Part shown: positions 1-64,000 of the stretch, piece by piece | How positions within the stretch are numbered: the stretch's first letter is position 1 | Layout: each line of letters starts with the position of its first letter | Source of the DNA: a virus | Direction: 5' to 3' (one strand) | Virus record (IMG/VR): IMGVR_UViG_2786546475_000019 | Span: 974-64,973 of that record | DNA length: 64,000 bases | Position numbers and translations under genes: made by a program | Notes under the pieces: generated by a model | Told to the model about the DNA's origin: nothing | Seen by the model: only the letters and a program-made list of their open reading frames with translations | Databases searched by the model: none

Positions 1-2
1 AA

Positions 3-87
3 GGACCATGGACCAAGGACAAAATGATAAATCTGGAACTGGACCCCGGACCCGGACAGGCCGACCAAGGACCGTGGACCGTGGACC
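3..87 (+). repeat. array of seven same-orientation GGACC pentamers, including GGACCGT x3 at 69-89
   Basis: GGACC starts at 3,10,41,48,69,76,83; non-coding window edge. Confidence 0.8.
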
Positions 88-131
88 ATGTTGACAGCAC
101 CTAACATGTTCGCCATCTTTGGTCGGCCTGT

Positions 132-188
132 CCGCCCCAGCAAAAAGCCGGTTGATGTTTTGCCGCCCCAGGTGAAGGCCGGTTGTTG
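132..188 (+). repeat. two imperfect ~26-nt direct repeats (CCGCCCCAG...GCCGGTTG), period 31 nt
   Basis: CCGCCCCAG at 132 and 163; GCCGGTTG follows each. Confidence 0.6.
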
Positions 189-214
189 GGAGGTCGATCC
201 AGGTTATCATGTGG

Positions 215-262
215 GTGTTCAATTTTGCAACACCGACAAAAAAGTGTTGCAAAATTGAACAC
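215..262. repeat. perfect 19-bp inverted repeat GTGTTCAATTTTGCAACAC / GTGTTGCAAAATTGAACAC with 10-nt spacer
   Basis: arms 215-233 and 244-262 are exact reverse complements. Confidence 0.9.
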
Positions 263-357
263 CCCCCTGAAAGTGGGGTGTGCGGTATCGCACACCCCCT
301 GAAAGTGGGGTGTGCGATACCGCACGTGCGGAACCGCACAGTGAGCGGTATCGCTCA
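260..357. repeat. ~32-nt tandem duplication containing a perfect 18-bp inverted repeat (281-298 / 307-324, 8-nt loop), plus palindromes GTGCGG-AA-CCGCAC and TGAGCG-GTAT-CGCTCA
   Basis: TGCGGTATCGCACACCCC versus GGGGTGTGCGATACCGCA; GCGGTATCGC or its complement at 282, 314 and 345 (spacing 32 and 31). Confidence 0.9.
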
Positions 358-685
358 GCTCAACTGCCCTATATTAGATACTTCGGTGTAGTCAATTTGA
401 CTACATGATAGATCGGCGATTTTGCCTAAATCCAAGGCATCGCTGCCCACGGTATAGGCACAAGGATATTAGACGGTAAAAACCGACATATTGTGAGCTT
501 TCCAGATCGCTTTCCCGAAAACTAAGTGTCCAGTAACTATTTCAAAGTATTTTCACGCGGGGAAAACCGATGAATGGGAGCCGCAGACAGCGTGCCTAAA
601 ATTCAGGCAGGTATAATTGGGGCGTTCCAAGCGAACACGGGCAAGCCAAGCCAAATTCGGCACGCTTGTCAAGTTCCACGGGACT

Positions 686-792
686 CGCTACACTGTATGC
701 TGTAGCGTTTGATCTTTGACAATTTGGTTTCTAGTTGGCGGTTAAACTCGCTACGCGGTCCAAATATCGCGGACCACGTAGCGAGTTTAACC
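686..792. repeat. 7-bp hairpin (686-707) and a long inverted repeat with 22-nt arms and one mismatch (740-761 / 771-792); both share the ACTCGCTAC/GTAGCGAGT core
   Basis: GGTTAAACTCGCTACGCGGTCC versus GGACCACGTAGCGAGTTTAACC. Confidence 0.85.
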
Positions 793-793
793 G

Positions 794-826
794 GGCTTGA
801 ACGGTGACAGGTTCAAGCCTATTTCA
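794..826 (+). terminator. hairpin GGCTTGAAC-N8-GTTCAAGCC followed by TATTTCATT; weak terminator-like element just upstream of the 856 gene
   Basis: perfect 9-bp stem at 794-802 / 811-819; the T tract is poor. Confidence 0.3.
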
Positions 827-855
827 TTAAATCCTTATTTGGAAGGAATACCACT

Positions 856-2217
856 ATGTCACAAGAATCTAAACTTACCTCTGTTTTGTCGCTGCATTTC
901 GATTTTGACGCGAAGTCTTTACTTTGCGGCATGAATCCCGGTTCAGATCGATACTTGACGCCAAACCCGGTTCAATCGCTAGTAGATAGCTTATTTGCTG
1001 GTTGGAATAGCCAGGAAAGCTTGAAAGCCATCACTAATGGCAATCTCGCTAAAATCGATCCGCGATTCACTAAAGCGGACGACGTAGCTAGTTTCGCTGC
1101 TAAACAGCGTCAAACTTTCCGTTCTGAATTCAGACCGGGGACAGACTTGTGGGCAGCTCTTTGCGGCAAGTCTGACAAGTTCATCGCCATTGGACCAGCA
1201 CCTGCAAAGGGGCAGCCTGATGAACGTTTAAAGATTCCCGTTGAATCGATCTACGCGGTCCTTAATCTTTGGTGCGGTACCAAAGCGAATGGCATGACCG
1301 TATCGGGCAACAGGCGTATGCTTGCGCTACTGTTTGTTCTGGCCCTTGAATATGCGGAAGCATTCGCGGAAGCATTAGGGGCAGGGAAAACGAACGAAGA
1401 CGCGGAAGCTGTTGCTAAAAAGACAGTGAAAGCTCATCGGATTCCCGTAGTATTCAAATCGTGGGACACGTTCCAAGATTTGACTAGCGAGCAAATTGCG
1501 GACAATGAACGGGTTCACCAGTCCAACTATACGGAATTGGATCAGGTACGTTTGGCCGTTAAGATCAAACGCGAAGACTGGGGACTGTCCAAGCGGGATA
1601 TCGCTCGACAGATTCCGGGTTTGCGGACCGTAGCCAAAAAGACTGGCGAACTACGCATTAACCAGCGTAGGGCGTCCAATGCAACGGATCGTGCCGATCT
1701 TGTCATCTATGCCGATGACGGGCTGGATATGAACGTCATGGACCGGTTGACCACGGACAACGTAGAAAGCTACGTTGAAGGTGGACCGATTCCAGTGAAA
1801 CGGATCGCTTTCGAACACGTTCCCTTCCTCATCGACGCTACCAAAGAGTACAGCAGTACCCACGCTGCTATTCTTAAAGCGGTTTACCCTGATGCTGTTT
1901 TCAGTGAAGGGGAGGCTATTGGCATCGATGCCGATTCTAAAGCTTTGGAACGCTATTTTCGGTATATTATCGAACATAGCGGTTCAGCGAAACAAGCTTT
2001 GACGATCAAGCAATTACGCGATGCGATCACAAAAATTCCGTCGTCCAAAGACGTGGAAGTATCGCTACGCAAGCTGTACGAAGTGATTGCCGCTGGCGAT
2101 CCAAACGCACTAGCGTTACCAGCTTTGAAAGCTTCAGCGTGGGCCACAATTGTGGATCGCGAAGCGGAAGCGGAAGCGGAAGCGGAAGCGGAAGCGGAAG
2201 CGGAATCCGCCAACTAG
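856..2217 (+). CDS. hypothetical protein; weak ParB/Srx-like signature (MTVSGNRRMLAL); C-terminal (Glu-Ala)7 tail
   Basis: 453-aa ORF, GGAAGGAA RBS-like sequence upstream; flanked by repeat arrays. Confidence 0.55.
   Translation: MSQESKLTSVLSLHFDFDAKSLLCGMNPGSDRYLTPNPVQSLVDSLFAGWNSQESLKAITNGNLAKIDPRFTKADDVASFAAKQRQTFRSEFRPGTDLWAALCGKSDKFIAIGPAPAKGQPDERLKIPVESIYAVLNLWCGTKANGMTVSGNRRMLALLFVLALEYAEAFAEALGAGKTNEDAEAVAKKTVKAHRIPVVFKSWDTFQDLTSEQIADNERVHQSNYTELDQVRLAVKIKREDWGLSKRDIARQIPGLRTVAKKTGELRINQRRASNATDRADLVIYADDGLDMNVMDRLTTDNVESYVEGGPIPVKRIAFEHVPFLIDATKEYSSTHAAILKAVYPDAVFSEGEAIGIDADSKALERYFRYIIEHSGSAKQALTIKQLRDAITKIPSSKDVEVSLRKLYEVIAAGDPNALALPALKASAWATIVDREAEAEAEAEAEAEAESAN
2161..2202 (+). 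repeat. (GAAGCG)x7 hexanucleotide microsatellite encoding (EA)7
   Basis: seven exact tandem units at the 3' end of the 856..2217 CDS. Confidence 0.95.
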
Positions 2218-2232
2218 AAACCCTTAGCCGCG

Positions 2233-2263
2233 GACCGGTCCAATTTGGACCGGTCTATTTTTA
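2233..2263 (+). terminator. rho-independent terminator candidate
   Basis: GACCGGTCC-AATTT-GGACCGGTC (9-bp stem) followed by TATTTTTA, 16 nt after the stop codon. Confidence 0.7.
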
Positions 2264-2273
2264 TGCCCTTGGA

Positions 2274-2333
2274 ATATCAACTAGCTGCACGCAATATCAA
2301 ATAGCTGCACGCAATATCAACTAGCTGCACGCA
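2274..2333 (+). repeat. three tandem 20-bp iterons AATATCAA(C/A)TAGCTGCACGC
   Basis: units at 2274, 2294 and 2314; one substitution in the middle unit. Confidence 0.9.
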
Positions 2334-2430
2334 AACCCGGTAGGGGTTTATCACAAGTCGTTGCACCCAGGAACAATACCGGGGTCCGTCGCCCTTAACG
2401 CGACGACACAAGCATGATATTTTGTGCCAC

Positions 2431-2577
2431 GGTCCCCGGACCTAGCTACTCGGACCTAGCTACTCGGACCATGCACCCTGATCCACGGACCATGATCCAC
2501 GGACCACGGACCAAGCTACTTAGGCCAAAACACAATGATACTGGGGTAGGGGTTCAGAATCCGCCGGTCCGTGGACC
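2431..2577 (+). repeat. GGACC/GGTCC array (7 GGACC, 2 GGTCC) with tandem 14-mers GGACCTAGCTACTC x2 and GATCCACGGACCA(T/C) x2, ending in the palindrome GGTCCGTGGACC
   Basis: tandem units at 2438/2452 and 2480/2494; palindrome at 2566-2577. Confidence 0.85.
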
Positions 2578-2612
2578 AAAGAACTTCATTAACGTTTCCT
2601 CTGAAAATTATT

Positions 2613-2676
2613 TTCTGAATTTTTTCAGAATTAGGGGCAATCCGTCCTGCCCTCATTCGTATCTATAGGGAAGTCC
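2613..2676 (+). promoter_or_regulatory. promoter-like module A1: palindrome TTCTGAA-N4-TTCAGAA, then TTTTCA-N6-GGGGCAATCC-N11-CATTCGTATCTATAGGGAAGTCC
   Basis: one of three copies with identical geometry (others at 59266-59322 + and 58653-58708 -); 12 nt before ATG 2688. Confidence 0.6.
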
Positions 2677-2687
2677 ACCTACTGATA

Positions 2688-3257
2688 ATGATAATGACAA
2701 GAAAACTTTATCCAGCATTACCTGATCACCCTGAGTACCGTTGCAAGTCCACGGCTCAAAACAAACATTGTACGTTTCTATCATGTGACGGACTTCGCAA
2801 ACTGAATCTGTACGACGATCCAAGGCAATCTGATAAATGTCCCAAGCACGCCGGACGACCACCAAGTAAACAAACAGCTTTGGCAAAGTACATGGACACC
2901 CATCCTCATGAGGTGGGTTATCATTTGCCGGACCAAGCACCAAAGGTGCATTCCCAATCCCGAAGTGTCGCCGAAGAACTTCACATTCTCCGCACACTTC
3001 TTCAAAACACCCTGAACCAATGCAATACGTCGCTCGACTTACTCGCTAACACTGAGCGAATGACAGTCTTAAGTGATAAGATTGCTAACTTGATAAAAAC
3101 TGACGTATTCCTCGAAGAAAAAACAAAGAACTCCTTGACGCGGGACCAAATCATGGCCGTGCTCTCGGAGATACAACAAGTGATAACTCGGCATTGTTCG
3201 CCGGAGCAGGTCGCACTGATCCGTCAAGACTTCCAAGAACTAACCATTCCTGACTAA
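2688..3257 (+). CDS. hypothetical protein, first gene of the rightward structural operon
   Basis: 189-aa ORF directly downstream of module A1. Confidence 0.6.
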   Translation: MIMTRKLYPALPDHPEYRCKSTAQNKHCTFLSCDGLRKLNLYDDPRQSDKCPKHAGRPPSKQTALAKYMDTHPHEVGYHLPDQAPKVHSQSRSVAEELHILRTLLQNTLNQCNTSLDLLANTERMTVLSDKIANLIKTDVFLEEKTKNSLTRDQIMAVLSEIQQVITRHCSPEQVALIRQDFQELTIPD

Positions 3258-3268
3258 CCTCAGTTACT

Positions 3269-3574
3269 ATGCCAAGTCACATAAATCCAAATCGCATCAA
3301 ATCAGAGACGATGTTCGCCGGAGCACAGAACATCAACATTATCACTACGGAATCCAGCGTCACGCTCCGTGCTCCAGATGATACAACTCAATCGCTCACG
3401 CCAACCGGAACCCATCCAAATAAAGTAATCTCAGCAACCCTCGATCAAGCAGGTTTCTACACCGTAGACGGTCACATTGGAAAAGTCCTTGTGCTTGTTT
3501 CCACTTATGATGAAACCTACGGAGCTGCTTACAGAGGAACGGGACTCACCCCAGTAGTAGGCCAAGACGCCTAA
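3269..3574 (+). CDS. hypothetical protein
   Basis: 101-aa ORF, co-oriented and tightly spaced. Confidence 0.5.
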   Translation: MPSHINPNRIKSETMFAGAQNINIITTESSVTLRAPDDTTQSLTPTGTHPNKVISATLDQAGFYTVDGHIGKVLVLVSTYDETYGAAYRGTGLTPVVGQDA

Positions 3575-3585
3575 CCAAACAAACC

Positions 3586-5217
3586 ATGTCATACGCAGAC
3601 GAAACAACAGCAAAAGCAGCCGTAGCAAATGCCATTGGCAACGCAACAAGCGTCGATCCAGTGAGCAATACGGAACATGCTGACGTTCTTGATAATTTGA
3701 TCGAGAACATCTTCGCCGCTGATGGTATCACTGTGTATTTCGCCGAACCTCTGTCGGGACTTGGCGATGACGGCGACGTCACAATCTACGAAAACAAAAT
3801 CTACTCGAAAGCTGCCGGAACATGGTCCGAGGAACTTGAATTAACAAGCTGGACTTTCAATACTGCTGATCCTCCCACGTCCACGTCTCACACTTATGCA
3901 ATCTCGACAACCGGCCAATTATACGTAAACGTCGCCGGAACATGGACCTTGCAGCAGTTATCATTAGGCAAATACAAAGGTGCTCACTCAACCACCACAA
4001 AGTATTACGCCAATGATATTATCCTCTACTCAGGGGAATTGCAGTACGCTAACAGCACGCACAATCCTAAGACATATGACGCCGCAGACTGGACTTCGCT
4101 ACCTACTGCGTCATCAACCCACGTACTCCACGATGATATCTCAACACTTCCTTCCTCCCCGGACGGTTACACGCTTGAACTATATGACGGGATCGGCGAG
4201 GGGATGCTCTTTGAGCGGGTATCAAGTGCGTGGGTTTACCGAACACAGACAACAACTCCAGTTGTTGACCTAACCTCTGGCAACGCTTCAACGATTGCAG
4301 CATATTTGTCCGCTGGTCAAATATATCGGTACAATTTAACGACAGGCGAACCATACTACGTTGATAACGCCGGAGCACGGACCTCGCTTCCTCCAATCCA
4401 AACCGCCGTAACAGCCCTACCGTCAATTGTAGACGGTCCCGATCTATTGGTTTGGACCACGGACCCTGACGGGCATCGAGCGTACTTTAAAGGAGCTTCC
4501 GCGTACCAGAAGCTCCCACTTGTCCCAAGTATCCAAGAGTCCGATCAATCACTTTCGGAGAATCGGGAACTAGCGTACAACGCCCGAACACTATCATTCG
4601 ACGGTGACGGCACATTCCGCTTCGGAGACTTAAGCGACAACACCGACGGATATTATGCGGCCTTCAACTCCGGTGCGTTACAGTGGGCCAATGCTACACC
4701 GGAAACGAACCTCACGTCCATCACCCCTACCATTGTCAATTCGCAAAACCTAGCTCTGGTAAACGACGGCACTAGCAACAGTTTCACGTTGAAATACGCA
4801 GGAAGCCAAGATCAAGACTTTACGTTTCCAGCAGATCTTCCAGCTTTAGGTAATATTCTGGAAGTCACGGGCCTTGCAACAAGTTCCATTGTAGTAGGCT
4901 GGCGTAAGCCCGTAAAAGACTGGTTCACGCTAACCTCAGCCACCCCAACTGTGACAGTTGACGGCAATGATAGCAAACGCTTTAAACTTGACCCTGGGCA
5001 CACTCCAATTACAATTGCTTTCACTAATTGTGAGCAACATGATTTTGTTCTCCTCAAGATACGAGGTCACGCTACAAACTCAGTGTCAATGCCTGCCGGA
5101 GCAGACGGTGACGTTTTCTCTCTTAGTACGGATGATACAAAAGCAACTTTAGTCACAGCTATCATTGATGGTTCCGCCATCCATCTTGGCGTAATGAGGG
5201 ACGTATCATGGGCTTAG
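3586..5217 (+). CDS. putative tail fibre / receptor-binding protein
   Basis: 543 aa, Thr/Ser/Gly/Tyr-rich repetitive beta-type composition; adjacent to a beta-helix protein. Confidence 0.45.
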   Translation: MSYADETTAKAAVANAIGNATSVDPVSNTEHADVLDNLIENIFAADGITVYFAEPLSGLGDDGDVTIYENKIYSKAAGTWSEELELTSWTFNTADPPTSTSHTYAISTTGQLYVNVAGTWTLQQLSLGKYKGAHSTTTKYYANDIILYSGELQYANSTHNPKTYDAADWTSLPTASSTHVLHDDISTLPSSPDGYTLELYDGIGEGMLFERVSSAWVYRTQTTTPVVDLTSGNASTIAAYLSAGQIYRYNLTTGEPYYVDNAGARTSLPPIQTAVTALPSIVDGPDLLVWTTDPDGHRAYFKGASAYQKLPLVPSIQESDQSLSENRELAYNARTLSFDGDGTFRFGDLSDNTDGYYAAFNSGALQWANATPETNLTSITPTIVNSQNLALVNDGTSNSFTLKYAGSQDQDFTFPADLPALGNILEVTGLATSSIVVGWRKPVKDWFTLTSATPTVTVDGNDSKRFKLDPGHTPITIAFTNCEQHDFVLLKIRGHATNSVSMPAGADGDVFSLSTDDTKATLVTAIIDGSAIHLGVMRDVSWA

Positions 5218-7058
5218 GATTAGGATTAAACATGGGCTTGTTTCCTTTACCATCGGTTAAAGCAACATTGGACAACCGTCCTTTGTTCACGTCGCTTGCA
5301 TTTTTGCAATGGCGTCGCGATATAGTAACTGCAAAAGAACGCCCCACGTATTGGATCCCTCAAACAGAGTATTACGTCAGTGAATCGACCGGTAACGACG
5401 CTAACGCTGGAACAGAAGTCGCCCCTTGGCAAACACTTGAAAAAGCTCAACAAGTTCTTGACGCTTTGTCTGATGAATCGTATACCGTTATACGGCTCAA
5501 ACGTGGTGATACTTGGGAAGAAGAAGGAACTGTTTTAGCGGTAGACGGAAACTCGTGCTTACTGCGACTGACAAAGACGTTCAGCGGGATCAGTTCTTAC
5601 GGGTCCGGTGACCTGCCGTTTATCAATCAATTTGCTACCAAATACACGTCGGGTTGGACTGTTCACAGTGGGAACGTCTACGTCCGATCGGAAGCCAATG
5701 ATATTGTTAGCGTTCGGCTAACAACTGATCGCCTTGTACCTTTTTACGACGCCACAGACGCTACAGATTGTGCTACCGATATTGCTGACACAAACGGCTC
5801 ATATTTTTATGATGCGACTGGCAACAACTTATATGTCAACCTTGGCGGTACTGATCCGAATACAGTAACGATTGAAGCTGCAATTTCTAATGATGACACA
5901 GTTGAAGCGGTAGCACATGGTTGTTTCATCGAGAACATTCGGCTCGACGGCACGTTAAAAAGAACAACAAGGGACGAGCAGGCGGGTATCCGTTTAAATA
6001 TCAATGGCAGTGAAGTCGCAAGAATCGAGAACTGTGAAGCGTATTATGGTTCGTCTCACCTGATACACCAGAACGGTTTAACCGGGACTGGCGGCATCGG
6101 TATTATCAAGAATTGCAAAGCTGGCTATTCGCTCTGGAATACTGGCGGAAACACGATTTTCAATTCATACACATTAGGCGGCGATCAAGAGACTTATGTC
6201 CAAGACTGCGAGGTTCCTTATGGAACATTACCAGGTCACGAGTGGACGTCGACTAACTCAGCACACGATGCTTTAGATGGTTCAGCGTTTTATTGTCATG
6301 CTGGTGGCGGGGCAAACACTGGGTTTATCCTCGTCGATGGGATGAAGTGCGACCATGATAACGCTTGGGGTCCGCAAGAAGGGTCTTACAATGGTAGTGC
6401 TCCAGCAGCAGCAACAATCGAAGACGCCAAGGTAGTTGTCTTCGGAGAGGTCGTAGATAACAGCCGACTTGGGTTGCGATGTTTCCGATTATCACCTGCG
6501 AACGGAGTTGGAATTTGCAACACGTACACAGGAGGCTACGGCACCGATAGAAATTACCGAGCACTTTCAGCAACAAACCAAAGCGGCTTTATGTTTAATT
6601 GTCGCTTCGACGTTTCTCTCCCTGCTGGACTATTTAACGCTCACGGATTCTGGAACGGTTCTGGAACGTCAAATGTAAGCTGGTTCTTTAACCGTTTTAT
6701 CCAACGAGCTTCTCACGGATCGCATGATCTTGCGTTTAATTATGACTCCGTTTCTACATGGCCTGACAGCACGCTTTACAACAACGTTATCGCTCGCGTT
6801 GGAACCTATGATAACTCGGTCGCTATGTATAACGGCACTCCCGATTCCAACAACAATGCTCTGTATCAATTCAAAGGGGCGAACGCAGGAGCAAACTCAA
6901 TTGACATTACAACCGAGGCCGAAGCGGTTCAAGACACAGCAAATGTTGATACTTACGGTACATGGGAAGCTGCAAATACAGCAATCGGAGTTGTGCCTGA
7001 GTACGACAGGCTTCTGAACCCGCGAACAGCAACAACAAGCATTGGAGATTTGGCGTAA
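5208..7058 (+). CDS. right-handed beta-helix (pectate-lyase fold) tailspike / depolymerase-like protein
   Basis: N-terminal STGNDANAGTEVAPWQTLEKA motif typical of parallel beta-helix proteins; Asn/Gly-rich repeats; ATG overlaps the upstream stop. Confidence 0.55.
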   Translation: MGLGLGLNMGLFPLPSVKATLDNRPLFTSLAFLQWRRDIVTAKERPTYWIPQTEYYVSESTGNDANAGTEVAPWQTLEKAQQVLDALSDESYTVIRLKRGDTWEEEGTVLAVDGNSCLLRLTKTFSGISSYGSGDLPFINQFATKYTSGWTVHSGNVYVRSEANDIVSVRLTTDRLVPFYDATDATDCATDIADTNGSYFYDATGNNLYVNLGGTDPNTVTIEAAISNDDTVEAVAHGCFIENIRLDGTLKRTTRDEQAGIRLNINGSEVARIENCEAYYGSSHLIHQNGLTGTGGIGIIKNCKAGYSLWNTGGNTIFNSYTLGGDQETYVQDCEVPYGTLPGHEWTSTNSAHDALDGSAFYCHAGGGANTGFILVDGMKCDHDNAWGPQEGSYNGSAPAAATIEDAKVVVFGEVVDNSRLGLRCFRLSPANGVGICNTYTGGYGTDRNYRALSATNQSGFMFNCRFDVSLPAGLFNAHGFWNGSGTSNVSWFFNRFIQRASHGSHDLAFNYDSVSTWPDSTLYNNVIARVGTYDNSVAMYNGTPDSNNNALYQFKGANAGANSIDITTEAEAVQDTANVDTYGTWEAANTAIGVVPEYDRLLNPRTATTSIGDLA

Positions 7059-7309
7059 TGCTACTAAACATAACTGATAAACACGGTGTCACTGTGGGTG
7101 TTGTTGAAGCAGACACCTTGGAGAAAGCTTCCAAGCTCGCAAGAGATCACGTCACCAAGTTGGTAGATCCTCCTGCTCCTGACGGCACTCCAGGCATGAA
7201 GTACCCTAAGACTGAAAGCTCTGATTTGTTCATCGCATTCTTCCGAGAAGAAACTGATAAGCGACCAATATTGAAATTCAAATTCAAGCCACTTGATGTG
7301 ATCAAGTAG
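7058..7309 (+). CDS. hypothetical protein
   Basis: 83-aa ORF; TAATG overlap with the upstream gene. Confidence 0.5.
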   Translation: MLLNITDKHGVTVGVVEADTLEKASKLARDHVTKLVDPPAPDGTPGMKYPKTESSDLFIAFFREETDKRPILKFKFKPLDVIK

Positions 7310-7320
7310 TTAATAGACCA

Positions 7321-8034
7321 ATGAAAGAAATTTTAGATTCACTATCACTAATCGGGCTGTTTGTGCTATCCATCGTAACGATCATGCATTTCGTACAGCT
7401 TGACAATCGAGGCGAGTGGATGCGACAAGTGCAAGAAAATTTTGACTACGGACAGCGATGCAGCTTGCACGATTTGAAGCAAACCATCAAAGCAAACAAT
7501 TTAATAGAGCCTGATTTTGCACCGCGTCCTCCAGTCCCTGAACCGTTTTGGCGAGAAACTACAACGTCTGCAAAATCAGACACCTGCCCACATTGTAATG
7601 TACCAATGAGATTTTTTGATTGTGTTGGAACCGTTCGGGCGTGGCGTATTATCATCGCACATTCTCTGATCAGTGCGATGTATCTGGGTATTGCGTTTTT
7701 CCGTTTTCTTCCGGCTGGAATGGAAGCACGAACGCAAACGGAACGAGTTGTTTGGTATTCGCTCGCGTTTATCTTCCCGTTTTGCTGGGCTGCGGGATAC
7801 GGGACGACGATACTCGCCGGCTGGTTTCCTGCTTTGGCGTACTTTTTGAAAGAATCAGCGTGCTACGTTGACGCTGCATTTTGTGTTACTTTTCTATGGT
7901 CGACGCGAAATCAAAATTTGGTTTCGGTTACTGTTGATAGTTTTCGAGACGAAATTGAAGACATTGTCAACAACGAAGACTCTGACTTATCTCACGGCGA
8001 CCGCATTCAGCAGATTCGAGACTCTTTGCAATGA
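7321..8034 (+). CDS. multi-pass membrane protein
   Basis: several hydrophobic segments; CPHCN motif. Confidence 0.5.
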   Translation: MKEILDSLSLIGLFVLSIVTIMHFVQLDNRGEWMRQVQENFDYGQRCSLHDLKQTIKANNLIEPDFAPRPPVPEPFWRETTTSAKSDTCPHCNVPMRFFDCVGTVRAWRIIIAHSLISAMYLGIAFFRFLPAGMEARTQTERVVWYSLAFIFPFCWAAGYGTTILAGWFPALAYFLKESACYVDAAFCVTFLWSTRNQNLVSVTVDSFRDEIEDIVNNEDSDLSHGDRIQQIRDSLQ

Positions 8035-8408
8035 ATATCTGGCTCTTGATGCAAGAATCGACAGCCCCTGGAATGCCTGCATGGGTGGGGTTCGTCACTG
8101 GTACGGGAGGTGGTCTAGTGATGGCAATTTTCGGACTGATTGCGTTGTGGAAGCGAATGATCTTCAAGGAAACACAGTACGAAAAACGGCTCGAAACGAA
8201 AGACAAAGAAGTCAATCAAATCGGGCGAGAGTTCGTTGAACTATCGATAAAGATGTTGGAACGGGACGAAAAAAACCGGGAAAACGATAAGGCAATCCGC
8301 GATGGTTTCGACAGACTAATTGAGCACGTTAAAACCGACTCACTTAAAATGGAGAATTGGCGGAAAGAGGTGGATCGAATATTGGCACAGCTGGTACCCC
8401 GTAAGTAA
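8031..8408 (+). CDS. membrane-anchored coiled-coil protein
   Basis: N-terminal TM (FVTGTGGGLVMAIFGLIALW) followed by a charged helical region; ATGA overlap. Confidence 0.5.
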   Translation: MNIWLLMQESTAPGMPAWVGFVTGTGGGLVMAIFGLIALWKRMIFKETQYEKRLETKDKEVNQIGREFVELSIKMLERDEKNRENDKAIRDGFDRLIEHVKTDSLKMENWRKEVDRILAQLVPRK

Positions 8409-8430
8409 AACGCAAAACAAAAGAGAACAA

Positions 8431-9531
8431 ATGACGAATTTAAGAACCCTGCTGCTGCTTCTAACAATTGTTGTTTTTCCGTCCATTTGTATCGGACAAG
8501 AGGGTCCAGATATCACTCAATGGCTGAAAGACAAGATCGCGAACCACGAACCTATCAAGTTGGAGCGTGGCGATTACTTCATTACAGAAACGATCAAGCT
8601 TCCAGGCAAGTACGGATCTTCGATTGAGGGTGTCGGTGTGGCTGCTGCTCACTTGTCTTCTGCAAACCCATACAATTGGCAGTCGACACGCATCTTCTGG
8701 CGTGGTGAACCGAATGAAGCCATGTTTCGGGCAGATGGATCGAATCAAACATTTAAAAACCTCACTCTTGTCGGCAAGCCAAGCTACAACGGCTCGACAG
8801 TTGAGGGCGTCGTCGGCGTGAAAGTCTTAAAAGCTCGCGGGCTTGGAACAGGCAAGCATCGATTCGAAAGTGTTTGGTTCCAGAACTTACACTACGGAAC
8901 ACAATGGGGTGAGTCTGCTACAGGGGCAGGTGCAAATTGCGACGAATCGTATTTTGACTCTTGTACATTCATGCAATGCCATTCAGCGACACGGTACGAG
9001 CACAGCCAAGCACTCGGCTTTACGTACATGAATTGTGTCTATAAGCAAGTTGAACGGTGTCATGATATTCAAGCCGGTGGGCATATCACAGCGTACAAGT
9101 GTTTCGTATCACAACCACCAAGCGGCAAGAAAGTTAACTTCTTTCACTTCACCGATGAAGCACAACGACGATATCGTATTGGAACATCGGCTGGAATGAT
9201 CACAGCTTACAATCTTAAGGTGGATTATCAATCAAAAGAAAACTTCCGAGCAGTCTGGATGGACAGCGACGTGAACGGTGTAACGATCACGTTCCGAGAT
9301 TGCCAAGTATCATTCACGGACTACGGCAAGGAACTATTCATCAAGGCAGGTGGTCCTGCAAAGATCGTCATTGATAACTGTCGCTTTCCCGGATATACAA
9401 CCTCACGCTACCAATTGAATACAGATGATCGTGGATTGACGCCAACGATGCAACGACCAACGATGGAATATATTCCACGAGCGATCGATACGGACCCTGT
9501 TCCTTCACCTACACCTATCGGACAAGGCTAA
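8431..9531 (+). CDS. secreted beta-helix-like protein
   Basis: start moved to ATG 8431, giving a signal-like MTNLRTLLLLLTIVVFPSICIGQ; GDYFITETIKLPGKYGSSIEGVG resembles the pectate_lyase_3 N-terminus. Confidence 0.5.
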   Translation: MTNLRTLLLLLTIVVFPSICIGQEGPDITQWLKDKIANHEPIKLERGDYFITETIKLPGKYGSSIEGVGVAAAHLSSANPYNWQSTRIFWRGEPNEAMFRADGSNQTFKNLTLVGKPSYNGSTVEGVVGVKVLKARGLGTGKHRFESVWFQNLHYGTQWGESATGAGANCDESYFDSCTFMQCHSATRYEHSQALGFTYMNCVYKQVERCHDIQAGGHITAYKCFVSQPPSGKKVNFFHFTDEAQRRYRIGTSAGMITAYNLKVDYQSKENFRAVWMDSDVNGVTITFRDCQVSFTDYGKELFIKAGGPAKIVIDNCRFPGYTTSRYQLNTDDRGLTPTMQRPTMEYIPRAIDTDPVPSPTPIGQG

Positions 9532-10265
9532 TGGATTGGACTGTAGCTGTAACTGCTTTAATTGCTTCTTTGCTTGGTTCCGGGGCTACTGGTGGTGCGA
9601 TTGCTGCGTACTTCAAATTTCGTACAAACCAGCAAGCTGTAAAATATGAACAGCAAGAAGTGTTATTCAAACAGATAATGGAGAACGCGAACCGAGCAAC
9701 GGCAAGAGTTGATATCTTGCTCAACGAACTTGCGAAACGCGACGAAGCCATCACTGAACGCAACACTAAAATTGGACAGCTCCAAAACGAAGTTCACGCC
9801 CTATCCGAAAAGGTCGATCGGCTCCGCAAGCAGATTAAACAAATGGAGTCTAACCGAATAGCCTACGACACCATGCACGTAGTCGAAGGTATGATGGACA
9901 CGTTCCCGTTCCCAGCTTGGCTACACTCAGTTGGCGAGAATAAATGGTACGTCAACGACGCATATTGCAAAGCATTTGGAATACACCGCGACACGTTCTG
10001 GCAAGGGGTAAACATCTTGGCGATGTACCCCGCTGAAATTGCGGCAAAGTACGTTCAACATGATATGAAAGTGGTAGAGTCCAATATGGGTTCGCTGTTT
10101 ACCGAGCAAGTCAGCAAAAACGTGATGCAACACGATCCACAATCTGAATTTGAGTGTGACATTTACAAGATGCCAATTGTAGCAGGCGGGAAAAGATACA
10201 TTTTCGGGCTGGCAAAGCTTGGGCATGACGTATGGGGCAACAAACTAGCAACTATTTCAGACTAA
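9531..10265 (+). CDS. TM anchor, coiled coil and PAS-like domain protein
   Basis: N-terminal TM, heptad region (ITERNTKIGQLQNEVHALSEKVDRLRKQIKQME), C-terminal PAS-like pattern (WYVNDAYCKAFGIHRDTFWQGVNILAMYPAE). Confidence 0.45.
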   Translation: MDWTVAVTALIASLLGSGATGGAIAAYFKFRTNQQAVKYEQQEVLFKQIMENANRATARVDILLNELAKRDEAITERNTKIGQLQNEVHALSEKVDRLRKQIKQMESNRIAYDTMHVVEGMMDTFPFPAWLHSVGENKWYVNDAYCKAFGIHRDTFWQGVNILAMYPAEIAAKYVQHDMKVVESNMGSLFTEQVSKNVMQHDPQSEFECDIYKMPIVAGGKRYIFGLAKLGHDVWGNKLATISD

Positions 10266-10274
10266 GGTGATAAA

Positions 10275-10526
10275 ATGAATACCGTTATTATGGGGGTAAC
10301 AGTTAGTTGGAAAACTACTGTTGCTGCAATTCTTTCCTCTCTGGCTGCTATTTTTATGGTGCTAGCTGCTTATTTTGATGGCGACCCAGCCACGATCCCT
10401 AATTGGGAAACTGCAGCAATTGCCGTGTTGGCAATCGGCCAAATGATTATTGGGGTTTTTACTAAGGACAATGATAAGTCCACTGAAGACCATAAACTTC
10501 CTCGTAAACGATTGAGGACAAAATAA
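10275..10526 (+). CDS. small two-TM protein, holin-like
   Basis: 83 aa, two hydrophobic helices and a basic C-terminus (KLPRKRLRTK). Confidence 0.4.
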   Translation: MNTVIMGVTVSWKTTVAAILSSLAAIFMVLAAYFDGDPATIPNWETAAIAVLAIGQMIIGVFTKDNDKSTEDHKLPRKRLRTK

Positions 10527-11554
10527 TGGCTACTACCAAAACATTACTTCAAGGCTTTGACGGGCGGGAAGACTTTCGTGATATGCTTCGCGAAATGCGA
10601 ACGGCTGCCCTTCGGTCTTGGGACATTACTCTTGCAATACGTATTCGCAAAGTTCTTCGAAACAATAAACTGTTTGAAAAAGTCTACGACCATGCAACTG
10701 TAACTTCGGCTCAAGCTCTACTTGATAGTCCACGGCTCTCGGAATTTGGCGATGGGGAGTTTGGCAAATGGTTCCTCGATTGGTTCAAGAACGGTGGGGC
10801 TCAAGCTATCATTGAGTTCATTCGAGCATTGCTCCCGTTGTTTGGAGCTTTTATGAGCGTTCTGTTACCGCTTCTTATCACTTTGTCTTTGTGTGCCACG
10901 GCCCAAGGTCAAAGTATCAAAGGAGCCGAAACTGCTAAACCGGGATCGCTCGTTGTCTTAACGCCGGTGGATGCTGACGATGTTCGAACAGTTTGGAACT
11001 TGAATTACCCCGAACAATTCGAGGAGTATGCAGAAGAAAACGGCAAGCTTTTCATTGCAATGCCGTCAAAAACAATTTCGTTTTCACTTCTGGTGATTCC
11101 AAACGATACAACACTCCCAATTCGTAACCTACGTCATACAGTTTCTCCGTCTGACGCTCCAGTGGTTCCGGGCCCCGGTCCTGATCCAGTAGTGCCGAAA
11201 CCTCCAGAGATTGACGTAACTCAATCTCCAATTTATCAATTTGTCAAGAACAGTTTTGAGAGTATCCCGGACCCTAATAAGCGAGAAAGGGCCGGTAAGC
11301 TTGCAAAATCCTTTGGCATCATTTGTGCTCAAATCAAGAATAAAGAAATTACAACAGTCAACGACCTCTTGACTGATATTCGAGAGGCTAACCTGAAAGA
11401 TTGGCCCGAAGACTCTAGGCAACTGTGGACCTCTTTCCGTAACGGTATGGCTCGCCAGTTTGATACTTTGGAAGACGCTGGGGAGTTGGAGACCGTTGAC
11501 GATTTCTACCTTCATTTGAAAGCAATTCAAGTCGCTCTTGAGGAGTCAGTTTAA
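10526..11554 (+). CDS. hypothetical protein with a central TM segment and a Pro-rich linker
   Basis: 342-aa ORF; TAATG overlap. Confidence 0.5.
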   Translation: MATTKTLLQGFDGREDFRDMLREMRTAALRSWDITLAIRIRKVLRNNKLFEKVYDHATVTSAQALLDSPRLSEFGDGEFGKWFLDWFKNGGAQAIIEFIRALLPLFGAFMSVLLPLLITLSLCATAQGQSIKGAETAKPGSLVVLTPVDADDVRTVWNLNYPEQFEEYAEENGKLFIAMPSKTISFSLLVIPNDTTLPIRNLRHTVSPSDAPVVPGPGPDPVVPKPPEIDVTQSPIYQFVKNSFESIPDPNKRERAGKLAKSFGIICAQIKNKEITTVNDLLTDIREANLKDWPEDSRQLWTSFRNGMARQFDTLEDAGELETVDDFYLHLKAIQVALEESV

Positions 11555-12492
11555 TGTACCCAATTCGTAGATTACCCGACGACCTTATCGTCAGTGAAGG
11601 GTTAACAGCTAAACAAATCAAAAGACAAGACGTTGGCTGGGATGAAATTGATCTCCAGCTTGATAAAGCTTTTGGCCGAGAAAATGAAAACCGATGCCCG
11701 ATTTTTATTGCAGACACCGGTCTTCCTGAACATCCAGATATTCCTAAAGCCCAAGAAGCTTGGAATTTTACCGACGACCCTTCTGTTGTGGATTTGAACT
11801 TCCACAGCACTTGGATCAATGGTAAGATGACGGCGTACAACAATGATATTGGGTACGAAGGTATTTGCCCTGAGGATACTCCAGTATTCATACTTAAAGT
11901 CTTGAACAATCAGGGTTCTGGTTGGCGTATGCTTCAAGCAATGCGTAAAGCGTTAGATTTCTGGGTCAACCATCCTAAACGTCGCTCAGGGGAGTGGGTT
12001 GCGGCAGTTTATAATATGAGTTACGGGGGTGGCGGCTATTCACAAGATGAACAAATTTTGTTTAAGGATATGATAAAAGAGAACATTCTTCCGTTTGCTG
12101 CCAGCGGCAATGAAGGACGTTCGGCTCCCTCATTCCCTGCGAAATATGAAGGAGTTCTATCAGTTGGAGCTTATGACCCTCAACGAGAGAAAGCAAGCTT
12201 TACTAATTACGGCCCGTGGACTGATTTTGTTGCTCCCGGCGTCAACGTCCCTTCCACAATCGGCAAAAACAAGTACGGCCCATATAGTGGGACGTCAATG
12301 GCTTGCCCAATTAAAGCAGCGTGTGCCGCTAATTTTATCAGCTCTCGCCCTAATGATAAATGGATGCATGATGTTCCAGGTTATCAAGAAGCTGTACAAC
12401 CGTATATGGAGAATCTGCCCGGCACTTGGGATGGAGACGGAGTATTCCTTCCCGCAAAAGGAACAGTTCGCAACAAATACTTTTTCTGGTAA
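11554..12492 (+). CDS. subtilisin-like serine protease (peptidase S8)
   Basis: Asp motif IFIADTGL, His motif FHSTWINGK, oxyanion YNMSYGGGG, Ser motif YSGTSMACPIKAA; no signal peptide. Confidence 0.8.
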   Translation: MYPIRRLPDDLIVSEGLTAKQIKRQDVGWDEIDLQLDKAFGRENENRCPIFIADTGLPEHPDIPKAQEAWNFTDDPSVVDLNFHSTWINGKMTAYNNDIGYEGICPEDTPVFILKVLNNQGSGWRMLQAMRKALDFWVNHPKRRSGEWVAAVYNMSYGGGGYSQDEQILFKDMIKENILPFAASGNEGRSAPSFPAKYEGVLSVGAYDPQREKASFTNYGPWTDFVAPGVNVPSTIGKNKYGPYSGTSMACPIKAACAANFISSRPNDKWMHDVPGYQEAVQPYMENLPGTWDGDGVFLPAKGTVRNKYFFW

Positions 12493-12502
12493 AGGAGATC
12501 CC

Positions 12503-12961
12503 ATGAGATCACTACTATTATCAATGCTGACTTTGTCACTTGTTTGTTTTATTTCGTCTATTGGAACAGCAAGCACTCCGCTTACGTTTCAAGACGCTTT
12601 CAACCCCTGCCCTAACGGAGTGTGTCCAACTCCAGTACAAGGCGTCACGGTTCGCAAACCTTTGCTTCGCCCACAAACCACGATCTATGAAGCTTGGGAC
12701 GCGACACAAGGAGTTGTTCAATATTCCCAACCAGTGATAATTTCACAAGGAGTTGTTGAACAATTCACCGCCCCAGTCCAAGAGGTTATGACTACGGAAG
12801 TCGTTTACGAGTACACAACTTTATCAAACGCCATGTACTCGCAATGTGCGACTGCCAATATGGCAGTCGATATTCAACGACGGCGACGTAACTTGGTAAC
12901 GGCGTGGCGACAAAGACCTGGACTATTTGGATGGCGTAAACGACGAGGGCTATGTCAATGA
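12503..12961 (+). CDS. small secreted protein
   Basis: start moved to ATG 12503 (AAGGAG RBS at 12492); signal-like MRSLLLSMLTLSLVCFISSIGTAS; basic C-terminus. Confidence 0.5.
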   Translation: MRSLLLSMLTLSLVCFISSIGTASTPLTFQDAFNPCPNGVCPTPVQGVTVRKPLLRPQTTIYEAWDATQGVVQYSQPVIISQGVVEQFTAPVQEVMTTEVVYEYTTLSNAMYSQCATANMAVDIQRRRRNLVTAWRQRPGLFGWRKRRGLCQ

Positions 12962-13218
12962 ATCCAGTAGCTCACACCCTTCGATTGATATCAGTGACAG
13001 CAACAGCCGAAACTCTTAAGAGCCAAAACGATTTGTTCCACGGAGCTTCGGAAATTCGAGTGACCCCTGCTGCTGATATTACAATGAAGGATTTGCAGAC
13101 GGGAGCTTCTGTTACATTAACTTCCGGCCAAACACATTCCCTACCTGCCGCTAACGTTGCGACAGAATTTCAATTCACCACAAGTGGAGCCGAAGTGTTC
13201 CAAGTTTACTCCGCATGA
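12952..13218 (+). CDS. hypothetical protein
   Basis: 88-aa ORF immediately upstream of the terminase. Confidence 0.45.
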   Translation: MSMNPVAHTLRLISVTATAETLKSQNDLFHGASEIRVTPAADITMKDLQTGASVTLTSGQTHSLPAANVATEFQFTTSGAEVFQVYSA

Positions 13219-14894
13219 TAACTGAACTGTTTGACCATTTAGCCGAAAGCTTAACCCACAGCACAATCACAAATTGTGCTCAGTGGGCGTTAGAGCGTAG
13301 GGTTATGGGACGACCGTTCGAGGGCCCATGGAATTTTAAATTATTTCCGTGGTTATACACTCCGCACGTTTCCAACCATCCATTTCGGTTGGCATTGAAA
13401 GGTGCTCAATTAGGGTTTACAGAGTGGGCAATTAACGAAGCTTTTTACGCTATTGATCATAAGCGTTCAAATGTTTTATATTGTCTGCCTACAAAGGGCA
13501 ACGCGGGTGACTTTTCAACCACCCGCTTCAACCCTGCCCTAGCCCTTAGCCCCTATATCGCGAACTTGTTCTCTGGTGCAGATAATGTATCATTGAAGAC
13601 GGCAGGTTCTCGGTCACTGTATATTAGGGGTTCAAAGGCTAGAGCAGACTTGAAGTCTTTGCCAATTACTGTTTTGATACTTGACGAAATTGATGAAATG
13701 CCTAAAGAGTCAATCTCTCTAGCTCATCATCGTCTTGATGGACAAGCCGTAGGTTCAACTTCATTGCTTGAATTATCAACTCCTACTCTACCTGATATGG
13801 GGATTGACGCTGAGTACAAATTATCAAACCAGATGATTTACGTATTCCAGTGCCCAGGATGTAGCAAGTATATTGACTTGCAATACCCTAGGAATTTTAA
13901 GCTAACTGCTACGCGAATGAACGATCCTGACATTGAAAAGAGTTATTTCTTTTGTCACGAGTGTGATTACGTAATAGACCACGAAGCCAAACCAGAGATT
14001 TTTAAATGCAAGGAAATGGGCGGCACGGGTCACTACAGACCGCAAGTAAAATATGCTGACCGAGAAGGGTACTATGTAAATCAAATGTACTCCTCGGCCA
14101 AAGGCGGAACGCCAATTGAGTGGGCTAAAGCCGTAATACTTGCAGAAACAAATCCGTCAAAAGAACAAGAGCTTTGGAACTCTAAAGTTGGTAAAGGCCA
14201 TGCAACAGAGAACGCAAAGCTAGAAGAAGGAGTCTTAGAGCAGCATAAGCGAAACTACACTATTGCCGACTACGAACTCCATGATAATCGTATTAGAACA
14301 ATTGGGTGTGATGTTGGAGCAGTTTGCGATTTAGTGTGCTTAGAGTGGACGTGGGAGTCTGATCTTGGCCTGCCTAATGATAGATACCGTCCTCGACTGG
14401 TAGGTGAATTATCATTGCCCCGATCTTCGGAAGATGCCCGAGCCATTTTGGACTACTTCCGAAAGATGAACGCTCATATGTTTGTTATGGATTCCGAACC
14501 TGAAAGTCGTTTTGCTCGACAAGTCATCAATTTGCTAGGCGACTATGGGTTCATGTGTGATTATGGGAAAGGATACAAAGCAGGACAAGTTAATGTTAAA
14601 GAAGAAGATGGCTTTATCACTGTAAATCGAACTACATGGTTGGATATAACTATGTCTCGATTCACAGCTGCTAACAAAGACGGAACAGATTTACCTAGCG
14701 ACATAAGCGAACGATTCCTTCAACATATGACAGCCCCTGCTAGATATTACAAAGATGATGCAAATGGCGACCCCATAGCTATTTACAAAAATGAAAAAGC
14801 GGATCACTTGTTTCATGCGTGGACCTACGCTGAGATAGGATTGCCTCTTTACTTCCTAACAGCCGAAGGCGAAGATATCGATGTTATCTTTTAG
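13215..14894 (+). CDS. terL: terminase large subunit, GpA-like
   Basis: LKGAQLGFTEWAINEAFYAIDH...LYCLPTKGNAGDFSTTRFNPAL and zinc-ribbon FQCPGCSKYIDL resemble the lambda GpA family; followed by a portal-sized ORF. Confidence 0.75.
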   Translation: MITELFDHLAESLTHSTITNCAQWALERRVMGRPFEGPWNFKLFPWLYTPHVSNHPFRLALKGAQLGFTEWAINEAFYAIDHKRSNVLYCLPTKGNAGDFSTTRFNPALALSPYIANLFSGADNVSLKTAGSRSLYIRGSKARADLKSLPITVLILDEIDEMPKESISLAHHRLDGQAVGSTSLLELSTPTLPDMGIDAEYKLSNQMIYVFQCPGCSKYIDLQYPRNFKLTATRMNDPDIEKSYFFCHECDYVIDHEAKPEIFKCKEMGGTGHYRPQVKYADREGYYVNQMYSSAKGGTPIEWAKAVILAETNPSKEQELWNSKVGKGHATENAKLEEGVLEQHKRNYTIADYELHDNRIRTIGCDVGAVCDLVCLEWTWESDLGLPNDRYRPRLVGELSLPRSSEDARAILDYFRKMNAHMFVMDSEPESRFARQVINLLGDYGFMCDYGKGYKAGQVNVKEEDGFITVNRTTWLDITMSRFTAANKDGTDLPSDISERFLQHMTAPARYYKDDANGDPIAIYKNEKADHLFHAWTYAEIGLPLYFLTAEGEDIDVIF

Positions 14895-16407
14895 AAACAC
14901 TTCCGACTCGTTCAACTTTGATTTGAATATTACCAAATGGTATGAAGCTTATTATGGCGGGTATCAATTCATTGATAAATATCTGTACCAACAATCAAGC
15001 GAAAAGACAACTGAATTTGAGATACGTAAAAAGATTGCGTACAACCCTCCAGTATTGCAAAACGAGGTAGATCGTATTTTAAGAGCCGTCCAAGAACGTT
15101 TGCACTTGGTCAAACGGCGTAACGGCTCTCGAACCTATCAACAAATGGTAGCAGGAGAGAACGGCGGAGTAGATTATTTTGAGACCAACATGAATTTGTT
15201 TATGGCGGATCAAGTTCTACTTCACTTACTGATAGGCGGCGGGTGTGGAATCTTTATTGATAATTACGGCCCCGAAGATTTAACGTTTGAAGGGAACACT
15301 CACCCGTTCCTTCGAGTAGTTCCTCGTTACAAAATCACGCAAATGGAATACGGAGCTAATCGACAATTTGATAAAGTTTGTTTTGAAAATTTCAAATTTG
15401 AACGAGATTCAGACGGTCAACTTTGGTACACAGTTTACGACACGGACCCCGAAAAAGAGAAAGAGATCGATACACAAGGCCAATTGGAACTAAGCCGTAT
15501 TCCTTTTGTGTGGATTGAAATGCCACGACCCTTGTTGCGAGATGCAGCTGATATGCAAATTGCTTTGTTGAACCAACACTCAACTGAGCTTGAGTTCGCT
15601 ACCAAGTACAACTTTCCAATTTATTACGAGTACACGTCTCCTCGCGGTGGCGGAGACGTGCGTGATAAAAATCGAGAAATTGAACTTACCAAAACAAAAG
15701 GACGTAAAGTTAAACAAGGTTCTGGCCCTCCAGGTTATGTTACCCCGCCAACTGAAAATTTGGACGCGTCCATGCGTAAGAGTGAGCAGATCACTCAATT
15801 GATAAAAGACACTATCAATTCGAACATGGAAGAAAATAAAGAGGATGGTCAAAGCGGCTTGTCCTCATTGGGTCGCTTAATGGAGCGAGCGGAAAATGAA
15901 GTAGCCACGCTTCTAGAAGAATATATCAATGAAGGCGGACAAGCAAGAGTTTGTTACCCAAAAGTGTTCACCCTTCAAACGGTTGAAGAACGAACAGCTG
16001 AAGCTGAACTGTTTGAAAAAATGAGCAATTGCGTACCATCCAAAACGTTTCGAATGGTAACGCATAAGCAAAAAGCAGAAACGCTACTTGGCCCTGTTCT
16101 AACTACCGAAGAACTTGATGTTATATTCAAAGAGATCGAAGAAGCTCCGGCTTCGTGTGTAAACCCTGAAATGCTTTTAAAGCTTCTAGAAAAAGGAGCT
16201 TTGACTACTCATTTAGTTAATGAAATTCTTGGGTATCCTGCTGACGAAGCAGATAAAGCTTTGGAGCAACTTGCTGACCGAATGGCCGTCACTGTGGTAG
16301 CTCAAAGCAAAGCTAAAGAAGTTCAAAGTGATAGTTTACCAGACGACGCTCGACAAGCTCAACGCGGCGAGCAAGATGTTCCTAATGATATTGGAGAGCC
16401 TACCTAA
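14881..16407 (+). CDS. portal protein
   Basis: 508 aa, directly after terL with an overlap; acidic C-terminus; called by synteny. Confidence 0.6.
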   Translation: MLSFRNTSDSFNFDLNITKWYEAYYGGYQFIDKYLYQQSSEKTTEFEIRKKIAYNPPVLQNEVDRILRAVQERLHLVKRRNGSRTYQQMVAGENGGVDYFETNMNLFMADQVLLHLLIGGGCGIFIDNYGPEDLTFEGNTHPFLRVVPRYKITQMEYGANRQFDKVCFENFKFERDSDGQLWYTVYDTDPEKEKEIDTQGQLELSRIPFVWIEMPRPLLRDAADMQIALLNQHSTELEFATKYNFPIYYEYTSPRGGGDVRDKNREIELTKTKGRKVKQGSGPPGYVTPPTENLDASMRKSEQITQLIKDTINSNMEENKEDGQSGLSSLGRLMERAENEVATLLEEYINEGGQARVCYPKVFTLQTVEERTAEAELFEKMSNCVPSKTFRMVTHKQKAETLLGPVLTTEELDVIFKEIEEAPASCVNPEMLLKLLEKGALTTHLVNEILGYPADEADKALEQLADRMAVTVVAQSKAKEVQSDSLPDDARQAQRGEQDVPNDIGEPT

Positions 16408-16859
16408 TGTACGGAACAATTGCAGAAGCTGATATTTATTTCACAACAAAACAATTTGATAACTTGAACGTCTGGCGAGACGCTCTAGACACTGATAAAA
16501 CAATCGCGTTAACTCAAGCCGCTCTACAGATTGATGGTTTGAAATACGCAACGGATACTCCATCTGGCCAAGAACATAAGTTTCCCTTGACGGGCCAAGA
16601 TGCAGTACCTACTAACGTAAAATATGCAGCGTATGAGATTGCTCGTGCGTTGCTATTTGGTGCGGACCCCAATCAAGATGATGAACTTCTTGACGCATCG
16701 GGAATTACTTTAGGAGAAATGCAAGTTTCCAAAGACCTAAAGTATATCTCAAGGGCGAAAGACAATGGAATTTCTTCTGCTGTCGCTTTTAAGTTTTTAT
16801 TACCGTACCTTATCAGTGACGATTACATTGATATTGTACGAGACCAACCCTCTGTTTAG
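16407..16859 (+). CDS. head-tail connector / gp6-like adaptor
   Basis: N-terminal YGTIAEADIYF...W...ALTQAALQID pattern common in connector proteins; position after the portal. Confidence 0.4.
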   Translation: MYGTIAEADIYFTTKQFDNLNVWRDALDTDKTIALTQAALQIDGLKYATDTPSGQEHKFPLTGQDAVPTNVKYAAYEIARALLFGADPNQDDELLDASGITLGEMQVSKDLKYISRAKDNGISSAVAFKFLLPYLISDDYIDIVRDQPSV

Positions 16860-16871
16860 AAAGAGAGATTT

Positions 16872-17738
16872 ATGTTTGTTCCATTTTATCAACGCTTTCA
16901 ACTACCATTTTTGAATGTTGACGACGGTGCTGGCGGTTCTGGTGGCAGCAGCGAAGGTGATACTGGAGAAGGTGATACTGGAGAAGGAGGCTCTTTTGAA
17001 CCTATCACTTCTCAAGATCAACTAAACCGTGTCATCGGTTCGCGAATTGCTAAAGTCAAAACGCAAGCTGAGAAGCTACAGAGTCAACTGGAAGCTGTAA
17101 AGCAAGAGAAGCGTGCAACTCTTGAACACTTGAAAGAGCTTGAACAAAATCATTCGTTAAGTGAAGAACAACGAGAGAAGAATCGGTCAAAAATCCAAGA
17201 ACTCGAAAACTCTCTAATGACAGAGAAAGAACGAGCTGAAAAAAGGGCCAAAGAACTCTCTACAAAACATCAAAAAGAGTTGAAAGCTCTGGAAGATGAA
17301 AAAGACACTTGGCGGTCTCGTTATGAAAATTCAAGCATTGAACGTGCTATCAAAGACGCGGCTCTTGAACATGGAGCTAAAGTTCCAAACCAGATTTTTA
17401 GTATGCTTCGCGGCAACACGAAACTGGAAGAAATTGTTGAAGATGGGCAAGCAACTGGCAGGTTCCAATCTGTGACTACTATCATGGGTTACGGAGAAGA
17501 TGGAGAAAATGTTACAGATTTCACTTTGCCAACCGCAGAAGCAATTGCTAAGATGCGGGAAGATGGCTTGAATGATAATCTGTTCGACTCCAAACAAAAA
17601 GCTGGAACTGGTCGAGGCGGACGAACCGGGACTCAACGATACACCGCAGATCGTCCACCTGTTCCTGCCGATTTCGGCGGAGATATGGACGCTTTCAAAG
17701 ACGCTTACGACGACTGGCGTAAGAAATTTTTAACTTAA
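16872..17738 (+). CDS. scaffolding protein
   Basis: 288 aa, highly charged coiled coil, between portal and capsid genes. Confidence 0.6.
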   Translation: MFVPFYQRFQLPFLNVDDGAGGSGGSSEGDTGEGDTGEGGSFEPITSQDQLNRVIGSRIAKVKTQAEKLQSQLEAVKQEKRATLEHLKELEQNHSLSEEQREKNRSKIQELENSLMTEKERAEKRAKELSTKHQKELKALEDEKDTWRSRYENSSIERAIKDAALEHGAKVPNQIFSMLRGNTKLEEIVEDGQATGRFQSVTTIMGYGEDGENVTDFTLPTAEAIAKMREDGLNDNLFDSKQKAGTGRGGRTGTQRYTADRPPVPADFGGDMDAFKDAYDDWRKKFLT

Positions 17739-17757
17739 ACACTACAGGAGATGAAGT

Positions 17758-19122
17758 ATGGCTTCGCCTAACGATGCGTTGATTCCTGAGCTATGGGCCC
17801 AGGAAGCTATTAACTTGATGTGGGAAAATTTCCTTTTCGGGCAATTGTTCCACACCGAATTCAAAAACCAAATTGCTGTTGCTGGCGACGTGGTTAACAC
17901 CTCTCGACCTGTTCGGATGCGTGCTCACCGTAAGAACAGCGACATTCAAACTATCAATGACCAAACCGCACGTTCAACTAATATCAAAGTTGAACTGAAC
18001 CAGCAAATTTACGTTTCGTTCTTGCTGGGTTCACGGGACCGGTCTTTGAGTTTTGTTGACTTGACAAGCAAGTATCTTGTCGAAGCGATGCAAGCTCAAA
18101 TCCGAATGATCGATCGCTCGATTGCTGGACACATTGCATTGTTCTTGGCCAACGCAGTTGGTACTTCAGGAACTATCAGTGCGTCTAACGCTTACAACCA
18201 ACTCACGTTGGCTCGTAAGAAACTGAACGATTACAATGTTCCTGAGCCAAACCGTCGGTTTGTCTTTGGCAATCGTTCGGATATCGCGTTCTTGCAAGAT
18301 GATCGCTTTATCAATAGCGATTACAACGGCATGGGCGGTACAGCGGTTCGCGAAGCGTATCTTGGTCGAACTCTCGGCTTTGATATGTTCCGTTCGCCAA
18401 ACTTGCCTATGGCTGAGAACTGCCCTCAACAGTCGCCAACGACTGTTGACGGAGCGGCAGCAGCAGGAGCTACGACTATTGACGTAGCAACTGGTACAGC
18501 CCCAGCTGTGAACTCGTACATCGAGATCGCAGGGGAAGGTTCTCCAAACTTGGTCACGGGAGTTTCAACTGATACTCTCACCTTGAAGCGTCCTCTGCGT
18601 AACGCCGTTGCTGACGGTGCCGCAGTCAAGATTTTCTCTCAAGGTGCTGTGAATAACGCAGCAGGCCACGATGCTGGTGATAACTTTGACGCCAAGGCAA
18701 ACGGTTACGCTGCTAACTGGGCCGAGGACATTGCTGTTGACGGTAACGTCCCAGCAGTTGGTCAAATTATCTCGTTTGCTTCGCATGACGCCGAGTACGT
18801 TGTTGTGAATCTCGAAGGTAGCAACATTCTTTTGGATCGCCCATTGGAAGCTGCAATCGATGACAATGACACTGTTGCTTTGGCTGGTGACTTCGAATTG
18901 AACTTCGCGTTTAACCCGAAAGCTATCGGTATCATTTCCCGTCCATTGGCTGTGGAGATGGAAGGAACTGGCGTCCGTTCAGCAATCGCCGAAGGTTATG
19001 GCTTTGGTGTTCGCGTGGATATCGGTTTTGACGGGACCAAGCAAGCACAACGTGTGACCATCAGCTCGTTGCTCGGTCTCAAGCAGTTGGATGAAGAACG
19101 CGGAGTACCTCTCCTTGCGTAA
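17758..19122 (+). CDS. major capsid protein
   Basis: 454 aa, GGAG RBS, directly after the scaffold; Ala/Gly/Val-rich. Confidence 0.7.
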   Translation: MASPNDALIPELWAQEAINLMWENFLFGQLFHTEFKNQIAVAGDVVNTSRPVRMRAHRKNSDIQTINDQTARSTNIKVELNQQIYVSFLLGSRDRSLSFVDLTSKYLVEAMQAQIRMIDRSIAGHIALFLANAVGTSGTISASNAYNQLTLARKKLNDYNVPEPNRRFVFGNRSDIAFLQDDRFINSDYNGMGGTAVREAYLGRTLGFDMFRSPNLPMAENCPQQSPTTVDGAAAAGATTIDVATGTAPAVNSYIEIAGEGSPNLVTGVSTDTLTLKRPLRNAVADGAAVKIFSQGAVNNAAGHDAGDNFDAKANGYAANWAEDIAVDGNVPAVGQIISFASHDAEYVVVNLEGSNILLDRPLEAAIDDNDTVALAGDFELNFAFNPKAIGIISRPLAVEMEGTGVRSAIAEGYGFGVRVDIGFDGTKQAQRVTISSLLGLKQLDEERGVPLLA

Positions 19123-19546
19123 TCAACGGCAAAGAATTGATAGGCTGCTGTATGCTCTGCAAAGGGCGTACAGTCAGCCCTGTCATTACGTGACAGTTAC
19201 TGGGGTGTCAACTGATTATGATACTGGAGCTATCTCCACTTCACAATCTGTGACACTTCATCCGCAGACTATCACGTTCCGTTCTAAATACGCACAGGAG
19301 CGACTTGCTAGCATTGGCCAATTATCATCTGGAGTTGAAGTCGCAGAACGAATGTTCGTTTTTCGAGGAAGCTCTTGGGAAGTAAACGAAAATGACTTTA
19401 TTGTGTATAACGGTAAAGCATTTGAGATTATTTCACATGATAACTTGGACGGAGCTGGCATGAGCTTTGCAACTAAATCCACTCAAAATGCGACTTTTAG
19501 CTTGTCTAAAACACACAGAGTGAGTGTTTATGTCTACGCAACTTAA
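19091..19546 (+). CDS. hypothetical head/tail completion protein (start uncertain)
   Basis: 151-aa ORF overlapping the capsid gene by 32 nt; an alternative TTG at 19115 has GGAG upstream. Confidence 0.4.
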   Translation: MKNAEYLSLRNQRQRIDRLLYALQRAYSQPCHYVTVTGVSTDYDTGAISTSQSVTLHPQTITFRSKYAQERLASIGQLSSGVEVAERMFVFRGSSWEVNENDFIVYNGKAFEIISHDNLDGAGMSFATKSTQNATFSLSKTHRVSVYVYAT

Positions 19547-19976
19547 CGAAGTCTGGACCAAAGCTATCAAGCGGCGAGTCAATTTAGTTTGGCAGCCGAA
19601 ATTGGTAAATGTTTTAGTCCCAGAAGAACAACGACACTCCAAGGACTATAGTTCTTGGTTTGAAGTTAGAGTAGTCAATTTGCGATTTCGTGAACTCACT
19701 CACGGTTGTTGGAGAGCGAGTTTTGAAATCAGCATTTTAGTTATCTCTCCTGAGAGTGATAACATTTACACCCACGACGAAAGATCAGGTAAGGCAGCTT
19801 CCACAATGGTGGGCTGTTTTACCTTTTCGTCGGCGGGACTCGTACACTTTCAAAGAGTGCGAGAAGACGACGTGCAGATTCGAAACTTAGCTCGAAGGAG
19901 CCAAGGGTCGATTATTTTTGATTACGAAGTGATAGCCAAATACCAAGGAGATTTTGAGCATGGCCAGATCACCTAA
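19524..19976 (+). CDS. hypothetical virion protein
   Basis: 150-aa ORF in the morphogenesis block. Confidence 0.45.
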   Translation: MFMSTQLNEVWTKAIKRRVNLVWQPKLVNVLVPEEQRHSKDYSSWFEVRVVNLRFRELTHGCWRASFEISILVISPESDNIYTHDERSGKAASTMVGCFTFSSAGLVHFQRVREDDVQIRNLARRSQGSIIFDYEVIAKYQGDFEHGQIT

Positions 19977-20463
19977 GATCGATTTGAAAAATGCTACCAT
20001 CAAGTTTCTTGACGGTACTGCTGTGACTCCACAAGAGTTGGAGTTGAAAGTTGATGATGGAAACATTACGTTCCAAAGTCAACGTGAAATTGAATACGTC
20101 CTTAATCGAGGCAAACTTGATTCAACGCGAGAAGGGGACGAAGTCCCAATGTCCGTAAGTATCAACTTGCGATGGGACGAAATTCGAGCCTCAACCGCTG
20201 ATTCTCATATGTCACCATATGAGTTTATCACTGGAGAGAATAAAGGATCAGCTGTTGTTTCAACAGGAGCTGATTGTGAACCGCTTGCCATTGATATCCA
20301 AGTTGTCTTGGGCCTCGACGCTTGTAGCGGTTCAAATGTTGAAGACGAAACAATCGTCTTTACTCAATTCCGTTACGAGTCTATTGACGGCGATGCATCT
20401 AACGGCACGTTGTCCGTGCAAGGACGATGCAATGCTAAACACCCAACTTCAACACGAGGGTAA
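19954..20463 (+). CDS. putative major tail (tube) protein
   Basis: 169 aa; ATIKFLDGT...LELKVDDGNITF...RGKLDSTREGDEVPMSVSINLRW resembles tail-tube patterns; position upstream of chaperone and tape measure. Confidence 0.5.
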   Translation: MSMARSPKIDLKNATIKFLDGTAVTPQELELKVDDGNITFQSQREIEYVLNRGKLDSTREGDEVPMSVSINLRWDEIRASTADSHMSPYEFITGENKGSAVVSTGADCEPLAIDIQVVLGLDACSGSNVEDETIVFTQFRYESIDGDASNGTLSVQGRCNAKHPTSTRG

Positions 20464-21054
20464 TTGATGAAAATCAAGGGAACCAAACTTGGACCAGTGG
20501 GACGTCACCCTATCACTTTGTTTTTTACGGATAAAAAACTTGTGGTATGGGTGAAGCCCATTTCTGATGAAAGTGAACTACACGCAGTCTATCCAGCTCC
20601 TCAACCTCCAACTGTTACAAAACGAGGGCAGGAGCCAGTTCAGGATTTCAAAGATCCACGCTACTTGGAAGCTGCGAAAAAATATAATGAAATTCATACT
20701 ACTTGGATGCTTTGGCATTCTTTGGTAAATGCCACTTTGGACGAAGCCGGAGAGCAGCCAGCAGGTATTGAATTTGAAACTATCAAGTTGGAAGAACCTG
20801 AAACTCTTCTCAACATTGATAAAGAATTGCACGAAGTAATGACTAGCTTGACGGTCATGAAAGTGTTCAATGATATTATGCGAGCTAATGCACCTTCTGA
20901 AAAGACTTTTGATGAATCTCTTGAAGCTTTTCAACTAGCTCGTCAAGCGGGCGGACAGTCTTCATTCCTGAAGGACGAACCGGAGACTACGGAGCTTGGC
21001 GAGCGTGCGAGCGAGCGGGAATCGGATTCCCCGGAATTGGCGGAAAGTCAGTAA
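20464..21054 (+). CDS. putative tail assembly chaperone
   Basis: 196 aa, acidic C-terminus, between the tube and tape measure genes. Confidence 0.4.
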   Translation: MMKIKGTKLGPVGRHPITLFFTDKKLVVWVKPISDESELHAVYPAPQPPTVTKRGQEPVQDFKDPRYLEAAKKYNEIHTTWMLWHSLVNATLDEAGEQPAGIEFETIKLEEPETLLNIDKELHEVMTSLTVMKVFNDIMRANAPSEKTFDESLEAFQLARQAGGQSSFLKDEPETTELGERASERESDSPELAESQ

Positions 21055-21191
21055 ATTGGGACGATCTTACTTGCTGGGAGCAGGAAAGATTATTAGCTTA
21101 CGATTTAGTCCGAGCAAAAGACGAGCAATTGAAAGATGCTGAATTTCTCAAAAAACTTGCCCAGCTTACGATTAGATCGAAGTTTAGCTAA
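20925..21191 (+). other. start-less 88-codon open frame (-1 relative to 20464..21054), a possible chaperone frameshift extension
   Basis: covers the otherwise unexplained 81-nt gap 21055-21135; contains no ATG/GTG/TTG; no canonical slippery heptamer found. Confidence 0.25.
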
Positions 21192-21633
21192 TAAGACTTT
21201 TCGACGAGTTGCCGCCCAAGTTTGGAGAGAGTCTGCACGGGAATGGTTAAGGAGTATCATTGAAAACGTTCCAGTGGAGACTGGAATGGCCCGTGCGACT
21301 CTCATCCCTTTGGGTGAGTATTTGAATAATGTTGGAGGATTATCATTTTCAGCTACGCGACGACCTTACTACTCTAAACTAGAAGGTGGCGTTCAAAGCA
21401 TTGACTTAGGTATTGACTACACTGAATTTGAAATAGATGATGACGCATTAGACGGAACATTAAAGTTAATTTGGAACCCTCACACAATTCACTATTGGGT
21501 CGCGGGCTACTACAAAGGTAACGCAACTCCAGGTCCAGAGCTTCTTGATAACGCTGAATCTGTTTTCGAAGAAGCGTTTCAGACAAGAATGGACAAACGA
21601 CTTCCTGCTGCTCTTGACGAACTCATTAAGTAA
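21136..21633 (+). CDS. HK97 gp10-like tail-completion protein
   Basis: IIENVPVETGMARATLIP resembles the PV(D/E)TG-LR motif of the gp10 family. Confidence 0.4.
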   Translation: MLNFSKNLPSLRLDRSLANKTFRRVAAQVWRESAREWLRSIIENVPVETGMARATLIPLGEYLNNVGGLSFSATRRPYYSKLEGGVQSIDLGIDYTEFEIDDDALDGTLKLIWNPHTIHYWVAGYYKGNATPGPELLDNAESVFEEAFQTRMDKRLPAALDELIK

Positions 21634-21641
21634 GGATTGCA

Positions 21642-24600
21642 ATGGCCAAGCAATACGATATTGATACCCAACCTGCGATTAAAAGTCTCGCTGATTTAAC
21701 ATCAATGGTAGGGAAGCTGACTAAAAAGTCAGAAACTTATAATGATAGGCAACGTACCGCGAACCGAGCACTTAAAACTGCTGGGGATCGCCTTGTTACG
21801 TTTAAAGATAATGTCAAGCACGCTGCTTCCGGTGTTCGATCTTTGAACACGGCTCTTGACAAAATGGACACAACCAATGATAATTTCAACAAATTAAATA
21901 CGGCTGCTGGTGTTTTAGGCCGAAGACTAGATAGCTTAGAGACTAAAGCCGGAACTACTATCATTCGGTTGGGGGAATTACGCACAGCCGCAGGTCGAGC
22001 AGCAGGGGCTTTGGAGCGTGAAAAGAAAATCATTGGAGAGTTAAACAGCTCTCTAAGTCAAATGAACCAACGCTTCAAGCGTATGGTTCAAATCTTTGAT
22101 GATAAGAACCAAAAGTTGAATCTGCAACAAAGGGCAATGCTGGCAGACGCTAGAGCCATGGGCCAAGGTACTAAGTCTGCTAACCTGCTCTCTCGTACTT
22201 TGCGACGATTGAGAGATATTGTCGGAACGTTCGCAGGATATGGAGCTTTGTTCCTTATCACTAACGAGCTACGTCAATCCATTGGTTCCGCAAAAGAATA
22301 CGCTAAAGCCATTTCCGAGATTAGAACAATCTCGGACCGAGCTGCAGTCTCCAGTCAAGAGTGGACCAATAAGCTTTTAGAACAGTCTAATGCGTATGGC
22401 TTTACGTTTCTGGATCAAGCCGAAGCTGCGTATCAATCTCTTTCGAATCAGGTCACCAACGCTGGTGATACTTTTGCTTTCTTGCGGTCAGAAGCTGCTT
22501 TGTCTATGGTAGCAGTTTCTTCGTTGGAAGCTGCAACTAACTCAACAACTGCTACATTGAACGCGTTTGGAGACTCGGCAGGAGCTGCTAGTCGCGTGAA
22601 CGCAATTCTGTTTAAGACGGTTGAAGAAGGTCGTATCCGCTTGGAAGACATGGCGAATACAATTGGTCGTGTTTCGATTCTATCATCCCAACTTAACATT
22701 AGCTTTACGGAACAACAAGCTGCTTTGACTCAACTAACAAAGCTTGGTGTACGGACCGAAGAAGCTATGACATTGTTGCGTAACGTCGAACTTAAATTGT
22801 TGAAGCCGTCGGAACGAATGTCTGAGCTGTTCAAAGAGTGGGGCTTTACCTCAGGTCAAGCAGCAGTTGAGACGTTAGGATTGGCTGGCGTCATGGAGAA
22901 GTTTGTCGAAACTGCTAAACAAAATGGCGACGTAGCCGCAGAGCTGGGTGATATTTTCAATCGCTTGAGGGCTATTGTCGGTGTCGCTGGTTTGACTCAA
23001 GCCTCATTAACTGAGGAAATGGAGAAGTTTGAGAACGCGTCGGAAAGTGCTTTAGGTGCTTTCTTGGAGCGAATTAACTCAATTGATACTAGAGCTAATC
23101 GCCAAATTCAACAGTTTAAGAATACGTTTGTTTCGGAGTTTGGGGCTCCTATTCTTAAAGTTCTTGTTGAGACCGCCGAAGGTATGGGCGGCATGGAAGC
23201 TGCAACAATTCAATTGATTCGCAACTTGAAACAGCTAGTGACAATTGGCGGAACTGTAGCCACGGCCCTTGGCGTCTTGGCCACAGGTCGTGGAGTTTAC
23301 GCCCAAGTTACGTACTGGACTAACCAGTACCGGATTGCCACTCTAGCAAATACAGCGGCTTTGTCGGCGGAACAAGTGGCATTAGTTCAAGCGTCAAGGG
23401 CTCGGATTGCCTACGCTTTGACTTCGCTAGGTGTGGCGGGGGGCGTAGCGTTAATTGCATATCAAATATATCAAGCCACTCAAGCTCACGAAGACTACGC
23501 GTCAAGTGTAAGACAAGCTGCTGCTGAGTTCCGTAACAACTTTGGACCGGACGGGCTTAAAGCTTATGAAACGCTTAATGTCGAAATCAACAACACTACC
23601 GAAGCAGCTCTAAAGCAAACACGAGCAATGCGTAGGGCCTTTGGAGAAAGTGCCGCCGCTATTACTCGCAACTTGAACGCGTTAGAAGCGGCAAATGATA
23701 GTACCATTAACGCACTAGACGAATCTATCTCCGCCTACGTTGATAAGATGGAGTCTAAGTTCCAGAAGATTCTTCGGGAAAGTGCCAAGATTTCAGCCAA
23801 GCTAGCTAATAATATTGCTCAAGGTACAGCGGCCACACAACAAGTTGATCTTAGCTTACGTGTGCGTCGACAAGTATCTAATATCAACCAAGGTGCTGAC
23901 CCTTTAATGGGGTACAAAAAGCTGTTCAAGCAGCTTGAGGCTGAGGCTTTTGCAGCTCTTGATAAAGGAGATAAACAACGAGCAGATAATCTGTTTGCAG
24001 AAGTTGACAAGCTAGTTTCTGAGTATCGCAAACGATACACTAATATTAAAGCTCCGACGCTCCCTATTCCAACTATTCCTGCGAACGCTACGCCGATGAT
24101 GCGTAGGCGATATCGAGGATACATTGAAAACATCAAAAAGCAAAATGCTGAGATTAAGAAAGCAACTGCTGATGATAAAGCGGAACTTAACCGAAAATTT
24201 GAAGAAGGTCAAATTAAGTTTTATCAACGACGTAATGATAAAATCAAAGAATACATTGAACTTCTTAAGAAACAAAAAGCTGCCGAGGATAAAGCTCGTG
24301 AAGTAATGACTCAAAAGTTTAAAACTTTTGAAAATATTTTCGAACAAGTTGATGAAGCTAAGACGGGAGACGAAGTTCGATCTCTTACTAATAAATTCAA
24401 AACAGCTTCCGCTGGTGTTCTGGACCCAACGGAACGTCTTAAGTTTATTCGGGACTTGAACCAGAAAGCCCTCGCTTTAGACGAGAAAGCAGAGATTGAG
24501 CGTAAACGAGTTCTGGTTGCACGGGCCAAAGAAACCCAAGAGGCGTACTTAAAGACTCGCGACGAATTGATAAAACGTCAAGAAGAAGCTCGACGTAAGC

Positions 24601-25241
24601 TCAATGAGTCCTTGACTATTAACTTAACAGACGGGGAGTTTGCAGATCGGTTTGCTAATAAAGATAAAGCGTTACAAACCATAATTAAAGACGCCCAAAA
24701 ACAAATTAGGCGATCCAAAGCTAGGTTAACTCCGGGTTGGCTTGTAAAGGAAGACAGCATTAGAGCGGAGAAGTTGACTCTGCGAGAAGCTGAACAGACT
24801 TTAAAAAGGGCTATGGCTCAACAAAAAACTCTTAAAGATCTTTATCGCCAAGTTAAGGACTTTAACCTCAAGCCTACTGATAAAAAAGCCGAAGCTTTGA
24901 TGGATACTTTAGGTAACCTTCCAGGTTTCGAAAAGTTTACTAATAAGATTGGGCAAGCAGCTGATGAAGTGAACCGGTTACGTAACCTTTCGCTCCAACC
25001 ATTTGATTTGAAAATTGACGCTGACGCCAGTTTGGAAACAATTCGAAAATTGCAGAAAAATATAGACATGTTGCGAGAAGGGTTGGAGTTGACACCAATT
25101 AATTTTGCTCCGCTTCAACAACCTACTACTCAAAACAACATTACGTTCAACGTATCTCCGGGCCAAGGACCAGATGCTTTGGTGGCGGACGTTACTGATA
25201 AAATTTACGATGCCTTTAGACGAGGATTGATAAACGTATGA
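21642..25241 (+). CDS. tail tape measure protein
   Basis: 1199 aa, long coiled-coil/helical regions with a central hydrophobic Gly/Ala-rich segment; canonical position. Confidence 0.85.
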   Translation: MAKQYDIDTQPAIKSLADLTSMVGKLTKKSETYNDRQRTANRALKTAGDRLVTFKDNVKHAASGVRSLNTALDKMDTTNDNFNKLNTAAGVLGRRLDSLETKAGTTIIRLGELRTAAGRAAGALEREKKIIGELNSSLSQMNQRFKRMVQIFDDKNQKLNLQQRAMLADARAMGQGTKSANLLSRTLRRLRDIVGTFAGYGALFLITNELRQSIGSAKEYAKAISEIRTISDRAAVSSQEWTNKLLEQSNAYGFTFLDQAEAAYQSLSNQVTNAGDTFAFLRSEAALSMVAVSSLEAATNSTTATLNAFGDSAGAASRVNAILFKTVEEGRIRLEDMANTIGRVSILSSQLNISFTEQQAALTQLTKLGVRTEEAMTLLRNVELKLLKPSERMSELFKEWGFTSGQAAVETLGLAGVMEKFVETAKQNGDVAAELGDIFNRLRAIVGVAGLTQASLTEEMEKFENASESALGAFLERINSIDTRANRQIQQFKNTFVSEFGAPILKVLVETAEGMGGMEAATIQLIRNLKQLVTIGGTVATALGVLATGRGVYAQVTYWTNQYRIATLANTAALSAEQVALVQASRARIAYALTSLGVAGGVALIAYQIYQATQAHEDYASSVRQAAAEFRNNFGPDGLKAYETLNVEINNTTEAALKQTRAMRRAFGESAAAITRNLNALEAANDSTINALDESISAYVDKMESKFQKILRESAKISAKLANNIAQGTAATQQVDLSLRVRRQVSNINQGADPLMGYKKLFKQLEAEAFAALDKGDKQRADNLFAEVDKLVSEYRKRYTNIKAPTLPIPTIPANATPMMRRRYRGYIENIKKQNAEIKKATADDKAELNRKFEEGQIKFYQRRNDKIKEYIELLKKQKAAEDKAREVMTQKFKTFENIFEQVDEAKTGDEVRSLTNKFKTASAGVLDPTERLKFIRDLNQKALALDEKAEIERKRVLVARAKETQEAYLKTRDELIKRQEEARRKLNESLTINLTDGEFADRFANKDKALQTIIKDAQKQIRRSKARLTPGWLVKEDSIRAEKLTLREAEQTLKRAMAQQKTLKDLYRQVKDFNLKPTDKKAEALMDTLGNLPGFEKFTNKIGQAADEVNRLRNLSLQPFDLKIDADASLETIRKLQKNIDMLREGLELTPINFAPLQQPTTQNNITFNVSPGQGPDALVADVTDKIYDAFRRGLINV

Positions 25242-25564
25242 TATTTGCCTTGGAAACTATCACGGATCTTTATGGTCACTTGTTGTCCGCCCCAATGTTG
25301 TGCGGATTGATTACAGAGGAATTACCGACCTCATCAGATTCATGGGCCCTGAAGCCTTGGACTGCATCACAAGAGAAATCAATAGACGGTTCAGTCGTAG
25401 ACGATAAAATTATTTTTGATGATGTGTCGTTTACCTTGGAGTCTAACATCAAGGGCTTCTATATTCGTCATGCGTCTCGTTTGATATTTACAGACACTTT
25501 GGACCTTGGTTCAGAAACTGAATTTACCGTGTCGCCCCAATTCTCAATTATCAACGTGAGCTAA
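25238..25564 (+). CDS. hypothetical tail protein
   Basis: 108-aa ORF; ATGA overlap with the tape measure gene. Confidence 0.5.
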   Translation: MIFALETITDLYGHLLSAPMLCGLITEELPTSSDSWALKPWTASQEKSIDGSVVDDKIIFDDVSFTLESNIKGFYIRHASRLIFTDTLDLGSETEFTVSPQFSIINVS

Positions 25565-25567
25565 CTC

Positions 25568-25921
25568 ATGTCTTGCCTAACTGAACGAGCAAACGATGTA
25601 TTGTTTGGAGCAACATCTGTTCGCAAACCTGAGTTTAATAATCAAAATCAATATGATAAAATGGTGGACGAGTACCGTACTCCAAACGGTCCCACCATTT
25701 TTATTGACCAAGATTGTTTAGAAGATAAACACGATCTTAGATTCCACCAACAAGATTGGACCACGATCTTTGAATTTTGGCTAGCAAACAAAGGCATCAT
25801 TTTTACGTACACTGACCATCACGATATTGAACACAATGCTTTGTTTCGGCGAGGTCCCCGTATCGTAGAGAAGCACGACGATTGTACGTACAACGTTCAA
25901 GTGGAGTTGCAGTATGTTTAG
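25568..25921 (+). CDS. hypothetical tail protein
   Basis: 117-aa ORF in the tail block. Confidence 0.5.
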   Translation: MSCLTERANDVLFGATSVRKPEFNNQNQYDKMVDEYRTPNGPTIFIDQDCLEDKHDLRFHQQDWTTIFEFWLANKGIIFTYTDHHDIEHNALFRRGPRIVEKHDDCTYNVQVELQYV

Positions 25922-26231
25922 TATTGATGGAATTGACGTTCCGATGCCAAAACGAGGGAACTCGTTTGAAGATACAACGCAAATTATCATCCAGCAAACT
26001 GAGGATGATAGTGTCCACACGCAAATCAAAGATGGTGAAATTATTCGCCAGATGCAGTGTGAAGTTCCAAATGATGTTTACGACCAAATAAAAACTAAGA
26101 GAGGCACAGAAGTAGCTTTAATCTTTGACGACTATTCGGAAAATGTCACAATGATGTTTGACGCATCCCCTAACTTCCAACGCACTCTTTGGAATGTGAG
26201 TTTTACTTTCTATGAGAAATATAGCAGTTAA
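25914..26231 (+). CDS. hypothetical tail protein
   Basis: 105-aa ORF, overlapping neighbours. Confidence 0.5.
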   Translation: MFSIDGIDVPMPKRGNSFEDTTQIIIQQTEDDSVHTQIKDGEIIRQMQCEVPNDVYDQIKTKRGTEVALIFDDYSENVTMMFDASPNFQRTLWNVSFTFYEKYSS

Positions 26232-28899
26232 CCAATACGGCCATTCTTCAAAGATTGAAATTGATTTGAATGGCATGTTATACGAACCTCTTAAAATTGG
26301 TACACTGTCTCAAACCAGTGTAAACGCCACCCGTGATGTTGCAACTATTGAAGTTGTACTTCACGGTACTATTGATATTGCTTTTGAAGCTCCGTGTGCT
26401 GTAAAGTATAACGGAGAAATTTTATTTAAGGGCATTGTTGATACTCCGATTCGGCAAGAACGAGGCGTAACCAAATTCCGAGTTATTCAACAAGTGGAAG
26501 CAGAGGAAGTTGGCTTTGCTCCAGAAGAAAGTGAACTTGACTTGATAAATGAGTTCACTCCGTGGCCTATGGGTTTCGGAAGTCCGGTATACGCTAAGAC
26601 CGTCAAGGTCCGTAAACAACCTACAACCAGCACTGAGACTAACATCTGTTTGATAAATCTTGAGCTAGTTGAACGACGCGACCAGCTTCTAGACGCAATA
26701 AATCGTGGGTTATTTATCATTAACTATTGGCGAACTGCTGCGGATAAGCAAGTCAATCCTAATGCTGAAACAACATTAAACCAATACATTGCAGTTCTCA
26801 CTACAGGAGAAGCTCAAAATATCCTCTGGGCTGAAGCTCGTAATTTGCTTCAACAACGTCAAGATGATCTGAACAAACATCCAAACGACATTGATACGCT
26901 AACTGAATTTTACAATCAGCAAGATGAAGTAGCTTCTTTAAGTGATACTATTAACGCTTTGCTTCAAAGCAAAGTAACGCTAGAGGACCATATACAGTTC
27001 CTACGCTTCATGGCTCGTATGAAGCGATATGCAGTTGATAACATGCTTAAGATTTGGAAGCAGCTTCGCATATGGACTTACGAGTATTTTGAGCTTGCGT
27101 TACAAATCTGTGAACAAGAACGGTGTGCTCAACCTGTTCATTACGTTGAAGACTCTAGGGACTTTCCTCAGAACACTGATGTTGATGTTCGGATCAATGA
27201 CTTCATTTTTACTGTCCAGTTCGACGGTAAAAAGATGACAGGTATCAGTGGCCCGAACCCTGAACAAGAGAACCTAACAGTTAGCCCACATCGAGAGGAC
27301 GATGCTCCGTGTTCCGAGTACGAGTTTTTCAACGGTGTCAACGTATTTTACACTCCCGCTATCGGCCTAGAAAATACTTGGTGTTTGGTCAAAGACACCA
27401 GCGACAATTATCACGTTATCTACGTCGAGAAGCAAGAAGATGATAAGTGCACGTTTCGAGTTGTTCCATGGTCCGGGGAGCGTTTTAAACAAGCACAGTC
27501 TCAATCTCTTGAAGCGGCAACTTTACAGTTAGCCGACGCTCCAATTTATGATATTTTAAGAGACGGAGTAAACTCGTCTCTTTACCAAAGTCAAGCGTTT
27601 AATCCTAATACATGGCTTGACCGTAAATCAGCTGACTACATTCAAGCTATCGCTCCGTTGTCAAATCCCGGACCAGACGTTCGTCGAAACATTGCTATGC
27701 TGGTCCACTTAAAGAAGTTTGATAACCTTAACGGTTTAGTGATTCCGGACCCTCAGCCTAGGGACATTTACACTATCATTGGGGAAGATATTGCTAGCAT
27801 TGAGCAAGTAGCCTCCCGTCCGTTACCTTCTTGGTATGACTATAATTTGATACCAGAAGAACTTCCTGAATTAGAAAACTGGGAAGCTCCTCCCGGCACC
27901 GAAGTCACAATGGACACTTGTGAAATTTACGCCATTAACACAATTCAATCTCAAGTTCATGGAGTTTATGCTTATTTCACGGATCGAGATAAGAAAAGTT
28001 TACGGGCCCTTCCTGAAAGTTATTATGAGATTGAGACAGAGGACTTAGGCACGTTACGTCCAACTCTTTTAAAGCTTCGGCGACCTTTGCCAAGTAATTG
28101 GGATAAAGAGATTTACGCCACCTACACGTCCAAAGTTGGACCAAACGTGGCAGATATCTTACGATACATTATCAATAAGTACACTGATAAAACACCAAAT
28201 TCGTCTTTTGATACTGTCAAAGAGTACCTCGTAAACTACCCTGCTAACTTTGTAGTGTATGATCGTCCTGACGCTCTTTCGCTGATAAATCGTATTTGTC
28301 GCGAAGCTCGCTGTGCGGTCACGTTAAGAGACGACCAGTTCCACTTGACTTACCTTTCCCGAGTTCCAGGCTCTGACGGCATTGGATTCACTTCTAGCAC
28401 TGTGTTGAAGAAATCACGCTCAGTAAGAGTTTCTAAAGTTGAAGATATTATCACTCGGTACAATGTTACGTGGACGCCGAACGGACTGCCCATTGAACCT
28501 GAGAAGCTTGTCTTGCGACATAATGTTGGCAAGTACGGGTTAAAAGATAATGACTACGATTTCCTGATTTATGACCAGTATGACTTGGTGCATAAAACAA
28601 TTAACTTCTGGTTGATTCGCAACTCAGAAATTTATCAATTTTGGAAAGGCAATTTAACAATTGGTGGCATCAACTATCAATTGCTTGATGAGCTGTCTAA
28701 TGGCGTTGGAACGGGTAGAGTACAGTCTTGGGAATACGCTCATGATACTCGGACCGTTACTGTTGAAGTAAACACTGGAATTCCTTACAACGAAGACGCG
28801 GTAAATCAATATTACTGGCCGTCTCAAATTGATGCTGAACTTATCTGGCCAAATGAAGCTGACACCACTGGAGTAACAGGAACAATCGAATGCCCGTAG
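26212..28899 (+). CDS. large distal tail / tail-tip protein
   Basis: 895 aa, downstream of the tape measure. Confidence 0.55.
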   Translation: MRNIAVNQYGHSSKIEIDLNGMLYEPLKIGTLSQTSVNATRDVATIEVVLHGTIDIAFEAPCAVKYNGEILFKGIVDTPIRQERGVTKFRVIQQVEAEEVGFAPEESELDLINEFTPWPMGFGSPVYAKTVKVRKQPTTSTETNICLINLELVERRDQLLDAINRGLFIINYWRTAADKQVNPNAETTLNQYIAVLTTGEAQNILWAEARNLLQQRQDDLNKHPNDIDTLTEFYNQQDEVASLSDTINALLQSKVTLEDHIQFLRFMARMKRYAVDNMLKIWKQLRIWTYEYFELALQICEQERCAQPVHYVEDSRDFPQNTDVDVRINDFIFTVQFDGKKMTGISGPNPEQENLTVSPHREDDAPCSEYEFFNGVNVFYTPAIGLENTWCLVKDTSDNYHVIYVEKQEDDKCTFRVVPWSGERFKQAQSQSLEAATLQLADAPIYDILRDGVNSSLYQSQAFNPNTWLDRKSADYIQAIAPLSNPGPDVRRNIAMLVHLKKFDNLNGLVIPDPQPRDIYTIIGEDIASIEQVASRPLPSWYDYNLIPEELPELENWEAPPGTEVTMDTCEIYAINTIQSQVHGVYAYFTDRDKKSLRALPESYYEIETEDLGTLRPTLLKLRRPLPSNWDKEIYATYTSKVGPNVADILRYIINKYTDKTPNSSFDTVKEYLVNYPANFVVYDRPDALSLINRICREARCAVTLRDDQFHLTYLSRVPGSDGIGFTSSTVLKKSRSVRVSKVEDIITRYNVTWTPNGLPIEPEKLVLRHNVGKYGLKDNDYDFLIYDQYDLVHKTINFWLIRNSEIYQFWKGNLTIGGINYQLLDELSNGVGTGRVQSWEYAHDTRTVTVEVNTGIPYNEDAVNQYYWPSQIDAELIWPNEADTTGVTGTIECP

Positions 28900-29705
28900 A
28901 AGACCGTAAACCTAGTGACCTGTCTGATGAATTTCCTGAACGAATTTTTCCAAATTTAAAACCGCCTGGAACTATTCGAACTGAACGAATAGGTCTCCCA
29001 AAACAAGACGCGTTCTACAACGACACTACCGAAGATCCGTACACAGATGATAGGTTGTTGTCGGAAGTTGGGGTCGTTGTTAAAAAGAACAGTAATGCCG
29101 TTTACGTAGTCCATACTCAAAATGGCGTTCAACGTACTTCGTTAGCTTTGGACCCAAATCGAGAATATCAAATTGGACGGGAAGTAGTTTTACAGCCGCC
29201 CCGATTAGAAGGGGATGACTGGCTTATCATTGGTGAGACTCGTCAACGAGAGAGTGAGTATGTAATTTGGAAAGCTCGCCATAATGGAACGTCCTATGCT
29301 TTCCAAGCTGACCCAATGAAAGAATCCCATTTGGAGCTAGACGGAGCTGACTGGAAACGATTTGCTACGGTCCTTGGCTCAACAATGACGCTACCTCCAG
29401 GTTGGTATGATATTTCAATCAACGTTAAGAGCCTAGGCAGCTCTCTGCTAGTTGTTGATATGACGCAAGTTGGTGGAGATCAAGGAAGCGACTCAGCCCC
29501 AGCTTCATGGACATATGACGTGGAACACAATGGCACGGAGCTTGCTACAGATTACGACCCTGTGAGCGGTAACATTTATAAACGTCCATCTATTGGCCAA
29601 CTAAGTGTAGCAACCAAGGGTATCTGGGCAGCAGGAGCTATTGTTTGGTGTAACGAAGCTTTGGTTGGTGGCGACTGTGACGATCTTGTAGGATGGGAAG
29701 GGTAA
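28890..29705 (+). CDS. hypothetical tail-associated protein
   Basis: 271-aa ORF overlapping its neighbours. Confidence 0.5.
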   Translation: MPVEDRKPSDLSDEFPERIFPNLKPPGTIRTERIGLPKQDAFYNDTTEDPYTDDRLLSEVGVVVKKNSNAVYVVHTQNGVQRTSLALDPNREYQIGREVVLQPPRLEGDDWLIIGETRQRESEYVIWKARHNGTSYAFQADPMKESHLELDGADWKRFATVLGSTMTLPPGWYDISINVKSLGSSLLVVDMTQVGGDQGSDSAPASWTYDVEHNGTELATDYDPVSGNIYKRPSIGQLSVATKGIWAAGAIVWCNEALVGGDCDDLVGWEG

Positions 29706-30379
29706 TGAAGAAGTCAATCGTATTGGTAGCAGTTGGCCCCATGTTCCAATTCTATCAACAGTATACTAAACGCCGCTTTGAAGCTTACGCTGATAAAATA
29801 GGAGCTGAGTTAATAGTCCTAACTGGCATCACTCAAAAGTGGTGGGGTTTAGAGAAATACCGAGTGTCTAAACTTGAACTAACTGGCCCAACAGTTTACA
29901 TTGATGTAGACGTTTTGATTCAAAGTTGGGCTAGAGACATTTTTGAACTTTATCAACCGGGGAAAGTTGGGATTTATGACGACTACCCCGAAGCTAGAGA
30001 AGCTCAACCGGGAAACGACTGGGCTCCCCGTGAATGGTCGGAAATGATGCAGTACCAACACATCGATGACCCTTTTAGGGAGCGACTTTTAAATAGCGGG
30101 GTAGTGCTTTTTGATAAAGAGACCCAACATATTTGGAACCCGCCGCCTTTTCGATTTAAGCCTAGGCATTGTGCGGAACAGTTCTGGATTGATTATCAAG
30201 TCGGTGACAACTGGTTCCCGTTGCCTAGGGAATTCAACCATCAACATTGGACTAAAAGCTTTGCTACCTCGTTTCATAAAAGCGATTTTGTGCACTTGTC
30301 CGCCTGCAAGAATCGAGAATATTGGATCGCTAAATACGAGCACCTTTTAGATAGGAGCCAACCTTATGACAACAATTGA
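29693..30379 (+). CDS. GT8-like glycosyltransferase
   Basis: VYIDVDVLI (DxD) and LLNSGVVLFDKE resemble glycosyltransferase family 8 motifs. Confidence 0.45.
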   Translation: MGRVMKKSIVLVAVGPMFQFYQQYTKRRFEAYADKIGAELIVLTGITQKWWGLEKYRVSKLELTGPTVYIDVDVLIQSWARDIFELYQPGKVGIYDDYPEAREAQPGNDWAPREWSEMMQYQHIDDPFRERLLNSGVVLFDKETQHIWNPPPFRFKPRHCAEQFWIDYQVGDNWFPLPREFNHQHWTKSFATSFHKSDFVHLSACKNREYWIAKYEHLLDRSQPYDNN

Positions 30380-30527
30380 TATTTCAGATATGACGTTTGA
30401 AATTAACTCGGATGGAAGCATCTCAATTCGATTCTTTAGCTCTACGACGTTTTCTATCAATTTGCTTGATGGAGTAGACGGCGATGAAGCAGTTGTATCT
30501 GTCACTCGAAAGAAACAAATGGATTAG
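30366..30527 (+). CDS. small hypothetical protein (53 aa)
   Basis: ATG 30366 overlaps the upstream stop; fills the gap before 30531; below the track size cutoff. Confidence 0.3.
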   Translation: MTTIDISDMTFEINSDGSISIRFFSSTTFSINLLDGVDGDEAVVSVTRKKQMD

Positions 30528-30530
30528 AAA

Positions 30531-31748
30531 ATGCCTAAATTTACGCTTCTTGATTTTGCGGAAACAGAGACTCAAAGAAAATACGTAAAAGAGTATTTAG
30601 CTGTAAGGTCAATGCAAAAAGTAGCTGATACTTTTTCAGTCAGTAGGCCCGCAGTTTCCAAGTGTTTGAAAAGAGTTCGAGCGTTAGCTATTGTTCAAGG
30701 ATGGGACCCGGACCGTGGGTTTGATAAACCTGTAGCTACTAATCAAATAGCTCACGGAATTAGTAGCTATTACAATTCCGAAGGAGTTAAAACTCAAGAA
30801 TGGGTCAAGTCTTCTCTGAATCTTGATAAACTCAAAGATTTGATGAACGCCCTAGTGGGAGAGTTTAAGAAAGATATTAAACCGATTCGTCCTACAAAGA
30901 TCCTGAAACGAGCTAAATTTTCAGAAGACGCTATTACGTTTTATTTAAAAGGAGATGCTCACTTAGGACTACTTTCCTCCAAAGAGCTTACAGGAGTAGA
31001 AAACCACACTCTGGATTTAGGGATTCAGGTTAATAAAGCAGCTACCGCCAATTTGATAGATCGAGCAGCTCCAACTAAAATTGGAGTTTTAGTGAATTTA
31101 GGAGACGTCCTACACGCTAATGATAGCTCTGGCTTGACTCCTCGGAACCGCCATAAGCTGGACACTCATCTTAATTTTACAGAAGTTGCTCGCGGTCTTA
31201 GAAAATTGCTCTTGTGGGAAGTGGCTCAAGCTTTAAGTAAACACAAAGAAGTTTGGGTAGTTAACGTGAAAGGCAATCATGACCCGGACCCTGCAATCTG
31301 GATCAACGAAATTCTTGAAACAAAATATGAGAATGAACCAAGAGTTAAAATTATTCCCAACGCTCAACCTATCATTCCTTTAGCTTTTGGGGACTCTGCT
31401 GTTTTCTTAAGGCACGGAGACAAAGCCCCTCACTCTAGGGCGTATGAAGTTATTACGTCACATGAGGAGTATTCAGAAGTTTTCTGTAACGCTCGCCCTG
31501 CAAACACCTACGTGTGGTCCGGACATATACATCATGAAACCAAGAAAGAAATTGGTAAAACTAAGATTGAAACGTTCCCAAGCTTAGCTCCAATTGATTT
31601 ACACCACGCTCAATCGTTGTACGGAGCTTCCCGTTCAATGGTAAGTATTGAGATACATGAAGAATACGGAGAGATTGCTAGACGAACTTGTAACCATCGT
31701 ATGGCTAAAGAGTTAATTCGAACTTACGCAATTACTTCGGGTATTTAA
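30531..31748 (+). CDS. HTH domain fused to a calcineurin-like metallophosphoesterase
   Basis: N-terminal MQKVADTFSVSRPAVSKCLKRVR (HTH); phosphoesterase motifs KGDAHLG, NLGDVLHAND, VKGNHD, LRHGD, SGHIHH. Confidence 0.6.
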   Translation: MPKFTLLDFAETETQRKYVKEYLAVRSMQKVADTFSVSRPAVSKCLKRVRALAIVQGWDPDRGFDKPVATNQIAHGISSYYNSEGVKTQEWVKSSLNLDKLKDLMNALVGEFKKDIKPIRPTKILKRAKFSEDAITFYLKGDAHLGLLSSKELTGVENHTLDLGIQVNKAATANLIDRAAPTKIGVLVNLGDVLHANDSSGLTPRNRHKLDTHLNFTEVARGLRKLLLWEVAQALSKHKEVWVVNVKGNHDPDPAIWINEILETKYENEPRVKIIPNAQPIIPLAFGDSAVFLRHGDKAPHSRAYEVITSHEEYSEVFCNARPANTYVWSGHIHHETKKEIGKTKIETFPSLAPIDLHHAQSLYGASRSMVSIEIHEEYGEIARRTCNHRMAKELIRTYAITSGI

Positions 31749-32255
31749 ATGATACTTCAATGGCTTTCTGATCTGCTTCAAATGTTCACGGACCTCGTTC
31801 CTCGGCCTTTGATTGTGCGGGCTGACGAGGAGCTAGTATCATTTGTCTTTGGTAAATACACTAGGAAGCTTGGGCCAGGTTGGTACATTTCTTGGCCAGC
31901 TTTTGAAGAATTAGAAGTAGTTCAAGTCAAAAGAGATTTTGTTTCTCGCCAACAGAAATTTTGTAAAAACGGCATCACTTATGCTTATTCTTGGCAAGTG
32001 CCTTACGAAATTACTGATGCCTTAAAGATGGTAGTTAACACGTACGACTACCAAGAGACAATTGCTGATTTTGTAGAAGTGTCTTTAGCGGAGTGTTGGC
32101 AAAACTTTGGACCTGCCGAAATTTGTAACCTTGAAACACAAGATAAAGTGTTTGATAAAGTTCGCGGTATTTTGGAAGAGTACGGGGTTGAAATTAAAGC
32201 GTTTCGTATCACCTCGCACTCCGAAGTAATTGCTTTATCCATTTGGGAGAAATAA
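31749..32255 (+). CDS. SPFH/band-7-like protein
   Basis: VRADEELVSFVFGKYTRKLGPGWYISWPAFEELEVVQV matches the N-terminal SPFH pattern. Confidence 0.4.
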   Translation: MILQWLSDLLQMFTDLVPRPLIVRADEELVSFVFGKYTRKLGPGWYISWPAFEELEVVQVKRDFVSRQQKFCKNGITYAYSWQVPYEITDALKMVVNTYDYQETIADFVEVSLAECWQNFGPAEICNLETQDKVFDKVRGILEEYGVEIKAFRITSHSEVIALSIWEK

Positions 32256-33403
32256 TGCCTTTTCTATTTCGTAACGGCCGCTTAGTTTATCAAGACGGCA
32301 AAGCAGTAGTTAGCGACGATACTACAGAGTGCGTCTGTTGTGATCAAATTGGAGAAGATCCTTGTACGTGTGCCGGGCTCCCTGATGCTATTTACGTCTA
32401 CGCTTACGACCGTTGGGCTTTGCAATATGATAGCTTTAGACCCATGTGGACGTGGGATGAATTCTTGTTTGAGAGGCAAACTGATACAACGTGGGAGAGC
32501 GTGGAGCTTGAAACTCTTAGGTGTGACGGAAGTAACTACTTAACGTGGGACGGCGTTGGATTGTTGCAAGGCCCGGGAAATAGTAATCTTGTTTGTGGGT
32601 GTGATCTTTTTGCAAGTCGTCAACCTTATTATGGGTATTATCGAATAGAGGAGTGCCACCCTGATTTCCAATCTTTTAACGCAACAAATCCTACTAGACC
32701 AATTCCTTGTCCTATTGAGAATCAAAATGATTTCGGGTATTCTATCAGTCGCACACTTAGCGGCTTATTCTTGGGATTTGAAGAATCGTATCTAGGGGGA
32801 GGGACTGGATACGATGGCGGCGAGAGCGGAGCCGGTAAACAATACGGCTACGGTCCATGGCAACGAACCTTGGGAAATGTTCAACGACCTGCGTTCCGGG
32901 ACCCATGTTTAGATTATCCTCCGTGGTTAGGAGCTACAGCTTACGGACCTTCGGCCTATGGAGCAGGGAGCATTGATTTTGACGAGTGTTACTCTCTTGA
33001 GTATTTAGAAGGTCCTTCTGAGACGTACCCTCAAGATTGGCAATATACTTGGGCTTTTGGTTGGAGTCAAGCGGAAGCTCCTAACATTGCCAAGTTTCTA
33101 AATTTGATAATTAAAGGCGATGGTACGCTATCTGTTATCTTCCACCGAGGCGTGCCTAATACAACTCACGCGTACGGCAAACCAATTATGTCGCCCCTGA
33201 ATCCTTTAGAAATTTGGGGAGGTACTGCTACAGGATACGACTTCAATGATAGCTCTCCACAAACTTTTGATATTGAAGTAAAGCGACATGGAATATATGT
33301 CACGCCTTTACCGATGACATACACTTTTACGATTCTTCAACAGAATCCGACAATTGATACTCCAGGCCCAACATCGATTTACACAGGGAGTTTTGAAGCA
33401 TGA
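32255..33403 (+). CDS. hypothetical protein (Cys-rich N-terminus)
   Basis: start moved to ATG 32255 (TAATG overlap); the track start at 32243 is TTG. Confidence 0.5.
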   Translation: MPFLFRNGRLVYQDGKAVVSDDTTECVCCDQIGEDPCTCAGLPDAIYVYAYDRWALQYDSFRPMWTWDEFLFERQTDTTWESVELETLRCDGSNYLTWDGVGLLQGPGNSNLVCGCDLFASRQPYYGYYRIEECHPDFQSFNATNPTRPIPCPIENQNDFGYSISRTLSGLFLGFEESYLGGGTGYDGGESGAGKQYGYGPWQRTLGNVQRPAFRDPCLDYPPWLGATAYGPSAYGAGSIDFDECYSLEYLEGPSETYPQDWQYTWAFGWSQAEAPNIAKFLNLIIKGDGTLSVIFHRGVPNTTHAYGKPIMSPLNPLEIWGGTATGYDFNDSSPQTFDIEVKRHGIYVTPLPMTYTFTILQQNPTIDTPGPTSIYTGSFEA

Positions 33404-33612
33404 GCCAAAGCCAACTTGAAGCTTACGCCAGACAACGTAAGTTTAGGCCCAAGATGGAAAATGTTCAAATTTGTGAACAGTGCGACCACTTAATACGTGA
33501 TCGCTACTGTTCCAAATTTGGCAAGTGTCCTGACGCTCAAAAAGATTTCTTTAAAGCCCTTGAACGAAGTAAATGTCCTTTAGAGAAATTTCCGTCGCAG
33601 CTCAGCGAATAG
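33400..33612 (+). CDS. small Cys-rich protein, last gene of the rightward arm
   Basis: 70 aa, CEQCDH...C...C; 3' end overlaps the convergent gene by 33 nt. Confidence 0.45.
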   Translation: MSQSQLEAYARQRKFRPKMENVQICEQCDHLIRDRYCSKFGKCPDAQKDFFKALERSKCPLEKFPSQLSE

Positions 33613-33996
33613 AATTCTAACTTGCTTAGGAGTTAACTCTAACAAACGCCCGATTTCCGAATACGTATAGTATTGAAGTCGTAAACTTACAGCCCATCGC
33701 TCCTCGACAGTTAGCCTATCTAGGTCAAACTGATCGAGGAATTCTTCTGCACTTCTTGATAATTCTTCAATATCGCCTAACGCTTCGGTATCATTGTTTG
33801 TTTGCATTTTCTTTCGACGACGGTAAGCGTCAATACCTCTCGACCGTAGTAAGGTTCTTAAGTGTGAGATGAATTTCTTTTCCTCAACTAGCTCATGATA
33901 ATTCTCCCACGCTTGTAAAAATTCCAAAGATAGCGAGCAGTCAAATTTAGTTTCAAACTCTCGCAACAAGTAAACATAATCGTCGATCCTTCGCAT
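33580..33996 (-). CDS. sigma-70 region-4-like HTH protein (minimal ECF/LuxR-type)
   Basis: LTVEERWAVSLRLQYYTYSEIGRLLELTPKQVRILFAELRRKF matches the region 4.2 pattern. Confidence 0.5.
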   Translation of the reverse strand: MRRIDDYVYLLREFETKFDCSLSLEFLQAWENYHELVEEKKFISHLRTLLRSRGIDAYRRRKKMQTNNDTEALGDIEELSRSAEEFLDQFDLDRLTVEERWAVSLRLQYYTYSEIGRLLELTPKQVRILFAELRRKFL

Positions 33997-34005
33997 GATA
34001 GTCTC

Positions 34006-34593
34006 CTACACTGCTGTTAAGTCTAGCCAACACAATTTTTTGTAAATTTTAGCAGTCAACAACGTATCATAAAGAGCGTCATGCAAACTAGCTTGATCGT
34101 AAGGAATGTCCAAAGCTTTGGCTAATGAGCTAAGCTTCACATCTGGGAACAATGGCTTATGGCCCCGAAGCTCACATCTATCATTGATAAAGTGAGCATA
34201 ATCCATGGTGTCTCTACAGAACCCGTGGAAGTGGAGTCCATAAGTTGCCGACCCATATAGTTTCTCCAACATAGGCCTATCAAAATCTTTGTAGTTGTGT
34301 CCAACTGGCAAGATTCTAGACCATTCCGCTGAGAAGTTTAACCGTTCAACCCAGTCTTCAAACGCATCCATTGCTTGGTCCTGAGTCAATCCATGGATGC
34401 TGGCTTTAGCTGCGTAGGGCGAAGTGATATTTACTTCTGGTTTTATCAACCACTGAACCGCTAGATGTTCAACAGGATCAAGATTATCATTAAGAGGAAT
34501 CATAGCAACTTGCCAGACCTCATCTAGCTCTACATCCGTTCCTGTCGTCTCAGTATCAATGCAGACTAACAAACTTCCTTTATGGTTTAACAT
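34006..34593 (-). CDS. DEDDh 3'-5' exonuclease (DnaQ-like)
   Basis: ExoI CIDTETTG, ExoII GHNYKDFDRPML, ExoIII HDALYDTL. Confidence 0.8.
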   Translation of the reverse strand: MLNHKGSLLVCIDTETTGTDVELDEVWQVAMIPLNDNLDPVEHLAVQWLIKPEVNITSPYAAKASIHGLTQDQAMDAFEDWVERLNFSAEWSRILPVGHNYKDFDRPMLEKLYGSATYGLHFHGFCRDTMDYAHFINDRCELRGHKPLFPDVKLSSLAKALDIPYDQASLHDALYDTLLTAKIYKKLCWLDLTAV

Positions 34594-35230
34594 TTTCTAG
34601 GCCCCCAGAATTAAGACCTTTGATAGACTTAGCCAGTTTTAGGGTCTTCGCAATCAAATCCTGAATGCTTCCATCATTTTCCAAAATGAAAGTTGCACGC
34701 TCCTTGAACCGTCCAACATCTTCGGAGACGTGCTCAGGTTTAGGAGGAATCTTGCCCGGACGTTCAAGATAAATTGTAACATCGAACAAATCAAACTCGT
34801 TATCAAACCTAACGTCGTCAGCCAAGAATGAATTTGACCCCATGAAATTTAAAACGCCTCGGACGTGAGCGTCCTTATTAAGCGTTCGAACAATCCCCGT
34901 CCCAAAATATTGCATCAACATTCGAGGAGTCTGCATGATAGGATGGTCCCAATGAGCCACTCGTTCAATTCCTCGAAGCGAAACTCCGCTACGTGTTTGG
35001 AAATGGAGACAAAACTTACGAATAACTCTGGGCCCGATTACTCGTTCATTGATGCGAATGCCTTTGAAGAAACTTTCAAGCCAGAAACATCGCTCCAAAC
35101 CAAAAGTCAAAGACAACGCACTTTTCAAATGTTTAGCCAACGGATGATAGTAAAGCTCTAGCTCTTGGGTAAGAACTTGAGCCACGAGACTTTTTCCACT
35201 TCCTTTGTAGCCAATGATACCTACTCTCAT
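34580..35230 (-). CDS. deoxynucleoside monophosphate kinase (T5-type)
   Basis: P-loop GYKGSGKS, RMLMQYFGTGIVR, ADDVRFDNE, ILENDGSIQDL resemble phage dNMP kinases. Confidence 0.7.
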   Translation of the reverse strand: MRVGIIGYKGSGKSLVAQVLTQELELYYHPLAKHLKSALSLTFGLERCFWLESFFKGIRINERVIGPRVIRKFCLHFQTRSGVSLRGIERVAHWDHPIMQTPRMLMQYFGTGIVRTLNKDAHVRGVLNFMGSNSFLADDVRFDNEFDLFDVTIYLERPGKIPPKPEHVSEDVGRFKERATFILENDGSIQDLIAKTLKLAKSIKGLNSGGLENVKP

Positions 35231-35655
35231 TCTTTTTCTCCTTTTTCTGGATTACCGAAACAGTTGTAACAAATACCTTCTACTAAGCAATAAGCTTCAC
35301 AATCCCCGCAATGTTCGCCAAGGTCTGTAGGAATACCATGATATTCGATAGGCTTATTGTGCTCTGTTGCGTAGTCCAACTCAGCTTGAACGCCGATTGA
35401 TTGTCTCCAACCCCACTGAGTTAGAACTATCAAAGATTCACAAAAGCTCAAATACTCTAAGTCAATCTTTTCCCAAAAGTCCCAAGTGGTGGCCACGTTG
35501 GACATATGTTTCTGAAGCTCATGACTGTGAGTAATAGGGCTGTAAACGTTGGTCCCATTCTGAACCAAACGGGCCGCGTACCTTGTGACTACTCCAAACC
35601 GATGGTCTATCATTCGAGAATCAGAGTGAGTGTAAGGGGTAGCTAAATATATCAT
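35227..35655 (-). CDS. DUF1937 / nucleoside 2-deoxyribosyltransferase-like protein with a Cys-rich tail
   Basis: MIYLATPYTHSD...VYSPITHSHEL pattern; C-terminal CGDCEAYC..CYNC. Confidence 0.45.
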   Translation of the reverse strand: MIYLATPYTHSDSRMIDHRFGVVTRYAARLVQNGTNVYSPITHSHELQKHMSNVATTWDFWEKIDLEYLSFCESLIVLTQWGWRQSIGVQAELDYATEHNKPIEYHGIPTDLGEHCGDCEAYCLVEGICYNCFGNPEKGEKE

Positions 35656-36347
35656 TTGCTTCTCCGGTTAGCTTGATAATTTGCGATTGAAAACCCACGA
35701 GGAGTCATACTACGAATCTCTTTTACGTTAGGGTGTGATCCTCCAATTTTACCATATTGCCGGGAGTATCCATCTTCTGGTATCACTTTCTTTTTAGGCG
35801 GCATCTTAAACCCGCCACCTGTCCACAGGTATGTTTCCTTCGGGTACGCGTCCCGTGGAGCAATATATTGTGGCCAAGTAGGGTGTTCATCATCTTCTGG
35901 TAAGTACCCACCGTATTCGTACGGGTGAAACTTGTAATCTGGTTTACGCCACAAAGATGATAGTCTCGATTTAGGATTCTCAATGAACCACGGACATTGC
36001 AACTCTGTGAAAACGCGACGACACCAGATAGCGTAACGTGCAGCTTTGTATTGGAAGTCTGGATCGTGGCCTTCTTTCGAGGGCCAGTGAATAATTCCAG
36101 AGACTGCCAAGTCGGTACAAACAGGGAACGCCGCCCCAAATACCACTTCCTTTCCTTGAAAAGTATCAATGATACGCCTAACTTGTTCCAGGTCGTGAAG
36201 GTCAGCCTTGTGGAAATGAATCACGTTGTCCCCGATCCGTTGTCGATGATCTACGTGCTTTATATCGTAAGCATGACATTCGTAACCTGCTCTGGCCCAA
36301 GGATGAAGTAACACCCCGGAGTGATCGTACAAGCTTAAAACTATCAT
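35652..36347 (-). CDS. C5-cytosine-methyltransferase-like protein (short, divergent)
   Basis: FPVCTDLAVSG (PC motif IV-like), FIENP (motif VI-like), RSMTPRGFSIA (motif X-like); motif I degenerate (LYDHSG). Confidence 0.4.
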   Translation of the reverse strand: MIVLSLYDHSGVLLHPWARAGYECHAYDIKHVDHRQRIGDNVIHFHKADLHDLEQVRRIIDTFQGKEVVFGAAFPVCTDLAVSGIIHWPSKEGHDPDFQYKAARYAIWCRRVFTELQCPWFIENPKSRLSSLWRKPDYKFHPYEYGGYLPEDDEHPTWPQYIAPRDAYPKETYLWTGGGFKMPPKKKVIPEDGYSRQYGKIGGSHPNVKEIRSMTPRGFSIANYQANRRSK

Positions 36348-37168
36348 ACGGCCACGTCACCTTTGATAGCCGGATGGGGATTGTAACCTTCAAGAATAAT
36401 ATCTTCCCACCGAAGTGATAAAATATTCTCCAAAGGAGATAACACCGGATCAGCTTGCCTTGCAAAACGAAGCTTTGGAGCTTCTTTAGCTGGGCGTCTC
36501 AACTGTAGGTTGACTTGATCTACGTGGTTGTTGTAGATATGAGCGTCGCCAAACGTATGGTAATACGTCTTGGGTTTAAGGTCCGTGGCCCACGCCAAAA
36601 TGTACATAAGCAACACGTAGGATGCAATGTTAAACGGAACGCCAAGAAACATATCAGCAGAGCGTTGATACATTTTCAAGGACAGTTCTCCATTTGATAC
36701 GTAGCATTGGAAAAACATATGGCACGGCGGTAAGGCCGCATCTCCACCTGGAAGGTGATGTTTTGGGTGCCAAGCAGAGCAAATAACTCGTCGGCTGTTT
36801 GGAGACTCAGTTAGGCAATCAAGCACGTACTGAATCTGATCTACGCCGTTGAAGTCTCTCCACATCTTCCCATACACCGGACCAAGCTCTCCGGCAGCGT
36901 CTGCCCATTCGTCCCAGATATGAACATTCAGGTCTTGTAACGATTTGATATTTGTCTCTCCTCGAAGAAACCACATCAGTTCCTCAAATACCAACCGCAA
37001 AGGTACAAACTTTGTAGTGAGCAATGGGAAGTGACTACTGATTGTTCCGTAAATTTGAGGGCCGAATAGACGAATTGTTCCGGTCCCTGTTCTATCATCA
37101 TGTGTTTCTCCGTGGAGCAAAACACTTTTAAGTAATGACAGATACTGTTGTTCTAACGCTGAATACAT
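36344..37168 (-). CDS. thyA: thymidylate synthase ThyA
   Basis: DRTGTGT, LPPCH, YQRSADMFLGVPFNIASY, C-terminal PHPAIKGDVAV; Asn of FNIAS retained (dUMP type). Confidence 0.9.
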   Translation of the reverse strand: MYSALEQQYLSLLKSVLLHGETHDDRTGTGTIRLFGPQIYGTISSHFPLLTTKFVPLRLVFEELMWFLRGETNIKSLQDLNVHIWDEWADAAGELGPVYGKMWRDFNGVDQIQYVLDCLTESPNSRRVICSAWHPKHHLPGGDAALPPCHMFFQCYVSNGELSLKMYQRSADMFLGVPFNIASYVLLMYILAWATDLKPKTYYHTFGDAHIYNNHVDQVNLQLRRPAKEAPKLRFARQADPVLSPLENILSLRWEDIILEGYNPHPAIKGDVAV

Positions 37169-37320
37169 TAAGTGCTCCTTTGTTTTAGGTACGTGTCTAA
37201 GGTAATTACTGCTGCTTCAATAGTAGACTTCTCCTGTTCAAATTCTTTCAATAGGATCTCCTGATGATCTTTGGAAAGAATTATCAATGAATTTCTAGTT
37301 CTGATTTTTTTTTTTTTGAC
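37168..37320 (-). other. start-less 50-codon frame opening one codon before the A13 run and ending in TAATG on the thyA start
   Basis: no ATG/GTG in frame; would be fused to 37295..37573 if the run were A12. Confidence 0.35.
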
Positions 37321-37573
37321 CTATTTTAACTGCCAGTATTAAATCTTCAACGTTCCAGGCGTCAGTTTCAATACCAGTAAATGATAGTTTTCGATTCTCA
37401 GGACCGGTATAAATTACTCCGCCCAAGTCATAGATCATATTAGATCTGAATGTTGCACTGTCTGGTGTAACATTGTAGACTCGCTCGCAATGAAGAATCC
37501 GTTCACAAGCCGTAGCCCAATCCGAACACCATTGGTTAACAACTACTTCATCTTGGAAATTGATAAATACCAT
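37295..37573 (-). CDS. hypothetical protein ending in a poly-Lys tract encoded by A13
   Basis: 92-aa ORF; 3' end GGT CAA AAA AAA AAA AAT CAG AAC TAG. Confidence 0.5.
   Translation of the reverse strand: MVFINFQDEVVVNQWCSDWATACERILHCERVYNVTPDSATFRSNMIYDLGGVIYTGPENRKLSFTGIETDAWNVEDLILAVKIGQKKKNQN
37305..37317 (-). repeat. 13-nt homopolymer (A13 on the coding strand)
   Basis: T13 on the + strand at 37305-37317. Confidence 0.95.
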
Positions 37574-37585
37574 AAACAGCCTTTC

Positions 37586-38236
37586 TTAAACCATATTCAA
37601 AGTAATTGGAGGTTTGTCGCTTTTTAAAAGTTTAGCTAGCTTTTCTAACGCTCGCTTTTCAAGTTGACGAACTCTTTCTCGCGAGATATTAAGAGTTTCC
37701 CCAATAGTCTTAAGAGGAATCCCTTGGGCTCGTAGCCTCAAAACTAAAGCATCTCGACTATTTAACTCAAGAAAAGCTTTTTCTAGAGCAATAAGCTCCT
37801 CTTGCCATTCTATCAAATCCCTATCAAGACATTCTAAAGGTGTAACAGGGTTATTAAATAGCCCGTGTAAGGTTTGAAACATTGGAGCACGAGCTATAGC
37901 AGCTTTAGCTCTGTCAAGATGAGCTGGATTTGGAGATACTTTAATTAACTCCACCTTGGTTTTCATGTAAGTTATCATTCGTTGTTTCACCCACGGAGTG
38001 GCGTAAGTTGAAAACTGATAACCTTTACTAGGGTCAAATTTTTTGACCGCCTGACATAACCCACTCATTCCTTCTTGAATTAAATCGTCTAAATCAAGCT
38101 TAGAATTTTTCTTGGCAAAAGACACCGCTATCTTGATAACCAATCCTTGATTATCTAACACTAACCGATTGAGTGCTTCATCAGCTTCCTTTCTAGCAGA
38201 ATGATATTTTTGTAATAACTCGTCATTAGTATCCAC
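37586..38236 (-). CDS. sigma-70 family RNA polymerase sigma factor (group-3-like)
   Basis: region 2 DDLIQEGMSGLCQAVKKFDPSKGYQFSTYATPWVKQRM; region 4.2 TIGETLNISRERVRQLEKRALEKL. Confidence 0.85.
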   Translation of the reverse strand: MDTNDELLQKYHSARKEADEALNRLVLDNQGLVIKIAVSFAKKNSKLDLDDLIQEGMSGLCQAVKKFDPSKGYQFSTYATPWVKQRMITYMKTKVELIKVSPNPAHLDRAKAAIARAPMFQTLHGLFNNPVTPLECLDRDLIEWQEELIALEKAFLELNSRDALVLRLRAQGIPLKTIGETLNISRERVRQLEKRALEKLAKLLKSDKPPITLNMV

Positions 38237-38239
38237 AGT

Positions 38240-38425
38240 TCACTCACAATCTAAAGGGAATTGTTCATGTATTTCCAAACTCACAACCAACTTCCCACAC
38301 TTAGGACAACGAACCGACTGTTTTCTTTTCTTGAGCCGATGCTCAAGCTCCTGTTTTGTTGACCGTTGTTCAGCGGGAAAAGTTGTTTTGACTACCACAG
38401 GCTCCGGGGTTTCATTTACGTCCAT
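38240..38425 (-). CDS. small zinc-ribbon protein
   Basis: 61 aa, CPKCGK motif. Confidence 0.45.
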   Translation of the reverse strand: MDVNETPEPVVVKTTFPAEQRSTKQELEHRLKKRKQSVRCPKCGKLVVSLEIHEQFPLDCE

Positions 38426-38805
38426 AAGTCAACCAAATGTTCAGGAACAGGTTGTAGCTCTCCGTTACGTTCAATCAAAACGCTTCCAGGGCAAACTGTG
38501 TAAACTCTATCACCATAGTCAAGTATAGCATGTTCACTAACGGAACAGTGACAAACCGGACAGAGCCACTCGCCATCAATGTTAGGGTGACGAAAATGTC
38601 TCAACGAGCTGTCGTCCTTCAACGTGTTAAAATGTTTCACGAACCCGCCAAGCTTGATCTCTGCTACGGCTTTCGGGTAATTGAGTTCGAGTAGCTCATC
38701 TTGTGTCAGTGTCACGACCTGACCACGTTTAAATGGTCCACGGTCCGCGAAGCGACCATTGAAATAATGAGCACCTGCCGCTGATAGTTTTACTTTGAAA
38801 TTCAT
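38416..38805 (-). CDS. hypothetical protein (CPVCHC motif)
   Basis: 129-aa ORF, overlapping neighbours. Confidence 0.5.
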   Translation of the reverse strand: MNFKVKLSAAGAHYFNGRFADRGPFKRGQVVTLTQDELLELNYPKAVAEIKLGGFVKHFNTLKDDSSLRHFRHPNIDGEWLCPVCHCSVSEHAILDYGDRVYTVCPGSVLIERNGELQPVPEHLVDLWT

Positions 38806-39149
38806 TTCAAAACCTCGTTACACCACTCTTCCAAATCATTCACCCAACGTCCAGCTAAGTTGAACACAAACCATAAATGATACCACTTATGGTCTTTACC
38901 TAACTGCGTTTCGAAAGCTTCCTTCCACCACTCACTTGGTATCTGAAAATTACCCCATCGAGGCGTTTCGTCTCTTGCCCAGCGTTCAAGAACTGTTTGC
39001 ACGGTCCGTGCTACTTGCTTCAAGGAGTCTTCTTCGAATCCTTTCACACTTGCGACAAGTAAATCACGAAGTGATAATCCGTTGTCTTTTGCAAGCTCCT
39101 GAATCTTTTTGCGAGCTACTTCAGACATTTCAATTTTTAATGTTGGCAT
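38802..39149 (-). CDS. possible ribbon-helix-helix DNA-binding protein
   Basis: N-terminal LKIEMSEVARKKIQELAKDNGLSLRDLLVASV has a strand-helix-helix pattern. Confidence 0.3.
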   Translation of the reverse strand: MPTLKIEMSEVARKKIQELAKDNGLSLRDLLVASVKGFEEDSLKQVARTVQTVLERWARDETPRWGNFQIPSEWWKEAFETQLGKDHKWYHLWFVFNLAGRWVNDLEEWCNEVLK

Positions 39150-39327
39150 TCATTTTCTCCGATACGAAAATATAGATTGTACGAAACGTTAGACTAACAG
39201 TCACAAACCAAAGCACAATGAACGTAGGAAATGAGTGCCAAGCTTTCATATCACAGTGATGTAAGAAATATGCCAACAAATACCCCGAAGCAATTGTTAA
39301 TAGGCTAAATAATATCACTTTTACCAT
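39130..39327 (-). CDS. small membrane protein
   Basis: 65 aa, two hydrophobic helices. Confidence 0.45.
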   Translation of the reverse strand: MVKVILFSLLTIASGYLLAYFLHHCDMKAWHSFPTFIVLWFVTVSLTFRTIYIFVSEKMNANIKN

Positions 39328-39682
39328 CCGGTTTCTCCGTATTTGATAACAATATTGCAGTCCGCGTAACGCCGCCTATGGTCCACGTATTAGGGAGTAG
39401 CTCAATAAGCTCCTCTGCAATCTCTTGCATCTCCTCTTTATCAATGCTATTTGAAGTTACAAGAATATCAACGCCATGGTCGTAGACCATGTTTCGCCCG
39501 CAGAATGAACAGTTTTCGGCCATATAAGCGTAGACTATTTGGAAAGGAGAAAGATCTTCAACAGTGATATAAACGTTGTAGGTGTCAATACTGATACTCA
39601 AAGATTGAGCATCTTCAATATCAGACAATGCTTCACGTAACTTGCCTGCCGTTAAAGTCTTATCTTCTAGTTTCATCTTCAT
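39305..39682 (-). CDS. hypothetical protein
   Basis: 125-aa ORF, ATGA overlap upstream. Confidence 0.5.
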   Translation of the reverse strand: MKMKLEDKTLTAGKLREALSDIEDAQSLSISIDTYNVYITVEDLSPFQIVYAYMAENCSFCGRNMVYDHGVDILVTSNSIDKEEMQEIAEELIELLPNTWTIGGVTRTAILLSNTEKPDGKSDII

Positions 39683-40206
39683 AGGTCCCCGTCCTTTCGG
39701 TTGTTTGATTCTTCGACGGTAAAACCTTTCTTGTACCGTCCTTCAAGTTTGTTTCGATTCATTTGTAGCACTTCTTCAAGTGTTGAGCCAATTGTTTGAG
39801 CGGCTTCCCGTATGTAGCCTATTAAAAGGCCATGACACCGTTTCACAAGTTCTCGGTCAAAAGGCAGACCTTGATAAAAGACTTTCTTTTTATGTTCTGC
39901 CAATGTTTCGAGGGTTTCTAAAATGCTGTCCCCACTATCTACCCATATCTCGAACGGCTCAATATCAATTGACGCCGCAAGCAGCAAAACGTAGAACAAC
40001 ATATCGCCAAGCTCAAGTTTAATATGTCGAGCGTCGTCCGTGTTCCTCGTTTCAAAGAACTCAGCCACGATCCCATCAACAGCAGTCGCGAATCGCGGAA
40101 CGTCGACCTCTTTATGAAGGTTCCTTTGAGCTTCAAAATACTCGTGAAGATCGCTTGATTGAGGTGATAATTTTTCGTTAATAAAGTTAAGATGTTCTTT
40201 AAACAT
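39679..40206 (-). CDS. MazG-like nucleoside triphosphate pyrophosphohydrolase
   Basis: AEFFE...KLELGDMLFYVLLLA resembles MazG E-x2-E / ELGD motifs. Confidence 0.55.
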   Translation of the reverse strand: MFKEHLNFINEKLSPQSSDLHEYFEAQRNLHKEVDVPRFATAVDGIVAEFFETRNTDDARHIKLELGDMLFYVLLLAASIDIEPFEIWVDSGDSILETLETLAEHKKKVFYQGLPFDRELVKRCHGLLIGYIREAAQTIGSTLEEVLQMNRNKLEGRYKKGFTVEESNNRKDGDL

Positions 40207-40216
40207 TGTTTCTCCT

Positions 40217-40426
40217 TTAGGCAGAACCTAAACCTTTCCCACAAATGGCACACTCAATAGTATCATACAACCAGCCCGGAATGATAATTACAAGCCGTTT
40301 CTTGTACTTAGGGCCGCAGCATTCCTTTCTTGATTTAATTTGTTTAACTTCCTTGTTGGTAGCCTCTCGAACTTTCGATGATAGGACGTGTCCTGCGAAA
40401 CGTTCCGTAACTATTTCGACTTTCAT
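40217..40426 (-). CDS. small zinc-ribbon protein
   Basis: 69 aa, CCGP...CAICGK. Confidence 0.45.
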   Translation of the reverse strand: MKVEIVTERFAGHVLSSKVREATNKEVKQIKSRKECCGPKYKKRLVIIIPGWLYDTIECAICGKGLGSA

Positions 40427-40710
40427 TCTTGCTCCCCGAGTGCGAAGCCAAGCTCTTGGTACCGGCTAACACGTTCTTCTGCGGATCCACCACTGAAAAC
40501 TACTCTATTTTCTGTCTTGAAAATACTGCCGGTCCAAGTAAGATTTTCAATCTTAACTGTTACTTCTTCGTCTAACTCAAGCAACAAACCTTCAAAAGGT
40601 TGAAACGGTAGCTCATACAGCAAACTTAAACTCCCATGATACTTACTCACATACCTTCCGTTAAGGTCCTTATTCTCTTGTAAGTGAACTTTAATTAGAA
40701 TATGATACAT
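40423..40710 (-). CDS. hypothetical protein
   Basis: 95-aa ORF, ATGA overlap. Confidence 0.5.
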   Translation of the reverse strand: MYHILIKVHLQENKDLNGRYVSKYHGSLSLLYELPFQPFEGLLLELDEEVTVKIENLTWTGSIFKTENRVVFSGGSAEERVSRYQELGFALGEQE

Positions 40711-41024
40711 TACTTCTGCTCCTCGAAATGCTTAGATGGAAAACGATGCCAGCCAAATAATAACCGCTCCATGTTCCGTGGTTCGTCGATCTCAGCAACC
40801 GGACGAGCACCACCGACCGTGGTGAACTGGACGTACATACACTTCTTACGCTTATACCCAATACACAGATGGCCTTTCAACCGTTTGATAGGTCCACGGT
40901 ACATGTAGTATTTGGTGCGACTGAGCCGCCGGAACCGTTTCGTTAACCTTTCCATGACTGTTCCCAAGCGTGCAACGCTTTGAGCAAGTTCCTCAGTTGA
41001 ACAACTTAAAAGGTTATTTATCAT
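40710..41024 (-). CDS. hypothetical basic protein
   Basis: 104-aa ORF. Confidence 0.5.
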   Translation of the reverse strand: MINNLLSCSTEELAQSVARLGTVMERLTKRFRRLSRTKYYMYRGPIKRLKGHLCIGYKRKKCMYVQFTTVGGARPVAEIDEPRNMERLLFGWHRFPSKHFEEQK

Positions 41025-41377
41025 TTGTTAAACTCCTCAATATATTTTATCAACTCAGGTGTCGGTTCTGCAACAATAATCGGTAACATTAGTCCGATCT
41101 CACTGATACTTCGAGCCAACGTTTCAACATAATCTTGAGGTGCGACCCGTATAGGGTTTGGTGTTAGCTCGATATCTTCAATTTTCAAAACTTTTTGAGT
41201 CCGATTATCCGGCCCACGAACCACGTAACATTTGATAGAGTCGTACCCTACCAACTTACACGCTTCCAATCTTGCGTTGCCGCCAAGGACCACGTACTTT
41301 TTCTTAAGTTTGAAGCCTGGAGTCGAAAGCACACAAGCCGCAGCTCCGAGGGCCGCCATAAATTCTCTACGTTCCAT
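41021..41377 (-). CDS. ParB/Srx-like domain protein with apparently swapped motif order and a Tat-like N-terminus
   Basis: YVVLGGNARLEACKLVGYDSIKCYVV (GxxR box) precedes IEDIELTPNPIRV...LARSISEIGLMLPIIV; N-terminal ERREFMAALGAAACV. Confidence 0.35.
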   Translation of the reverse strand: MERREFMAALGAAACVLSTPGFKLKKKYVVLGGNARLEACKLVGYDSIKCYVVRGPDNRTQKVLKIEDIELTPNPIRVAPQDYVETLARSISEIGLMLPIIVAEPTPELIKYIEEFNK

Positions 41378-41567
41378 TTTTCTTCCAAATAAATACTGTA
41401 TATTTGTCCGGGTCCGTCACGTACGAAGCGAACCCTTTCTCAATCGCCTCTTTCTCTCGCTTTTTCTTCCCAGCATACTCGCCGAAAGCGTAACAAATGA
41501 ATCCGACTGCGGAAACAAGGCAAACGGCTGACGCAATCAACGGTGGAATAATCCTAGGGTCTATCAT
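41367..41567 (-). CDS. small membrane protein
   Basis: 66 aa, N-terminal TM. Confidence 0.45.
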   Translation of the reverse strand: MIDPRIIPPLIASAVCLVSAVGFICYAFGEYAGKKKREKEAIEKGFASYVTDPDKYTVFIWKKNGT

Positions 41568-42001
41568 TTGTTAACCTCACAAGTGAACCGGATACCGTTT
41601 GGAGCACAAAGATCTCGCAACTCAGCGAGGGTTGTATCCTCCCTAATAGATAATCCATTCCCACCCGCATCGTGAACCGCCTTCGTGAGCGAGTCCATGA
41701 ACTCTCGCTCGGGGTCCGGCTTGACTCGGAGGATGTAGAAATCCTCTGGTGAAAAAGGAGCACGCGAAATCATATCGCTCCAGTTTCGCCAACCATGTGG
41801 TTTGATTTTGACTTCAAGATTACCTTGAAGGTACGCTGCCCACAACTCTTTTTGTTCAGGCGGTATCACTCGGTAACGATTTGCTGACCAATCAGGGGGA
41901 CAAACGAGGGTCCAATCTTGCCCATCGAGTGATGACCATACCTTAACATCTTGATGGTCGGCCCACATCTTTATGTAGTCAGCGTGTCTGTGTCTAGCCA
42001 T
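41564..42001 (-). CDS. hypothetical protein, paralog of 45794..46369
   Basis: shared N-terminal H(R/K)HAD-I--WA----VW...YR-I-PE-KE-W--YL-G-LE pattern. Confidence 0.55.
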   Translation of the reverse strand: MARHRHADYIKMWADHQDVKVWSSLDGQDWTLVCPPDWSANRYRVIPPEQKELWAAYLQGNLEVKIKPHGWRNWSDMISRAPFSPEDFYILRVKPDPEREFMDSLTKAVHDAGGNGLSIREDTTLAELRDLCAPNGIRFTCEVNK

Positions 42002-42086
42002 TTTTCCAATTCTCCCACTCTTGATAACATTTGGTCATGAACGGTTGGAACTGTTCCAACGCTCTTTGTTCTTCAATGGATATCAT
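41994..42086 (-). CDS. tiny coupled ORF (30 aa)
   Basis: ATGA overlap with the DHH gene stop and ATGGCTAG overlap with the next start; fills the 81-nt gap. Confidence 0.3.
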   Translation of the reverse strand: MISIEEQRALEQFQPFMTKCYQEWENWKNG

Positions 42087-42991
42087 AACATCAACTCCCG
42101 CTCGAAACCAGCTGCATTTTCGTGCCCGCCACCATTGTAGAACTCGGCCACGGTTCTTGCTTTAATGTAACACTCTGCCGTAGACCGGATGCTGTACCGG
42201 TATTTCTTGGCAACGCCATCGTAGAACCAAGACATTGCTGGTTTACCAGTAAGGTTGCAAATCTCATGAAGCAAGTCACTGATAATATCTCCGTGAGTGT
42301 TGTTAAGACACGGAAGGAATCCAAATGGAGTCACGACTCCTGTGAGAATAGCCCCGTCCTCACCTACTGTTCTTTTTAGAATCCCTTTGATTTTATGGGC
42401 CAAATACTCATTGATAACTTTACCTTTATCGATAAGCTCAGAAATATCAAGCTCGGCCCATACTCCAAAATTCCAGTCCGTGGCCCGAAGGGCACGGTCC
42501 ACGTTAATGGTTGCGGGGTATTTCCAATTCCAAAGATCACGATCTTCGGTATATTGAACGAGAGCTTCAACATTCCCGCTCCCCATGGAACAGTTCATAA
42601 ACTCCCAAGTAAGTCTAGCCCCGGACTTCTCCATATTCAACTTGATAAACAACTTATGTTTCTGGATGATAGTTTCTTGCCCACTCTCTTGGATATCGTA
42701 ACCTGTCGCTTCTTTAGCTTGAGTTATCAATTTCTCAACCGCAGATTTATGGTGATCTAAGACCACAACCTGATCAAAATTCCGAGCGTATTGTTCCAGC
42801 ACTTCCAAGTCATAGCTGAAATCAACAATATACAGCTGGTTGCCTTGTGCTTCTGGAGCAGGTTGCCCGTAATGCACTGGAAGGTATTCAGTGAAATCTT
42901 CCCCATGTTTCATCCAAAGAACATAGGCTGAGCAGAATCCATCCAAACAACTGGCATGGTAAATGATAGTTACGTCTTGAGTGTTAGGCAT
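42083..42991 (-). CDS. DHH/DHHA1 family phosphoesterase (NrnA/RecJ-like)
   Basis: IIYHASCLDG, VVLDHHKS, GGGHENAAGF. Confidence 0.75.
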   Translation of the reverse strand: MPNTQDVTIIYHASCLDGFCSAYVLWMKHGEDFTEYLPVHYGQPAPEAQGNQLYIVDFSYDLEVLEQYARNFDQVVVLDHHKSAVEKLITQAKEATGYDIQESGQETIIQKHKLFIKLNMEKSGARLTWEFMNCSMGSGNVEALVQYTEDRDLWNWKYPATINVDRALRATDWNFGVWAELDISELIDKGKVINEYLAHKIKGILKRTVGEDGAILTGVVTPFGFLPCLNNTHGDIISDLLHEICNLTGKPAMSWFYDGVAKKYRYSIRSTAECYIKARTVAEFYNGGGHENAAGFERELML

Positions 42992-43442
42992 TTGTTACTA
43001 CTTTCACGTTAGGTTTAAGAATATTTCTCCAAGCTTCGGGAACACGTCCCGCGTGCCAAACATTGTTACAAATGTAACAAATATCATCTCCTTCGAAACG
43101 AAGGACTCGGCCTCCGAAACCAAGAAAGTGGTCCGTGCCCCACTCCATTGGTACATAGTAAGCGTGATAATTTTGATCGACTATCACTTGGGCCATTCGG
43201 TCGTACCAAAAGTTACAACTGAAACAGAGCTTACGGGTCCTCATATCATCTTTGCAACTGTACGTCAAAGAGATGCACTTGCCGCACTTACAACAAGGCT
43301 CTTCTAAGATATTTTGGTTCCCCCGAAGCTTTTCCTCAGTATCAAAGCCGCCAACTCGTGAACTTTGGAAAGAGGGCGGCTCAATGGATTCAACAATTTT
43401 ACCGTCGACTAGCCAGAATGTAGCCACTTTAAGAGAGTTCAT
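42984..43442 (-). CDS. Cys-rich hypothetical protein
   Basis: 152 aa with several CxxC pairs. Confidence 0.5.
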   Translation of the reverse strand: MNSLKVATFWLVDGKIVESIEPPSFQSSRVGGFDTEEKLRGNQNILEEPCCKCGKCISLTYSCKDDMRTRKLCFSCNFWYDRMAQVIVDQNYHAYYVPMEWGTDHFLGFGGRVLRFEGDDICYICNNVWHAGRVPEAWRNILKPNVKVVTNA

Positions 43443-43693
43443 CGCTTTTTCTTTCTTTTTGGAGGTTTAGTAGCTTTCTTTGCTTCCGTTACTAAAACGA
43501 AAGCATAAATTTGCACCACTTCATCTGGAGTATGGGGACCTGTAGTGCTTTTATCAGGGTGACGTAACCTGTAATCTGGAAGCAGTTTGTACTTCCGCTT
43601 ACGCAACCCTTTCAAAGCTTTGTGCAACGGTGAATTTTTGATAGTTCCGGTTACTTTTCCAGGGTCTCCGACGTAGTTTACTTTAACTTTCAT
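43439..43693 (-). CDS. small basic protein
   Basis: 84 aa, C-terminal KKATKPPKRKKKR. Confidence 0.45.
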   Translation of the reverse strand: MKVKVNYVGDPGKVTGTIKNSPLHKALKGLRKRKYKLLPDYRLRHPDKSTTGPHTPDEVVQIYAFVLVTEAKKATKPPKRKKKR

Positions 43694-43911
43694 CGTATTT
43701 CAATCTCTCCCATCATAAGAAGTTCTTCTAGCCCAAACACTTCATCTTCCCCACAACTGGTACAGTGATAGTTTCGAGCGTCTGGCTCACAATAATCATC
43801 CGCAGGCTCCTCGCACTTGCGACAGAAACCGTGTCCGCCTTCCATAGACATCTCAGTGTATTCAGTTTCAGTTAATTCAATCATAGCTTTCCTTTCAAAT
43901 GAAGTAGCCAT
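43690..43911 (-). CDS. small zinc-ribbon protein
   Basis: 73 aa, CRKCEEP...CTSCGED. Confidence 0.45.
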   Translation of the reverse strand: MATSFERKAMIELTETEYTEMSMEGGHGFCRKCEEPADDYCEPDARNYHCTSCGEDEVFGLEELLMMGEIEIR

Positions 43912-44387
43912 TCCGGCTCAGTAGTTCCAACGTATCCCATACCTTTGCCAAGAATCTTGTCTTGATAATAATACCATCGGTATGAGAAGATACAGTCTTC
44001 GAAATCTCCGGCCAAGCCTTTATAATATCCAGGCATAGCCAAGTTTGGAGGAGTAAGAGGGCCACGTCGTATGTAACACGGAGATTGATAAAGATACCCA
44101 ACCCGGTTCCATACTTCATGTAAAGCTAACCCTCTCTTATCCCGCTCCTTCAACAACGCTATCATATGCTTCAAAGTCCATTGATAATTTGAATCAGTGG
44201 AACGAACCCATTGAGTTGACGGGTGATTTGCGAAGCATGGTTTACACATTCCTTGACGCCAAAGTCCAACTTCGTCATGTGCCGTTGATAACATTTGGGC
44301 ACACTCAATCGGCATTTTTGTTAAATGGTCCGTGGCCATGTAGCTAGCTGCAAGGACCGGGTCCATATCAAGGAAGAAAACATTCAC
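43881..44387 (-). CDS. conserved phage protein of unknown function
   Basis: N-terminal FFLDMDPVLAASYMATDHLTKMPIECAQMLSTAH recalls a widespread phage/virus family I cannot name with confidence. Confidence 0.5.
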   Translation of the reverse strand: MNVFFLDMDPVLAASYMATDHLTKMPIECAQMLSTAHDEVGLWRQGMCKPCFANHPSTQWVRSTDSNYQWTLKHMIALLKERDKRGLALHEVWNRVGYLYQSPCYIRRGPLTPPNLAMPGYYKGLAGDFEDCIFSYRWYYYQDKILGKGMGYVGTTEPEWLLHLKGKL

Positions 44388-44770
44388 GCCCCAAGTCCAA
44401 GCGATTTGATGGAAGCCCTTTTGAGTGCTGTCAAGGTAACAACACGTCCAAGTAGCTTGGAAAGTGTTTCTTCGAAGTTATCAAGTTGCTCCGATAATTT
44501 GTATTCGAAGCCGTTCAAAAGTATCACTTCTTCCAAGTTCTCAGAAACCCAAGAATTTAAGTCTTGGTCTTTCACAAGATACTTACCGTCTTGAATCGTT
44601 AACTTGCCATTGATAGTTGGGCCTTTCAATTCGTCTCGCCAAATTTTCACGTTTTCAGGAGCGGTTATGTTAATTGAAGCAGCTCCTGATCCTGCATCAA
44701 AGATTGTTACCCGAACGTCGTTCCCAATTGTAAATGATTGCGACGCCCAGCGTTTAAGAGTTAACGCCAT
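44384..44770 (-). CDS. hypothetical protein
   Basis: 128-aa ORF. Confidence 0.5.
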   Translation of the reverse strand: MALTLKRWASQSFTIGNDVRVTIFDAGSGAASINITAPENVKIWRDELKGPTINGKLTIQDGKYLVKDQDLNSWVSENLEEVILLNGFEYKLSEQLDNFEETLSKLLGRVVTLTALKRASIKSLGLGA

Positions 44771-44790
44771 GATAAGCTCCTAGTATTTCC

Positions 44791-45816
44791 TTAAAGTGTG
44801 ACTGTGAATGTTTCCGAAGCCCGTGTGACTGCCGTATATCGCCAACGGACCGGGCTCCAAAGGTCGCATTGTTCATCTACAATATGAACGTGCTCCCACT
44901 CAGAACCTTGTGATTTGTGTGTTGTAATAGCGTAAGCGTGATCAATTGCAAGCAGCCCTTTTGGAAAGGCATCATACAAATCACGCTGGTTCATGGACCG
45001 TCCAATCGAATCCAAGCCTACGTCGCTAATTGTATCATCTTCAAAAGTGACGTTAGCTACCATATCGTCATGCCATTTGTTCACTTTTCGAATGACCTTA
45101 ACCATTCCGTTGTAGAATGGTGGGTCATTTTTCAAAATGATAATTGGCCGCCCTGGAATCAAAGGGTTTGAAGGGTTGTCGTGGAGTTCCCGATTCAAAG
45201 AGTGACGAGTTTTATTAAACCCGCACAAAATGATCTTATCACCGGGCGTGGACCTGTACCATGATACAGGGTCCGTGTCCGCTACGAAACGATCTGAATA
45301 TTTGCCCGACGCTCGAACATACATGGACTCCTGAATGATAGGGTTGTCTGCTGCTTGCCGATGAATCGTGGACAACTCTACATCAAGGTCAAGCATCAAA
45401 TTTGGATTCTTACCGACTGGCTCCAACTGTCCATGATCTCCGGTGAGTATCACTTTCATGTTGTAACTCAGAAGGTCTTCCCAAAGCCGTTGATTCACGG
45501 TGCTTGCTTCGTCAATGTAGAAGTAAGTCCCAAGAATATCTTTCTTTGGCTTCTTGAAGAATCTCATACTCTTTCTATCAAATCGATAGATTGTGCTATG
45601 AATTGTTTGAGCTTTCTTTACTCCTTTCTTACGCAACTGCTCAACGGCCTTACCCATAAAAGCACAAGGGACTCCTCCGGGTTTACGTCGCAATATCTCT
45701 TGGGCAATCGTAGTCTTCCCAGTACCGGCGTACCCGCCAATACGGAAGACTTGCTGACTGGAACTAAGAGCTGTGTTGATTACAGACTCTTGTTCAGGCG
45801 TTAGAATTATCATCAT
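44791..45816 (-). CDS. RecD/Dda-like SF1 helicase
   Basis: Walker A GGYAGTGKTT, IDEASTV, LTGDHGQLEPV, AITTHKSQGSEW. Confidence 0.8.
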   Translation of the reverse strand: MMIILTPEQESVINTALSSSQQVFRIGGYAGTGKTTIAQEILRRKPGGVPCAFMGKAVEQLRKKGVKKAQTIHSTIYRFDRKSMRFFKKPKKDILGTYFYIDEASTVNQRLWEDLLSYNMKVILTGDHGQLEPVGKNPNLMLDLDVELSTIHRQAADNPIIQESMYVRASGKYSDRFVADTDPVSWYRSTPGDKIILCGFNKTRHSLNRELHDNPSNPLIPGRPIIILKNDPPFYNGMVKVIRKVNKWHDDMVANVTFEDDTISDVGLDSIGRSMNQRDLYDAFPKGLLAIDHAYAITTHKSQGSEWEHVHIVDEQCDLWSPVRWRYTAVTRASETFTVTL

Positions 45817-46369
45817 TGAACCTTTCTAGAAACTCAGGGGCACAGACCGTGGGTCGTGTGTCTTCGAAATCCGTAACACTCAGTGGGAGGCCGAAACCAA
45901 TTGCCCCGTCGAAAGGGTAGTATGCTGCAATGTAACTTTTAAGATAGCCGAACGTCTGTATCGGCTCCGACTTTCCCGCGTATCGATACCCATGTTTCAC
46001 GAAGCAATTGATAACATCAATGGCTTCTTGCGACGTGTTGCACTCGACTTGGAATCCTGACAACCAAACGTTCGCCTTACGTGCACGTCGGAAGTGTTCA
46101 GGTTTAGTCACTGAAAAGATCGGCGGCTCTTTGTCCGTCCACGGCCTCCACTGGTTGTCCAAGATTGAATAATACTCAAGCTCGCCGTCGAGGTACACCG
46201 ACCACGCCTCTTTATACTCAGGTAAGATGGTGCGGTATTCTTGGTCGAGAGCCCAGTTCGGGTTAACAGGAATAAAAGCCCAAGGGCTAGTAGACGTCCT
46301 AGTCCAAACTTCTGCTTCTTGGTTCAGGGCCCATTTGATAATTTCGTCTGCATGTTTGTGTTTCATCAC
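45794..46369 (-). CDS. hypothetical protein, paralog of 41564..42001
   Basis: MMKHKHADEIIKWALNQEAEVW...YRTILPEYKEAWSVYLDGELE. Confidence 0.55.
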   Translation of the reverse strand: MMKHKHADEIIKWALNQEAEVWTRTSTSPWAFIPVNPNWALDQEYRTILPEYKEAWSVYLDGELEYYSILDNQWRPWTDKEPPIFSVTKPEHFRRARKANVWLSGFQVECNTSQEAIDVINCFVKHGYRYAGKSEPIQTFGYLKSYIAAYYPFDGAIGFGLPLSVTDFEDTRPTVCAPEFLERFNDDNSNA

Positions 46370-46998
46370 TCAACTCCTCCAAATAAATTGTCTTGACACG
46401 TTTGACACAAGCCACTGATTTGATATTCGCGGATACTGGCTTCGTCTTCGAAATTGTCAGCAATGTTCCCACACCCAATGGGGCTTGGCACACATTGAGC
46501 TTGTTTGATACAACGCCTACGGTCCTTGCCCAACTGTTTAGTTAAAGCTGCTTCAATTGCTTCGTCTTTAACGGTAGGCGTATACCGTTTGATAAACTTT
46601 TCGACTTTCTCCAAGTTATCACGCCATTCAAAATTTCCTAAATACCAAAACGTATTTTTAGGGCAATCTTCTGTCCCGTAAAATGCCCACAATCCTTCTA
46701 GTCGCCCGGAACGACATTGATCAATAGCGTTTTCAAAAGCGTTCAAATCATCAAAGTCAAAGTCCAAGAACTTAGCCCTTGACTCACAGTCCCAAATTAC
46801 GGAAGTGGTTAACCGCTTCTCCGCTATTTTTTGGATAGTACAGGTCGCGGCACAGCCTATACAAATGCCTTCTCGTTGAGCACCCCAAGACCCCATATAC
46901 ACTTCAAAGTCCGGGGCTTTATCAAATTCTTTTAGCGAGTCAACCATGACTTGCAACGCGTCGATTGGAGTGGGGACTATTTCTTTGATACTTTTCAT
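46366..46998 (-). CDS. hypothetical protein
   Basis: 210-aa ORF, ATGA overlap. Confidence 0.5.
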   Translation of the reverse strand: MKSIKEIVPTPIDALQVMVDSLKEFDKAPDFEVYMGSWGAQREGICIGCAATCTIQKIAEKRLTTSVIWDCESRAKFLDFDFDDLNAFENAIDQCRSGRLEGLWAFYGTEDCPKNTFWYLGNFEWRDNLEKVEKFIKRYTPTVKDEAIEAALTKQLGKDRRRCIKQAQCVPSPIGCGNIADNFEDEASIREYQISGLCQTCQDNLFGGVE

Positions 46999-47576
46999 AA
47001 TGATAATGCCTTAATGATAAGGGACGCTCGGATAGTTTCTGCTTCAATTTGAGCTTTTTTAAGCTCTTTCTCGTAGGTTCGCTTGGTCCGGGACCCTAGC
47101 CCCTGTTCCAAGTCCCAATAACGAGGGGTTACGTACTCCATTACAGACGTGGCAAATTGGCTTTCAGCTTCACACTCTAAAGCAATTTGTGCTTGGTCGC
47201 CTTGAGCCGAGTAGCCTAAGTATAAAAAGTCTTCTTTAGCCGCCCGGAAAGCAGCGACTCGTATGCACATTTTCATCGCATTGATAATATGAGACTGTTC
47301 CATATCCTCAATGTTAATGCTTTTGCCTCCTTTCATAATCCAGGTCGGTTTACGTAAATACTTGGAAGCGTGAGCACTTTTCACTGTGGAGCGTACTCGA
47401 CTGTTCCAAATCTCTAAATACGTCTTTTGAAGGTAACCCGCTTTTCGAAGTTTTTCCTCAAGCTGGCGAAGCTTTTTATCAATGTGACGATGTTTTGTAG
47501 CTCGTCTGGAGTCATCACTATGTTCGTAAGTTACGTCAAAAGTGTTGAGTAACTCTTTGTACTCCTCTAAACTCAT
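46995..47576 (-). CDS. hypothetical protein
   Basis: start moved to ATG 47576 (AAGGAG RBS, ATGA overlap with the upstream stop). Confidence 0.5.
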   Translation of the reverse strand: MSLEEYKELLNTFDVTYEHSDDSRRATKHRHIDKKLRQLEEKLRKAGYLQKTYLEIWNSRVRSTVKSAHASKYLRKPTWIMKGGKSINIEDMEQSHIINAMKMCIRVAAFRAAKEDFLYLGYSAQGDQAQIALECEAESQFATSVMEYVTPRYWDLEQGLGSRTKRTYEKELKKAQIEAETIRASLIIKALSL

Positions 47577-47993
47577 GATATCTCCTTTTGGTTGTACCTG
47601 GCCCATATTTTTTTCATTTTATCAACTGGAACATCTCCAATGAAAAGAAAACGAATGCTGAGAGATAATTGAATCATGTCCCACGAAACTTTCTCTCCAT
47701 CGTCGAACTCAATCATAGGCTCTAAAGACCCATGATCGTTAAGAAAAATACCGACATATGTGGCCCTCGTAACTTTATCAATGTCTCCATATTGATTGAA
47801 CCATGTGAACTTTTTATCACGTACCGCATCCACTTGGTGCGTGGCCAAGAACTCGACTTCGGGTACTGTTTTAAGGTTCTTGAAAGGTACACCTGCGTGA
47901 CAAAGGGCTTTCTTCCCGTCAACAATGATAAAATCTCCTGTAAATGGAAGGTTACGAAAAATCCGTGATTTCAGTTATTGCGTATTTTTTCAT
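47573..47993 (-). CDS. hypothetical protein interrupted by a 1-nt frame change at a T5 run (A5 on + at 47957-47961)
   Basis: the 13-codon ORF from ATG 47993 (TAATG-coupled) and the start-less upstream extension of 47573..47848 join into one 139-aa reading (MKKYAITEITDFRNLPFTGDFIIVDGKK...) if one T is removed. Confidence 0.45.
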
Positions 47994-48277
47994 TACGAGT
48001 CTCCTAAAAAGAATTTATGGCTTATTTTATCATCAAGAATGTTTTCGACTTCTTCCCAAGTTGTAATTCCTTGGTATCCTCGTCCGTCGTACTCAAGAAC
48101 AACGTCTCCAAAGGTTAAGTCCCACGTGAACTCAAGCACGGCCCACACTCCATCTGCGTACTGGCACAGAAAAGAGCCTTGTTGCAAAGGACATTTTCCA
48201 TCAAGGAAAGAAGCGGCTTGCTCTGTAAAATCGGAGTCTTGGTTTTTAACAAAGTCAAGTAATGTATCAAAGTTCAT
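47993..48277 (-). CDS. hypothetical protein
   Basis: 94-aa ORF. Confidence 0.5.
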   Translation of the reverse strand: MNFDTLLDFVKNQDSDFTEQAASFLDGKCPLQQGSFLCQYADGVWAVLEFTWDLTFGDVVLEYDGRGYQGITTWEEVENILDDKISHKFFLGDS

Positions 48278-48281
48278 TTTT

Positions 48282-48650
48282 TTATCCTTGTGGAAAATAA
48301 TGATTTAAAAAAGGTTCCAAGGCCCGGGCACAACGAGCACATGAGTGTTCCCAGTCCCCGTTATCACTTAACTCCCCGTGGCCTACTTGATACGTGCCGT
48401 TAGTATGGAGCGTCACTTGGCAACGTCCGCCACACTCAATACCGATACTCTTGTTGTGAGATTTGATAATCTCATCAGCGATCTCGTAACACGGAGCTTC
48501 AACAACAATGTACGTATCAGGGGCGTTGACCATTACTACTACTACTGCGTAAGATTTACGCCCCATTCCCCGCTCATTAACACCTAGCCGCCACTCCAGA
48601 GAGCAGGCTTTTTCTTGAAGAAAACGTAATCGTTTCAAAGCTCCATTCAT
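48282..48650 (-). CDS. hypothetical protein
   Basis: 122-aa ORF. Confidence 0.5.
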   Translation of the reverse strand: MNGALKRLRFLQEKACSLEWRLGVNERGMGRKSYAVVVVMVNAPDTYIVVEAPCYEIADEIIKSHNKSIGIECGGRCQVTLHTNGTYQVGHGELSDNGDWEHSCARCARALEPFLNHYFPQG

Positions 48651-48850
48651 ACCACGCTCCTTGTTGCTTTAGTTTCATCTCCAAGGCCCACGACAGGAAC
48701 TATCAATTCCCCGTTTGGGACAGGGACCGTGACTTCTTCTGGCAATTCAAACCAGTAGTTATAGTGTCGTCCACAAGGGAATTCCACTTTGATAGCTACC
48801 TTAGCTACTGAATCCCTTGTACTTTCTTTGATTCCTTCTTGGGTAATCAT
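48647..48850 (-). CDS. hypothetical protein
   Basis: 67-aa ORF, ATGA overlap downstream. Confidence 0.45.
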   Translation of the reverse strand: MITQEGIKESTRDSVAKVAIKVEFPCGRHYNYWFELPEEVTVPVPNGELIVPVVGLGDETKATRSVV

Positions 48851-48910
48851 TGTTAAACTTTCTGTAAAGTGAGTATAGTCCGTAAATAAACACTAATAAG
48901 TAAAGCATCC

Positions 48911-48944
48911 TGCTCCCCTTTGCTCCCCTTTGCTCCCCTTTGCT
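48911..48944. repeat. 10-bp tandem repeat TGCTCCCCTT x3.4 (AAGGGGAGCA on the - strand)
   Basis: exact units at 48911, 48921 and 48931 in a 101-nt intergenic gap. Confidence 0.9.
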
Positions 48945-48951
48945 TCATTCG

Positions 48952-49341
48952 CTAGTTAAGACCTGGAAATGTACCCATGATACTTCCAAAGTGTTCCAAA
49001 CCCCCTAGCCCCAAGTAGTACCGCTCCACATCGATATCTAATAAATGATAGTGTGCGTTGTACAGCTCTAAATAATCTAAATATCGTTTGATAATTTCAG
49101 CTTGTGTCTCTCCTTTACAAAGAGACTCACGACTTATTGCATATACGTAACGATATATTCCCTTATTCTTAGGGACTGGGTTCTCCCATAAATGTTGTTG
49201 CACGTAATCTACGCCTAGAAGCACTAGGCTGTCAACGTACGTGCAAGTATCAGCGTCCATCTTATGTCCAATGATACTGAGATGTAGCTTTAGGTCCATC
49301 TCCAAAGCCCATGGACCTACTTGCTTTTGCCATTCGGTCAT
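48952..49341 (-). CDS. hypothetical protein
   Basis: 129-aa ORF, GGAGAG RBS. Confidence 0.5.
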   Translation of the reverse strand: MTEWQKQVGPWALEMDLKLHLSIIGHKMDADTCTYVDSLVLLGVDYVQQHLWENPVPKNKGIYRYVYAISRESLCKGETQAEIIKRYLDYLELYNAHYHLLDIDVERYYLGLGGLEHFGSIMGTFPGLN

Positions 49342-49508
49342 TTGTCTCTCCGTACAGGTAGATGGTAATATTGGCCGTGTTCTTCAAACAAACATCTGAT
49401 AAAAATGTTCACTTTTGACATTTCTGTCCACGGCCCTTTAGAGGCCATCCAAATTACAAAAAGTCCGGCCCCCAATATTAAAGCCATTGATAAAGCTTTG
49501 TGTTTCAT
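49338..49508 (-). CDS. small membrane protein (56 aa)
   Basis: start moved to ATG 49508, behind the conserved GAAAGGAATATCATG of cassette B1; hydrophobic LSMALILGAGLFVIWMA. Confidence 0.45.
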   Translation of the reverse strand: MKHKALSMALILGAGLFVIWMASKGPWTEMSKVNIFIRCLFEEHGQYYHLPVRRDK

Positions 49509-49527
49509 GATATTCCTTTCTAAACAA

Positions 49528-49578
49528 GTAAACAACGGTCCACGCTCCATGATACTTGGAGCGTGGTACGTTGGCTAC
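49528..49578 (-). promoter_or_regulatory. intergenic stem-loop cassette B1
   Basis: - strand GTAGCCAACGTACC-ACGCTCCA-AGTATCA-TGGAGCGT-GGACCGTTGTTTAC; starts 9 nt after the upstream stop. Confidence 0.7.
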
Positions 49579-49586
49579 TCTTACCG

Positions 49587-50147
49587 TTAGGTAGACTCAA
49601 ACGTTACGATATCCGGGTCTTGTAGCCCTCCGCCTAAGTCGGAAGCTTTCAACTCAAATTCGTAATTAACTCCACGGAACCCCGTGAAGTTATCACCGAC
49701 CCAGCCGTCGAAAGTGAACTCAACCCGCACCGTGACAGTAGGAGCGGGAATAGCTACTTCCTCAATGAATACGTCGGTCCAGCCTTGACCGCCAGAACCT
49801 CCATTAAGCGGGTTAGTGTTGTTTCCCCAATTCATAGGAAATTTTATAGTTTCCGTCACGCTCACGGGACCATTTGGGCCTTCTACCACGACAGTGTGGT
49901 CAACCATTTGATAAGTTCTCACGTGAACTGCAAGCCACTCCAAACGATTGTCAACCCACCAAGTTGCAGTTAAGTTAACTTTTGTAACGTCCCCGGCTGA
50001 GACTTCCGTGACTCCCATTGAGGCGGAGCTGTAGTAGTCTCCGGAAGTGCCGTGCACCGGGTTGTTGCCGCCTCCGCCTACTTGACCGTAAGCAGTTGTT
50101 GCTACGAGCAACAGAATAGTAAACAACACAAGTGATAAAATACGCAT
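49587..50147 (-). CDS. secreted protein
   Basis: signal-like MRILSLVLFTILLLVATTAYGQ; AAGGAG RBS. Confidence 0.55.
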   Translation of the reverse strand: MRILSLVLFTILLLVATTAYGQVGGGGNNPVHGTSGDYYSSASMGVTEVSAGDVTKVNLTATWWVDNRLEWLAVHVRTYQMVDHTVVVEGPNGPVSVTETIKFPMNWGNNTNPLNGGSGGQGWTDVFIEEVAIPAPTVTVRVEFTFDGWVGDNFTGFRGVNYEFELKASDLGGGLQDPDIVTFEST

Positions 50148-50176
50148 AGTCTCTCCTTAAAAGAGTAAAGATTTGT

Positions 50177-50188
50177 GGTCCGTGGACC
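50177..50188. promoter_or_regulatory. palindrome GGTCCGTGGACC (identical 12-mer at 2566-2577)
   Basis: lies in the 42-nt gap between two - strand genes. Confidence 0.5.
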
Positions 50189-50189
50189 A

Positions 50190-50981
50190 TCATTTAGTAG
50201 GACGACACAATGCTCGTGTCTTCCAGTAGTTGAAGCTACGTTCCAACTCTTTGACGAACGCTTCCGCATCCATCTGAGTATCAGTGCCGCCGTCGCTGCC
50301 GAAGTGGTTGTGCAGCAACGTTTCAGGTTTCATCGGAGCATTCAGGTCTTCTAAGTCCACCCCAGCGTTGACTGAGATGATATTCCACCGCCCGTAGGCT
50401 TGTTCTCCGCTCTCATAGAGCACGTCTCGATGATAAAGGACGACTTCGACGTGGCAGGCGGCGGCCTTATTTACGCCGTCCAAGTATTCATGCCGACGTG
50501 GCGACTCGCCGTCACGTCGTGGCTTATACTCCACGATCAAAGTATCATTGTTCCGAAGCTTACGAATAGGGCAATAAACCCCGTTCGCGTCAATCGGAAC
50601 GATGATAACTCCGTCTCTATAGCCGGGACGCTGCTCGTGAAATCGGGCTTGTACCTGTTCAACGAGCACTTCGTCTGAGAACTTCCAGTGGGAGAACTCA
50701 CTATTGGCTGTCTGCCGACTAACGAAGTCGTGGACCGCTACGTCTGGAGCTGGGTTGCTCCAGTTCTGTTGCGTAACCTGCAACACGGTGGGTTCTCCAT
50801 TAGGGTGGATCGCCGCTTTGTCCCTTGGCTCGTAGTCATAAATGAAGGTATCTCCGTCCGAGGATTGAAGGGCATTACGCCCCGATCCATCTTCTTCTGC
50901 GTCGCCGTAGGGGACGTAGCCGTTTTTAAGAAGTATGATAAATTCGTCGTTACTTAACATTTGTTGGTTGTCAGTTTTCAT
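50190..50981 (-). CDS. hypothetical protein
   Basis: start moved to ATG 50981 behind AACAGGAGAGCGAG, the same RBS block as at 51730. Confidence 0.5.
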   Translation of the reverse strand: MKTDNQQMLSNDEFIILLKNGYVPYGDAEEDGSGRNALQSSDGDTFIYDYEPRDKAAIHPNGEPTVLQVTQQNWSNPAPDVAVHDFVSRQTANSEFSHWKFSDEVLVEQVQARFHEQRPGYRDGVIIVPIDANGVYCPIRKLRNNDTLIVEYKPRRDGESPRRHEYLDGVNKAAACHVEVVLYHRDVLYESGEQAYGRWNIISVNAGVDLEDLNAPMKPETLLHNHFGSDGGTDTQMDAEAFVKELERSFNYWKTRALCRPTK

Positions 50982-50998
50982 CTCGCTCTCCTGTTTAT

Positions 50999-51283
50999 TT
51001 AACAAGCTTTCCATTCAGCAATAAGTTTAGCAGCTTCGGGTGAGACTTTCACCCACTGTTTCACTGAAATGTCCTCATGGGTTTCAACAGCTGCCGTGAT
51101 ACGTGTGTTGGTCTTCGGACCATTAGCCGCTAAGCCAAAGAGTCCACCGCACTCAGAACTCCAGTAAAGGACCATTCGAGCGTTTCGCAATTTGATAGGC
51201 TTTCCAGCTTCGGGGTCTTTGTCCGCCATACCGATTATAACGGCTCGTCCGTTTTCCCCGCAACAAACTAGATACATCGACAT
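50999..51283 (-). CDS. hypothetical protein
   Basis: 94-aa ORF. Confidence 0.5.
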   Translation of the reverse strand: MSMYLVCCGENGRAVIIGMADKDPEAGKPIKLRNARMVLYWSSECGGLFGLAANGPKTNTRITAAVETHEDISVKQWVKVSPEAAKLIAEWKAC

Positions 51284-51284
51284 T

Positions 51285-51629
51285 TCAGTCTCCTCTTATC
51301 AATTGATAAATTTCTTTGTAAGTATGTACTGGCATATTATACTTGTCCGCTATATCCTGCCAGTTCTCTTCCCACCAGCTAAAAGAATGACACTGACCCC
51401 CAACTTTCAACACTCCAAAGTCTTGGTTGACTTCTACTTTGCGGCCGTGTAAAATTCCGAGTGTTATCAGTTTGCCGTAGCCGTAGCCGTAGCCGTAGCC
51501 GTAGCCGTCGCCGTCGCCGTAGCCGTCGCCGTAGCCGTAGCCGTAGCCGTAGCCGTCGCCGTAGCCGTAGCCGGTCCCGTAGCCGGTCCCGTAGCCGGTC
51601 CCGTAGCCGTCGCCGTGGTTACTTAACAT
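51285..51629 (-). CDS. protein with an N-terminal Gly-Tyr(-Asp/Thr) repeat region
   Basis: GDGYGTGYGTGYGTGYGYGDGYGYGYGYGDGYGDGDGYGYGYGYGYG followed by a ~60-aa non-repetitive domain. Confidence 0.55.
   Translation of the reverse strand: MLSNHGDGYGTGYGTGYGTGYGYGDGYGYGYGYGDGYGDGDGYGYGYGYGYGKLITLGILHGRKVEVNQDFGVLKVGGQCHSFSWWEENWQDIADKYNMPVHTYKEIYQLIRGD
51474..51616. repeat. hexanucleotide microsatellite (GCCGTA/GCCGTC/GCCGGTCCCGTA variants) encoding the GY repeats
   Basis: about 143 nt of near-perfect 6-nt periodicity. Confidence 0.9.
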
Positions 51630-51640
51630 TTGATAGTTCC

Positions 51641-51730
51641 TTATAAATGATCAACTTTGGTCTTTGCTTCACGCGGACCGATGTACGGTTCCAACGTAAA
51701 TAAGTCATTGATATTTTCACATAGTTTCAT
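51641..51730 (-). CDS. tiny coupled ORF (29 aa)
   Basis: ATGA overlap with the TraR/DksA stop; preceded by AACAGGAGAGCAAG, nearly identical to the RBS block of 50190..50981. Confidence 0.35.
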   Translation of the reverse strand: MKLCENINDLFTLEPYIGPREAKTKVDHL

Positions 51731-51933
51731 CTTGCTCTCCTGTTTGCTCGCTTAGCGAGTCGTTGAGTTTCAGGATCGTCCGGAAGTATCACTAGCGATC
51801 CTGCGGTCTTATGGCCGTACACCATGTACCCTGTAGCACGCTCCGTGGTGCTACAGGTTGCACACGTCATTGTGTGCGGAAGTACCTCTAAGCGTTCACT
51901 ATCAATTTGTGTTTTGCAGTTTATGCAGTTCAC
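51727..51933 (-). CDS. TraR/DksA-family C4 zinc-finger protein
   Basis: CINCKTQIDSERLEVLPHTMTCATC. Confidence 0.55.
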   Translation of the reverse strand: MNCINCKTQIDSERLEVLPHTMTCATCSTTERATGYMVYGHKTAGSLVILPDDPETQRLAKRANRRAR

Positions 51934-52178
51934 TCTTGCTCCTTCCAGAACTTGATATTTTTGACAACCCCTTCGGCGAGGTCAGCGATAGAATCTATCA
52001 CTTCTCGCTCACAACCGGGAATGGTGTAGAAGTAATTAAACTCCCCACCCTCGGTGAAGGTAACAAGTTGCGTGAAGCGACCCTTGTTTATCTTGGACAA
52101 GTGCCAGTAGACTTCGCGAACGCCTTCGTTAAGAAAAATGTAACAGGGAGTTTCGCCAATGACTTTAGTTTCGTACAT
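51930..52178 (-). CDS. hypothetical protein
   Basis: start moved to ATG 52178 behind GAAAGGATTATCATG (same RBS block as the B cassettes). Confidence 0.45.
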   Translation of the reverse strand: MYETKVIGETPCYIFLNEGVREVYWHLSKINKGRFTQLVTFTEGGEFNYFYTIPGCEREVIDSIADLAEGVVKNIKFWKEQE

Positions 52179-52188
52179 GATAATCCTT

Positions 52189-52518
52189 TCAGATTGAGTA
52201 AGTGCGAGATTGAAGTGCTTGTTTCGGTTCACGGCCCTTGTACTTAGTTCCAGGCTGCTCGAACCACGTTCCACGTGAGATGTGAATATCCAAGTCAAGA
52301 TATTCATACTTCGGGACGTTATAATAGTCTGCTAAGTCGTAAACGTCCAGATTATCAAGATCTGGAATTGGTCGCAACGTAATATGCGACAGTACGTAAG
52401 CCGCCACATTACGTTGCTTACGCTTGAGCGTTGGGTTAGCCGCTTGGACCGTGGCCCACAGCCGCTCAAAAGACTCTAGAGTTGGACACAACTCAATGAT
52501 AGATACTCTCTTAGACAT
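52189..52518 (-). CDS. hypothetical protein
   Basis: start moved to ATG 52518 (ATGTCTAA overlap with the upstream stop). Confidence 0.45.
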   Translation of the reverse strand: MSKRVSIIELCPTLESFERLWATVQAANPTLKRKQRNVAAYVLSHITLRPIPDLDNLDVYDLADYYNVPKYEYLDLDIHISRGTWFEQPGTKYKGREPKQALQSRTYSI

Positions 52519-53062
52519 TGGCCACGGCTCCCATCTTAAGAACCTTGGCACACATTGCCAACAATTTGGCGTGGTGTCGGGGAGCTTCAACATGGTTCTC
52601 GAACCATGAATCATCCGCCCCACATGGTAGCTTGACTCCCCCGGCTCGGAAGTATTGATAATTGTGCCGTGCGACACGGGCATTGTCCCGTGCATTGAGC
52701 AAGCACTCCCGTCTCGTGGCCCGTGGCGGACGAAGATGGTCGAATTTCATCAAAAGAACGCTATCAATGGAAGATTTCCCGCATCCTGCGTCTCGCAGCG
52801 TGCGAATATCATCCGCTGCGGCTTTGCGAGCGGTTCGAACCCACTCAATATGGGCCAGAGCTTCCCGATAAAGGTCGATCTGTTCGCTGATCCAGTAGCC
52901 AAGGGTGGCCTCAAAATCATGGAGAGTTACTTGATAGTCCAGAGTTCCGACCCAACGTAGCGGGGTGCCTGGAATGTAAGCTTTGTAGTCGTGGCCGGAA
53001 GCCTCGACCTCGACAGGCAAATCGTTGACGTAGAACATTCCAAGAGGTTGCATAGCTTTCAT
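52511..53062 (-). CDS. hypothetical protein
   Basis: start moved to ATG 53062 behind cassette B2. Confidence 0.5.
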   Translation of the reverse strand: MKAMQPLGMFYVNDLPVEVEASGHDYKAYIPGTPLRWVGTLDYQVTLHDFEATLGYWISEQIDLYREALAHIEWVRTARKAAADDIRTLRDAGCGKSSIDSVLLMKFDHLRPPRATRRECLLNARDNARVARHNYQYFRAGGVKLPCGADDSWFENHVEAPRHHAKLLAMCAKVLKMGAVANV

Positions 53063-53087
53063 GATAATCCTTTCAAGTGAGAAAAAA

Positions 53088-53134
53088 GTAAACAACGGTC
53101 CCTGCACCTCACGAGTGCATGGTACGTTGGCTAC
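53088..53134 (-). promoter_or_regulatory. intergenic stem-loop cassette B2
   Basis: - strand GTAGCCAACGTACC-ATGCAC-TCGTGAG-GTGCAG-GGACCGTTGTTTAC, then TTTTTTCTCACTTGAAAGGATTATCATG. Confidence 0.7.
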
Positions 53135-53144
53135 TGGCTTGCTA

Positions 53145-53570
53145 CTAAACAATTGCCCTCTGATTCAGTTCAGGAACAACAGTGTGAGCTATCAATATCC
53201 CAAGCTTGACGCCCCAGTTGACGAGTCTTTGATAAGCTTCGTCCAGCTCCGCCAACGTCTTATATTTAAGGGTCAGCCCGCTGATTAGCAAAGGCTCACC
53301 GTCGCGAGTCGCTCGCAACACGCATTTCCCGTCCCCGGTTGTGATAGAAAAGCTGCATTTATCAGCTAGTCGTAGCTGCGGTATGCCAACCATGTTCAAT
53401 TTTCGTCGAACGTATTGGCGAGCCGCCTGGGAGTCCGTAGCATACGTGACCTTGAGGTGCTCAATAATTTGTTGAGTGTCGGACGTGCCATACAGCTCCT
53501 GAAGTCGCTGATCGGTCTCAAACATCAGAAGTTGCTCGATGAAATTCCAAGTCGTGTGATTGTTAATCAT
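53145..53570 (-). CDS. hypothetical protein
   Basis: 141-aa ORF behind cassette B3. Confidence 0.5.
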   Translation of the reverse strand: MINNHTTWNFIEQLLMFETDQRLQELYGTSDTQQIIEHLKVTYATDSQAARQYVRRKLNMVGIPQLRLADKCSFSITTGDGKCVLRATRDGEPLLISGLTLKYKTLAELDEAYQRLVNWGVKLGILIAHTVVPELNQRAIV

Positions 53571-53591
53571 GATAATCCTTTCAAGAAATTA

Positions 53592-53638
53592 GTAAACAAC
53601 GGTCCATGCACCTCATGGGTGCACGGTACGTCAGCTAC
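53592..53638 (-). promoter_or_regulatory. intergenic stem-loop cassette B3
   Basis: - strand GTAGCTGACGTACC-GTGCACC-CATGA-GGTGCAT-GGACCGTTGTTTAC. Confidence 0.7.
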
Positions 53639-53645
53639 CAACTAC

Positions 53646-54014
53646 TTATACTTCAGTCCGCCACTTAAGCCAGAATTCCAACATAGCGTTAAAGTTGTGG
53701 TAAGTCCCGTCGTCTTCGACGTTATGATAATCTTCAAGGTCCAACGGGGCGAACTCCTCAAGTGTCTCACGCAACGGTCTGACGGTGTGTGAACCATTCG
53801 TTGAGTAAGAATATGAAACTTCCGTTAACGCCTCACATCGCACAATAAAGGTTTCGAAAGTTTTCTCAAGCCGAGATTGGAGCCTGCGATCTTTGATTTC
53901 TCGAACTATCAGTACCGGGGTTCCTGGTCCTTTGACCAATAACCCTTTCTTGATTTCGATTCGGTTCTCTTTGACTTCTCGACAGATTTTGAACAACATA
54001 GACTTAGCTTTCAT
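53646..54014 (-). CDS. hypothetical protein
   Basis: 122-aa ORF behind cassette B4. Confidence 0.5.
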   Translation of the reverse strand: MKAKSMLFKICREVKENRIEIKKGLLVKGPGTPVLIVREIKDRRLQSRLEKTFETFIVRCEALTEVSYSYSTNGSHTVRPLRETLEEFAPLDLEDYHNVEDDGTYHNFNAMLEFWLKWRTEV

Positions 54015-54038
54015 GATAATCCTTTCAAGTGAGAAACA

Positions 54039-54085
54039 GTAAACAACGGTCCGGGCTACCCGTGGGCAGCACGGTACGTTGGCTA
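54039..54085 (-). promoter_or_regulatory. intergenic stem-loop cassette B4
   Basis: - strand TAGCCAACGTACC-GTGCTGCCCACGGGTAGCCC-GGACCGTTGTTTAC. Confidence 0.7.
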
Positions 54086-54093
54086 TTGATAGA

Positions 54094-54113
54094 CCTAGGC
54101 CCGAAGGCCCAGG
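54094..54113 (-). promoter_or_regulatory. stable hairpin with a UUCG tetraloop in - sense (CCUGGGCC-UUCG-GGCCUAGG)
   Basis: 8-bp stem; the single non-Watson-Crick pair is G-U in - sense but A-C in + sense. Confidence 0.55.
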
Positions 54114-54168
54114 ATTAAATCCAGATTGTCAAAGATCAAAATTATCATTTGTGTCCCGCCACTGGCGG

Positions 54169-54284
54169 AAATGATATGATAGCTTACAGACCTACGGTCA
54201 ATCTATTCTATACTTAATATCGGCAATTGGGAAGTAAGAAAATAGATTATTTTTGAAAATAATCAAAACTTTATCATATCATTT
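54169..54284. promoter_or_regulatory. operator pair AAATGATATGATA (54169-54181) / TATCATATCATTT (54272-54284) bracketing the palindrome GATTATTTT-TG-AAAATAATC (54245-54264)
   Basis: exact reverse-complement 13-mers; the identical pair occurs at 59227/59347. Confidence 0.7.
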
Positions 54285-54285
54285 T

Positions 54286-54627
54286 TTACACTGTTTCCTT
54301 CTCAATGATAATCCCATTGATTTCGAATTGGTTCGTGACCATATGCCAATGCATATCATTATACAGGAACCGATAGCAAGTTCTCCGATACCTGAACTCG
54401 TGACTAGGCCCATGGGCCGTGTACTCGGGTGTAGGCCATTTATCAATGTACCCTGTTAGAGACACGGACCTTTCATCTGGAAAAAAGAATTCAGGCTCTT
54501 GGACCTTGATCAATTCATCGTTGGACAAGTTACGGAGCCAAAGCCTATCTTCATCAAGATGATAATTTGCCTGCCACTCAAACCAAGCTTCAAACTCAGT
54601 CATGAAACAGTATGGGTTTCTGTTCAT
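54286..54627 (-). CDS. hypothetical protein
   Basis: start moved to ATG 54627 (GGGAG RBS, 1 nt after the methylase stop). Confidence 0.5.
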   Translation of the reverse strand: MNRNPYCFMTEFEAWFEWQANYHLDEDRLWLRNLSNDELIKVQEPEFFFPDERSVSLTGYIDKWPTPEYTAHGPSHEFRYRRTCYRFLYNDMHWHMVTNQFEINGIIIEKETV

Positions 54628-54628
54628 G

Positions 54629-55396
54629 TTAACTCCCAAGAATATAAAGTGCTTCAACCACGGAAGATCGAATCTCGCCAGCAGATTGATAGATTCGATA
54701 CTCGTACTTTTCAGTCCATTCCTGAGCTTCCAAGTATGTGTTCTTGTAGTGATTGATAACAACAGTGCCTTGTCGGTCCTTGGCCCACGAAACAATTTCC
54801 TCAAGCGAGATCAGATCGAACCCTTGTGTCTCATCGTAAGGCGGGTCCAAGTAGAATAACGCATCGACACTATCATATGAAGCTAGCTTCTTCCAGTCCC
54901 AATTCTCGATTTGCCACTTGCTAATACGAGCACGAAGCAGGGGCCAGATTCTCATTTTACTGGCTACATTCGGCTGCTTCTGTGAGAAGTTGCGAGCGTA
55001 GTTAAGCCTCCGCCCCAAGTAAGACATAACCGCTGTCACGTACCACTTTGCTGCACGCTTCACGGGGTTACTTGATAGCTGCCAAGTCTTTTTGCAATGC
55101 AACCATTCTTCTTCGGAAGAAGGATGATACTTTTTAAGTTCTTCGACAAGCTCCTCGTAGTGGTTACGGAACGCTCGATAGAAGTCAATGATCCCGGAGT
55201 CTTTATCATTAAACACCATGTACGGGAACTGAGCCACGTTCAATGATACCATTCCTGTCCCGCCAAACACGTCAATAAATTTCTTGTGCGTGTCTCGCAT
55301 GTGGTTCAGAATAGGAAGAATATGTTGCAAGGCCCGTGCCTTAGACCCTATCATTCGAAACGGAGCTTCACGTTTCTTGAAGTCTTTATCAGTCAT
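54629..55396 (-). CDS. dam: Dam-type N6-adenine DNA methyltransferase
   Basis: MIGSKARAL...FIDVFGGTGMV (SAM binding) and YLDPPY catalytic motif. Confidence 0.8.
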   Translation of the reverse strand: MTDKDFKKREAPFRMIGSKARALQHILPILNHMRDTHKKFIDVFGGTGMVSLNVAQFPYMVFNDKDSGIIDFYRAFRNHYEELVEELKKYHPSSEEEWLHCKKTWQLSSNPVKRAAKWYVTAVMSYLGRRLNYARNFSQKQPNVASKMRIWPLLRARISKWQIENWDWKKLASYDSVDALFYLDPPYDETQGFDLISLEEIVSWAKDRQGTVVINHYKNTYLEAQEWTEKYEYRIYQSAGEIRSSVVEALYILGS

Positions 55397-55581
55397 CCTA
55401 GTATCTCCAAGAGAACATTTAATTGGTCAGCACACGTCCGATACCCTTGTCGCTCGGCTTCGCGACGGTTTTCAAACTCCTGACCTTCTGGAGACCCATC
55501 AACTATTTCAGGTCGAGCCCCTTTCTCTCGCCACTTCTCAATCAACGCTTCTAAAACTTCTCGCTTGATACTTTTAGTCAT
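55393..55581 (-). CDS. small hypothetical protein
   Basis: start moved to ATG 55581 (GGGAGGAAAG RBS, ATGA overlap). Confidence 0.45.
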   Translation of the reverse strand: MTKSIKREVLEALIEKWREKGARPEIVDGSPEGQEFENRREAERQGYRTCADQLNVLLEILG

Positions 55582-55976
55582 ACGACTTTCCTCCCGTGTG
55601 TTAATGTAATTGTTTCGCCAGTTTGGGTAGTCTCTGTCCACGTCTTAGACCACGGACCTCGAATTGATAGCATCCACCCTTTGCCCTCGACCTTATGGTT
55701 CAGCTCGTGAGGTGTGTACTTTACTCGGAACTTTTTATACTCCCGTGGCCAGCCGTAAATACAGTCAAAGTCGTCCGGTTTCCGAACAAACTCCGTGGCC
55801 CATCCCATTAGGAGCATGGTCCATGCATTGAACGCATGGGTGTGGAAGTTCCGTTCAGCAGCACCGCCCTTCACTCGAAGCAGAACGATTGAGAACAAAC
55901 ATTTGATTTCAATGATAAAGAACCCTGTTACGTTGGACTTTGGTCCACCATCTTTACGCCATGATAATAACCTCAT
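55578..55976 (-). CDS. hypothetical protein
   Basis: 132-aa ORF. Confidence 0.5.
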   Translation of the reverse strand: MRLLSWRKDGGPKSNVTGFFIIEIKCLFSIVLLRVKGGAAERNFHTHAFNAWTMLLMGWATEFVRKPDDFDCIYGWPREYKKFRVKYTPHELNHKVEGKGWMLSIRGPWSKTWTETTQTGETITLTHGRKVV

Positions 55977-55979
55977 AGT

Positions 55980-58586
55980 TTAAGTTGCCCTTTCTCCCTT
56001 AATCGTTTCCCTTTTAACACCGTCTGGAGTTTCAACAAAACGAAACCCGTTGTCTTTCGGAGCTTCATACGAGAAGCGAACATTGTAGATACATGTCTTT
56101 TGCATCTCGTCAATAGCTATCAAATACATTTCCGCTAGGTTCTGTTCGAACTTCTTACGATTTGCTCGCCCCCCGTCGTCCATGTAGTTCTTATACAGAA
56201 GTTGAAGCTCCACTTTTGATCCAGGCTGTTCTTGGAGCACGGACCGTGCAAAGAGTTCAACGTCGGTTCGGTTCAAGTCCGCAGCTTGCTCTTTATCAAC
56301 CGTATCCACAACAGGAACATTCAAACGCCCCTGAGTTGGCGGTATTTGATACGCTAACAAGGCATACAGAAACGCGGGAGCTTGAGCTTCCAGTTGTTCC
56401 AAAAGAAGTTTCTTTGGAATAACTTTATCTGGCTTCTTGGGTACATTGATAACCGTGATTCGGGTGTCTCCGGGAAGTATCGGACAGAACTCACGATTGT
56501 TCGCGGTGTGAATCCAATGCGACGTATTAGGTATCATGTAAGCGGGCTTGCCTTTTGTGTTGACTGAGATTACTTTGGACGTAACATAGTCTTTAACTTT
56601 TTGATAAACAGTGGAGTCCGAGTTCAAGTTAATCTCCTCAAGAACGCAAAGCACCGCCCCAGCAAGTTCACTGTTGAACGAGCTGACTAACGCGTTCTCC
56701 GCTCGAACGACACCGGGACTAAACAACAATGATAATGCTTCATGCAAAATCGACTTCCCGGTGTCTTGCTCCGTGGAATACAAAAACAGAAACGGCAAAG
56801 GTTCAAACGGTTGTTGTATCAATGACGCGACCCACGCAAACAGATAGTCGTGTCCTTTGCAAATACCGTTCTCCGTGAACCAATTATCCTTACGAACGTA
56901 TTGATCTAGAGAGTGTCCGATATGGTCCAGAATCTTCATCCAAAGATCAAAGTTTCCTTCTTCTGGAGTGTGTCGCAGTTGAGCAGCTCCCCGATTCCAT
57001 AAACGATTACCCGGATATTCAGACTCAAAGGGTCGTGAAACAATGTTCCAGGGCTTCATGATAGCTTCACCCTGCATCTGCTGAATCTCTTTAGTGTTCA
57101 TTCCTTGGCTTTTGAGACCGAGCGTCAGGTTGGCGATCGGTTCTTCGATCCAACCGTTATCATGCGTCTCAATAGCCCAACCGGCGTCCACGCTACCCAT
57201 AATCATGTGACGAATCTGCGTATTCGTGTCCACGTCATACGGGCTACCAGTACGAGACTCTTTTATCACTTTCAACCAACGTGTTCCTTTTGCGATCCAA
57301 CCTTCAATGCCGCCTGGGTCGCCTTTGATTTTCGGAATCTCAATTTTAAGCTTGTTTTCCTTTAGCTGAGTGACAGTTGCTTGACGAGCTATCAATACTT
57401 CGTCAATGGCTTGCATTTCATGTTGCTGGAAAAGCTTAGTCAATTTATGAGCAGGAAGCACCATTCCTTTTTTATCATCTTCTAACGCTCCTGAATCTTT
57501 CACCAAGGTCCAAAGCGGTGGAACATAATTCAAATACGTGCGAGTCCATCCGTTCTTCGTGGTCCACGATTCATGTTCCTTGGCTTCGTTGCCATATCGG
57601 TACACGGCCCATGCTCCGTGTGGAAGCGGATACGCGAAGCAGTTCTGTTTGTGGAGATCAGTTCCGTCACTGATAGTCTGGAAATCGCCTTTAAACCCGA
57701 GTTCTTTGGAAGCTTGCTCCAATAGTTTAGTGTGCGTGATAAACATCTTTCCTTCCGCGTTCCAGTAACCAAACGCGGAGTTGTTATTCATCCACTCAAG
57801 CAAACGCTCATGTTCTTCTTCAAGCGTCACGGACTGTTTGTGCTTGATAATTTCTTCCATACGGTCATCAGCATAAGAGTGTTTCTTCTTACCGCTCACG
57901 ACGCCAATATGATCTCGCCATCCCAGCGGCTCTTTGATATGGGCCTCAGCTTCCTTAATAATTTGAAAGCCGTTCTCTCCCGTTTTCCGTGACCATACCC
58001 ACATATTACAACCGAAAACATCAACTGCAAGGTCAAAGTCGAAACCAGTCTCAAGACATAGTTGACTCAGAACGCCGCGAGCAAGAGCAGCGTGTTCTGC
58101 CCGACTTGTCGTAGTGATAAGGTCTTCAAAGAAAACATATAAGTGGTAGCCAGCTCCACTTTTAGATCGTTGTACTCGCACCCAAGGTACGTTACACGCT
58201 CGTTGTTGAATATCAAGTAGATCAGTCTGCGTTAGCTTGTGCTTGTGCCGAGCTGAGTGGCCCACGATACCGTCAAAGTCGAAAGCAACATATCGCGAGA
58301 TGCATTGCCCAAAGTCCCACCCCGATAAACCAACCATTGAGGCGTGATCTTCCAGGCTGAACTTGATATTTCCTTCATCGTATTTGCCATCAATTCGAAA
58401 ATTCTTCCAGACTTGAACACCGTCAGTCCACTCCCGGTAGGTCCGACCTTTGTATTCCTTATCAACAGGCTCGCCGCCATCAGCGGCTACGTTTACTTGA
58501 ACTTCCATTGTAGGCGAGTATAACGCCGCCATGTGGGGTTCTGCGTTATCACGCAAGAATCGTTCTAAAGCTTCACTTTTACGCAT
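55980..58586 (-). CDS. AEP primase-polymerase fused to an SF3 (D5/P4-type) helicase
   Basis: VAFDFDGIV and SKSGAGYHLYVFF (AEP motifs); Walker A STEQDTGKS in the C-terminal half; start set to ATG 58586 (GAGG RBS), track start 58592 is TTG. Confidence 0.8.
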   Translation of the reverse strand: MRKSEALERFLRDNAEPHMAALYSPTMEVQVNVAADGGEPVDKEYKGRTYREWTDGVQVWKNFRIDGKYDEGNIKFSLEDHASMVGLSGWDFGQCISRYVAFDFDGIVGHSARHKHKLTQTDLLDIQQRACNVPWVRVQRSKSGAGYHLYVFFEDLITTTSRAEHAALARGVLSQLCLETGFDFDLAVDVFGCNMWVWSRKTGENGFQIIKEAEAHIKEPLGWRDHIGVVSGKKKHSYADDRMEEIIKHKQSVTLEEEHERLLEWMNNNSAFGYWNAEGKMFITHTKLLEQASKELGFKGDFQTISDGTDLHKQNCFAYPLPHGAWAVYRYGNEAKEHESWTTKNGWTRTYLNYVPPLWTLVKDSGALEDDKKGMVLPAHKLTKLFQQHEMQAIDEVLIARQATVTQLKENKLKIEIPKIKGDPGGIEGWIAKGTRWLKVIKESRTGSPYDVDTNTQIRHMIMGSVDAGWAIETHDNGWIEEPIANLTLGLKSQGMNTKEIQQMQGEAIMKPWNIVSRPFESEYPGNRLWNRGAAQLRHTPEEGNFDLWMKILDHIGHSLDQYVRKDNWFTENGICKGHDYLFAWVASLIQQPFEPLPFLFLYSTEQDTGKSILHEALSLLFSPGVVRAENALVSSFNSELAGAVLCVLEEINLNSDSTVYQKVKDYVTSKVISVNTKGKPAYMIPNTSHWIHTANNREFCPILPGDTRITVINVPKKPDKVIPKKLLLEQLEAQAPAFLYALLAYQIPPTQGRLNVPVVDTVDKEQAADLNRTDVELFARSVLQEQPGSKVELQLLYKNYMDDGGRANRKKFEQNLAEMYLIAIDEMQKTCIYNVRFSYEAPKDNGFRFVETPDGVKRETIKGERAT

Positions 58587-58603
58587 TAACAAACCTCATT
58601 AAC

Positions 58604-58618
58604 AAATTGATATCATTT
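58604..58618. promoter_or_regulatory. near-palindromic operator-like site AAATTGATATCATTT in the primase leader
   Basis: related to the AAATGATA / TATCATTT half-sites. Confidence 0.45.
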
Positions 58619-58652
58619 TCGATAACAGATTCGAGAAAGCCCGAAACAACCA

Positions 58653-58708
58653 GACTTCACCCTATAGCTACGAGTGGCGGGATATCGGATTGCCCCACAA
58701 AATGAAAA
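58653..58708 (-). promoter_or_regulatory. promoter-like module A3
   Basis: - strand TTTTCA-TTTTGT-GGGGCAATCC-GATATCCCGCC-ACTCGTAGCTATAGGGTGAAGTC, about 70 nt upstream of ATG 58586. Confidence 0.6.
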
Positions 58709-58793
58709 TAAATCGAGTTAATGGAAATTGATACGAAACTTTAATGACGTTTCCAGTGCAGCGTTATCATTATTCTCTCACGTACGCGAAGCC

Positions 58794-58932
58794 ATTAACG
58801 TTTTTGATACTCAAACCTTTAATTTAAGCTTCTACTTCTTATGGGTACGAGGTGAAAGTAAAATATAGTAGTAGTGTAAATATTATAAGGATTTCAGCCG
58901 CTCAGGCGAGCTTCTGATAAGAAAACGTTAAT
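58794..58932. repeat. 11-bp inverted repeat ATTAACGTTTT / AAAACGTTAAT flanking a very AT-rich stretch
   Basis: arms at 58794-58804 and 58922-58932; related TTTTACGTTAAAT at 58941. Confidence 0.7.
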
Positions 58933-59017
58933 GAGCCAAATTTTACGTTAAATTGGTATGTTTCGACGGGAATTGATACCGTCTCACTGCTCTCCTCCCG
59001 AACCTTGCATCTTGGCT

Positions 59018-59058
59018 CACGCTACACGTATCACGCTACACGTATCACGCTACACGTA
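59018..59058 (+). repeat. tandem 14-mer CACGCTACACGTAT x2.9
   Basis: units at 59018, 59032 and 59046; followed by ACGT/CGCGTG-rich repeats up to 59225. Confidence 0.9.
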
Positions 59059-59142
59059 CGCGTAGCACGTGGGTACGTGCCAGGGCCAAAGACCTTGAGT
59101 TCTCTTTTAAGTCTCGGAACTGACGTGTAAATTAGTAAGCGG

Positions 59143-59169
59143 TTATCATTTTGCGTGAGCAAATGATAA
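59143..59169. promoter_or_regulatory. inverted repeat TTATCATTT-N9-AAATGATAA
   Basis: perfect 9-bp arms. Confidence 0.6.
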
Positions 59170-59226
59170 TTCTCGCGTGCTCCCGCGTGTCCCGCACGTG
59201 CGACTATTTAAATACGCGACGTGCGT

Positions 59227-59359
59227 AAATGATATGATACATGGTTTTCAAAATACTTGAAAATATTTTCAAAATACGGGGCAATCCTGCCCGGTTTTAT
59301 TCGTAGCTATAGGGGGAAAGTAGACTGTTTTACTTTCCAAAACGACTATCATATCATTT
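59227..59359. promoter_or_regulatory. operator pair AAATGATATGATA (59227-59239) / TATCATATCATTT (59347-59359) bracketing module A2
   Basis: exact 13-mers identical to the 54169/54272 pair. Confidence 0.7.
59257..59322 (+). promoter_or_regulatory. promoter-like module A2: palindrome TTGAAAATATTTTCAA, then TTTTCA-N6-GGGGCAATCC-N11-TATTCGTAGCTATAGGGGGAAAGT
   Basis: same 29-nt spacing from GGGG to CTATAGGG as A1 and A3. Confidence 0.6.
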
Positions 59360-59374
59360 GTGGAGAAGTCCAAC

Positions 59375-60403
59375 ATGGCAGAAGAAACTCAAGCTACCGA
59401 AACTATCATTTCAGAAGGATTGACTCAAGAGCAGTTCGAATCCGTGGGTAGCGACATTCAGGCGATTTCTATCAATGAGATCACCGTCCCTGAAGTTAAG
59501 CTTCGTGGCGTGAACACCGAAGGGGAAGAATACTTGGAACTCAAGGATTCTATCAAATCGCAAGGACTGTTGCAGAACATTACTGTACGTCCCGTCGAAA
59601 TCGCTGGCAAGCAAGGCTACGAACTTATCACTGGGCTCCAGCGATATACTGCTTGCAAGGAACTCGGACATGAGACTATCGACGCTCGTGTGAAAGAAAT
59701 GTCCGAGCAAGAAGCTTGGTTGTGGATGATCCACGAAAACACTCAACGTGTTACGCAAAAAGCGTCAGATATCACCAAGCTCTTGAAGCGTCTGATCGCC
59801 AAAGATCCAACGATGTCTATTCCACGACTCGCGAAGCTTTTGTCGAAGTCCGTGCCCCAAGTACAGAACTATCTGGCACTTGATAAACTGACCGACGAGG
59901 CAAAGGAATTGGTCGATGATGAAACCATCGGTTTGACCAACGCAGTTGCTCTCGCCAAGCTCCCACCTGAGGAGCAGGAAGACTTGCTTGCTGACGCGTC
60001 AACAATGACCGTTGCTGAATTTGTTCCACTTGTAAACGAACGAAAAGAAAAGGTTGATCAAGCCAATCGTGAAGCTCGTGAACAGGAAAAGAACACGTTT
60101 TCTCCGAAACCAAAAGCTCGCAAGAAAGACGATCTCGTCACCGAGCTTGGAATTATCATGGGCACGGAGACTGGCACTTCGCTTCTTATGGAGTGCTTGA
60201 ACGGTCAGGATGTTGATACTTCCAACCAGAATGTCAAGGCAGTTATCACTCAGACAATGGAGTGGGTCCTGAACCTTGATCCAGCGTCCGTCGACGCTCA
60301 ACGAGCGAAATGGGAAGACGCCAAAAAGAAGCGGGAAGAACGAGAAAAAGCGAAAGCTGCCGCTCGTGCCGAACGTGAAAAGGCGAAAGCCCTGGAAATC
60401 TAA
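59375..60403 (+). CDS. ParB-like N-terminal domain protein
   Basis: LKDSIKSQGLLQNITVRPV...YELITGLQRYTACKELGHETIDARV; start set to ATG 59375 (GGAG RBS), track start 59360 is GTG; Lys/Glu/Ala-rich C-terminus. Confidence 0.75.
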   Translation: MAEETQATETIISEGLTQEQFESVGSDIQAISINEITVPEVKLRGVNTEGEEYLELKDSIKSQGLLQNITVRPVEIAGKQGYELITGLQRYTACKELGHETIDARVKEMSEQEAWLWMIHENTQRVTQKASDITKLLKRLIAKDPTMSIPRLAKLLSKSVPQVQNYLALDKLTDEAKELVDDETIGLTNAVALAKLPPEEQEDLLADASTMTVAEFVPLVNERKEKVDQANREAREQEKNTFSPKPKARKKDDLVTELGIIMGTETGTSLLMECLNGQDVDTSNQNVKAVITQTMEWVLNLDPASVDAQRAKWEDAKKKREEREKAKAAARAEREKAKALEI

Positions 60404-60412
60404 ATTGATAGT

Positions 60413-60474
60413 TTCAATTTAGTTTCAATTTAGATTCCATCTGATACTTCAATTTTAAACTTCAACTTCAATTT
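60413..60474 (+). repeat. four exact TTCAATTT octamers plus one TTCAAC in 62 nt
   Basis: octamers at 60413, 60424, 60448 and 60467; intergenic, downstream of the ParB-like gene. Confidence 0.8.
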
Positions 60475-60487
60475 AAAAGGACATTTT

Positions 60488-61156
60488 ATGTCTCAACTTG
60501 CACAGCTCAAGAAAAAAGTTTCCAACAAACCTGATCCTCAAGAACGTAACTTGATAACATCCGGCTCTAACATGCCGTACGTCAAGTTGTGTGGCTCAAG
60601 CACCACGCTTGTGAAGCAGGGTATCATTCCAATGGGGCATCACTCCCTAACGGAAGGTCAGAATCACATTGACCTTGGAAACGAGTTTCTTGCTGCGTTT
60701 ATTTCAAATCGTCCAAAAGCCGTTCACTACGGCGAAGATTTGACTATCAGTTATGATCCGACGAAACCTGAGTTTCAGGAGATTATGAAGAAAGCTGATT
60801 TGGGTGGACAAGCCGCTCGTGGGTATTCCTACGGTTACGAGTTTCTTCTATACTTGCCAGAGCAAAACAAAATGGCAACGTATCATTTTGGAAATCCCAC
60901 GGCTCGCCAGTCAACTGATGCGATCCTTGCATTGTTTGACGACCACAACTTCTTCATGGCGACGGTCAGCTCCACACTGATCGAGCGGAAAGGCAATTCA
61001 TGGCACGGTCCTGTAGTCAAATACTACGAGAACCCTGTTGAAATGCCAAAGTTTGATGCTGAAACTGTTCAAGCTTCCATTGAGAAGTTTGATAATCCTG
61101 TCCCATTGATCGGTACCGAAGTGGCTACTGACGAAGTGGCAAACGATCTTGAGTAA
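60488..61156 (+). CDS. hypothetical protein
   Basis: 222-aa ORF, AAAGGA RBS. Confidence 0.55.
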   Translation: MSQLAQLKKKVSNKPDPQERNLITSGSNMPYVKLCGSSTTLVKQGIIPMGHHSLTEGQNHIDLGNEFLAAFISNRPKAVHYGEDLTISYDPTKPEFQEIMKKADLGGQAARGYSYGYEFLLYLPEQNKMATYHFGNPTARQSTDAILALFDDHNFFMATVSSTLIERKGNSWHGPVVKYYENPVEMPKFDAETVQASIEKFDNPVPLIGTEVATDEVANDLE

Positions 61157-61442
61157 GCGACCAAAGTGGGAGTTCTTTGAACCTCAAAAATTCAAAAAGC
61201 TTCTATACGAAGCAGACCAGACTGATTTGTCTGGTCTGCATTCGCTTACTGATATTTCACAACATTACGGCGAGCGTAATAGACACCACTATTACGCTCT
61301 CGTTTTCGTTTGTGACATTGAGGAAATAACTCGTATTGCCCCACACGTCAACGTAACAATCTGTACGGTCGTTGATAAAAAGTATTATTGTTTGGCCTCA
61401 GGAAGTAAAGAATCATGGATCAAGCTCGGTTACATGAAATAA
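61149..61442 (+). CDS. hypothetical protein
   Basis: 97-aa ORF overlapping both neighbours. Confidence 0.45.
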   Translation: MSKRPKWEFFEPQKFKKLLYEADQTDLSGLHSLTDISQHYGERNRHHYYALVFVCDIEEITRIAPHVNVTICTVVDKKYYCLASGSKESWIKLGYMK

Positions 61443-63412
61443 GAAATTCACACAAAGGGATAAACGTCATCCGCCCCAGCTTAATGAGTAAGCTGGCAGA
61501 AGGTCCAGTACGTCTAAAGCTCACGTACCAAGGCCGACGTTATCCTATGACGTTCAACATCAACAGCGATGCCACTGAAATATCAATTAAGTTCCCCTTC
61601 TCAAGAAAAGGGCTTGAGCTGGTCAAGACTCGCTTCGGGGGACGTAAATGGGACAAAACCAATGAGCGTTGGACCATGCCGCTCACAATGCGTAACTTGT
61701 TCCTAATGGACCTACTCTCAGGAGGCAAACCTCATTTAAATTGGCGTCGTGAGGAAGACTACACCGACTTTATCAAAGAGTTCTGGGCTCAACGAGATAA
61801 ACCTTTCGAGTGTGAATTGTTTCAACATCAGATTGAAATGATAAATCTTGCTCTCAACTCTCGACACGTAATCCTGGCCGCAGATATGGGCCTTGGCAAA
61901 ACGTTAACGGCAATCGTTGTTATGGAGATTCTAGGAATTCCCAAGTGTACTTGGGTGGCTCCTAATGCTCCGTTAGCTCAAGCAAAGAACGAGTTTCGAG
62001 ATTGGCGAACACTGACTCAGGCTCGGTGGCTCACGTATCGTGGAGCCGTAAAATGGCAAAACGAATACACTGGTAAAGCTCCGAAAGCTTTTATCATTGA
62101 CGAATCTGCCTACATTAAAAACAAATCACAACGAACAGATGCTTGTTTGTACATTGCCGACTGCGTACGAGAGGAGCATGGCCTGGACTCATTAATCCTG
62201 CTCCTGTCGGGTAAACCAGCTCCTAAGTCCCCACCTGATTGGTTTAACCAAGTGGAAGCAATTTGTCCCGGAGCTATCAACGAGAATTCAAAATATACTC
62301 TTGAACGTCGCTTAGGTCTTTGGAAACAATCTGAATACGGCGAGTTCCAAGAACTTGTTACTTGGTATGATAACGAAGATAAGTGTGCCCATTGCGGGGA
62401 GATTAAACTTCACCCTAACCATCAAGAGCTTGACTTCGAAGAATTTATTCGTCACGGCTCTACTGGCGAACTAGCCACGTATGAGCGTCACGAATTCCAA
62501 CCGTCGGTAAACGAAGTTATCAAGTTCGGTCAACGGCTTAATGGCTTTTGTGGTGTGTGGCAAAAAGAAGATTGCACTGACTTGCCGCCAAAGCAATTCC
62601 ACGTGGAACAACTCGTTGTTACTCCTGAAATGTTGAACTTAGCTAAGTCTTACATGGCGAAAGCAACATCAGGTTCCGAGTCTTTGATATTTTTACGAAC
62701 ATTATCTGATGGTTTTGTTTACCAGAAGATACCAACCGATCAACTTGCTGTATGCCAAGGGTGTCATGGCGAAAAGCAAGTCGAAATGATAGACCCTGAC
62801 ACTAACGAAACGTTTTGGGCTGATTGTCACACGTGCCACGGTGAAGGATCAGTGCCGCTTATTGAACGAGTCTATCAAACGTACCCAACACCTAAGTTGG
62901 ATTACTTACACAAGTTACTTGAACTTCATAAGGAGACTGGACGATTTGTGACATTTGCAGCTTTCCAAGCATCAGTAGACATCATTACCAACTTTGCATT
63001 GCAAAAGAATTGGCAAGTGATACAAGCTGATGGGCGAGGCTGGATGTTCCACAAAGGTATTGATAACGTTGCTAAGATGAAGAAAGGGGAAATGCTAGAT
63101 TACTTCCAGAAAGGCCCGGACGACCGCGTATTATTCGTAGGTCAACCCGGAGCTGCTGGTAGTGGATTGACATTGCATCGCTCACCCGGAGTCTTCTTTT
63201 ACTCCAATGATAACGTACCGAATAACCGGTTTCAAGCTATTGATCGAGTTCATCGTATTGGTATGCGTGACGATGGTGGTCACGTCTACGATTGTTTGTG
63301 TTTACCGTCGGATAAACGTATTTTGTCCACGTTAAATAATTCAGAACGATTATCATCTATTACTCTTGACCAGTTGAAGAAGGATTATGAGCACTACCAC
63401 CCCACAAATTGA
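61415..63412 (+). CDS. SNF2-family helicase with an inserted DnaJ-type zinc finger
   Basis: ADMGLGKTLTAI (motif I), IIDESAYIKN (motif II), GAAGSGLTLH and QAIDRVHRIGM (motifs V/VI); CQGCHGEK...CHTCHGEG. Confidence 0.75.
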   Translation: MDQARLHEIRNSHKGINVIRPSLMSKLAEGPVRLKLTYQGRRYPMTFNINSDATEISIKFPFSRKGLELVKTRFGGRKWDKTNERWTMPLTMRNLFLMDLLSGGKPHLNWRREEDYTDFIKEFWAQRDKPFECELFQHQIEMINLALNSRHVILAADMGLGKTLTAIVVMEILGIPKCTWVAPNAPLAQAKNEFRDWRTLTQARWLTYRGAVKWQNEYTGKAPKAFIIDESAYIKNKSQRTDACLYIADCVREEHGLDSLILLLSGKPAPKSPPDWFNQVEAICPGAINENSKYTLERRLGLWKQSEYGEFQELVTWYDNEDKCAHCGEIKLHPNHQELDFEEFIRHGSTGELATYERHEFQPSVNEVIKFGQRLNGFCGVWQKEDCTDLPPKQFHVEQLVVTPEMLNLAKSYMAKATSGSESLIFLRTLSDGFVYQKIPTDQLAVCQGCHGEKQVEMIDPDTNETFWADCHTCHGEGSVPLIERVYQTYPTPKLDYLHKLLELHKETGRFVTFAAFQASVDIITNFALQKNWQVIQADGRGWMFHKGIDNVAKMKKGEMLDYFQKGPDDRVLFVGQPGAAGSGLTLHRSPGVFFYSNDNVPNNRFQAIDRVHRIGMRDDGGHVYDCLCLPSDKRILSTLNNSERLSSITLDQLKKDYEHYHPTN

Positions 63413-64000
63413 AATGATTCCGTTAAGCGACATCTATTCAGATGATTCGTTTAACTGTCGTCAAAAATTTAAAGATCGCGAAGTCAGAGGACTTTCCCGA
63501 AGTATCAAAGCTAAGGGATTGTTTACTCCGATTATCGTTCGACCAAAGCCCGGACCTAATGGTGAGAAATACACTATTGTCGCGGGACACCGTCGTAAAC
63601 GAGCCACGGAGCTTGCAGGCCAAACCCATATTCAAGCTATCGTTAAGAACCTTACGGACGACGAAGCTCGAAATATCAATTTGAAAGAGAACTTGGAACG
63701 CCAAGATTTGACACTTTGGCAAGAAGTGAAAGCTCTTGAGTGGTATCGAGATCAACAACTGAACGTCTTTCAAATTATGGACCGTATCAATCAAACAGAA
63801 GCGTGGATTGAGAACCGGCTTCTCGTTCTTCGGATGCCTGCGGGGGTTCAAGAAATGGTTGAAATGGGTCACTTAACTTTAGGCCATATTCGAAGCTTGA
63901 AAAAGTTTATGAATCGTCCTGACTTGCTTGGAAAGTATGCAGCCAAGCTATCAGAGCGGTACGCTTTGGGCAACAAAAACGTCACTCTTGCCCACATTCT
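63387..64000 (+). CDS. ParB-like nuclease domain protein (3' partial, runs off the window)
   Basis: my own translation from ATG 63387 has no stop to 64000: LSRSIKAKGLFTPIIVRP...YTIVAGHRRKRATELAG; absent from the track because it has no stop. Confidence 0.7.
   Translation, partial: MSTTTPQIEMIPLSDIYSDDSFNCRQKFKDREVRGLSRSIKAKGLFTPIIVRPKPGPNGEKYTIVAGHRRKRATELAGQTHIQAIVKNLTDDEARNINLKENLERQDLTLWQEVKALEWYRDQQLNVFQIMDRINQTEAWIENRLLVLRMPAGVQEMVEMGHLTLGHIRSLKKFMNRPDLLGKYAAKLSERYALGNKNVTLAHI

What the first reader, a model, noticed from the sequence alone, without database searches (positions are those of the whole stretch)
37168..37573. A13 homopolymer at a gene end opens a start-less frame that is TAATG-coupled to thyA
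Gene 37295..37573 ends ...GGT CAA AAA AAA AAA AAT CAG AAC TAG. In the frame reached by dropping one A, a stop lies immediately upstream of GTC-A13. That frame then stays open for 50 codons with no ATG or GTG, and ends TAA overlapping the thyA ATG (37168-37166). Without it there would be a 126-nt non-coding gap in an operon where nearly all junctions overlap. The options are programmed ribosomal or transcriptional slippage on poly-A giving two C-terminal isoforms, a phase-variable tract, or a homopolymer sequencing error (true A12).
Basis: partly seen in the sequence, partly recalled or inferred. Interest (0 to 1): 0.6.

Follow-up and report, generated by a model that had tools for sequence, protein, structure and literature searches.

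The report
Unstable poly-A run splitting a phage gene
A run of 13 A's, the only long single-base run in this marine phage genome, splits a small gene of unknown function. Other assemblies of the same phage carry 12 A's (gene intact, 134 codons) or 11 A's, so this is a length-unstable, slippage-prone tract or a sequencing miscount, not a new recoding mechanism.

Summary
On the minus strand a 92-codon ORF (37573-37295) ends just after C-A13 (37317-37305). With one A fewer, the frame runs 50 codons to a TAA that overlaps the thyA ATG.

New evidence:
- The window is a tailed marine phage from Tara Oceans. Eleven public contigs carry it.
- Every stretch fetched around the tract (3.8-20 kb) has zero mismatches to the window. 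Only the tract length differs.
- I infer 5 contigs with A12, 5 with A11 and 1 with A13 (this window). A12 gives one intact 134-aa ORF. A11 gives a 95-aa ORF.
- The tract is the only homopolymer longer than 7 nt in 64 kb. The genome otherwise avoids AAA-AAA codon pairs.
- Codon usage in the tail fits coding. The gap holds no terminator, no significant promoter and no RNA structure.
- No homologue exists outside this phage, so no comparative test is possible.

Best reading: one 134-codon gene holding a length-unstable A12±1 tract, with the window carrying the rarest, out-of-frame length. I cannot decide without reads whether the variation is biological or comes from Illumina/PCR stutter. By analogy with C. 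rodentium tssM1 and Thermus dnaX, RNA polymerase slippage should yield both full-length and truncated proteins from any allele.

Interest is modest: a new member of a known kind.

The parts
37168..37573 (-). The whole gene as I read it. With A12 it is 134 codons plus a stop. In this window one extra A splits it into a 92-codon ORF and a start-less 50-codon frame.
   Evidence: frames. P0004, 134 aa, is encoded uninterrupted on L001 with A12. L001 has 0 mismatches to the window over 20.4 kb and one 1-nt gap.
37295..37573 (-). ORF92, the zero-frame product of the A13 allele (N-terminal domain plus the tail QKKKNQN). ATG at 37573-37571, TAG at 37297-37295. Weak AAGAAAGG Shine-Dalgarno upstream.
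   Evidence: P0002 = NCBI MBF84059.1. Codon-usage log-likelihood ratio is 9.8 per 44 codons, typical of genes in this genome.
37305..37317 (-). A13 tract (T13 on the plus strand). Encodes Gln-Lys-Lys-Lys using only CAA/AAA. Length is 11, 12 or 13 in different assemblies.
   Evidence: A11 in L002-L004, L006, L007; A12 in L001, L005; A13 in the window; only run longer than 7 nt; six other KKK runs are all broken by AAG; expectation 5e-3 to 6e-5.
37171..37320 (-). Frame open for 50 sense codons in the +1 frame, from GTC-A13 onward. It is bounded 5' by TAG 37323-37321. It encodes the C-terminal 44-45 residues (I)RTRNSLIILSKDHQEILLKEFEQEKSTIEAAVITLDTYLKQRST of the 134-aa form.
   Evidence: codon log-likelihood ratio +3.4. 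This is the 8th percentile of true in-frame windows. At most 0.9% of off-frame windows and 5% of open off-frame windows reach it.
37168..37170 (-). TAA stop of the long frame, overlapping the thyA ATG (TAATG).
   Evidence: L001 genes 10001-10405 and 10405-11229 overlap by 1 nt.
37285..37287 (-). In-frame TTG, the only possible independent start for the tail (39 aa). In the A11 allele the 95-aa ORF's TGA overlaps it as TTGA.
   Evidence: none of 27 neighbouring genes starts with TTG. The 20 nt upstream (AAATCAGAACTAGAAATTCA) hold no GGAG/GAGG-like Shine-Dalgarno, unlike most neighbours.
36344..37168 (-). thyA (thymidylate synthase), the downstream gene. It has its own AAGGAG Shine-Dalgarno at 37180-37175, inside the tail frame.
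   Evidence: phrog_160, 1.5e-101; PF00303, 2.6e-97.
37586..38236 (-). Sigma-70-family factor gene, 12 nt upstream of the split gene.
   Evidence: phrog_351, 1.9e-43. (Sigma70_r2 and r4).

Best explanation
The 406-nt interval is one small phage gene. It has 134 codons, unknown function and no homologues, and it sits between a phage sigma-factor gene and thyA. About two thirds of the way along it carries a homopolymeric A tract that is in frame at 12 A. The window holds a 13-A copy. That shifts the frame, so the N-terminal domain ends 3 codons after the tract and the last 44 codons lose their start.

Shown here:
- The tract is 11, 12 or 13 A in different assemblies, and every stretch fetched around it is otherwise identical to the window.
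- Only A12 gives the long ORF.
- A11 and A13 both stop within 3-6 codons of the tract.

Inferred:
- The tract is truly length-unstable. DNA polymerase slips on it, so natural populations are mixed.
- The host multisubunit RNA polymerase, redirected by the phage sigma factor, also slips on it. Any allele then yields a mix of mRNAs.
- The cell therefore makes both the full-length 134/135-aa protein and truncated 92-95-aa forms.
- Only full-length translation ends at the TAATG junction that couples into thyA.

Not resolved: whether the extra A in this particular record is a real minor allele or an Illumina/PCR/assembly miscount.
For: 1. The A12 form exists and is intact. P0004 (134 aa) was found on 5 contigs, and the one whose DNA I read (L001) carries A12. 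The Tara gene-catalogue entry P0003 has the same junction.

2. I infer 5 contigs with A12, 5 with A11 and 1 with A13 among the 11 that carry this thyA. Tract length was read directly in only five contigs besides the window; the rest follow from which protein form was found. Zero mismatches to the window over 3.8-20.4 kb around the tract. The 1199-aa tape measure protein is identical on all 11 contigs.

3. Length differs by run, not simply by assembler.
- Three Logan assemblies that I read give A11, while the A12 protein P0004 is also recorded from Logan.
- The MEGAHIT assembly of ERR594309 and the Tara catalogue gene named TARA_122_MES_0.1-0.22 (whether it is the same sample as ERR594309 is unverified) both give A12.
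- Run ERR594388 and the TARA_SAMEA2621191 scaffold give A11.

4. The tract is a compositional outlier in a genome that avoids A runs.
- It is the only run longer than 7 nt.
- Expected number of runs of 13 or more is 5e-3 to 6e-5.
- AAA-AAA makes up 8 of 66 Lys-Lys codon pairs, against 37% expected (P = 4e-6).
- All six other KKK runs are interrupted by AAG.

5. The tail looks coding. It is open for 50 codons, has a codon log-likelihood ratio of +3.4, and ends in a TAATG junction like other junctions in the operon.

6. The gap has nothing non-coding to explain it. There is no terminator, no Rfam hit and no RNA structure (z = 0.52).

7. Published precedent.
- An A11 tract in C. rodentium tssM1 gives 20-25% transcriptional frameshifting and two required isoforms (PMC4256274).
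- Runs of 9 A/T slip efficiently in bacteria, and T. thermophilus dnaX uses nearby stops in both non-zero frames (PMC5009743).
- Ribosomes slide on iterated AAA codons (PMC4363877).
Against: - No reads were available. Illumina length errors at mononucleotide runs rise exponentially with length, are mostly 1-unit deletions, and are about 2.5-fold worse in PCR-amplified libraries (PMC4417121, PMC11878640). A true A12 with technical A11/A13 calls therefore remains possible.
- The 11 contigs are not 11 independent samples.
- There are no homologues. Conservation of the tract, or of the fused ORF, cannot be tested.
- The tail's codon score is only at the 8th percentile of real genes.
- The structure prediction was uninformative (pLDDT 35).
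- No transcript or protein data exist.
- A KKK linker could carry the tract incidentally.
Confidence: 0.5

Rival explanations
1. Purely technical. The phage genome is fixed at A12 with a single 134-aa gene. A11 and A13 in public contigs are PCR stutter, Illumina homopolymer miscalls or assembler choices. The tract is just an incidental Lys-Lys-Lys linker with no role in expression.
For: - A12 is the in-frame length and is at least as common as any other.
- The errors fall symmetrically one unit either side, with contraction (A11) far commoner than expansion (A13). That is the published stutter pattern.
- A11 appears in run ERR594388 of project PRJEB4419. From memory, this is the Tara viral-fraction project, and I believe its libraries were low-input and PCR-amplified; neither point was checked here.
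- No other difference exists around the tract.
Against: - For a consensus to flip to A11 in at least four runs or samples, more than half of the reads would have to be wrong at a 12-nt run.
- The same assembler (Logan) yields A11 for the three runs whose contigs I read, and the A12 protein is also recorded from Logan.
- This reading does not explain why the genome's only long homopolymer sits here, when every other KKK is broken by AAG.
- Even with a fixed A12, published data predict RNA polymerase slippage.
Confidence: 0.27
2. Two separate genes. The true state is A11 or A13. A 92-95-aa protein is followed by an independent 39-aa protein started at TTG 37287. In the A11 allele the TTG is coupled by a TTGA stop-start overlap. 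In A13 it would be reached by re-initiation 7 nt after the TAG.
For: - The TTG is in frame.
- In the A11 allele the upstream TGA overlaps it as TTGA, the same 4-nt overlap geometry used by many junctions in this operon.
- A11 is as frequent as A12 among contigs.
Against: - None of 27 neighbouring genes starts with TTG (25 ATG, 2 GTG).
- There is no Shine-Dalgarno-like motif in the 20 nt upstream, whereas most neighbours have GGAG/GAGG.
- The A12 allele fuses the two cleanly.
- This reading does not explain the poly-A outlier.
Confidence: 0.08
3. The tail is not coding. The 126 nt form a 5' leader of thyA, and the open frame and TAATG are coincidence. A sigma-70-like promoter (TTGAAG-16-TAAAAT, 37350-37323) would start transcription inside the A run, allowing reiterative initiation.
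For: - A promoter-like 9/12 match ends 5 nt before the tract.
- thyA has its own strong AAGGAG.
- A random frame stays open for 45 codons about 8% of the time.
- The tail's codon score is low for a gene.
Against: - 9/12 promoter matches occur at chance density: 35 found against 26.6 ± 5 in shuffles over 16.5 kb, and 1 against 4.3 over 2 kb.
- The codon score is beaten by at most 0.9% of off-frame windows and 5% of open off-frame windows.
- The A12 allele makes a perfect ORF ending in a TAATG junction, the 1-nt stop/start overlap also seen at two other junctions of this operon.
- There is no RNA structure or Rfam match in the supposed leader.
Confidence: 0.08
4. Classical programmed ribosomal frameshifting from a fixed A13 genome. 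A set fraction of ribosomes shifts +1 (or -2) on the A run to make the long isoform.
For: - A-rich heptamers are highly shift-prone.
- Ribosomes slide on poly-A (PMC4363877; PMC5009743).
Against: - A13 is the rarest length, inferred on 1 of 11 contigs.
- The common -1 shift leads to a stop after 7 codons.
- The fusion needs +1/-2, and there is no downstream hairpin or pseudoknot (z = 0.52).
- There is no prfB-like stop or Shine-Dalgarno context.
- On a run of 11 or more, RNA polymerase slippage would swamp any ribosomal effect.
Confidence: 0.04

Closest known systems
Citrobacter rodentium tssM1 (and Yersinia pseudotuberculosis tssM3) poly-A transcriptional frameshifting (PMC4256274)
   Same: A run of 11 A's made of AAA Lys codons lies inside a gene, with a stop a few codons after the run in the genomic frame. 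The full-length protein is reached by -1/+2 nt in the mRNA. This is exactly the geometry of the window's A13 allele. The Yersinia case mirrors the A12 allele: the genomic frame gives the long form and slippage gives the short form.
   Different: There the tract length is fixed in the genome, and slippage (20-25%) and the need for both isoforms were shown experimentally. Here the DNA length itself differs among assemblies, nothing is shown at RNA or protein level, the protein is an orphan, and the element is in a phage.
Thermus thermophilus dnaX tau/gamma by transcriptional slippage on A9 (reviewed in PMC5009743)
   Same: The long product is encoded in a single ORF. Both non-zero frames have stops close after the run, so slipped mRNAs give a C-terminally truncated isoform. 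Here the stops lie 3 and 6 codons after the tract.
   Different: The dnaX site is conserved and functionally understood, with a 1:1 ratio. Here there is no homologue, no ratio, and a longer tract (11-13).
Hypermutable homopolymer (contingency) tracts, including poly-G tracts in Campylobacter phage genes (Sørensen et al. 2021, Cell Rep 35:109214, seen only as an entry in the reference list of PMC10877375)
   Same: A homopolymer inside a phage ORF changes length by ±1 and switches between full-length and truncated product. Genomes that match wherever compared around the tract differ only there.
   Different: Those are poly-G tracts. From memory, that paper places them in receptor-binding genes and shows variation in cultured phage, with phenotypes; I did not read it. 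Here the tract is poly-A, in an early/nucleotide-metabolism operon gene of unknown function. The variation is seen only in metagenome assemblies, so a technical origin is not excluded.
Poly(A)-tract frameshifted genes rescued by polymerase infidelity in Buchnera/Blochmannia endosymbionts (cited in PMC5009743)
   Same: Genes that are out of frame at a long A run can still yield functional protein through slippage.
   Different: Those genomes are AT-rich and full of A runs, a product of mutational decay. This phage genome has a single such run and otherwise avoids them.
Homopolymer-length error in short-read assemblies (PMC4417121, PMC11878640)
   Same: A ±1 length call at a mononucleotide run of 11 or more produces an apparent frameshift, with contraction commoner than expansion.
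   Different: A pure error model does not predict that the tract is the only long homopolymer in the genome. It also does not predict consensus lengths that differ by run.

Membership tests
Programmed transcriptional slippage site (dnaX-Tth / tssM1 type) | Run of 9 or more A or T inside an ORF | tested here: met
   A13 at 37317-37305. A11 or A12 in other assemblies.
Programmed transcriptional slippage site (dnaX-Tth / tssM1 type) | One frame after the run encodes a substantial C-terminal region, and the other frames stop nearby, giving defined long and short products | tested here: met
   The +1 frame is open for 50 codons up to the TAATG. The zero frame stops after 3 codons and the -1 frame after 6-7.
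Programmed transcriptional slippage site (dnaX-Tth / tssM1 type) | mRNA population heterogeneous in run length while the DNA is fixed | not testable with these tools
   No transcript data. The DNA length itself is not fixed among assemblies.
Programmed transcriptional slippage site (dnaX-Tth / tssM1 type) | Conservation of the slippery run, or of both products, among homologues | tested here: inconclusive
   No homologue outside this phage in searches of 5.8e9 and 1.8e9 proteins. The nearest sigma-factor relative is 33-40% identical. IMG/VR, JGI and GTDB scans found nothing.
Simple-sequence contingency locus (phase variation), including phage poly-G tracts | Tract-length polymorphism among otherwise identical genomes | tested here: inconclusive
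   A11, A12 and A13 are inferred on 5, 5 and 1 contigs, with 0 mismatches to the window in up to 20 kb around the tract. Without reads, Illumina/PCR stutter cannot be excluded.
Simple-sequence contingency locus (phase variation), including phage poly-G tracts | Length change switches the ORF between full-length and truncated | tested here: met
   A12 gives 134 aa, A11 gives 95 aa and A13 gives 92 aa.
Simple-sequence contingency locus (phase variation), including phage poly-G tracts | Tract is longer than genome composition predicts | tested here: met
   It is the only run longer than 7 nt in 64 kb. Expectation is 5e-3 to 6e-5. AAA-AAA is avoided elsewhere, P = 4e-6.
Simple-sequence contingency locus (phase variation), including phage poly-G tracts | Switching shown in a clonal lineage, with a phenotype | not testable with these tools
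   The phage is uncultured and the protein's function is unknown.
Programmed -1 ribosomal frameshift (X XXY YYZ plus downstream structure) | A -1 shift on the heptamer enters the extended ORF | tested here: not met
   The -1 frame reads KSELEIH then stops. The extended frame is +1/-2 relative to A13.
Programmed -1 ribosomal frameshift (X XXY YYZ plus downstream structure) | Stimulatory hairpin or pseudoknot 5-9 nt downstream | tested here: not met
   The 181-nt fold has z = 0.52 against shuffles and no stem adjacent to the tract. There is no Rfam match.
Programmed +1 ribosomal frameshift (prfB type) | Slow or stop codon at the shift site, with an internal Shine-Dalgarno about 3 nt upstream | tested here: not met
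   Read directly from the sequence. There is no in-frame stop at the tract, and only an AGG within TAGGTC upstream.
Homopolymer sequencing/assembly artefact | Other assemblies of the same genome give a different, in-frame length | tested here: met
   A12 in L001 and L005 and in Tara gene P0003.
Homopolymer sequencing/assembly artefact | Read-level lengths are unimodal at one true value, with spread equal to control homopolymers | not testable with these tools

The most novel reading that the evidence does not exclude
A marine siphovirus-like phage keeps a single hypermutable, slippery A12±1 tract as a viral contingency or isoform switch. This happens in a genome that otherwise purges A runs. 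The tract sets the ratio of a full-length to a C-terminally truncated form of an orphan protein encoded next to the phage sigma factor. It also gates translational coupling into the thyA nucleotide-metabolism genes. The A11, A12 and A13 forms seen in different Tara samples would then be real subpopulations with different early-gene programmes.
Probability: 0.2. Interest if true: 0.55.

Novelty: new member of a known kind. Interest (0 to 1): 0.3.

Why it matters
Practical value:
- The deposited record is labelled an Acidobacteria MAG. It annotates a truncated 92-aa protein and leaves a 126-nt 'gap'. The gene is almost certainly 134 codons.
- This is a concrete case for treating frameshifts at homopolymers of 11 or more in metagenome-assembled phage genomes as length-uncertain.

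Biological value, if the length variation is real:
- It would be a poly-A counterpart, in an uncultured marine phage, of the hypermutable poly-G tracts of Campylobacter phages and of the tssM1/dnaX isoform switches.
- The site is unusually clean: the only long homopolymer in the genome, and no other difference from the window in any stretch fetched around the tract.
- It could be tested directly from existing Tara reads and metatranscriptomes.

It does not open a new mechanism.

Tried and rejected
Searches for related sequences:
- Megablast of 2 kb against 50,697 phage records found no match.
- tblastn of the fused protein against phages gave only a chance hit, E = 6.
- PHROGs and Pfam gave no significant family for the fused protein. 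The best E-values were 0.029 and 0.0077, both below the cut-offs.
- The word-indexed search of 5.8e9 proteins found only the phage's own cluster.
- The full HMMER scan of 1.84e9 representatives found only itself plus a weak repeat match (E = 3.8e-5) to a 2128-aa RTX/Ig-like adhesin, P0005. I judged that uninformative.
- Exact-pattern scans with a variable-length gap in IMG/VR, JGI metagenomes and GTDB genomes gave 0 hits.
- The search for related loci with the orphan protein and with the sigma factor in IMG/VR found no relatives.
- The sigma-factor homology search, meant to find a sister phage for synteny, gave a next-best hit of only 33-40% identity. No comparative test is possible.

Structure and RNA:
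- AlphaFold2 on the 134-aa protein (single sequence) gave mean pLDDT 35.5, so it is unusable and I ran no fold search.
- An RNA fold of the tract plus gap gave z = 0.52, so no stimulator is present.
- An Rfam E-value scan gave only chance-level hits.
- The terminator and promoter scans found no terminator in the gap. They found one 9/12 promoter-like site abutting the tract, at chance density.

Other:
- A literature search for the run and sample accessions, to learn the library types, returned nothing.
- Exact look-up of the 92-aa product found no gene on record. The A13 form is known only from the NCBI record and this window.

Readings considered and rejected:
- The tail as an independent TTG-started gene (no TTG starts or Shine-Dalgarno).
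- Classical -1 programmed frameshifting (wrong frame).
Full report
**1. What is in the sequence**

I read 38400-36000 on the minus strand and translated the three frames.
- An ATG-started ORF (37573-37295, 92 aa) ends GGT CAA AAA AAA AAA AAT CAG AAC TAG.
- The run is 13 A (37317-37305).
- In the frame reached by deleting one A, a TAG (37323-37321) sits directly before GTC-A13.
- That frame is then open for 50 codons. Its TAA (37170-37168) overlaps the ATG of thyA (36344-37168; PF00303 2.6e-97 and phrog_160 1.5e-101).
- A sigma-70-family gene lies 12 nt upstream (37586-38236).

There are two corrections. The open frame does hold an in-frame TTG (37287-37285). The one-A-fewer product reads GQKKKIRTRNS with three Lys, not four.

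**2. Is the tract more than chance?**

Yes.
- It is the only homopolymer longer than 7 nt in the 64-kb window. A/T runs of length 4, 5, 6 and 7 occur 486, 130, 23 and 3 times. There are none of length 8-12 and one of length 13.
- The expected number of runs of 13 or more is 5e-3 under an order-0 model and 6e-5 under an order-5 model trained without the tract. For runs of 11 or more the figures are 0.065 and 0.0024.
- The genome actively avoids A runs in lysine codons. AAA is 61% of Lys codons, yet only 8 of 66 Lys-Lys pairs are AAA-AAA (binomial P = 4e-6).
- The six other KKK tripeptides are all interrupted by AAG.

**3. What the window is**

It is a tailed phage.
- PHROGs finds a large terminase, portal, major head protein, 1199-aa tape measure, primase and helicase.
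- Neighbouring contigs add a family-A DNA polymerase and a ligase.
- NCBI labels the source contig 'MAG: Acidobacteria bacterium'.
- No similar DNA exists among 50,697 phage records.

**4. The key result: other copies of the same genome**

The word-indexed protein search returned a single cluster. Its four members are the same protein with different ends.
- P0004: 134 aa, the uninterrupted fusion.
- P0003: a Tara catalogue gene with the same fused junction.
- P0001: 95 aa, tail ...QKKKSELEIH.
- P0002: 92 aa, this window (NCBI MBF84059.1).

I fetched the encoding contigs and counted the run.
- A12 in L001 and L005 (MEGAHIT assembly of ERR594309, project PRJEB1788).
- A11 in L002 (ERR2752150), L003 and L006 (TARA_SAMEA2621191 scaffold_159), L004 (ERR594388) and L007 (ERR2752149).
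- A13 only in the window.

Eleven contigs carry this thyA. The look-ups account for them as 5 with A12, 5 with A11 and 1 with A13. This tally is partly inferred. I read the tract directly in five contigs besides the window. The other four A12 contigs and one A11 contig follow only from which protein form was found.

Every fetched stretch around the tract is identical to the window apart from the run length, with 0 mismatches over 3.8-20.4 kb. The tape measure protein is identical on all 11 contigs. The only other differences seen are these:
- one SNP in L010;
- 36 SNPs in scaffold_159, confined to window 51557-52369 beside an N gap;
- 93-95% identity in scaffold_159 over window 3-1336.

Some strain diversity therefore exists in these samples.

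**5. Is the tail coding?**

- With A12 the gene ends TAATG on thyA. This is a 1-nt overlap of the kind seen elsewhere in the operon.
- Of 26 same-strand junctions, 17 overlap and 5 are gaps of 9-20 nt. Of the four larger gaps, two hold small genes and a third is closed by a longer gene call in another assembly's annotation.
- A codon-usage log-likelihood ratio, trained on 49 long ORFs, gives +3.4 for the 44 tail codons in the fused frame.
- True in-frame windows average 9.8, so the tail sits at the 8th percentile. At most 0.9% of off-frame windows and 5% of open off-frame windows reach +3.4.
- The other two frames of the gap are full of stops.
- The gap has no terminator, no RNA structure (z = 0.52) and no Rfam match.
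- One 9/12 sigma-70-like match (37350-37323) ends 5 nt before the tract. Such matches occur at chance density.
- An independent TTG start is unlikely. None of 27 neighbouring genes uses TTG, and the TTG lacks the GGAG-type Shine-Dalgarno that most neighbours have.
- I note one point in favour of two genes. In the A11 allele the upstream TGA overlaps the TTG as TTGA, so a coupled two-gene reading is not impossible.

**6. Mechanism**

Shown:
- The three run lengths give three products.
- Only A12 gives the long one.
- The two out-of-frame lengths stop 3 and 6 codons after the run.

Inferred from published work:
- On runs of 9 or more A/T, bacterial RNA polymerase slips efficiently (PMC5009743).
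- An A11 run in C. rodentium tssM1 gives 20-25% frame restoration and two required isoforms. The Yersinia homologue works in the opposite sense (PMC4256274).
- T. thermophilus dnaX uses exactly the 'stops in both other frames' layout.
- Ribosomes also slide on iterated AAA (PMC4363877).
- The phage encodes a sigma factor, which implies that the host multisubunit polymerase transcribes this operon.

I therefore expect every allele to give a mixture of full-length (134/135 aa) and truncated (92-95 aa) protein, in allele-dependent ratios. Only full-length translation would terminate on the thyA start. thyA also has its own AAGGAG (37180-37175), so coupling is not essential.

Classical programmed ribosomal frameshifting fits poorly. 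The -1 frame is the short one and no stimulator is present.

**7. Real variation or miscount?**

This is unresolved.

For a technical origin:
- Illumina/PCR length errors at mononucleotide runs rise exponentially with length.
- They are mainly one-unit deletions and are about 2.5-fold worse with PCR (PMC4417121, PMC11878640).
- The 5:5:1 pattern centred on the in-frame length, with contraction favoured, looks like stutter.

For a biological origin:
- The consensus differs by run rather than simply by assembler. Three Logan assemblies give A11, while the A12 protein is also recorded from Logan. Two different pipelines give A12: the ERR594309 MEGAHIT contig and the Tara catalogue gene, which may or may not come from one sample.
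- Flipping a consensus needs more than 50% erroneous reads.
- A 12-nt run replicated by a phage polymerase is expected to be unstable.
- The run is a striking outlier in a genome that purges such runs.

I put about 0.5 on real instability plus slippage, and about 0.27 on a purely technical origin. The rest is shared among the two-gene, non-coding and ribosomal readings.

**8. Comparison and novelty**

The closest known systems are listed below.
- tssM1/tssM3 and Thermus dnaX: same geometry, but slippage is unproven here.
- Homopolymer contingency loci, including the poly-G tracts of Campylobacter phages (Sørensen et al. 2021, seen only in the reference list of PMC10877375).
- Poly-A rescue in endosymbionts.

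Membership in the 'programmed' classes cannot be claimed. mRNA heterogeneity, conservation and function are untestable here, because there are no homologues anywhere.

This is a new member of a known kind, or else an annotation artefact of a known kind. Interest is 0.3.

**9. Dead ends**

- The structure prediction failed (pLDDT 35).
- All attempts to find a diverged relative failed.
- The accession look-up in the literature returned nothing.

Noticed in passing
window 1-64000 (e.g. 13215-14894 TerL, 14881-16407 portal, 17758-19122 major head, 21642-25241 tape measure): The source contig is deposited at NCBI as 'MAG: Acidobacteria bacterium' (locus tags CL489_...). It is in fact a siphovirus-like phage genome of about 72 kb. 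Tara assemblies recover it repeatedly at 71.4-72.3 kb. It is probably a mis-binned complete phage.
   Followed up: partly
window 51557-52369 and 3-1336 (against L011 = TARA_SAMEA2621191 scaffold_159): Scaffold_159 matches the window wherever else it was compared. It carries 36 SNPs packed into about 800 bp next to a scaffold N gap, and it is only 93-95% identical over the first 1.3 kb of the window. This is a local hypervariable or recombinant segment, or a strain mix in that sample.
   Followed up: partly
window-wide; Lys-Lys codon pairs in ORFs of 100 aa or more: The genome avoids A runs. AAA-AAA makes up 8 of 66 KK pairs although AAA is 61% of Lys codons (P = 4e-6). No homopolymer other than the focal tract exceeds 7 nt.
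   Followed up: yes
window 37350-37323 (- strand): A sigma-70-like TTGAAG-16-TAAAAT ends 5 nt before the A tract, so a start site would fall in the first A's and allow reiterative initiation. Matches of this quality are at chance density in the region.
   Followed up: partly
window 37284-37287 (- strand): In the A11 allele the 95-aa ORF's TGA overlaps the in-frame TTG as TTGA. This is the same 4-nt stop/start overlap that many ATG-started genes in this operon use.
   Followed up: partly
window 44384-44770 (- strand; L001 2804-3190): The phage operon encodes a CsrA-family protein (PF02599, precomputed hit). Nearby are MazG-like, ParB-like, DUF1937, RNase T and DNA methyltransferase genes. A phage-borne CsrA could be a host-takeover regulator.
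   Followed up: no
window 38240-38425 (- strand) and window about 39130-39327: Two apparent intergenic gaps of 155-179 nt in some gene calls hold small ORFs of 61 aa (with a CPKC motif and weak zinc-ribbon hits) and 65 aa. These are called only in the Tara scaffold annotation. The operon is packed more tightly than most gene calls suggest.
   Followed up: no
P0005 (2128-aa RTX/Ig-like protein), residues about 613-642 and 7 other stretches: The only non-self hit of the orphan protein (residues 43-73, FRSNMIYDLGGVIYTGPENRK...) is to a repeated segment of a giant RTX adhesin-like protein (E = 3.8e-5). It may be a short beta-strand repeat motif and does not inform function.
   Followed up: partly

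Follow-up and report, generated by a model that had tools for sequence, protein, structure and literature searches.

Two putative sigma factors and a three-copy promoter-like element in the genome of an uncultured marine tailed phage

That phages encode sigma factors and use cascades of several of them is textbook knowledge, with T4, SPO1, phiEco32 and 7-11 among the examples. Salmonella phage 7-11 (gp47) and Cronobacter phage GAP52 encode a small ECF-like sigma factor that works with the host core enzyme at a few bipartite promoters with a 16-nt spacer. The 7-11 factor recognises GTAAtg-16-aCTA, and its gene, far inside a long block of genes, is thought to be first reached by sigma-70 read-through and then subjected to positive feedback (PMC8948821). 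In phage phiEco32, the divergent sigma factor gp36 redirects the host core enzyme, and the small partner gp79 displaces sigma-70 (PMC12276001, PMC8948821). The gp36 protein has no homology to sigma region 4 and reads the single element tAATGTAtA (PMC8948821). Bacillus phages SPO1 and SP10 carry several sigma-family proteins per genome (gp28, gp33/34 and a sporulation-like sigma), and middle and late transcription cannot proceed without some of them (PMC9429907). [quoted passage not shown] Their hallmarks are AAC at -35, CGT at -10 and frequent positive autoregulation, and a co-transcribed anti-sigma factor is no longer regarded as a strict defining feature (PMC8103513).

The window analysed in the present study, a stretch of 64,000 nucleotides, comprises most of the ~72-kb genome of an uncultured marine tailed phage. 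The contig comes from Tara Oceans stations (ERR594309, ERR594388, ERR599159). The dense, co-directional leftward block of this genome (58592->33580, minus strand) is the early, or DNA-metabolism, block. It holds three genes that a sequence-only reading had grouped as a set for the takeover of transcription, and that reading was right about the positions and the lengths of their products (216, 138 and 68 aa). The genes are scattered along this one 25-kb leftward block, at 38, 34 and 52 kb, respectively, with unrelated genes in between, and they form no physical module. No polymerase domain was found in any large protein; the large proteins were all either assigned (primase, terminase, portal, capsid, tape measure, PolA) or ORFans, and the DxDGD motif is absent from the large ORFans. 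Since no RNA polymerase of its own was found, the phage must use the host core enzyme.

A megablast search with 20 kb gave no match to related phages. No diverged relatives were found in IMG/VR searched with both sigma factors, the DHH protein and the pattern of the promoter-like element B described below, no match to the B pattern or to the 138-aa protein was found in JGI metagenomes, and the GTDB genomes contained no diverged relative of the phage. The sole other copies found were other assemblies of the same phage, 99.6% identical. The terminase is only 22-24% identical to those of Herelleviridae. Judging by these comparisons, the phage appears to represent a marine lineage without cultured or database relatives.

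The 216-aa protein (37586..38236, minus strand) is predicted to consist of sigma-2 (regions 2.1-2.4), a region 3.0 helix, a linker and sigma-4 (regions 4.1-4.2). The proposal that the phage has its own sigma-70 family factor with clear regions 2 and 4.2 is borne out, and profile matches assign the protein firmly to this family: Pfam Sigma70_r2 (PF04542) gave 65.2 bits against a cut-off of 24, Sigma70_r4 (PF04545) gave 47.9 bits against 24.1, and TIGR02937 and phrog_351, a large phage sigma family, gave E = 1.7e-32 and 1.9e-43. In the PDB, RpoS and SigA were matched best, over two stretches; against the RpoD, RpoS, RpoH and SigF models, the scores stayed far under the cut-offs. The best tblastn matches include Bacillus phage SigF/G-like genes with ~33% identity. 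The factor had also been called a full one, which it is not. No Pfam match to r1_2 (PF00140) or r3 (PF04539), both carried by most homologues, was obtained, and in an alignment with homologues (A2) the N-terminus is missing and domain 3 shows a gap of ~50 residues, so both region 1.2 and the region 3.1 HTH are lacking. The motifs DLIQEG, FSTYAxxW and SRERVRQ are invariant in this alignment. The protein is a shortened standard (primary-type) sigma that has neither region 1.2 nor most of domain 3. It retains the primary-sigma residues reading a TTGACA-type -35 element (SRERVRQ) and most of the -10 melting and recognition residues (FSTYATPWVKQ). Its gene begins with a GTG 3 nt past the stop of the upstream ORF, and the small genes flanking it gave no informative family match.

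The 138-aa protein (33580..33996, minus strand) is unrelated to the 216-aa protein beyond a weak similarity in region 4.2. As previously noted, its gene is located at the very end of the leftward arm, being the last gene of 58592->33580, and overlaps a convergent ORF. The sequence AGGAG is found 7 nt before the ATG, the upstream neighbour encodes an RNase_T-type exonuclease, and no cognate anti-sigma gene lies next to the 138-aa gene. The protein had been read as containing region 4 only, but three lines of sequence comparison reach sigma-2. TIGR02937 matched with E = 5.6e-8, residues 26-136 aligning with model positions 36-160 of 165, at a score of 32.6 bits that is under the 42.9 cut-off; phrog_1740 gave E = 4.6e-6. 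A word-based search returned the protein itself only, and an exhaustive HMMER search just three ordinary ECF sigmas (E = 1.7e-4 to 6.7e-4), with which residues 15-136 align from region 2.1 to 4.2 (alignment A1). When the N-terminal 71 residues were used alone, four of the five matches were sigma models, at sigma-2 positions (E = 0.003-0.07).

Structural modelling was informative for the C-terminal part. The AlphaFold2 model of the 138-aa protein from the single sequence was poor (pLDDT 57). With A1, that is, with the three ECF sequences added, pLDDT rose to 69.6 and reached 80-90 in the C-terminal part; the addition improved the sigma-4 half only, and the sigma-2 half was modelled poorly. Foldseek aligned 54-59 columns of the model to sigma-4 structures, the GAP52 sigma being among the structural matches, with a probability of 0.99 and a TM score of 0.64-0.70 on the target; the output gives no query positions, and the aligned part was assigned to the C-terminal domain by inference. 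The C-terminal domain is accordingly assigned a predicted sigma-4 fold. Sequence matches support the sigma-2 half weakly, and the match of the protein to ordinary ECF sigmas (sigma-2 and sigma-4) from end to end is weak but consistent. It seems that the protein has no close relative anywhere. Of the two roles previously suggested, a minimal ECF-like factor or an appropriator, the first fits better, and the identification of a second sigma-family protein stands. A putative minimal ECF-like sigma with a sigma-2-like N-terminal half, a short linker and sigma-4 resembles bacterial ECF group 4 factors (SigW, SigH/SigR), which are also composed of sigma-2, a short linker and sigma-4 (PMC8103513, PMC10012870). 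Unlike them, it is phage-encoded, has a score below the cut-off and lacks an anti-sigma gene next to its own; it also falls 20-35 residues short of the nearest ECF matches, which have 160-172 aa.

A promoter-like element of 55 nt, termed B, occurs exactly three times in the ~72-kb genome, with 0 copies expected by chance, and each copy precedes the first gene of a long co-directional block by 14-70 nt. B1 (2620..2674, plus strand), an exact pattern match which scores 77.6 bits with a position weight matrix versus -11 for the best non-member, heads the rightward block 2688->33612 (plus strand), where ORFans are followed by terminase, capsid and tail genes. B2 (58656..58710, minus strand) heads the leftward block 58592->33580, and B3 (59264..59318, plus strand) heads a rightward replication block (plus strand) with genes for ParB, helicase, PolA and ligase. 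The consensus is TATTTTCA-N6-GGGGCAATCC-N13-TCGTAkCTATAGGG, i.e. GCAAT-N16-CGTA. B was the only bipartite or upstream-enriched motif to be detected. Its conservation does not stop at the presumed start site but extends past it, an uncommon feature among promoters of bacterial sigmas. The geometry is ECF-like, sharing the AAC/AAT...CGT arrangement of ECF promoters, and from this we infer that the 138-aa sigma reads B. The element carries AAT, not AAC, at -35; the ECF factor sigma-H reads GGAAT-N17-19-GTT (PMC10012870), so AAT in this position has a precedent. The 138-aa gene itself lies in the B2-headed block, 24.7 kb downstream of B2, and no B-like site was found near it.

A different group of sites resembles sigma-70 promoters. 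The 13-mer TATCATATCATTT is present in four exact copies, all preceded by a TTnAnn hexamer at a distance of 17-19 nt, and these candidate promoters are arranged as two pairs facing outward, one at 54.2 kb and one at 59.3 kb. In the first pair, the leftward site (54169..54201, minus strand) has TTGACC, a 14- or 19-nt spacer and TATCATATCATTT, and is located upstream of all three genes; its rightward counterpart (54253..54284, plus strand; TTGAAA-18-TATCAT) is antisense to the leftward block. In the second pair, one site (59227..59263, minus strand; TTTTCA-18-TATCAT) would fire toward B2 and the primase gene and the other (59329..59359, plus strand; TTTACT-17-TATCAT) would fire rightward. The spacers are inconsistent (14/19, 17, 18, 18), and the identical 13-mer could be an operator instead of a promoter part. 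Scanning with the sigma-70 consensus, from which the promoter consensus of the host may differ, revealed an enrichment of matches in 46-64 kb (43 found vs 23.4 +/- 6.2 expected) and none in 1-14 kb or 33-47 kb. The candidate site at 54.2 kb bears on a bootstrapping problem raised by the sequence-only reading, namely how phage promoters could depend on a phage sigma encoded downstream of them. As this site precedes all three genes, it would allow a host-dependent start, and the problem is eased. The same solution has been proposed for phage 7-11 (PMC8948821).

The four repeated modules named A (repeat families D2-D4 and D11) had been taken for promoters, one of them, A3, as the driver of an operon containing the three genes. 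They are found on the minus strand at 53078..53140, 54028-54092, 53582-53643 and 49518-49585. Each is situated directly 5' of a ribosome-binding site, and their conserved flanks pair with each other to form a conserved stem-loop of ~20 bp. RNAalifold (n=4) gave a consensus energy of -23.9 kcal/mol and 20 pairs, four of them with a compensatory change. A GGA pair is present in each module, and a protein with a CsrA domain is encoded elsewhere in the window (44384-44770). A role of the A modules as promoters was rejected, since the conserved fold and the compensatory pairs point to an RNA stem-loop, and they look like RNA elements. The three genes do share one leftward block, as had been assumed; A3 as its driver is unsupported. 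The A hairpins were flagged as terminator-like and might stop transcription before it reaches the sigma genes. In 33-47 kb, no strong terminator was detected.

The best explanation of these observations, which we hold with moderate confidence, is a two-sigma cascade operating on the host core enzyme, from host-type sites to both phage sigmas and from the 138-aa one to the B elements. The host holoenzyme would start at the sigma-70-like sites (TTGACC, TTGAAA, TTTACT or TTTTCA, then TATCAT), and the leftward site at 54.2 kb would transcribe the hairpin-punctuated ORFans, the zinc-finger gene, the 216-aa gene and, as the last one, the 138-aa gene. The 138-aa ECF-like sigma would then bring the core enzyme to the three B elements, of 55 bp each, switching on the replication and structural blocks, with B2 feeding back on the sigma genes. 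For the 216-aa sigma, the most likely targets would be promoters of the sigma-70-like class, where it would take the place of the host primary sigma or compete with it. Tests for enriched dyads and k-mers in the upstream regions of all genes yielded only B, and a further phage-specific class of promoters for this factor was rejected. The sequence GTTGGAAC is over-represented (9 copies vs 2.4 expected), and its copies have no common downstream -10. A bolder form of the cascade, which may be entertained only tentatively, makes the 138-aa protein a fully functional sigma, among the smallest known, that alone switches the host core to three 55-bp promoters driving nearly the whole 72-kb genome, with the 216-aa sigma replacing the host housekeeping sigma.

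The roles of the two factors may be reversed or shared, the 216-aa protein being the main middle and late sigma that reads B and the 138-aa protein a DNA-binding co-activator of sigma-4 type, a sigma mimic or a beta-flap appropriator. The 216-aa protein alone has sigma domains above the thresholds and belongs to phrog_351, whereas confident structural matches of the 138-aa protein cover sigma-4 only, and phiEco32, where the small partner gp79 works together with the phage sigma (PMC12276001), provides a precedent. This arrangement is nevertheless unlikely. The 216-aa protein keeps the R-E-R-x-R-Q helix of primary sigmas, while B lacks a TTGACA-like hexamer suitably spaced from a TA-containing -10 candidate; the alignment of the 138-aa protein with ECF sigmas spans regions 2.1-4.2, and its N-terminal half matches sigma-2 positions on its own. 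The likeness to phiEco32 is also limited, as the 138-aa protein, unlike gp36, has a clear sigma-4, B is bipartite, and no gp79 homologue was recognised in the phage.

It is also improbable that the host holoenzyme, with a primary or an ECF sigma, reads all phage promoters including B, and that the phage sigmas serve to reprogram host expression. A host factor would be the simplest reader of an element that heads every major block, the sigma-encoding one included, and Bacillus phages can grow lytically without their sporulation-like sigma genes, which act on host programmes (PMC9429907). In the present genome, however, both sigma genes are surrounded by genes for replication and nucleotide metabolism, and a moron-like setting with its own promoter and terminator was found for neither. 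The B element fits none of the sigma-70, sigma-54, sigma-32 and sigma-28 consensus sequences known to us. With its flanks, it was not found in the 185,579 species genomes of GTDB; the two bare matches to the pattern obtained there, both without flanks, are as many as chance would give with 19 specified bases and 596 Gb.

The B element ends in CTATAGGG, and so do T7-type promoters. A phage RNA polymerase as the reader of B was rejected, because neither a polymerase domain nor DxDGD was found, which leaves room only for a highly divergent enzyme.

The third gene (51727..51933, minus strand) encodes a 68-aa C4 zinc-ribbon protein with CxxC-N17-CxxC at residues 3-27 (C3, C6, C24, C27), followed by a 41-residue tail with a basic end. 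It had been assigned to TraR/DksA and to the secondary channel of RNA polymerase. Like TraR, lambda Orf73 and DksA, it has a C4 finger of equal spacing and is a small phage-borne protein. Family scores were all under the cut-offs: zf-dksA_traR of Pfam gave 20.3 bits (cut-off 24.9), phrog_54 E = 5.7e-4 and TIGR02419 E = 4.3e-4. The sole relative found was a 93%-identical strain variant. In TraR/DksA, the N-terminal helix or coiled coil with DxxDxA reaches the active site and is critical for function (PMC9239242). Unlike in those proteins, the finger is at the extreme N-terminus here, and DxxDxA is absent from all 68 residues. The ORF is the longest possible, as a stop codon bounds it upstream, so that with a finger beginning at residue 3 an N-terminal helix cannot exist. 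Fusion to the upstream ORF, which would give a DksA-like architecture, was rejected because the frames differ, the GTG overlaps the upstream stop (GTGA) and a strong Shine-Dalgarno sequence (AAGGAG) lies 5 nt upstream. The TraR/DksA mechanism therefore cannot apply as described, and action at the secondary channel is unsupported. The protein appears to be a DksA/TraR-type zinc finger without the TraR/DksA architecture, not a true TraR, and in the cascade it would be a zinc ribbon and no TraR-type secondary-channel effector. That it still modulates RNA polymerase by binding it like TraR/DksA, the C-terminal tail standing in for the helix, is very doubtful: the exact cysteine spacing, weak matches that are all to DksA, TraR and yteA models, and the contact of the globular zinc domain of TraR with the rim of the secondary channel speak for it, and the missing critical motif, the family scores and the fact that not all C4 zinc-finger proteins behave like DksA speak against it (PMC9239242).

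The phage appears to be an ordinary, though poorly related, case of a host RNA polymerase redirected by the phage's own sigmas. In the proposed cascade, it would share with 7-11 and GAP52 the small ECF-like sigma, the host core, the few bipartite promoters with a 16-nt spacer and, with 7-11, the position of the gene deep in a long block. It differs in showing no detectable sequence relationship to either, in having three promoters only, each heading a whole block with the consensus GCAAT-N16-CGTA, and in possessing a second, primary-type sigma. Several sigma-family proteins per genome are also typical of SPO1 and SP10, but the lineage and the host realm are different (here, a marine metagenome), and the pair combines a truncated primary-type factor with an ECF-type one. 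Two of the three earlier annotations (138-aa and 68-aa) have been corrected, and the idea of A modules as promoters is replaced by a testable pair, the three-copy B element of ECF geometry and the 138-aa ECF-like sigma. If the small-sigma reading is true, an uncultured marine phage lineage would provide a compact orthogonal sigma/promoter system. If the pairing is true, this small sigma, together with its unique long promoter, would make an orthogonal expression part and an informative case of how much a sigma factor can lose, and the first regulatory map would be available for a marine phage lineage without cultured or database relatives.

The sequence-only reading had proposed a three-part transcription-takeover set, and its observation is real, though partly mis-described: the three ORFs lie at exactly the positions claimed, all within one leftward gene block, and two of them encode sigma-family proteins, while the TraR identity of the third and the proposed operon driven by an A module were not supported.

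The genome belongs to a tailed phage, with genes for the terminase large subunit (13215-14894), major head protein (17758-19122) and tape measure protein (21642-25241), as well as portal and scaffold proteins. It measures about 72 kb, most of it in the window, and has been assembled repeatedly from Tara Oceans samples; assemblies of 72,328 bp and 71,449 bp were recovered, and one NCBI copy sits in a MAG labelled 'Acidobacteria bacterium'. A second assembly runs on beyond position 64000, with genes for a ParB-domain protein, a family-A DNA polymerase and a ligase, until it reaches the gene at window position 856 again; therefore, the map closes at about 72.1 kb. No near relative was found among 50,697 phage records, and the terminase shares only 22-24% identity with those of the nearest cultured phages. 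Other assemblies of this phage are 99.6% identical, and no diverged relatives were found in any collection searched (IMG/VR, JGI metagenomes, GTDB genomes). Three long co-directional blocks (2688 to 33612, +; 58592 to 33580, -; 59360 to about 71.3 kb, +) and two small separate units make up the gene map. No tRNA or Rfam families were found, and profiles and a DxDGD motif search revealed no phage RNA polymerase. Five large ORFans (453, 543, 616, 403 and 895 aa; 856-2217, 3586-7058, 8320-9531, 26212-28899) have no Pfam or PHROG match. The gene for the 453-aa ORFan stands apart as a unit of its own, with an upstream region to itself and a strong terminator; a Glu-Ala repeat closes its product. 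The first rightward block encodes an S8 subtilase protease (11554-12492).

The 216-aa protein (37586-38236, -) is, by its sequence, firmly assigned to the sigma-70 family. The regions 2 and 4.2 claimed for it were recovered above the Pfam cut-offs (Sigma70_r2 65.2 bits, Sigma70_r4 47.9 bits), and it also matches TIGR02937 (1.7e-32) and phrog_351 (1.9e-43). Its best solved relatives, RpoS and SigA, match in two separate stretches. The closest non-identical homologue (214 aa) shows 40% identity; the remaining ones, at 29-36%, are all cellular and comprise primary-like sigmas or RpoH. The 214-aa homologue, from an SRR18680872 contig of 2030 bp, likewise has a truncated domain 3, and its gene is immediately downstream of a GcrA-family gene. 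In an alignment with the homologues, the 216-aa protein begins just before region 2.1 and therefore has no region 1.2; the region 3.0 helix is kept, about 50 residues of domain 3 are missing, and the motifs DLIQEG, FSTYAT-P-W-V-K-Q and SRERVRQLE are preserved. The kept motifs contain the counterparts of E. coli sigma-70 Y425, Y430, W434, Q437 and R584, E585, R588, Q589; W433, T440 and R441 are replaced. We infer that this sigma would prefer a TTGACA-like -35 and, at -10, an element that contains TA but whose upstream edge is altered. Directly upstream of its gene are two Cys-rich ORFs (38240-38805, -), of 61 aa with CPKC and of 129 aa with CPVCHC...CPG, neither with an informative family match. 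The 61-aa ORF stops 3 nt short of the GTG of the sigma gene, a distance suggestive of translational coupling; the products of both Cys-rich ORFs are possible sigma partners.

The 138-aa gene (33580-33996, -) is indeed the last of the leftward block. It shares 33 nt (33580-33612) with the convergent gene that closes the rightward block (33400-33612, 70 aa, several Cys), and the two arms have no terminator between them. Its product had been read as containing region 4 only, which does not agree with the match to TIGR02937 across residues 26-136 (model positions 36-160 of 165; E = 5.6e-8, 32.6 bits, below the 42.9 cut-off). All 12 further NCBIfam matches are sigma-factor models, mostly of ECF type and including two SigI, and weaker matches were obtained with phrog_1740 (4.6e-6) and Pfam r4_2 (5.9e-4) and r2 (0.057). 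The N-terminal 71 residues alone matched five models, four of them sigma models at sigma-2 positions (E = 0.003-0.07), and the C-terminal 67 residues alone matched TIGR02937 positions 110-160. A word-based search among 5.8 billion proteins returned no relative besides the protein itself; exhaustive HMMER over 1.84 billion representatives added only three ordinary ECF sigmas (160-172 aa), aligned with query residues 15-136 at E = 1.7e-4 to 6.7e-4. The alignment of these four sequences is collinear from region 2.1 to 4.2. The AlphaFold2 model built with it has a pLDDT of 69.6, with 80-90 in the final 50 residues, and Foldseek placed 54-59 columns on the sigma-4 structures of SigA, SigD and sigma-E (probability 0.99, TM 0.64-0.70 on target, rmsd ~2 Å). 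The Foldseek output gives no query positions, and we take the aligned stretch of the model to be the C-terminal domain. A weak 4.2 similarity is all that relates the protein to the 216-aa sigma. Many phage proteins of 120-190 aa are labelled ECF sigma in the viral structure library, so small size alone has precedent among predictions. We conclude, with moderate confidence given the weak matches of its sigma-2 half, that the 138-aa protein is an ECF-type sigma, divergent and of minimal size.

A 55-nt repeat, the B element (TATTTTCA-N6-GGGGCAATCC-N13-TCGTAkCTATAGGG), occurs in exactly three copies in the whole genome, with 0 expected by chance: B1 (2620-2674, +), B2 (58710-58656, -) and B3 (59264-59318, +). 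These score 76-78 bits with a weight matrix vs -11 for the next best site, and each of the three long blocks has one copy 14-70 nt ahead of its first gene. ECF promoters have an AAC/CGT geometry (PMC8103513), and sigma-H promoters are known with GGAAT at -35 (PMC10012870). The B core, GCAAT-N16-CGTA, has by sequence the geometry of a candidate ECF promoter. B has no TTGACA-like hexamer suitably spaced from a -10 candidate, and no further bipartite or upstream-enriched motifs emerged. The element ends in a T7-like CTATAGGG. Tandem arrays occupy non-coding DNA at 1-87, 2273-2334, 2437-2513 and 59017-59058, the last being three iteron-like copies of TCACGCTACACGTA between B2 and B3. A 20-bp unit is repeated three times directly after a strong terminator (2232-2256), 7- and 14-bp arrays rich in GGACC precede B1 and also occupy the start of the window, and GGACC/GGTCC recurs in many hairpin stems.

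Sigma-70-like sites form another class. The 13-mer AAATGATATGATA / TATCATATCATTT has four exact copies in two outward-facing pairs (54169-54181 and 54272-54284; 59227-59239 and 59347-59359), spaced 103 and 120 nt; the second pair brackets B3, and the leftward 54.2-kb site is upstream of all three genes. Every copy includes two overlapping TATCAT hexamers, and 17-19 nt before one of them stands TTGACC, TTGAAA, TTTACT or TTTTCA. The four sites are candidate divergent host-type promoters, operators, or both, and the sigma-70-type consensus may not be that of the host. The start of a ParB/HTH_ParB gene (59360) directly adjoins one copy. A 16-mer with a perfect TTGACA, TTTGATCTTTGACAAT, occurs at 708-723 (+) and 54125-54140 (-), in large non-coding regions and pointing toward downstream genes; no recognisable -10 was found at 16-18 nt from either copy.

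The A modules (54028-54092, 53582-53643, 53078-53140 and 49518-49585, all -) had been taken for promoters, module A3 supposedly driving the operon with all three genes. This was rejected: TAGCCAACG and CGTTGTTTAC, the flanks conserved in all modules, base-pair with each other and enclose a variable upper stem, and the consensus stem-loop (~20 bp) has 20 pairs, -23.9 kcal/mol and compensatory change in four pairs. For at least three of the four copies, 10-15 nt separate the end of the stem-loop from the ribosome-binding site that follows. The modules look like RNA-level elements, for example inter-cistronic processing sites or attenuators in an early operon. A simple scan flagged the hairpins as terminator-like, and they could limit read-through. 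GGA occurs in GGACCG and again, ~32 nt away, in the Shine-Dalgarno AAGGAT, a spacing that would suit a CsrA dimer; a 128-aa protein with a CsrA domain (Pfam 1e-9; 44384-44770, -) is about twice the usual CsrA length.

The 68-aa protein (51727-51933, -) has CxxC-N17-CxxC at residues 3-27 and matches the DksA, TraR and yteA models, all sub-threshold. TraR needs an N-terminal helix with DxxDxA reaching the active site, the zinc domain and C-terminal helix making other contacts, and not all C4 zinc-finger proteins behave like DksA (PMC9239242). The start is well defined (GTG overlapping the upstream stop, AAGGAG 5 nt upstream, ORF not extendable), and the TraR/DksA mechanism is unsupported because there is no room for the helix and DxxDxA is absent. 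The protein, for which a 93%-identical strain variant was the only relative found, is best called a predicted zinc ribbon with no partner assigned. About 100 nt downstream of its gene, beyond a 29-codon ORF (51641-51730), lies the gene for a 114-aa protein (51285-51629, -); Gly-Tyr and Gly-Asp repeats, specified by ~24 copies of GCCGTA, make up most of that protein.

In the best-supported scheme, in which we infer each sigma-promoter link, the host holoenzyme would start at the sigma-70-like sites, and transcription of the leftward block would supply both sigmas. The ECF-like sigma would then activate the three B elements and hence the replication and structural blocks, with feedback via B2; the 216-aa sigma, whose -35 residues are of primary type, would most plausibly serve the sigma-70-like class. 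What the analysis shows are the domain assignments and the motif statistics. For phage 7-11, the same cascade logic, with its way round the bootstrapping problem, has been put forward and in part demonstrated (PMC8948821), and phiEco32 (PMC12276001) and SPO1/SP10 (PMC9429907) are further precedents. A phage with its own sigma factors is of a kind already known; distinctive here are the orphan minimal ECF-like sigma and the clean three-copy candidate promoter.

Follow-up and report, generated by a model that had tools for sequence, protein, structure and literature searches.

The early region of bacteriophage T7 contains five RNase III sites (R0.3, R0.5, R1, R1.1 and R1.3) that cut the transcript between genes. 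These sites are paralogous copies in the gaps between genes of a polycistronic transcript, all in coding orientation; one of them (R0.3) precedes the first gene, and they form hairpins of about two turns that are broken by an internal loop. In general, bacterial RNase III substrates extend over about two helical turns (about 20–22 bp, with coaxial stacking allowed), an internal loop limits the cut to a single phosphodiester so that the upstream RNA keeps a protective hairpin at its 3′ end, and a G-C pair beside the scissile bond suppresses cleavage by the E. coli enzyme, but not its binding (PMC1540722).

Two other groups of phage elements combine intergenic repeats with ribosome binding sites. 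The promoter-early stem-loops (PeSLs) of T4-type phages are repeated intergenic stem-loop cassettes that end in the Shine-Dalgarno (SD) sequence and ATG of the downstream gene, cluster around ORFans in a variable genome region, and can be identical up to the gene start (PMC2839356, PMC4122927). They are defined by a strong sigma-70 early promoter, and their stems are short polyG/polyC terminators. In Cluster K mycobacteriophages, the SAS is a conserved RBS-containing block (consensus GGGATAGGAGCCC, with up to 2 mismatches) just before the start codons of some non-structural genes; about half of the SAS copies have an imperfect inverted repeat in front of them, the ESAS, whose spacer varies (17-nt repeats, 4–13 bp spacer), and the function of both is still unverified (PMC3203893, PMC12699233).

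In the early or accessory regions of phages, cassettes that join a hairpin to an RBS and recur between genes are a familiar class; the B cassettes described here are a new, lineage-private instance of it and, on present evidence, involve no new principle. The T7 RNase III sites are their closest functional counterparts; PeSLs and SAS/ESAS are the closest in organisation. Judged by sequence, the cassette belongs to none of these groups. It occurs in a 64,000-nt stretch of DNA (the window), which belongs to a metagenome contig from Tara Oceans (ERZ909121 k127_854715; 72,328 bp) whose record positions exceed those of the window by 1024. The contig is an uncultured marine tailed-phage genome; it is filed within a MAG labelled 'Acidobacteria bacterium'. 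Its plus-strand block encodes a GpA-type large terminase and ORFs of up to 1199 aa, and on the minus strand, a block that runs from about 58.6 kb to 34 kb begins with a DUF5906 primase-helicase and a Dam methylase, followed by some 50 genes, mostly small.

Known phages are very distant (terminase identity below 25%; primase matches covering at most 21% of the length), and there are hundreds of 60–75 kb metagenomic contigs whose primases are about 40% identical, the nearest at 43%. With three such relatives (primases 39–43% identical) the replication module is the sole common part; all three lack the region of small genes, and neither the cassette nor a repeat comparable to it is found in them. 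A megablast of positions 48000–56000 against phage records and a related-locus search seeded with the primase returned no match. No relative with the element was found, so that comparison is limited to the paralogous copies. Further, two variants of the contig (L003 and L004) differ by small indels within coding repeats, with no differences at the cassettes, and the stretch from B2 to B4 is 100% identical in eight contigs from several Tara samples, which represent clonal material.

Four copies of the cassette are present, all on the minus strand. Cassette B1 (49509..49586) takes up the entire gap between the gene of a 186-aa signal-peptide protein (49587–50147) and the gene of a 56-aa membrane protein (49338–49508). 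Cassette B2 (53063..53144; hairpin 53088–53134, RBS block 53060–53074) lies between genes of 141 aa and 183 aa, and cassette B3 (53571..53645; hairpin 53592–53638, RBS block 53568–53582) between genes of 122 aa and 141 aa. Cassette B4 (54015..54088; hairpin 54039–54086, RBS block 54012–54026) is the first copy of the array and forms the 3′ end of a 271-nt non-coding region. The module is a repeat of about 75 nt whose copies occupy complete gaps of 75–82 nt between minus-strand genes or, for B4, close a 271-nt leader; they are exclusively intergenic and co-oriented with the genes of a tightly packed block. In each copy, the order is a stop codon, 7–10 nt, a hairpin of 47–51 nt, a U/C-rich spacer of 5–11 nt, the RBS block GAAAGGAWTATC and ATG.

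An earlier note on this DNA had counted four copies, with B1 about 3.5 kb away from the other three, and both statements are borne out: B1 and B2 are spaced by 3560 bp, and both a pattern search and a covariance model found exactly four copies in the window. In particular, the pattern ACGTACC-N16-30-GGACCGTTGTTTAC has four matches in the window (49528–49571, 53088–53127, 53592–53631 and 54039–54079), compared to 0.00 expected (none in 100 shuffles). A covariance model of the hairpin, run unfiltered on both strands of the window, recovered the four copies alone at 66–75 bits (B1 with 69.4 bits at 49526–49580), and the next sense-strand match scored 11 bits. The model found no further copy in contig variant L003, which extends about 4.6 kb beyond the window's high-coordinate end. 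The minus-strand sequence of B1 also reads exactly as the note had parsed it, from 49586 to 49506: TAA-CGGTAAGA-GTAGCCAACGTACC-ACGCTCCA-AGTATCA-TGGAGCGT-GGACCGTTGTTTACT-TGTTTAGAAAGGAATATC-ATG.

Elsewhere, the exact pattern has no match in a collection of viral contigs, and the other matches found for it are two chance ones, one inside a Pseudomonas transporter gene and one inside a kdpA-like gene. A looser pattern hit 22 loci in the viral-contig collection, none of which fits the covariance model. A search of the whole window against Rfam gave nothing at or above the gathering threshold, and an E-value search of positions 49300–54400 yielded noise (E of 2.9 or higher), including a mir-370 match that is antisense on B2.

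The genes downstream of the cassettes are unrelated to each other. The placement of B1 between a secreted and a membrane protein gene is exact with respect to the gap, and the protein classes were judged by eye: the 186-aa upstream protein has a signal-peptide-like N-terminus (MRILSLVLFTILLLVATTAYGQ) and the 56-aa downstream protein has one hydrophobic helix. An all-against-all BLASTP of the flanking proteins gave no match better than E = 0.026, so that the four downstream genes are not paralogs, and the 141-aa protein is an ORFan whose only match in a collection of 5.8 billion proteins is itself. These unrelated proteins, together with the strongly non-uniform divergence described below, support the earlier claim that the cassette, and not a gene duplication, is what is conserved. 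A coding role for the cassette was rejected: B1 and B2 have GGACCGTTGTTTACT in phase with the ATG, B3 and B4 have it out of phase, and since the frame differs among the four copies, the cassette is non-coding. An ATG at 49550, inside the B1 hairpin, opens an in-frame ORF of 70 aa that lacks a Shine-Dalgarno sequence; one gene caller used it as the gene start (in L004), which calls for caution in annotation.

The predicted B1 hairpin (49528..49578) has 51 nt and 19 bp, with a minimum free energy (MFE) of -26.9 kcal/mol and a z-score of -7.4. Its lower stem pairs GUAG(C)CAACG with CGUUG(U)UUAC and is followed by a 2x2 internal loop (UA/AC, 3′ side at 49538–49539), an upper stem of 10 bp (49557–49566 with 49540–49549) and the apical loop AGUAUCA (49550–49556). 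The same plan is found in all copies. At the base, GUAG pairs with UUAC, one of the pairs being an invariant G.U, and above this come an invariant C.U mismatch and the CAACG/CGUUG helix; the internal loop (UA opposite AC, that is, U.C and A.A) is likewise invariant, 10 rungs below the apical loop. The upper stem always opens with CC/GG and continues for a total of 8–10 pairs before a loop of 4–7 nt. The conserved arms are 14–15 nt long and 20–27 nt apart, and the intervening stretch is itself paired. Despite these different upper stems and loops, the helix has 21–22 rungs in all four copies, or about two A-form turns.

The earlier description of B1 as a perfect 8-bp stem with flanking blocks was partly right. 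The stem is real, and was understated, as the CC/GG pairs lengthen it to 10 perfect pairs; the flanking blocks are not separate, as they pair with each other (GUAG.CAACG with CGUUG.UUAC) to form one long interrupted hairpin. The ranking of B1 as the best-formed copy stands. Its hairpin has the lowest MFE, compared to -17.8 for B2, -21.1 for B3 and -21.1 kcal/mol for B4, and its z-score of -7.4 compares with -2.6, -3.9 and -3.6 for B2 to B4. Further, it has the most base pairs (19, vs 17 in B2, 18 in B3 and 14–18 in B4), and its upper stem is free of defects, where B2 and B4 have one mismatch each.

The four copies diverge in a strongly non-uniform way, as expected if the cassette is under selection. 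Variation affects 3 of 29 columns at the base, in contrast to 18 of the 24 apical columns that comprise the upper stem and loop (Fisher p = 2.4e-6), so the base of the hairpin is under selection; the simple decay of a recent duplication would not produce such a distribution. At the top, pairing is kept while sequence changes. Standard pairs fill 93% of the cells in register, vs 31–54% when the 3′ partners are slid, and three upper-stem pairs have changed on both sides; a fourth double change, identified by hand, is the top pair (A-U in B1, C-G in B4), which a one-column register shift of B4 masks in the alignment. As there are only four copies, all paralogous, this covariation is statistically weak, and a shuffle control is marginal (26 of 500 shuffles reach the observed score). 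In the lower stem, the only internal substitutions are two in B3 (C to U and A to G), and both keep pairing as G.U in the sense RNA; in the antisense fold, the lower stem of B3 is lost.

The folding energy itself could not be used to call the strand, as the antisense sequence folds as well as the sense sequence (z-scores for B1 to B4 of -7.7, -4.0, -2.9 and -2.0, vs -7.4, -2.6, -3.9 and -3.6). The sense stems contain eight G.U pairs, and the antisense would have three wobble positions, all terminal. Because the cassettes are co-oriented with the genes and fused to their translation starts, and the wobble pattern favours the sense strand, we assign the hairpin to the sense RNA, and infer that it acts at the RNA level.

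Downstream of the hairpin, the RBS block (15 nt, GAAAGGAWTATCATG) occurs five times in the window compared to 0.33 expected, and its cassette copies differ by one change in total; as RNA, it reads GAAAGGA(U/A)UAUC, then AUG. In B1, the block (GAAAGGAATATCATG, 49506..49520, minus strand) contains the SD sequence AAGGA, a 5-nt spacer and the start codon (49506–49508), and is preceded by a U-rich spacer (49521–49527). In the centroid structures of B1 and B3, the RBS is unpaired, for which reason a thermometer or SD-sequestering fold was rejected. The fifth copy that the earlier note had reported before ATG 52178 was found (GAAAGGATTATCATG, 52176..52190, minus strand); it precedes an 82-aa gene, shares bases with the TGA that ends the gene before it, and comes without the hairpin. 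As a hallmark of the cassette, the block therefore holds up in part: the five-copy block is real, but other genes of this phage use the same GGA-NN-TATC-ATG context without a hairpin, which makes the RBS part less specific to the cassette than it first appeared.

The comparison with T7 used folds of its five early intergenic regions, with the cleavage coordinates of the T7 annotation. Both element types are multi-copy, intergenic and on the coding strand, and combine a two-turn hairpin with an internal loop; T7 sites have conserved basal flanks (ACUCAAGG ... CCUUUAUGAU) below a covarying top of 9–12 bp, much as the B base is conserved and its top compensated. The distance from the end of the upper stem to the next start codon is also similar (27–36 nt in T7, about 31–38 nt in B). 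The two share no sequence similarity; moreover, the internal loop of B is small, symmetric (2x2) and flanked by G-C pairs, where those of T7 are larger and asymmetric, and the lower stem of B is more regular. Cleavage is known for the T7 sites and proposed for B.

The likeness to PeSLs lies in the layout, a stem-loop with SD and ATG flanking ORFans in a variable region; B, however, has no promoter at a fixed spacing, and an irregular helix of 21–22 rungs with a conserved base takes the place of the short terminator stems. SAS and ESAS share with B the RBS-containing block before start codons, but the B cassettes do not match the SAS/ESAS consensus, number 4–5 per genome compared to 10–20 for SAS, and occur in a phage of a different host group. 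In addition, the authors of the ESAS work found little support for an mRNA hairpin, as departures from the repeat were uncompensated, whereas B retains pairing through compensatory and wobble changes.

On this basis, the B cassette is probably a functional cis-acting RNA leader or boundary module. Our best explanation of what it does, which remains tentative and draws on the analogy with the T7 early sites, is that it acts in cis on the mRNA, as a module with a hairpin that a double-strand-specific RNase cuts. The minus-strand block of small accessory genes would be transcribed as long polycistronic RNAs that carry the B cassettes, and the hairpin would direct processing and stability by way of such an endoribonuclease, of which the host RNase III is the simplest candidate. 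We infer that a cut at or beside the internal loop would separate the genes of the long transcript; a protective 3′ hairpin would stay on the upstream message, and the downstream message would gain a defined 5′ end about 30 nt before an unstructured, strong RBS (GAAAGGAUUAUC-AUG) that follows a short unpaired U/C-rich spacer. The flanked genes could then each have their own stability and yield, and at B4, as at R0.3 in T7, the cut would shorten the first gene's leader. The predicted anatomy, a two-turn hairpin with an internal loop followed by an unstructured RBS, is consistent with such an RNA-level boundary, which would create RNA ends or unequal expression. All copies have the two-turn helix (21–22 rungs), an internal loop placed where it could confine cutting, and an intergenic, co-oriented position. 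However, G-C pairs lie on both sides of the internal loop, which by the rules of the E. coli enzyme, possibly not those of the host, may be inhibitory, and the hairpin could then be a site that is bound but not cut.

A near-invariant lower stem and internal loop are more than RNase III, with its low demands on sequence, is known to need, and suggest a more sequence-specific partner. Accordingly, the cassette might be an operator for a phage-encoded RNA-binding protein that represses or activates a translational regulon of four (or five) genes together, which we consider unlikely. A near-invariant basal duplex, internal loop and 15-nt SD block under a freely varying top would be the signature of such recognition. 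The obvious candidate is a CsrA-domain protein of 128 aa that the phage encodes (44384–44770; Pfam PF02599, E = 1e-9), a CsrA/RsmA homologue whose residues 3–61 align to RsmE/CsrA structures and in which the key arginine, E. coli R44, is kept as R45; a homologue search with this protein returned only itself. Its binding site could be the GGA within the SD block, perhaps together with the GGA at the 3′ base of the upper stem. These two GGA triplets are invariant in every cassette and lie 25–31 nt apart, a distance that a CsrA dimer can bridge, and AAAGGAU in the SD block conforms to ARGGAU, the core of CsrA sites. Leaders regulated by CsrA/RsmA, such as those of glgC and hcnA, similarly have two GGA at a bridgeable distance, one of them in the SD, and here a csrA homologue is found in the same genome; the leader of the csrA-like gene itself has two GGA motifs and the same start context as the cassettes (UUAUCAUG). 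Yet a GGA is found within almost any Shine-Dalgarno sequence, so that its presence is not diagnostic for CsrA, and the GGA-NN-TATC-ATG context recurs at genes that have no hairpin. CsrA sites have their GGA preferably in a hairpin loop and in an A(N)GGA context, with one site overlapping the SD; in the cassettes, base pairing holds the upstream GGA in the foot of the upper stem, none of the apical loops contains a GGA, and the bases before the upstream GGA vary (GU, GG, AU and CC in B1 to B4), which is not an A(N)GGA site; a hairpin of about 20 bp is also not a feature of CsrA sites. A Pfam scan of about 50 ORFs showed no other candidate RNA-binding protein. In its most elaborate form, which we regard as very unlikely, the operator would be part of a private post-transcriptional regulon: a phage RNA-binding protein, most plausibly the CsrA-like one, would bind the invariant lower stem, internal loop and SD block, alone or with host RNase III, to time the translation of ORFan accessory genes, with the GGA-rich tandem repeat at 48911–48944 as a decoy.

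The hairpins could also act on transcription, or on the DNA itself. If they were weak intrinsic terminators or attenuators that lower transcription stepwise along the array, the RBS block would merely be the start of the next gene. This is quite unlikely, even though a lenient scan flags the upper stems of B1 and B3, U-rich sequence follows the full hairpin in every copy (B2 UUUUUUCU, B1 UUGUUUAG, B3 UAAUUUCU, B4 UGUUUCUC), and the similarly placed PeSL stem-loops of T4-type phages have been shown to terminate transcription (PMC2839356). In all copies, the strong GC stem is followed by ACCGUUG and not by a U run, so that the arrangement of an intrinsic terminator, a GC-rich stem directly followed by a U run, is not found, and the helix next to the tail of U-rich sequence is weak, made of A-U and G.U pairs and broken by a mismatch. 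An uninterrupted U run is seen in B2 only, a helix of 21–22 rungs with a conserved internal loop is atypical, and B4 would be oddly placed just downstream of a likely promoter and before the first gene. The phage's clear, canonical terminator looks different: it lies after the first plus-strand gene (about 2232–2262, plus strand) and is a perfect GC hairpin followed by UAUUUUUAU. Alternatively, the repeats could be PeSL-like patches of DNA homology, maintained because they promote modular shuffling, in which recombination between copies inserts, deletes or swaps ORFan genes; such a role, unlikely in our assessment, could coexist with one in RNA. It would explain why the cassettes flank small genes without homologues in a region absent from the nearest relatives, why B2 and B4 share a 32-nt identical stretch (ATGAAAGCTA) that reaches 10 nt into two unrelated coding regions and looks like a recombination footprint, and why the layout of stem-loop, SD and ATG around ORFans resembles that of PeSLs (PMC2839356, PMC4122927). 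Nevertheless, the sigma-70 promoter that defines PeSLs is absent, and recombination or gene conversion would homogenise the whole cassette, whereas the top of the hairpin has diverged with compensation. The indels that separate the two contig variants lie away from the cassettes, and with eight contigs identical over B2–B4, no shuffling event is seen. Extremely unlikely, finally, is a function as a DNA hairpin, be it an attC-type site at which integrons recombine single-stranded DNA, an origin or a hairpin promoter. The cassette does form an imperfect palindrome among promoterless small genes, in which some bases are unpaired and the top varies over a conserved base, and its CAAC...GTTG is reminiscent of the R''/R' cores of attC. 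However, the agreement with these cores is incomplete (6 of 7 positions for AGCCAAC with RYYYAAC, 5 of 7 for GTTGTTT with GTTRRRY), and both lie in the middle of the stem and not at its base; the Pfam scan of about 50 ORFs contained no tyrosine recombinase; and the close link with the RBS that follows, where the copies stay identical as far as the start codon, ties the element to the 5′ ends of genes and not to their 3′ ends. Hairpin promoters of the N4 type have stems of 5–7 bp and 3-nt loops.

Several other candidates were tried and rejected. A promoter on either strand, whether for host sigma-70 or of an ECF-like -35/-10 type, is contradicted by a spacing between -35-like and -10-like hexamers that varies from 14 to 20 nt: TTTACT and TATCAT are separated by 14, 20, 16 and 19 nt in B1 to B4, and TAGCCA-17-TATCAT occurs in B1 only. 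An antisense promoter built from GATAAT, the complement within the RBS block, has a variable spacing as well. A double-stranded DNA operator fails as its variable 'spacer' of 20–27 bp is itself palindromic with compensatory changes, and a K-turn as there are no tandem G.A pairs.

If the hairpins are processing sites, they would extend T7-style segmentation of early mRNA to an unrelated lineage of uncultured marine phages and provide a compact natural part that combines an insulator with a strong RBS. The element is real and cleanly structured, yet unsurprising for phage RNA biology; it marks ORFan genes that the phage treats as a co-regulated set, and its repeats are a caution for assembly, as they break short metagenome contigs. 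Only the csrA homologue alongside the cassettes is potentially notable. The targets bound by phage CsrA proteins are, according to the literature, not established (PMC11879866), and this pairing gives a concrete entry point to them; a private CsrA regulon, if true, would represent the first description of a CsrA homologue whose cognate targets lie within the genome of the same phage.

Two neighbouring minus-strand elements extend the picture of the array. The non-coding region upstream of B4 (54089..54285) is the most promoter-like, A/T-rich and repeat-flanked region of the neighbourhood, and is likely the start of the transcription unit; its promoter-like TTCCCA-17-TAGAAT (54233–54205) consists of consensus matches only, and it also contains inverted ATGATATGATA / TATCATATCAT repeats and two short GC hairpins. 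Further, the pattern GGACC-N3-10-TTTACT has five matches compared to 0.2 expected, and the fifth falls in a possible degenerate relative of the cassette (50148..50189), which precedes the 186-aa gene with a short hairpin (GGUC-CACG-GACC), GGACC-N7-UUUACU, a U-rich spacer and an SD sequence. If this element is a relative, the 186-aa gene has cassette-like elements on both sides.

The window encodes a candidate RNA-binding partner for the B cassettes, the minus-strand intergenic units that combine a hairpin with a ribosome binding site block. This 128 aa CsrA/RsmA-domain protein (window 44384-44770, minus strand) matches Pfam PF02599 at E = 1e-9, and its alignment to RsmE covers residues 3-61 and retains the key RNA-binding arginine. 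Its C-terminal extension of about 80 aa is without any match, and among 5.8 billion proteins searched by a word-based method the protein has no match but itself. The leader of its gene contains two GGA motifs together with the start context UUAUCAUG. Further, the 101 nt gap between the minus-strand genes for 129 aa and 67 aa proteins carries a perfect tandem repeat of AAGGGGAGCA in 3.4 copies, followed by GGAUG (window 48911-48944), which places four GGA motifs within about 40 nt; this arrangement resembles that of an RNA that titrates CsrA or of a leader under CsrA control.

The 271 nt non-coding region preceding cassette B4 (window 54089-54285, minus strand) contains 11 nt inverted repeats, ATGATATGATA and TATCATATCAT, that lie about 90 nt apart and flank a promoter-like TTCCCA-17-TAGAAT, as well as two short GC hairpins (CCGCC-AGU-GGCGG and CCUGGGCC-UUCG-GGCCUAGG) and two strong, oppositely directed promoter-like sites with 10/12 matches; the region is likely a regulatory hub. 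The minus-strand gap before the gene for the 186 aa signal-peptide protein (window 50148-50189) has a short hairpin, GGUC-CACG-GACC, followed by GGACC-N7-UUUACU, a U-rich spacer and a Shine-Dalgarno sequence. It supplies the fifth of five matches to the GGACC...TTTACT pattern, where 0.2 are expected, and is possibly related to the B cassettes, in decayed or ancestral form.

The phage also encodes a sigma-70 family factor (window 37586-38236, minus strand), whose regions 2 and 4 are matched at E = 5e-18 and 1e-12, respectively, while a second small ORF on the same strand (window 33580-33996) has a weak region 4 match. Host RNA polymerase is probably redirected by the phage for part of its programme. 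A 68 aa minus-strand ORF with a CxxC...CxxC arrangement (window 51727-51933) has a weak zf-dskA_traR match, taken from the annotation of one contig (L035), and is a possible RNA polymerase secondary-channel binder. The ORF belongs to the same gene block as the cassettes.

On the plus strand, three 20 bp direct repeats of AATATCAACTAGCTGCACGCAA come directly after a canonical terminator, in which UAUUUUUAU follows the hairpin GGACCGGUCCA-AUU-UGGACCGGUC (all within window 2230-2334). A 32 nt direct repeat occupies window 263-325, and a 53 nt motif with a GGGCAATCC...GCCC hairpin occurs twice (window 2618-2670 and 59262-59314), preceding two plus-strand genes, one of which is parB. The copies of this motif may be promoters or ParB/iteron sites.

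Repeats also affect how the region is assembled and annotated. Short metagenome contigs terminate at cassettes, with L039 spanning 54034-53055 and L040 stopping at the base that opens the B2 hairpin (53134); therefore, the repeats break assemblies. Gene callers differ between the near-identical contigs L003 and L004 over the gene 3′ of B1 (window 49338-49550), which is uncalled on one contig and on another starts at an ATG within the hairpin (70 versus 56 aa). The deposit places the contig, with locus tags CL489_063xx, in a MAG named 'Acidobacteria bacterium'. As the contig is a phage genome that looks complete, this taxonomic label is probably a binning artefact. Copies from several Tara samples are all 100% identical across 1.4 kb. 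L003 and L004, otherwise near-identical, differ in a small minus-strand protein with a long Gly-Tyr/Asp-Gly-Tyr repeat (window 51285-51629; L003 16958-17302, L004 16961-17251), encoded by a 6 nt tandem array of GCCGTA in 23.8 copies (51474-51616), whose length yields 114 versus 96 aa.
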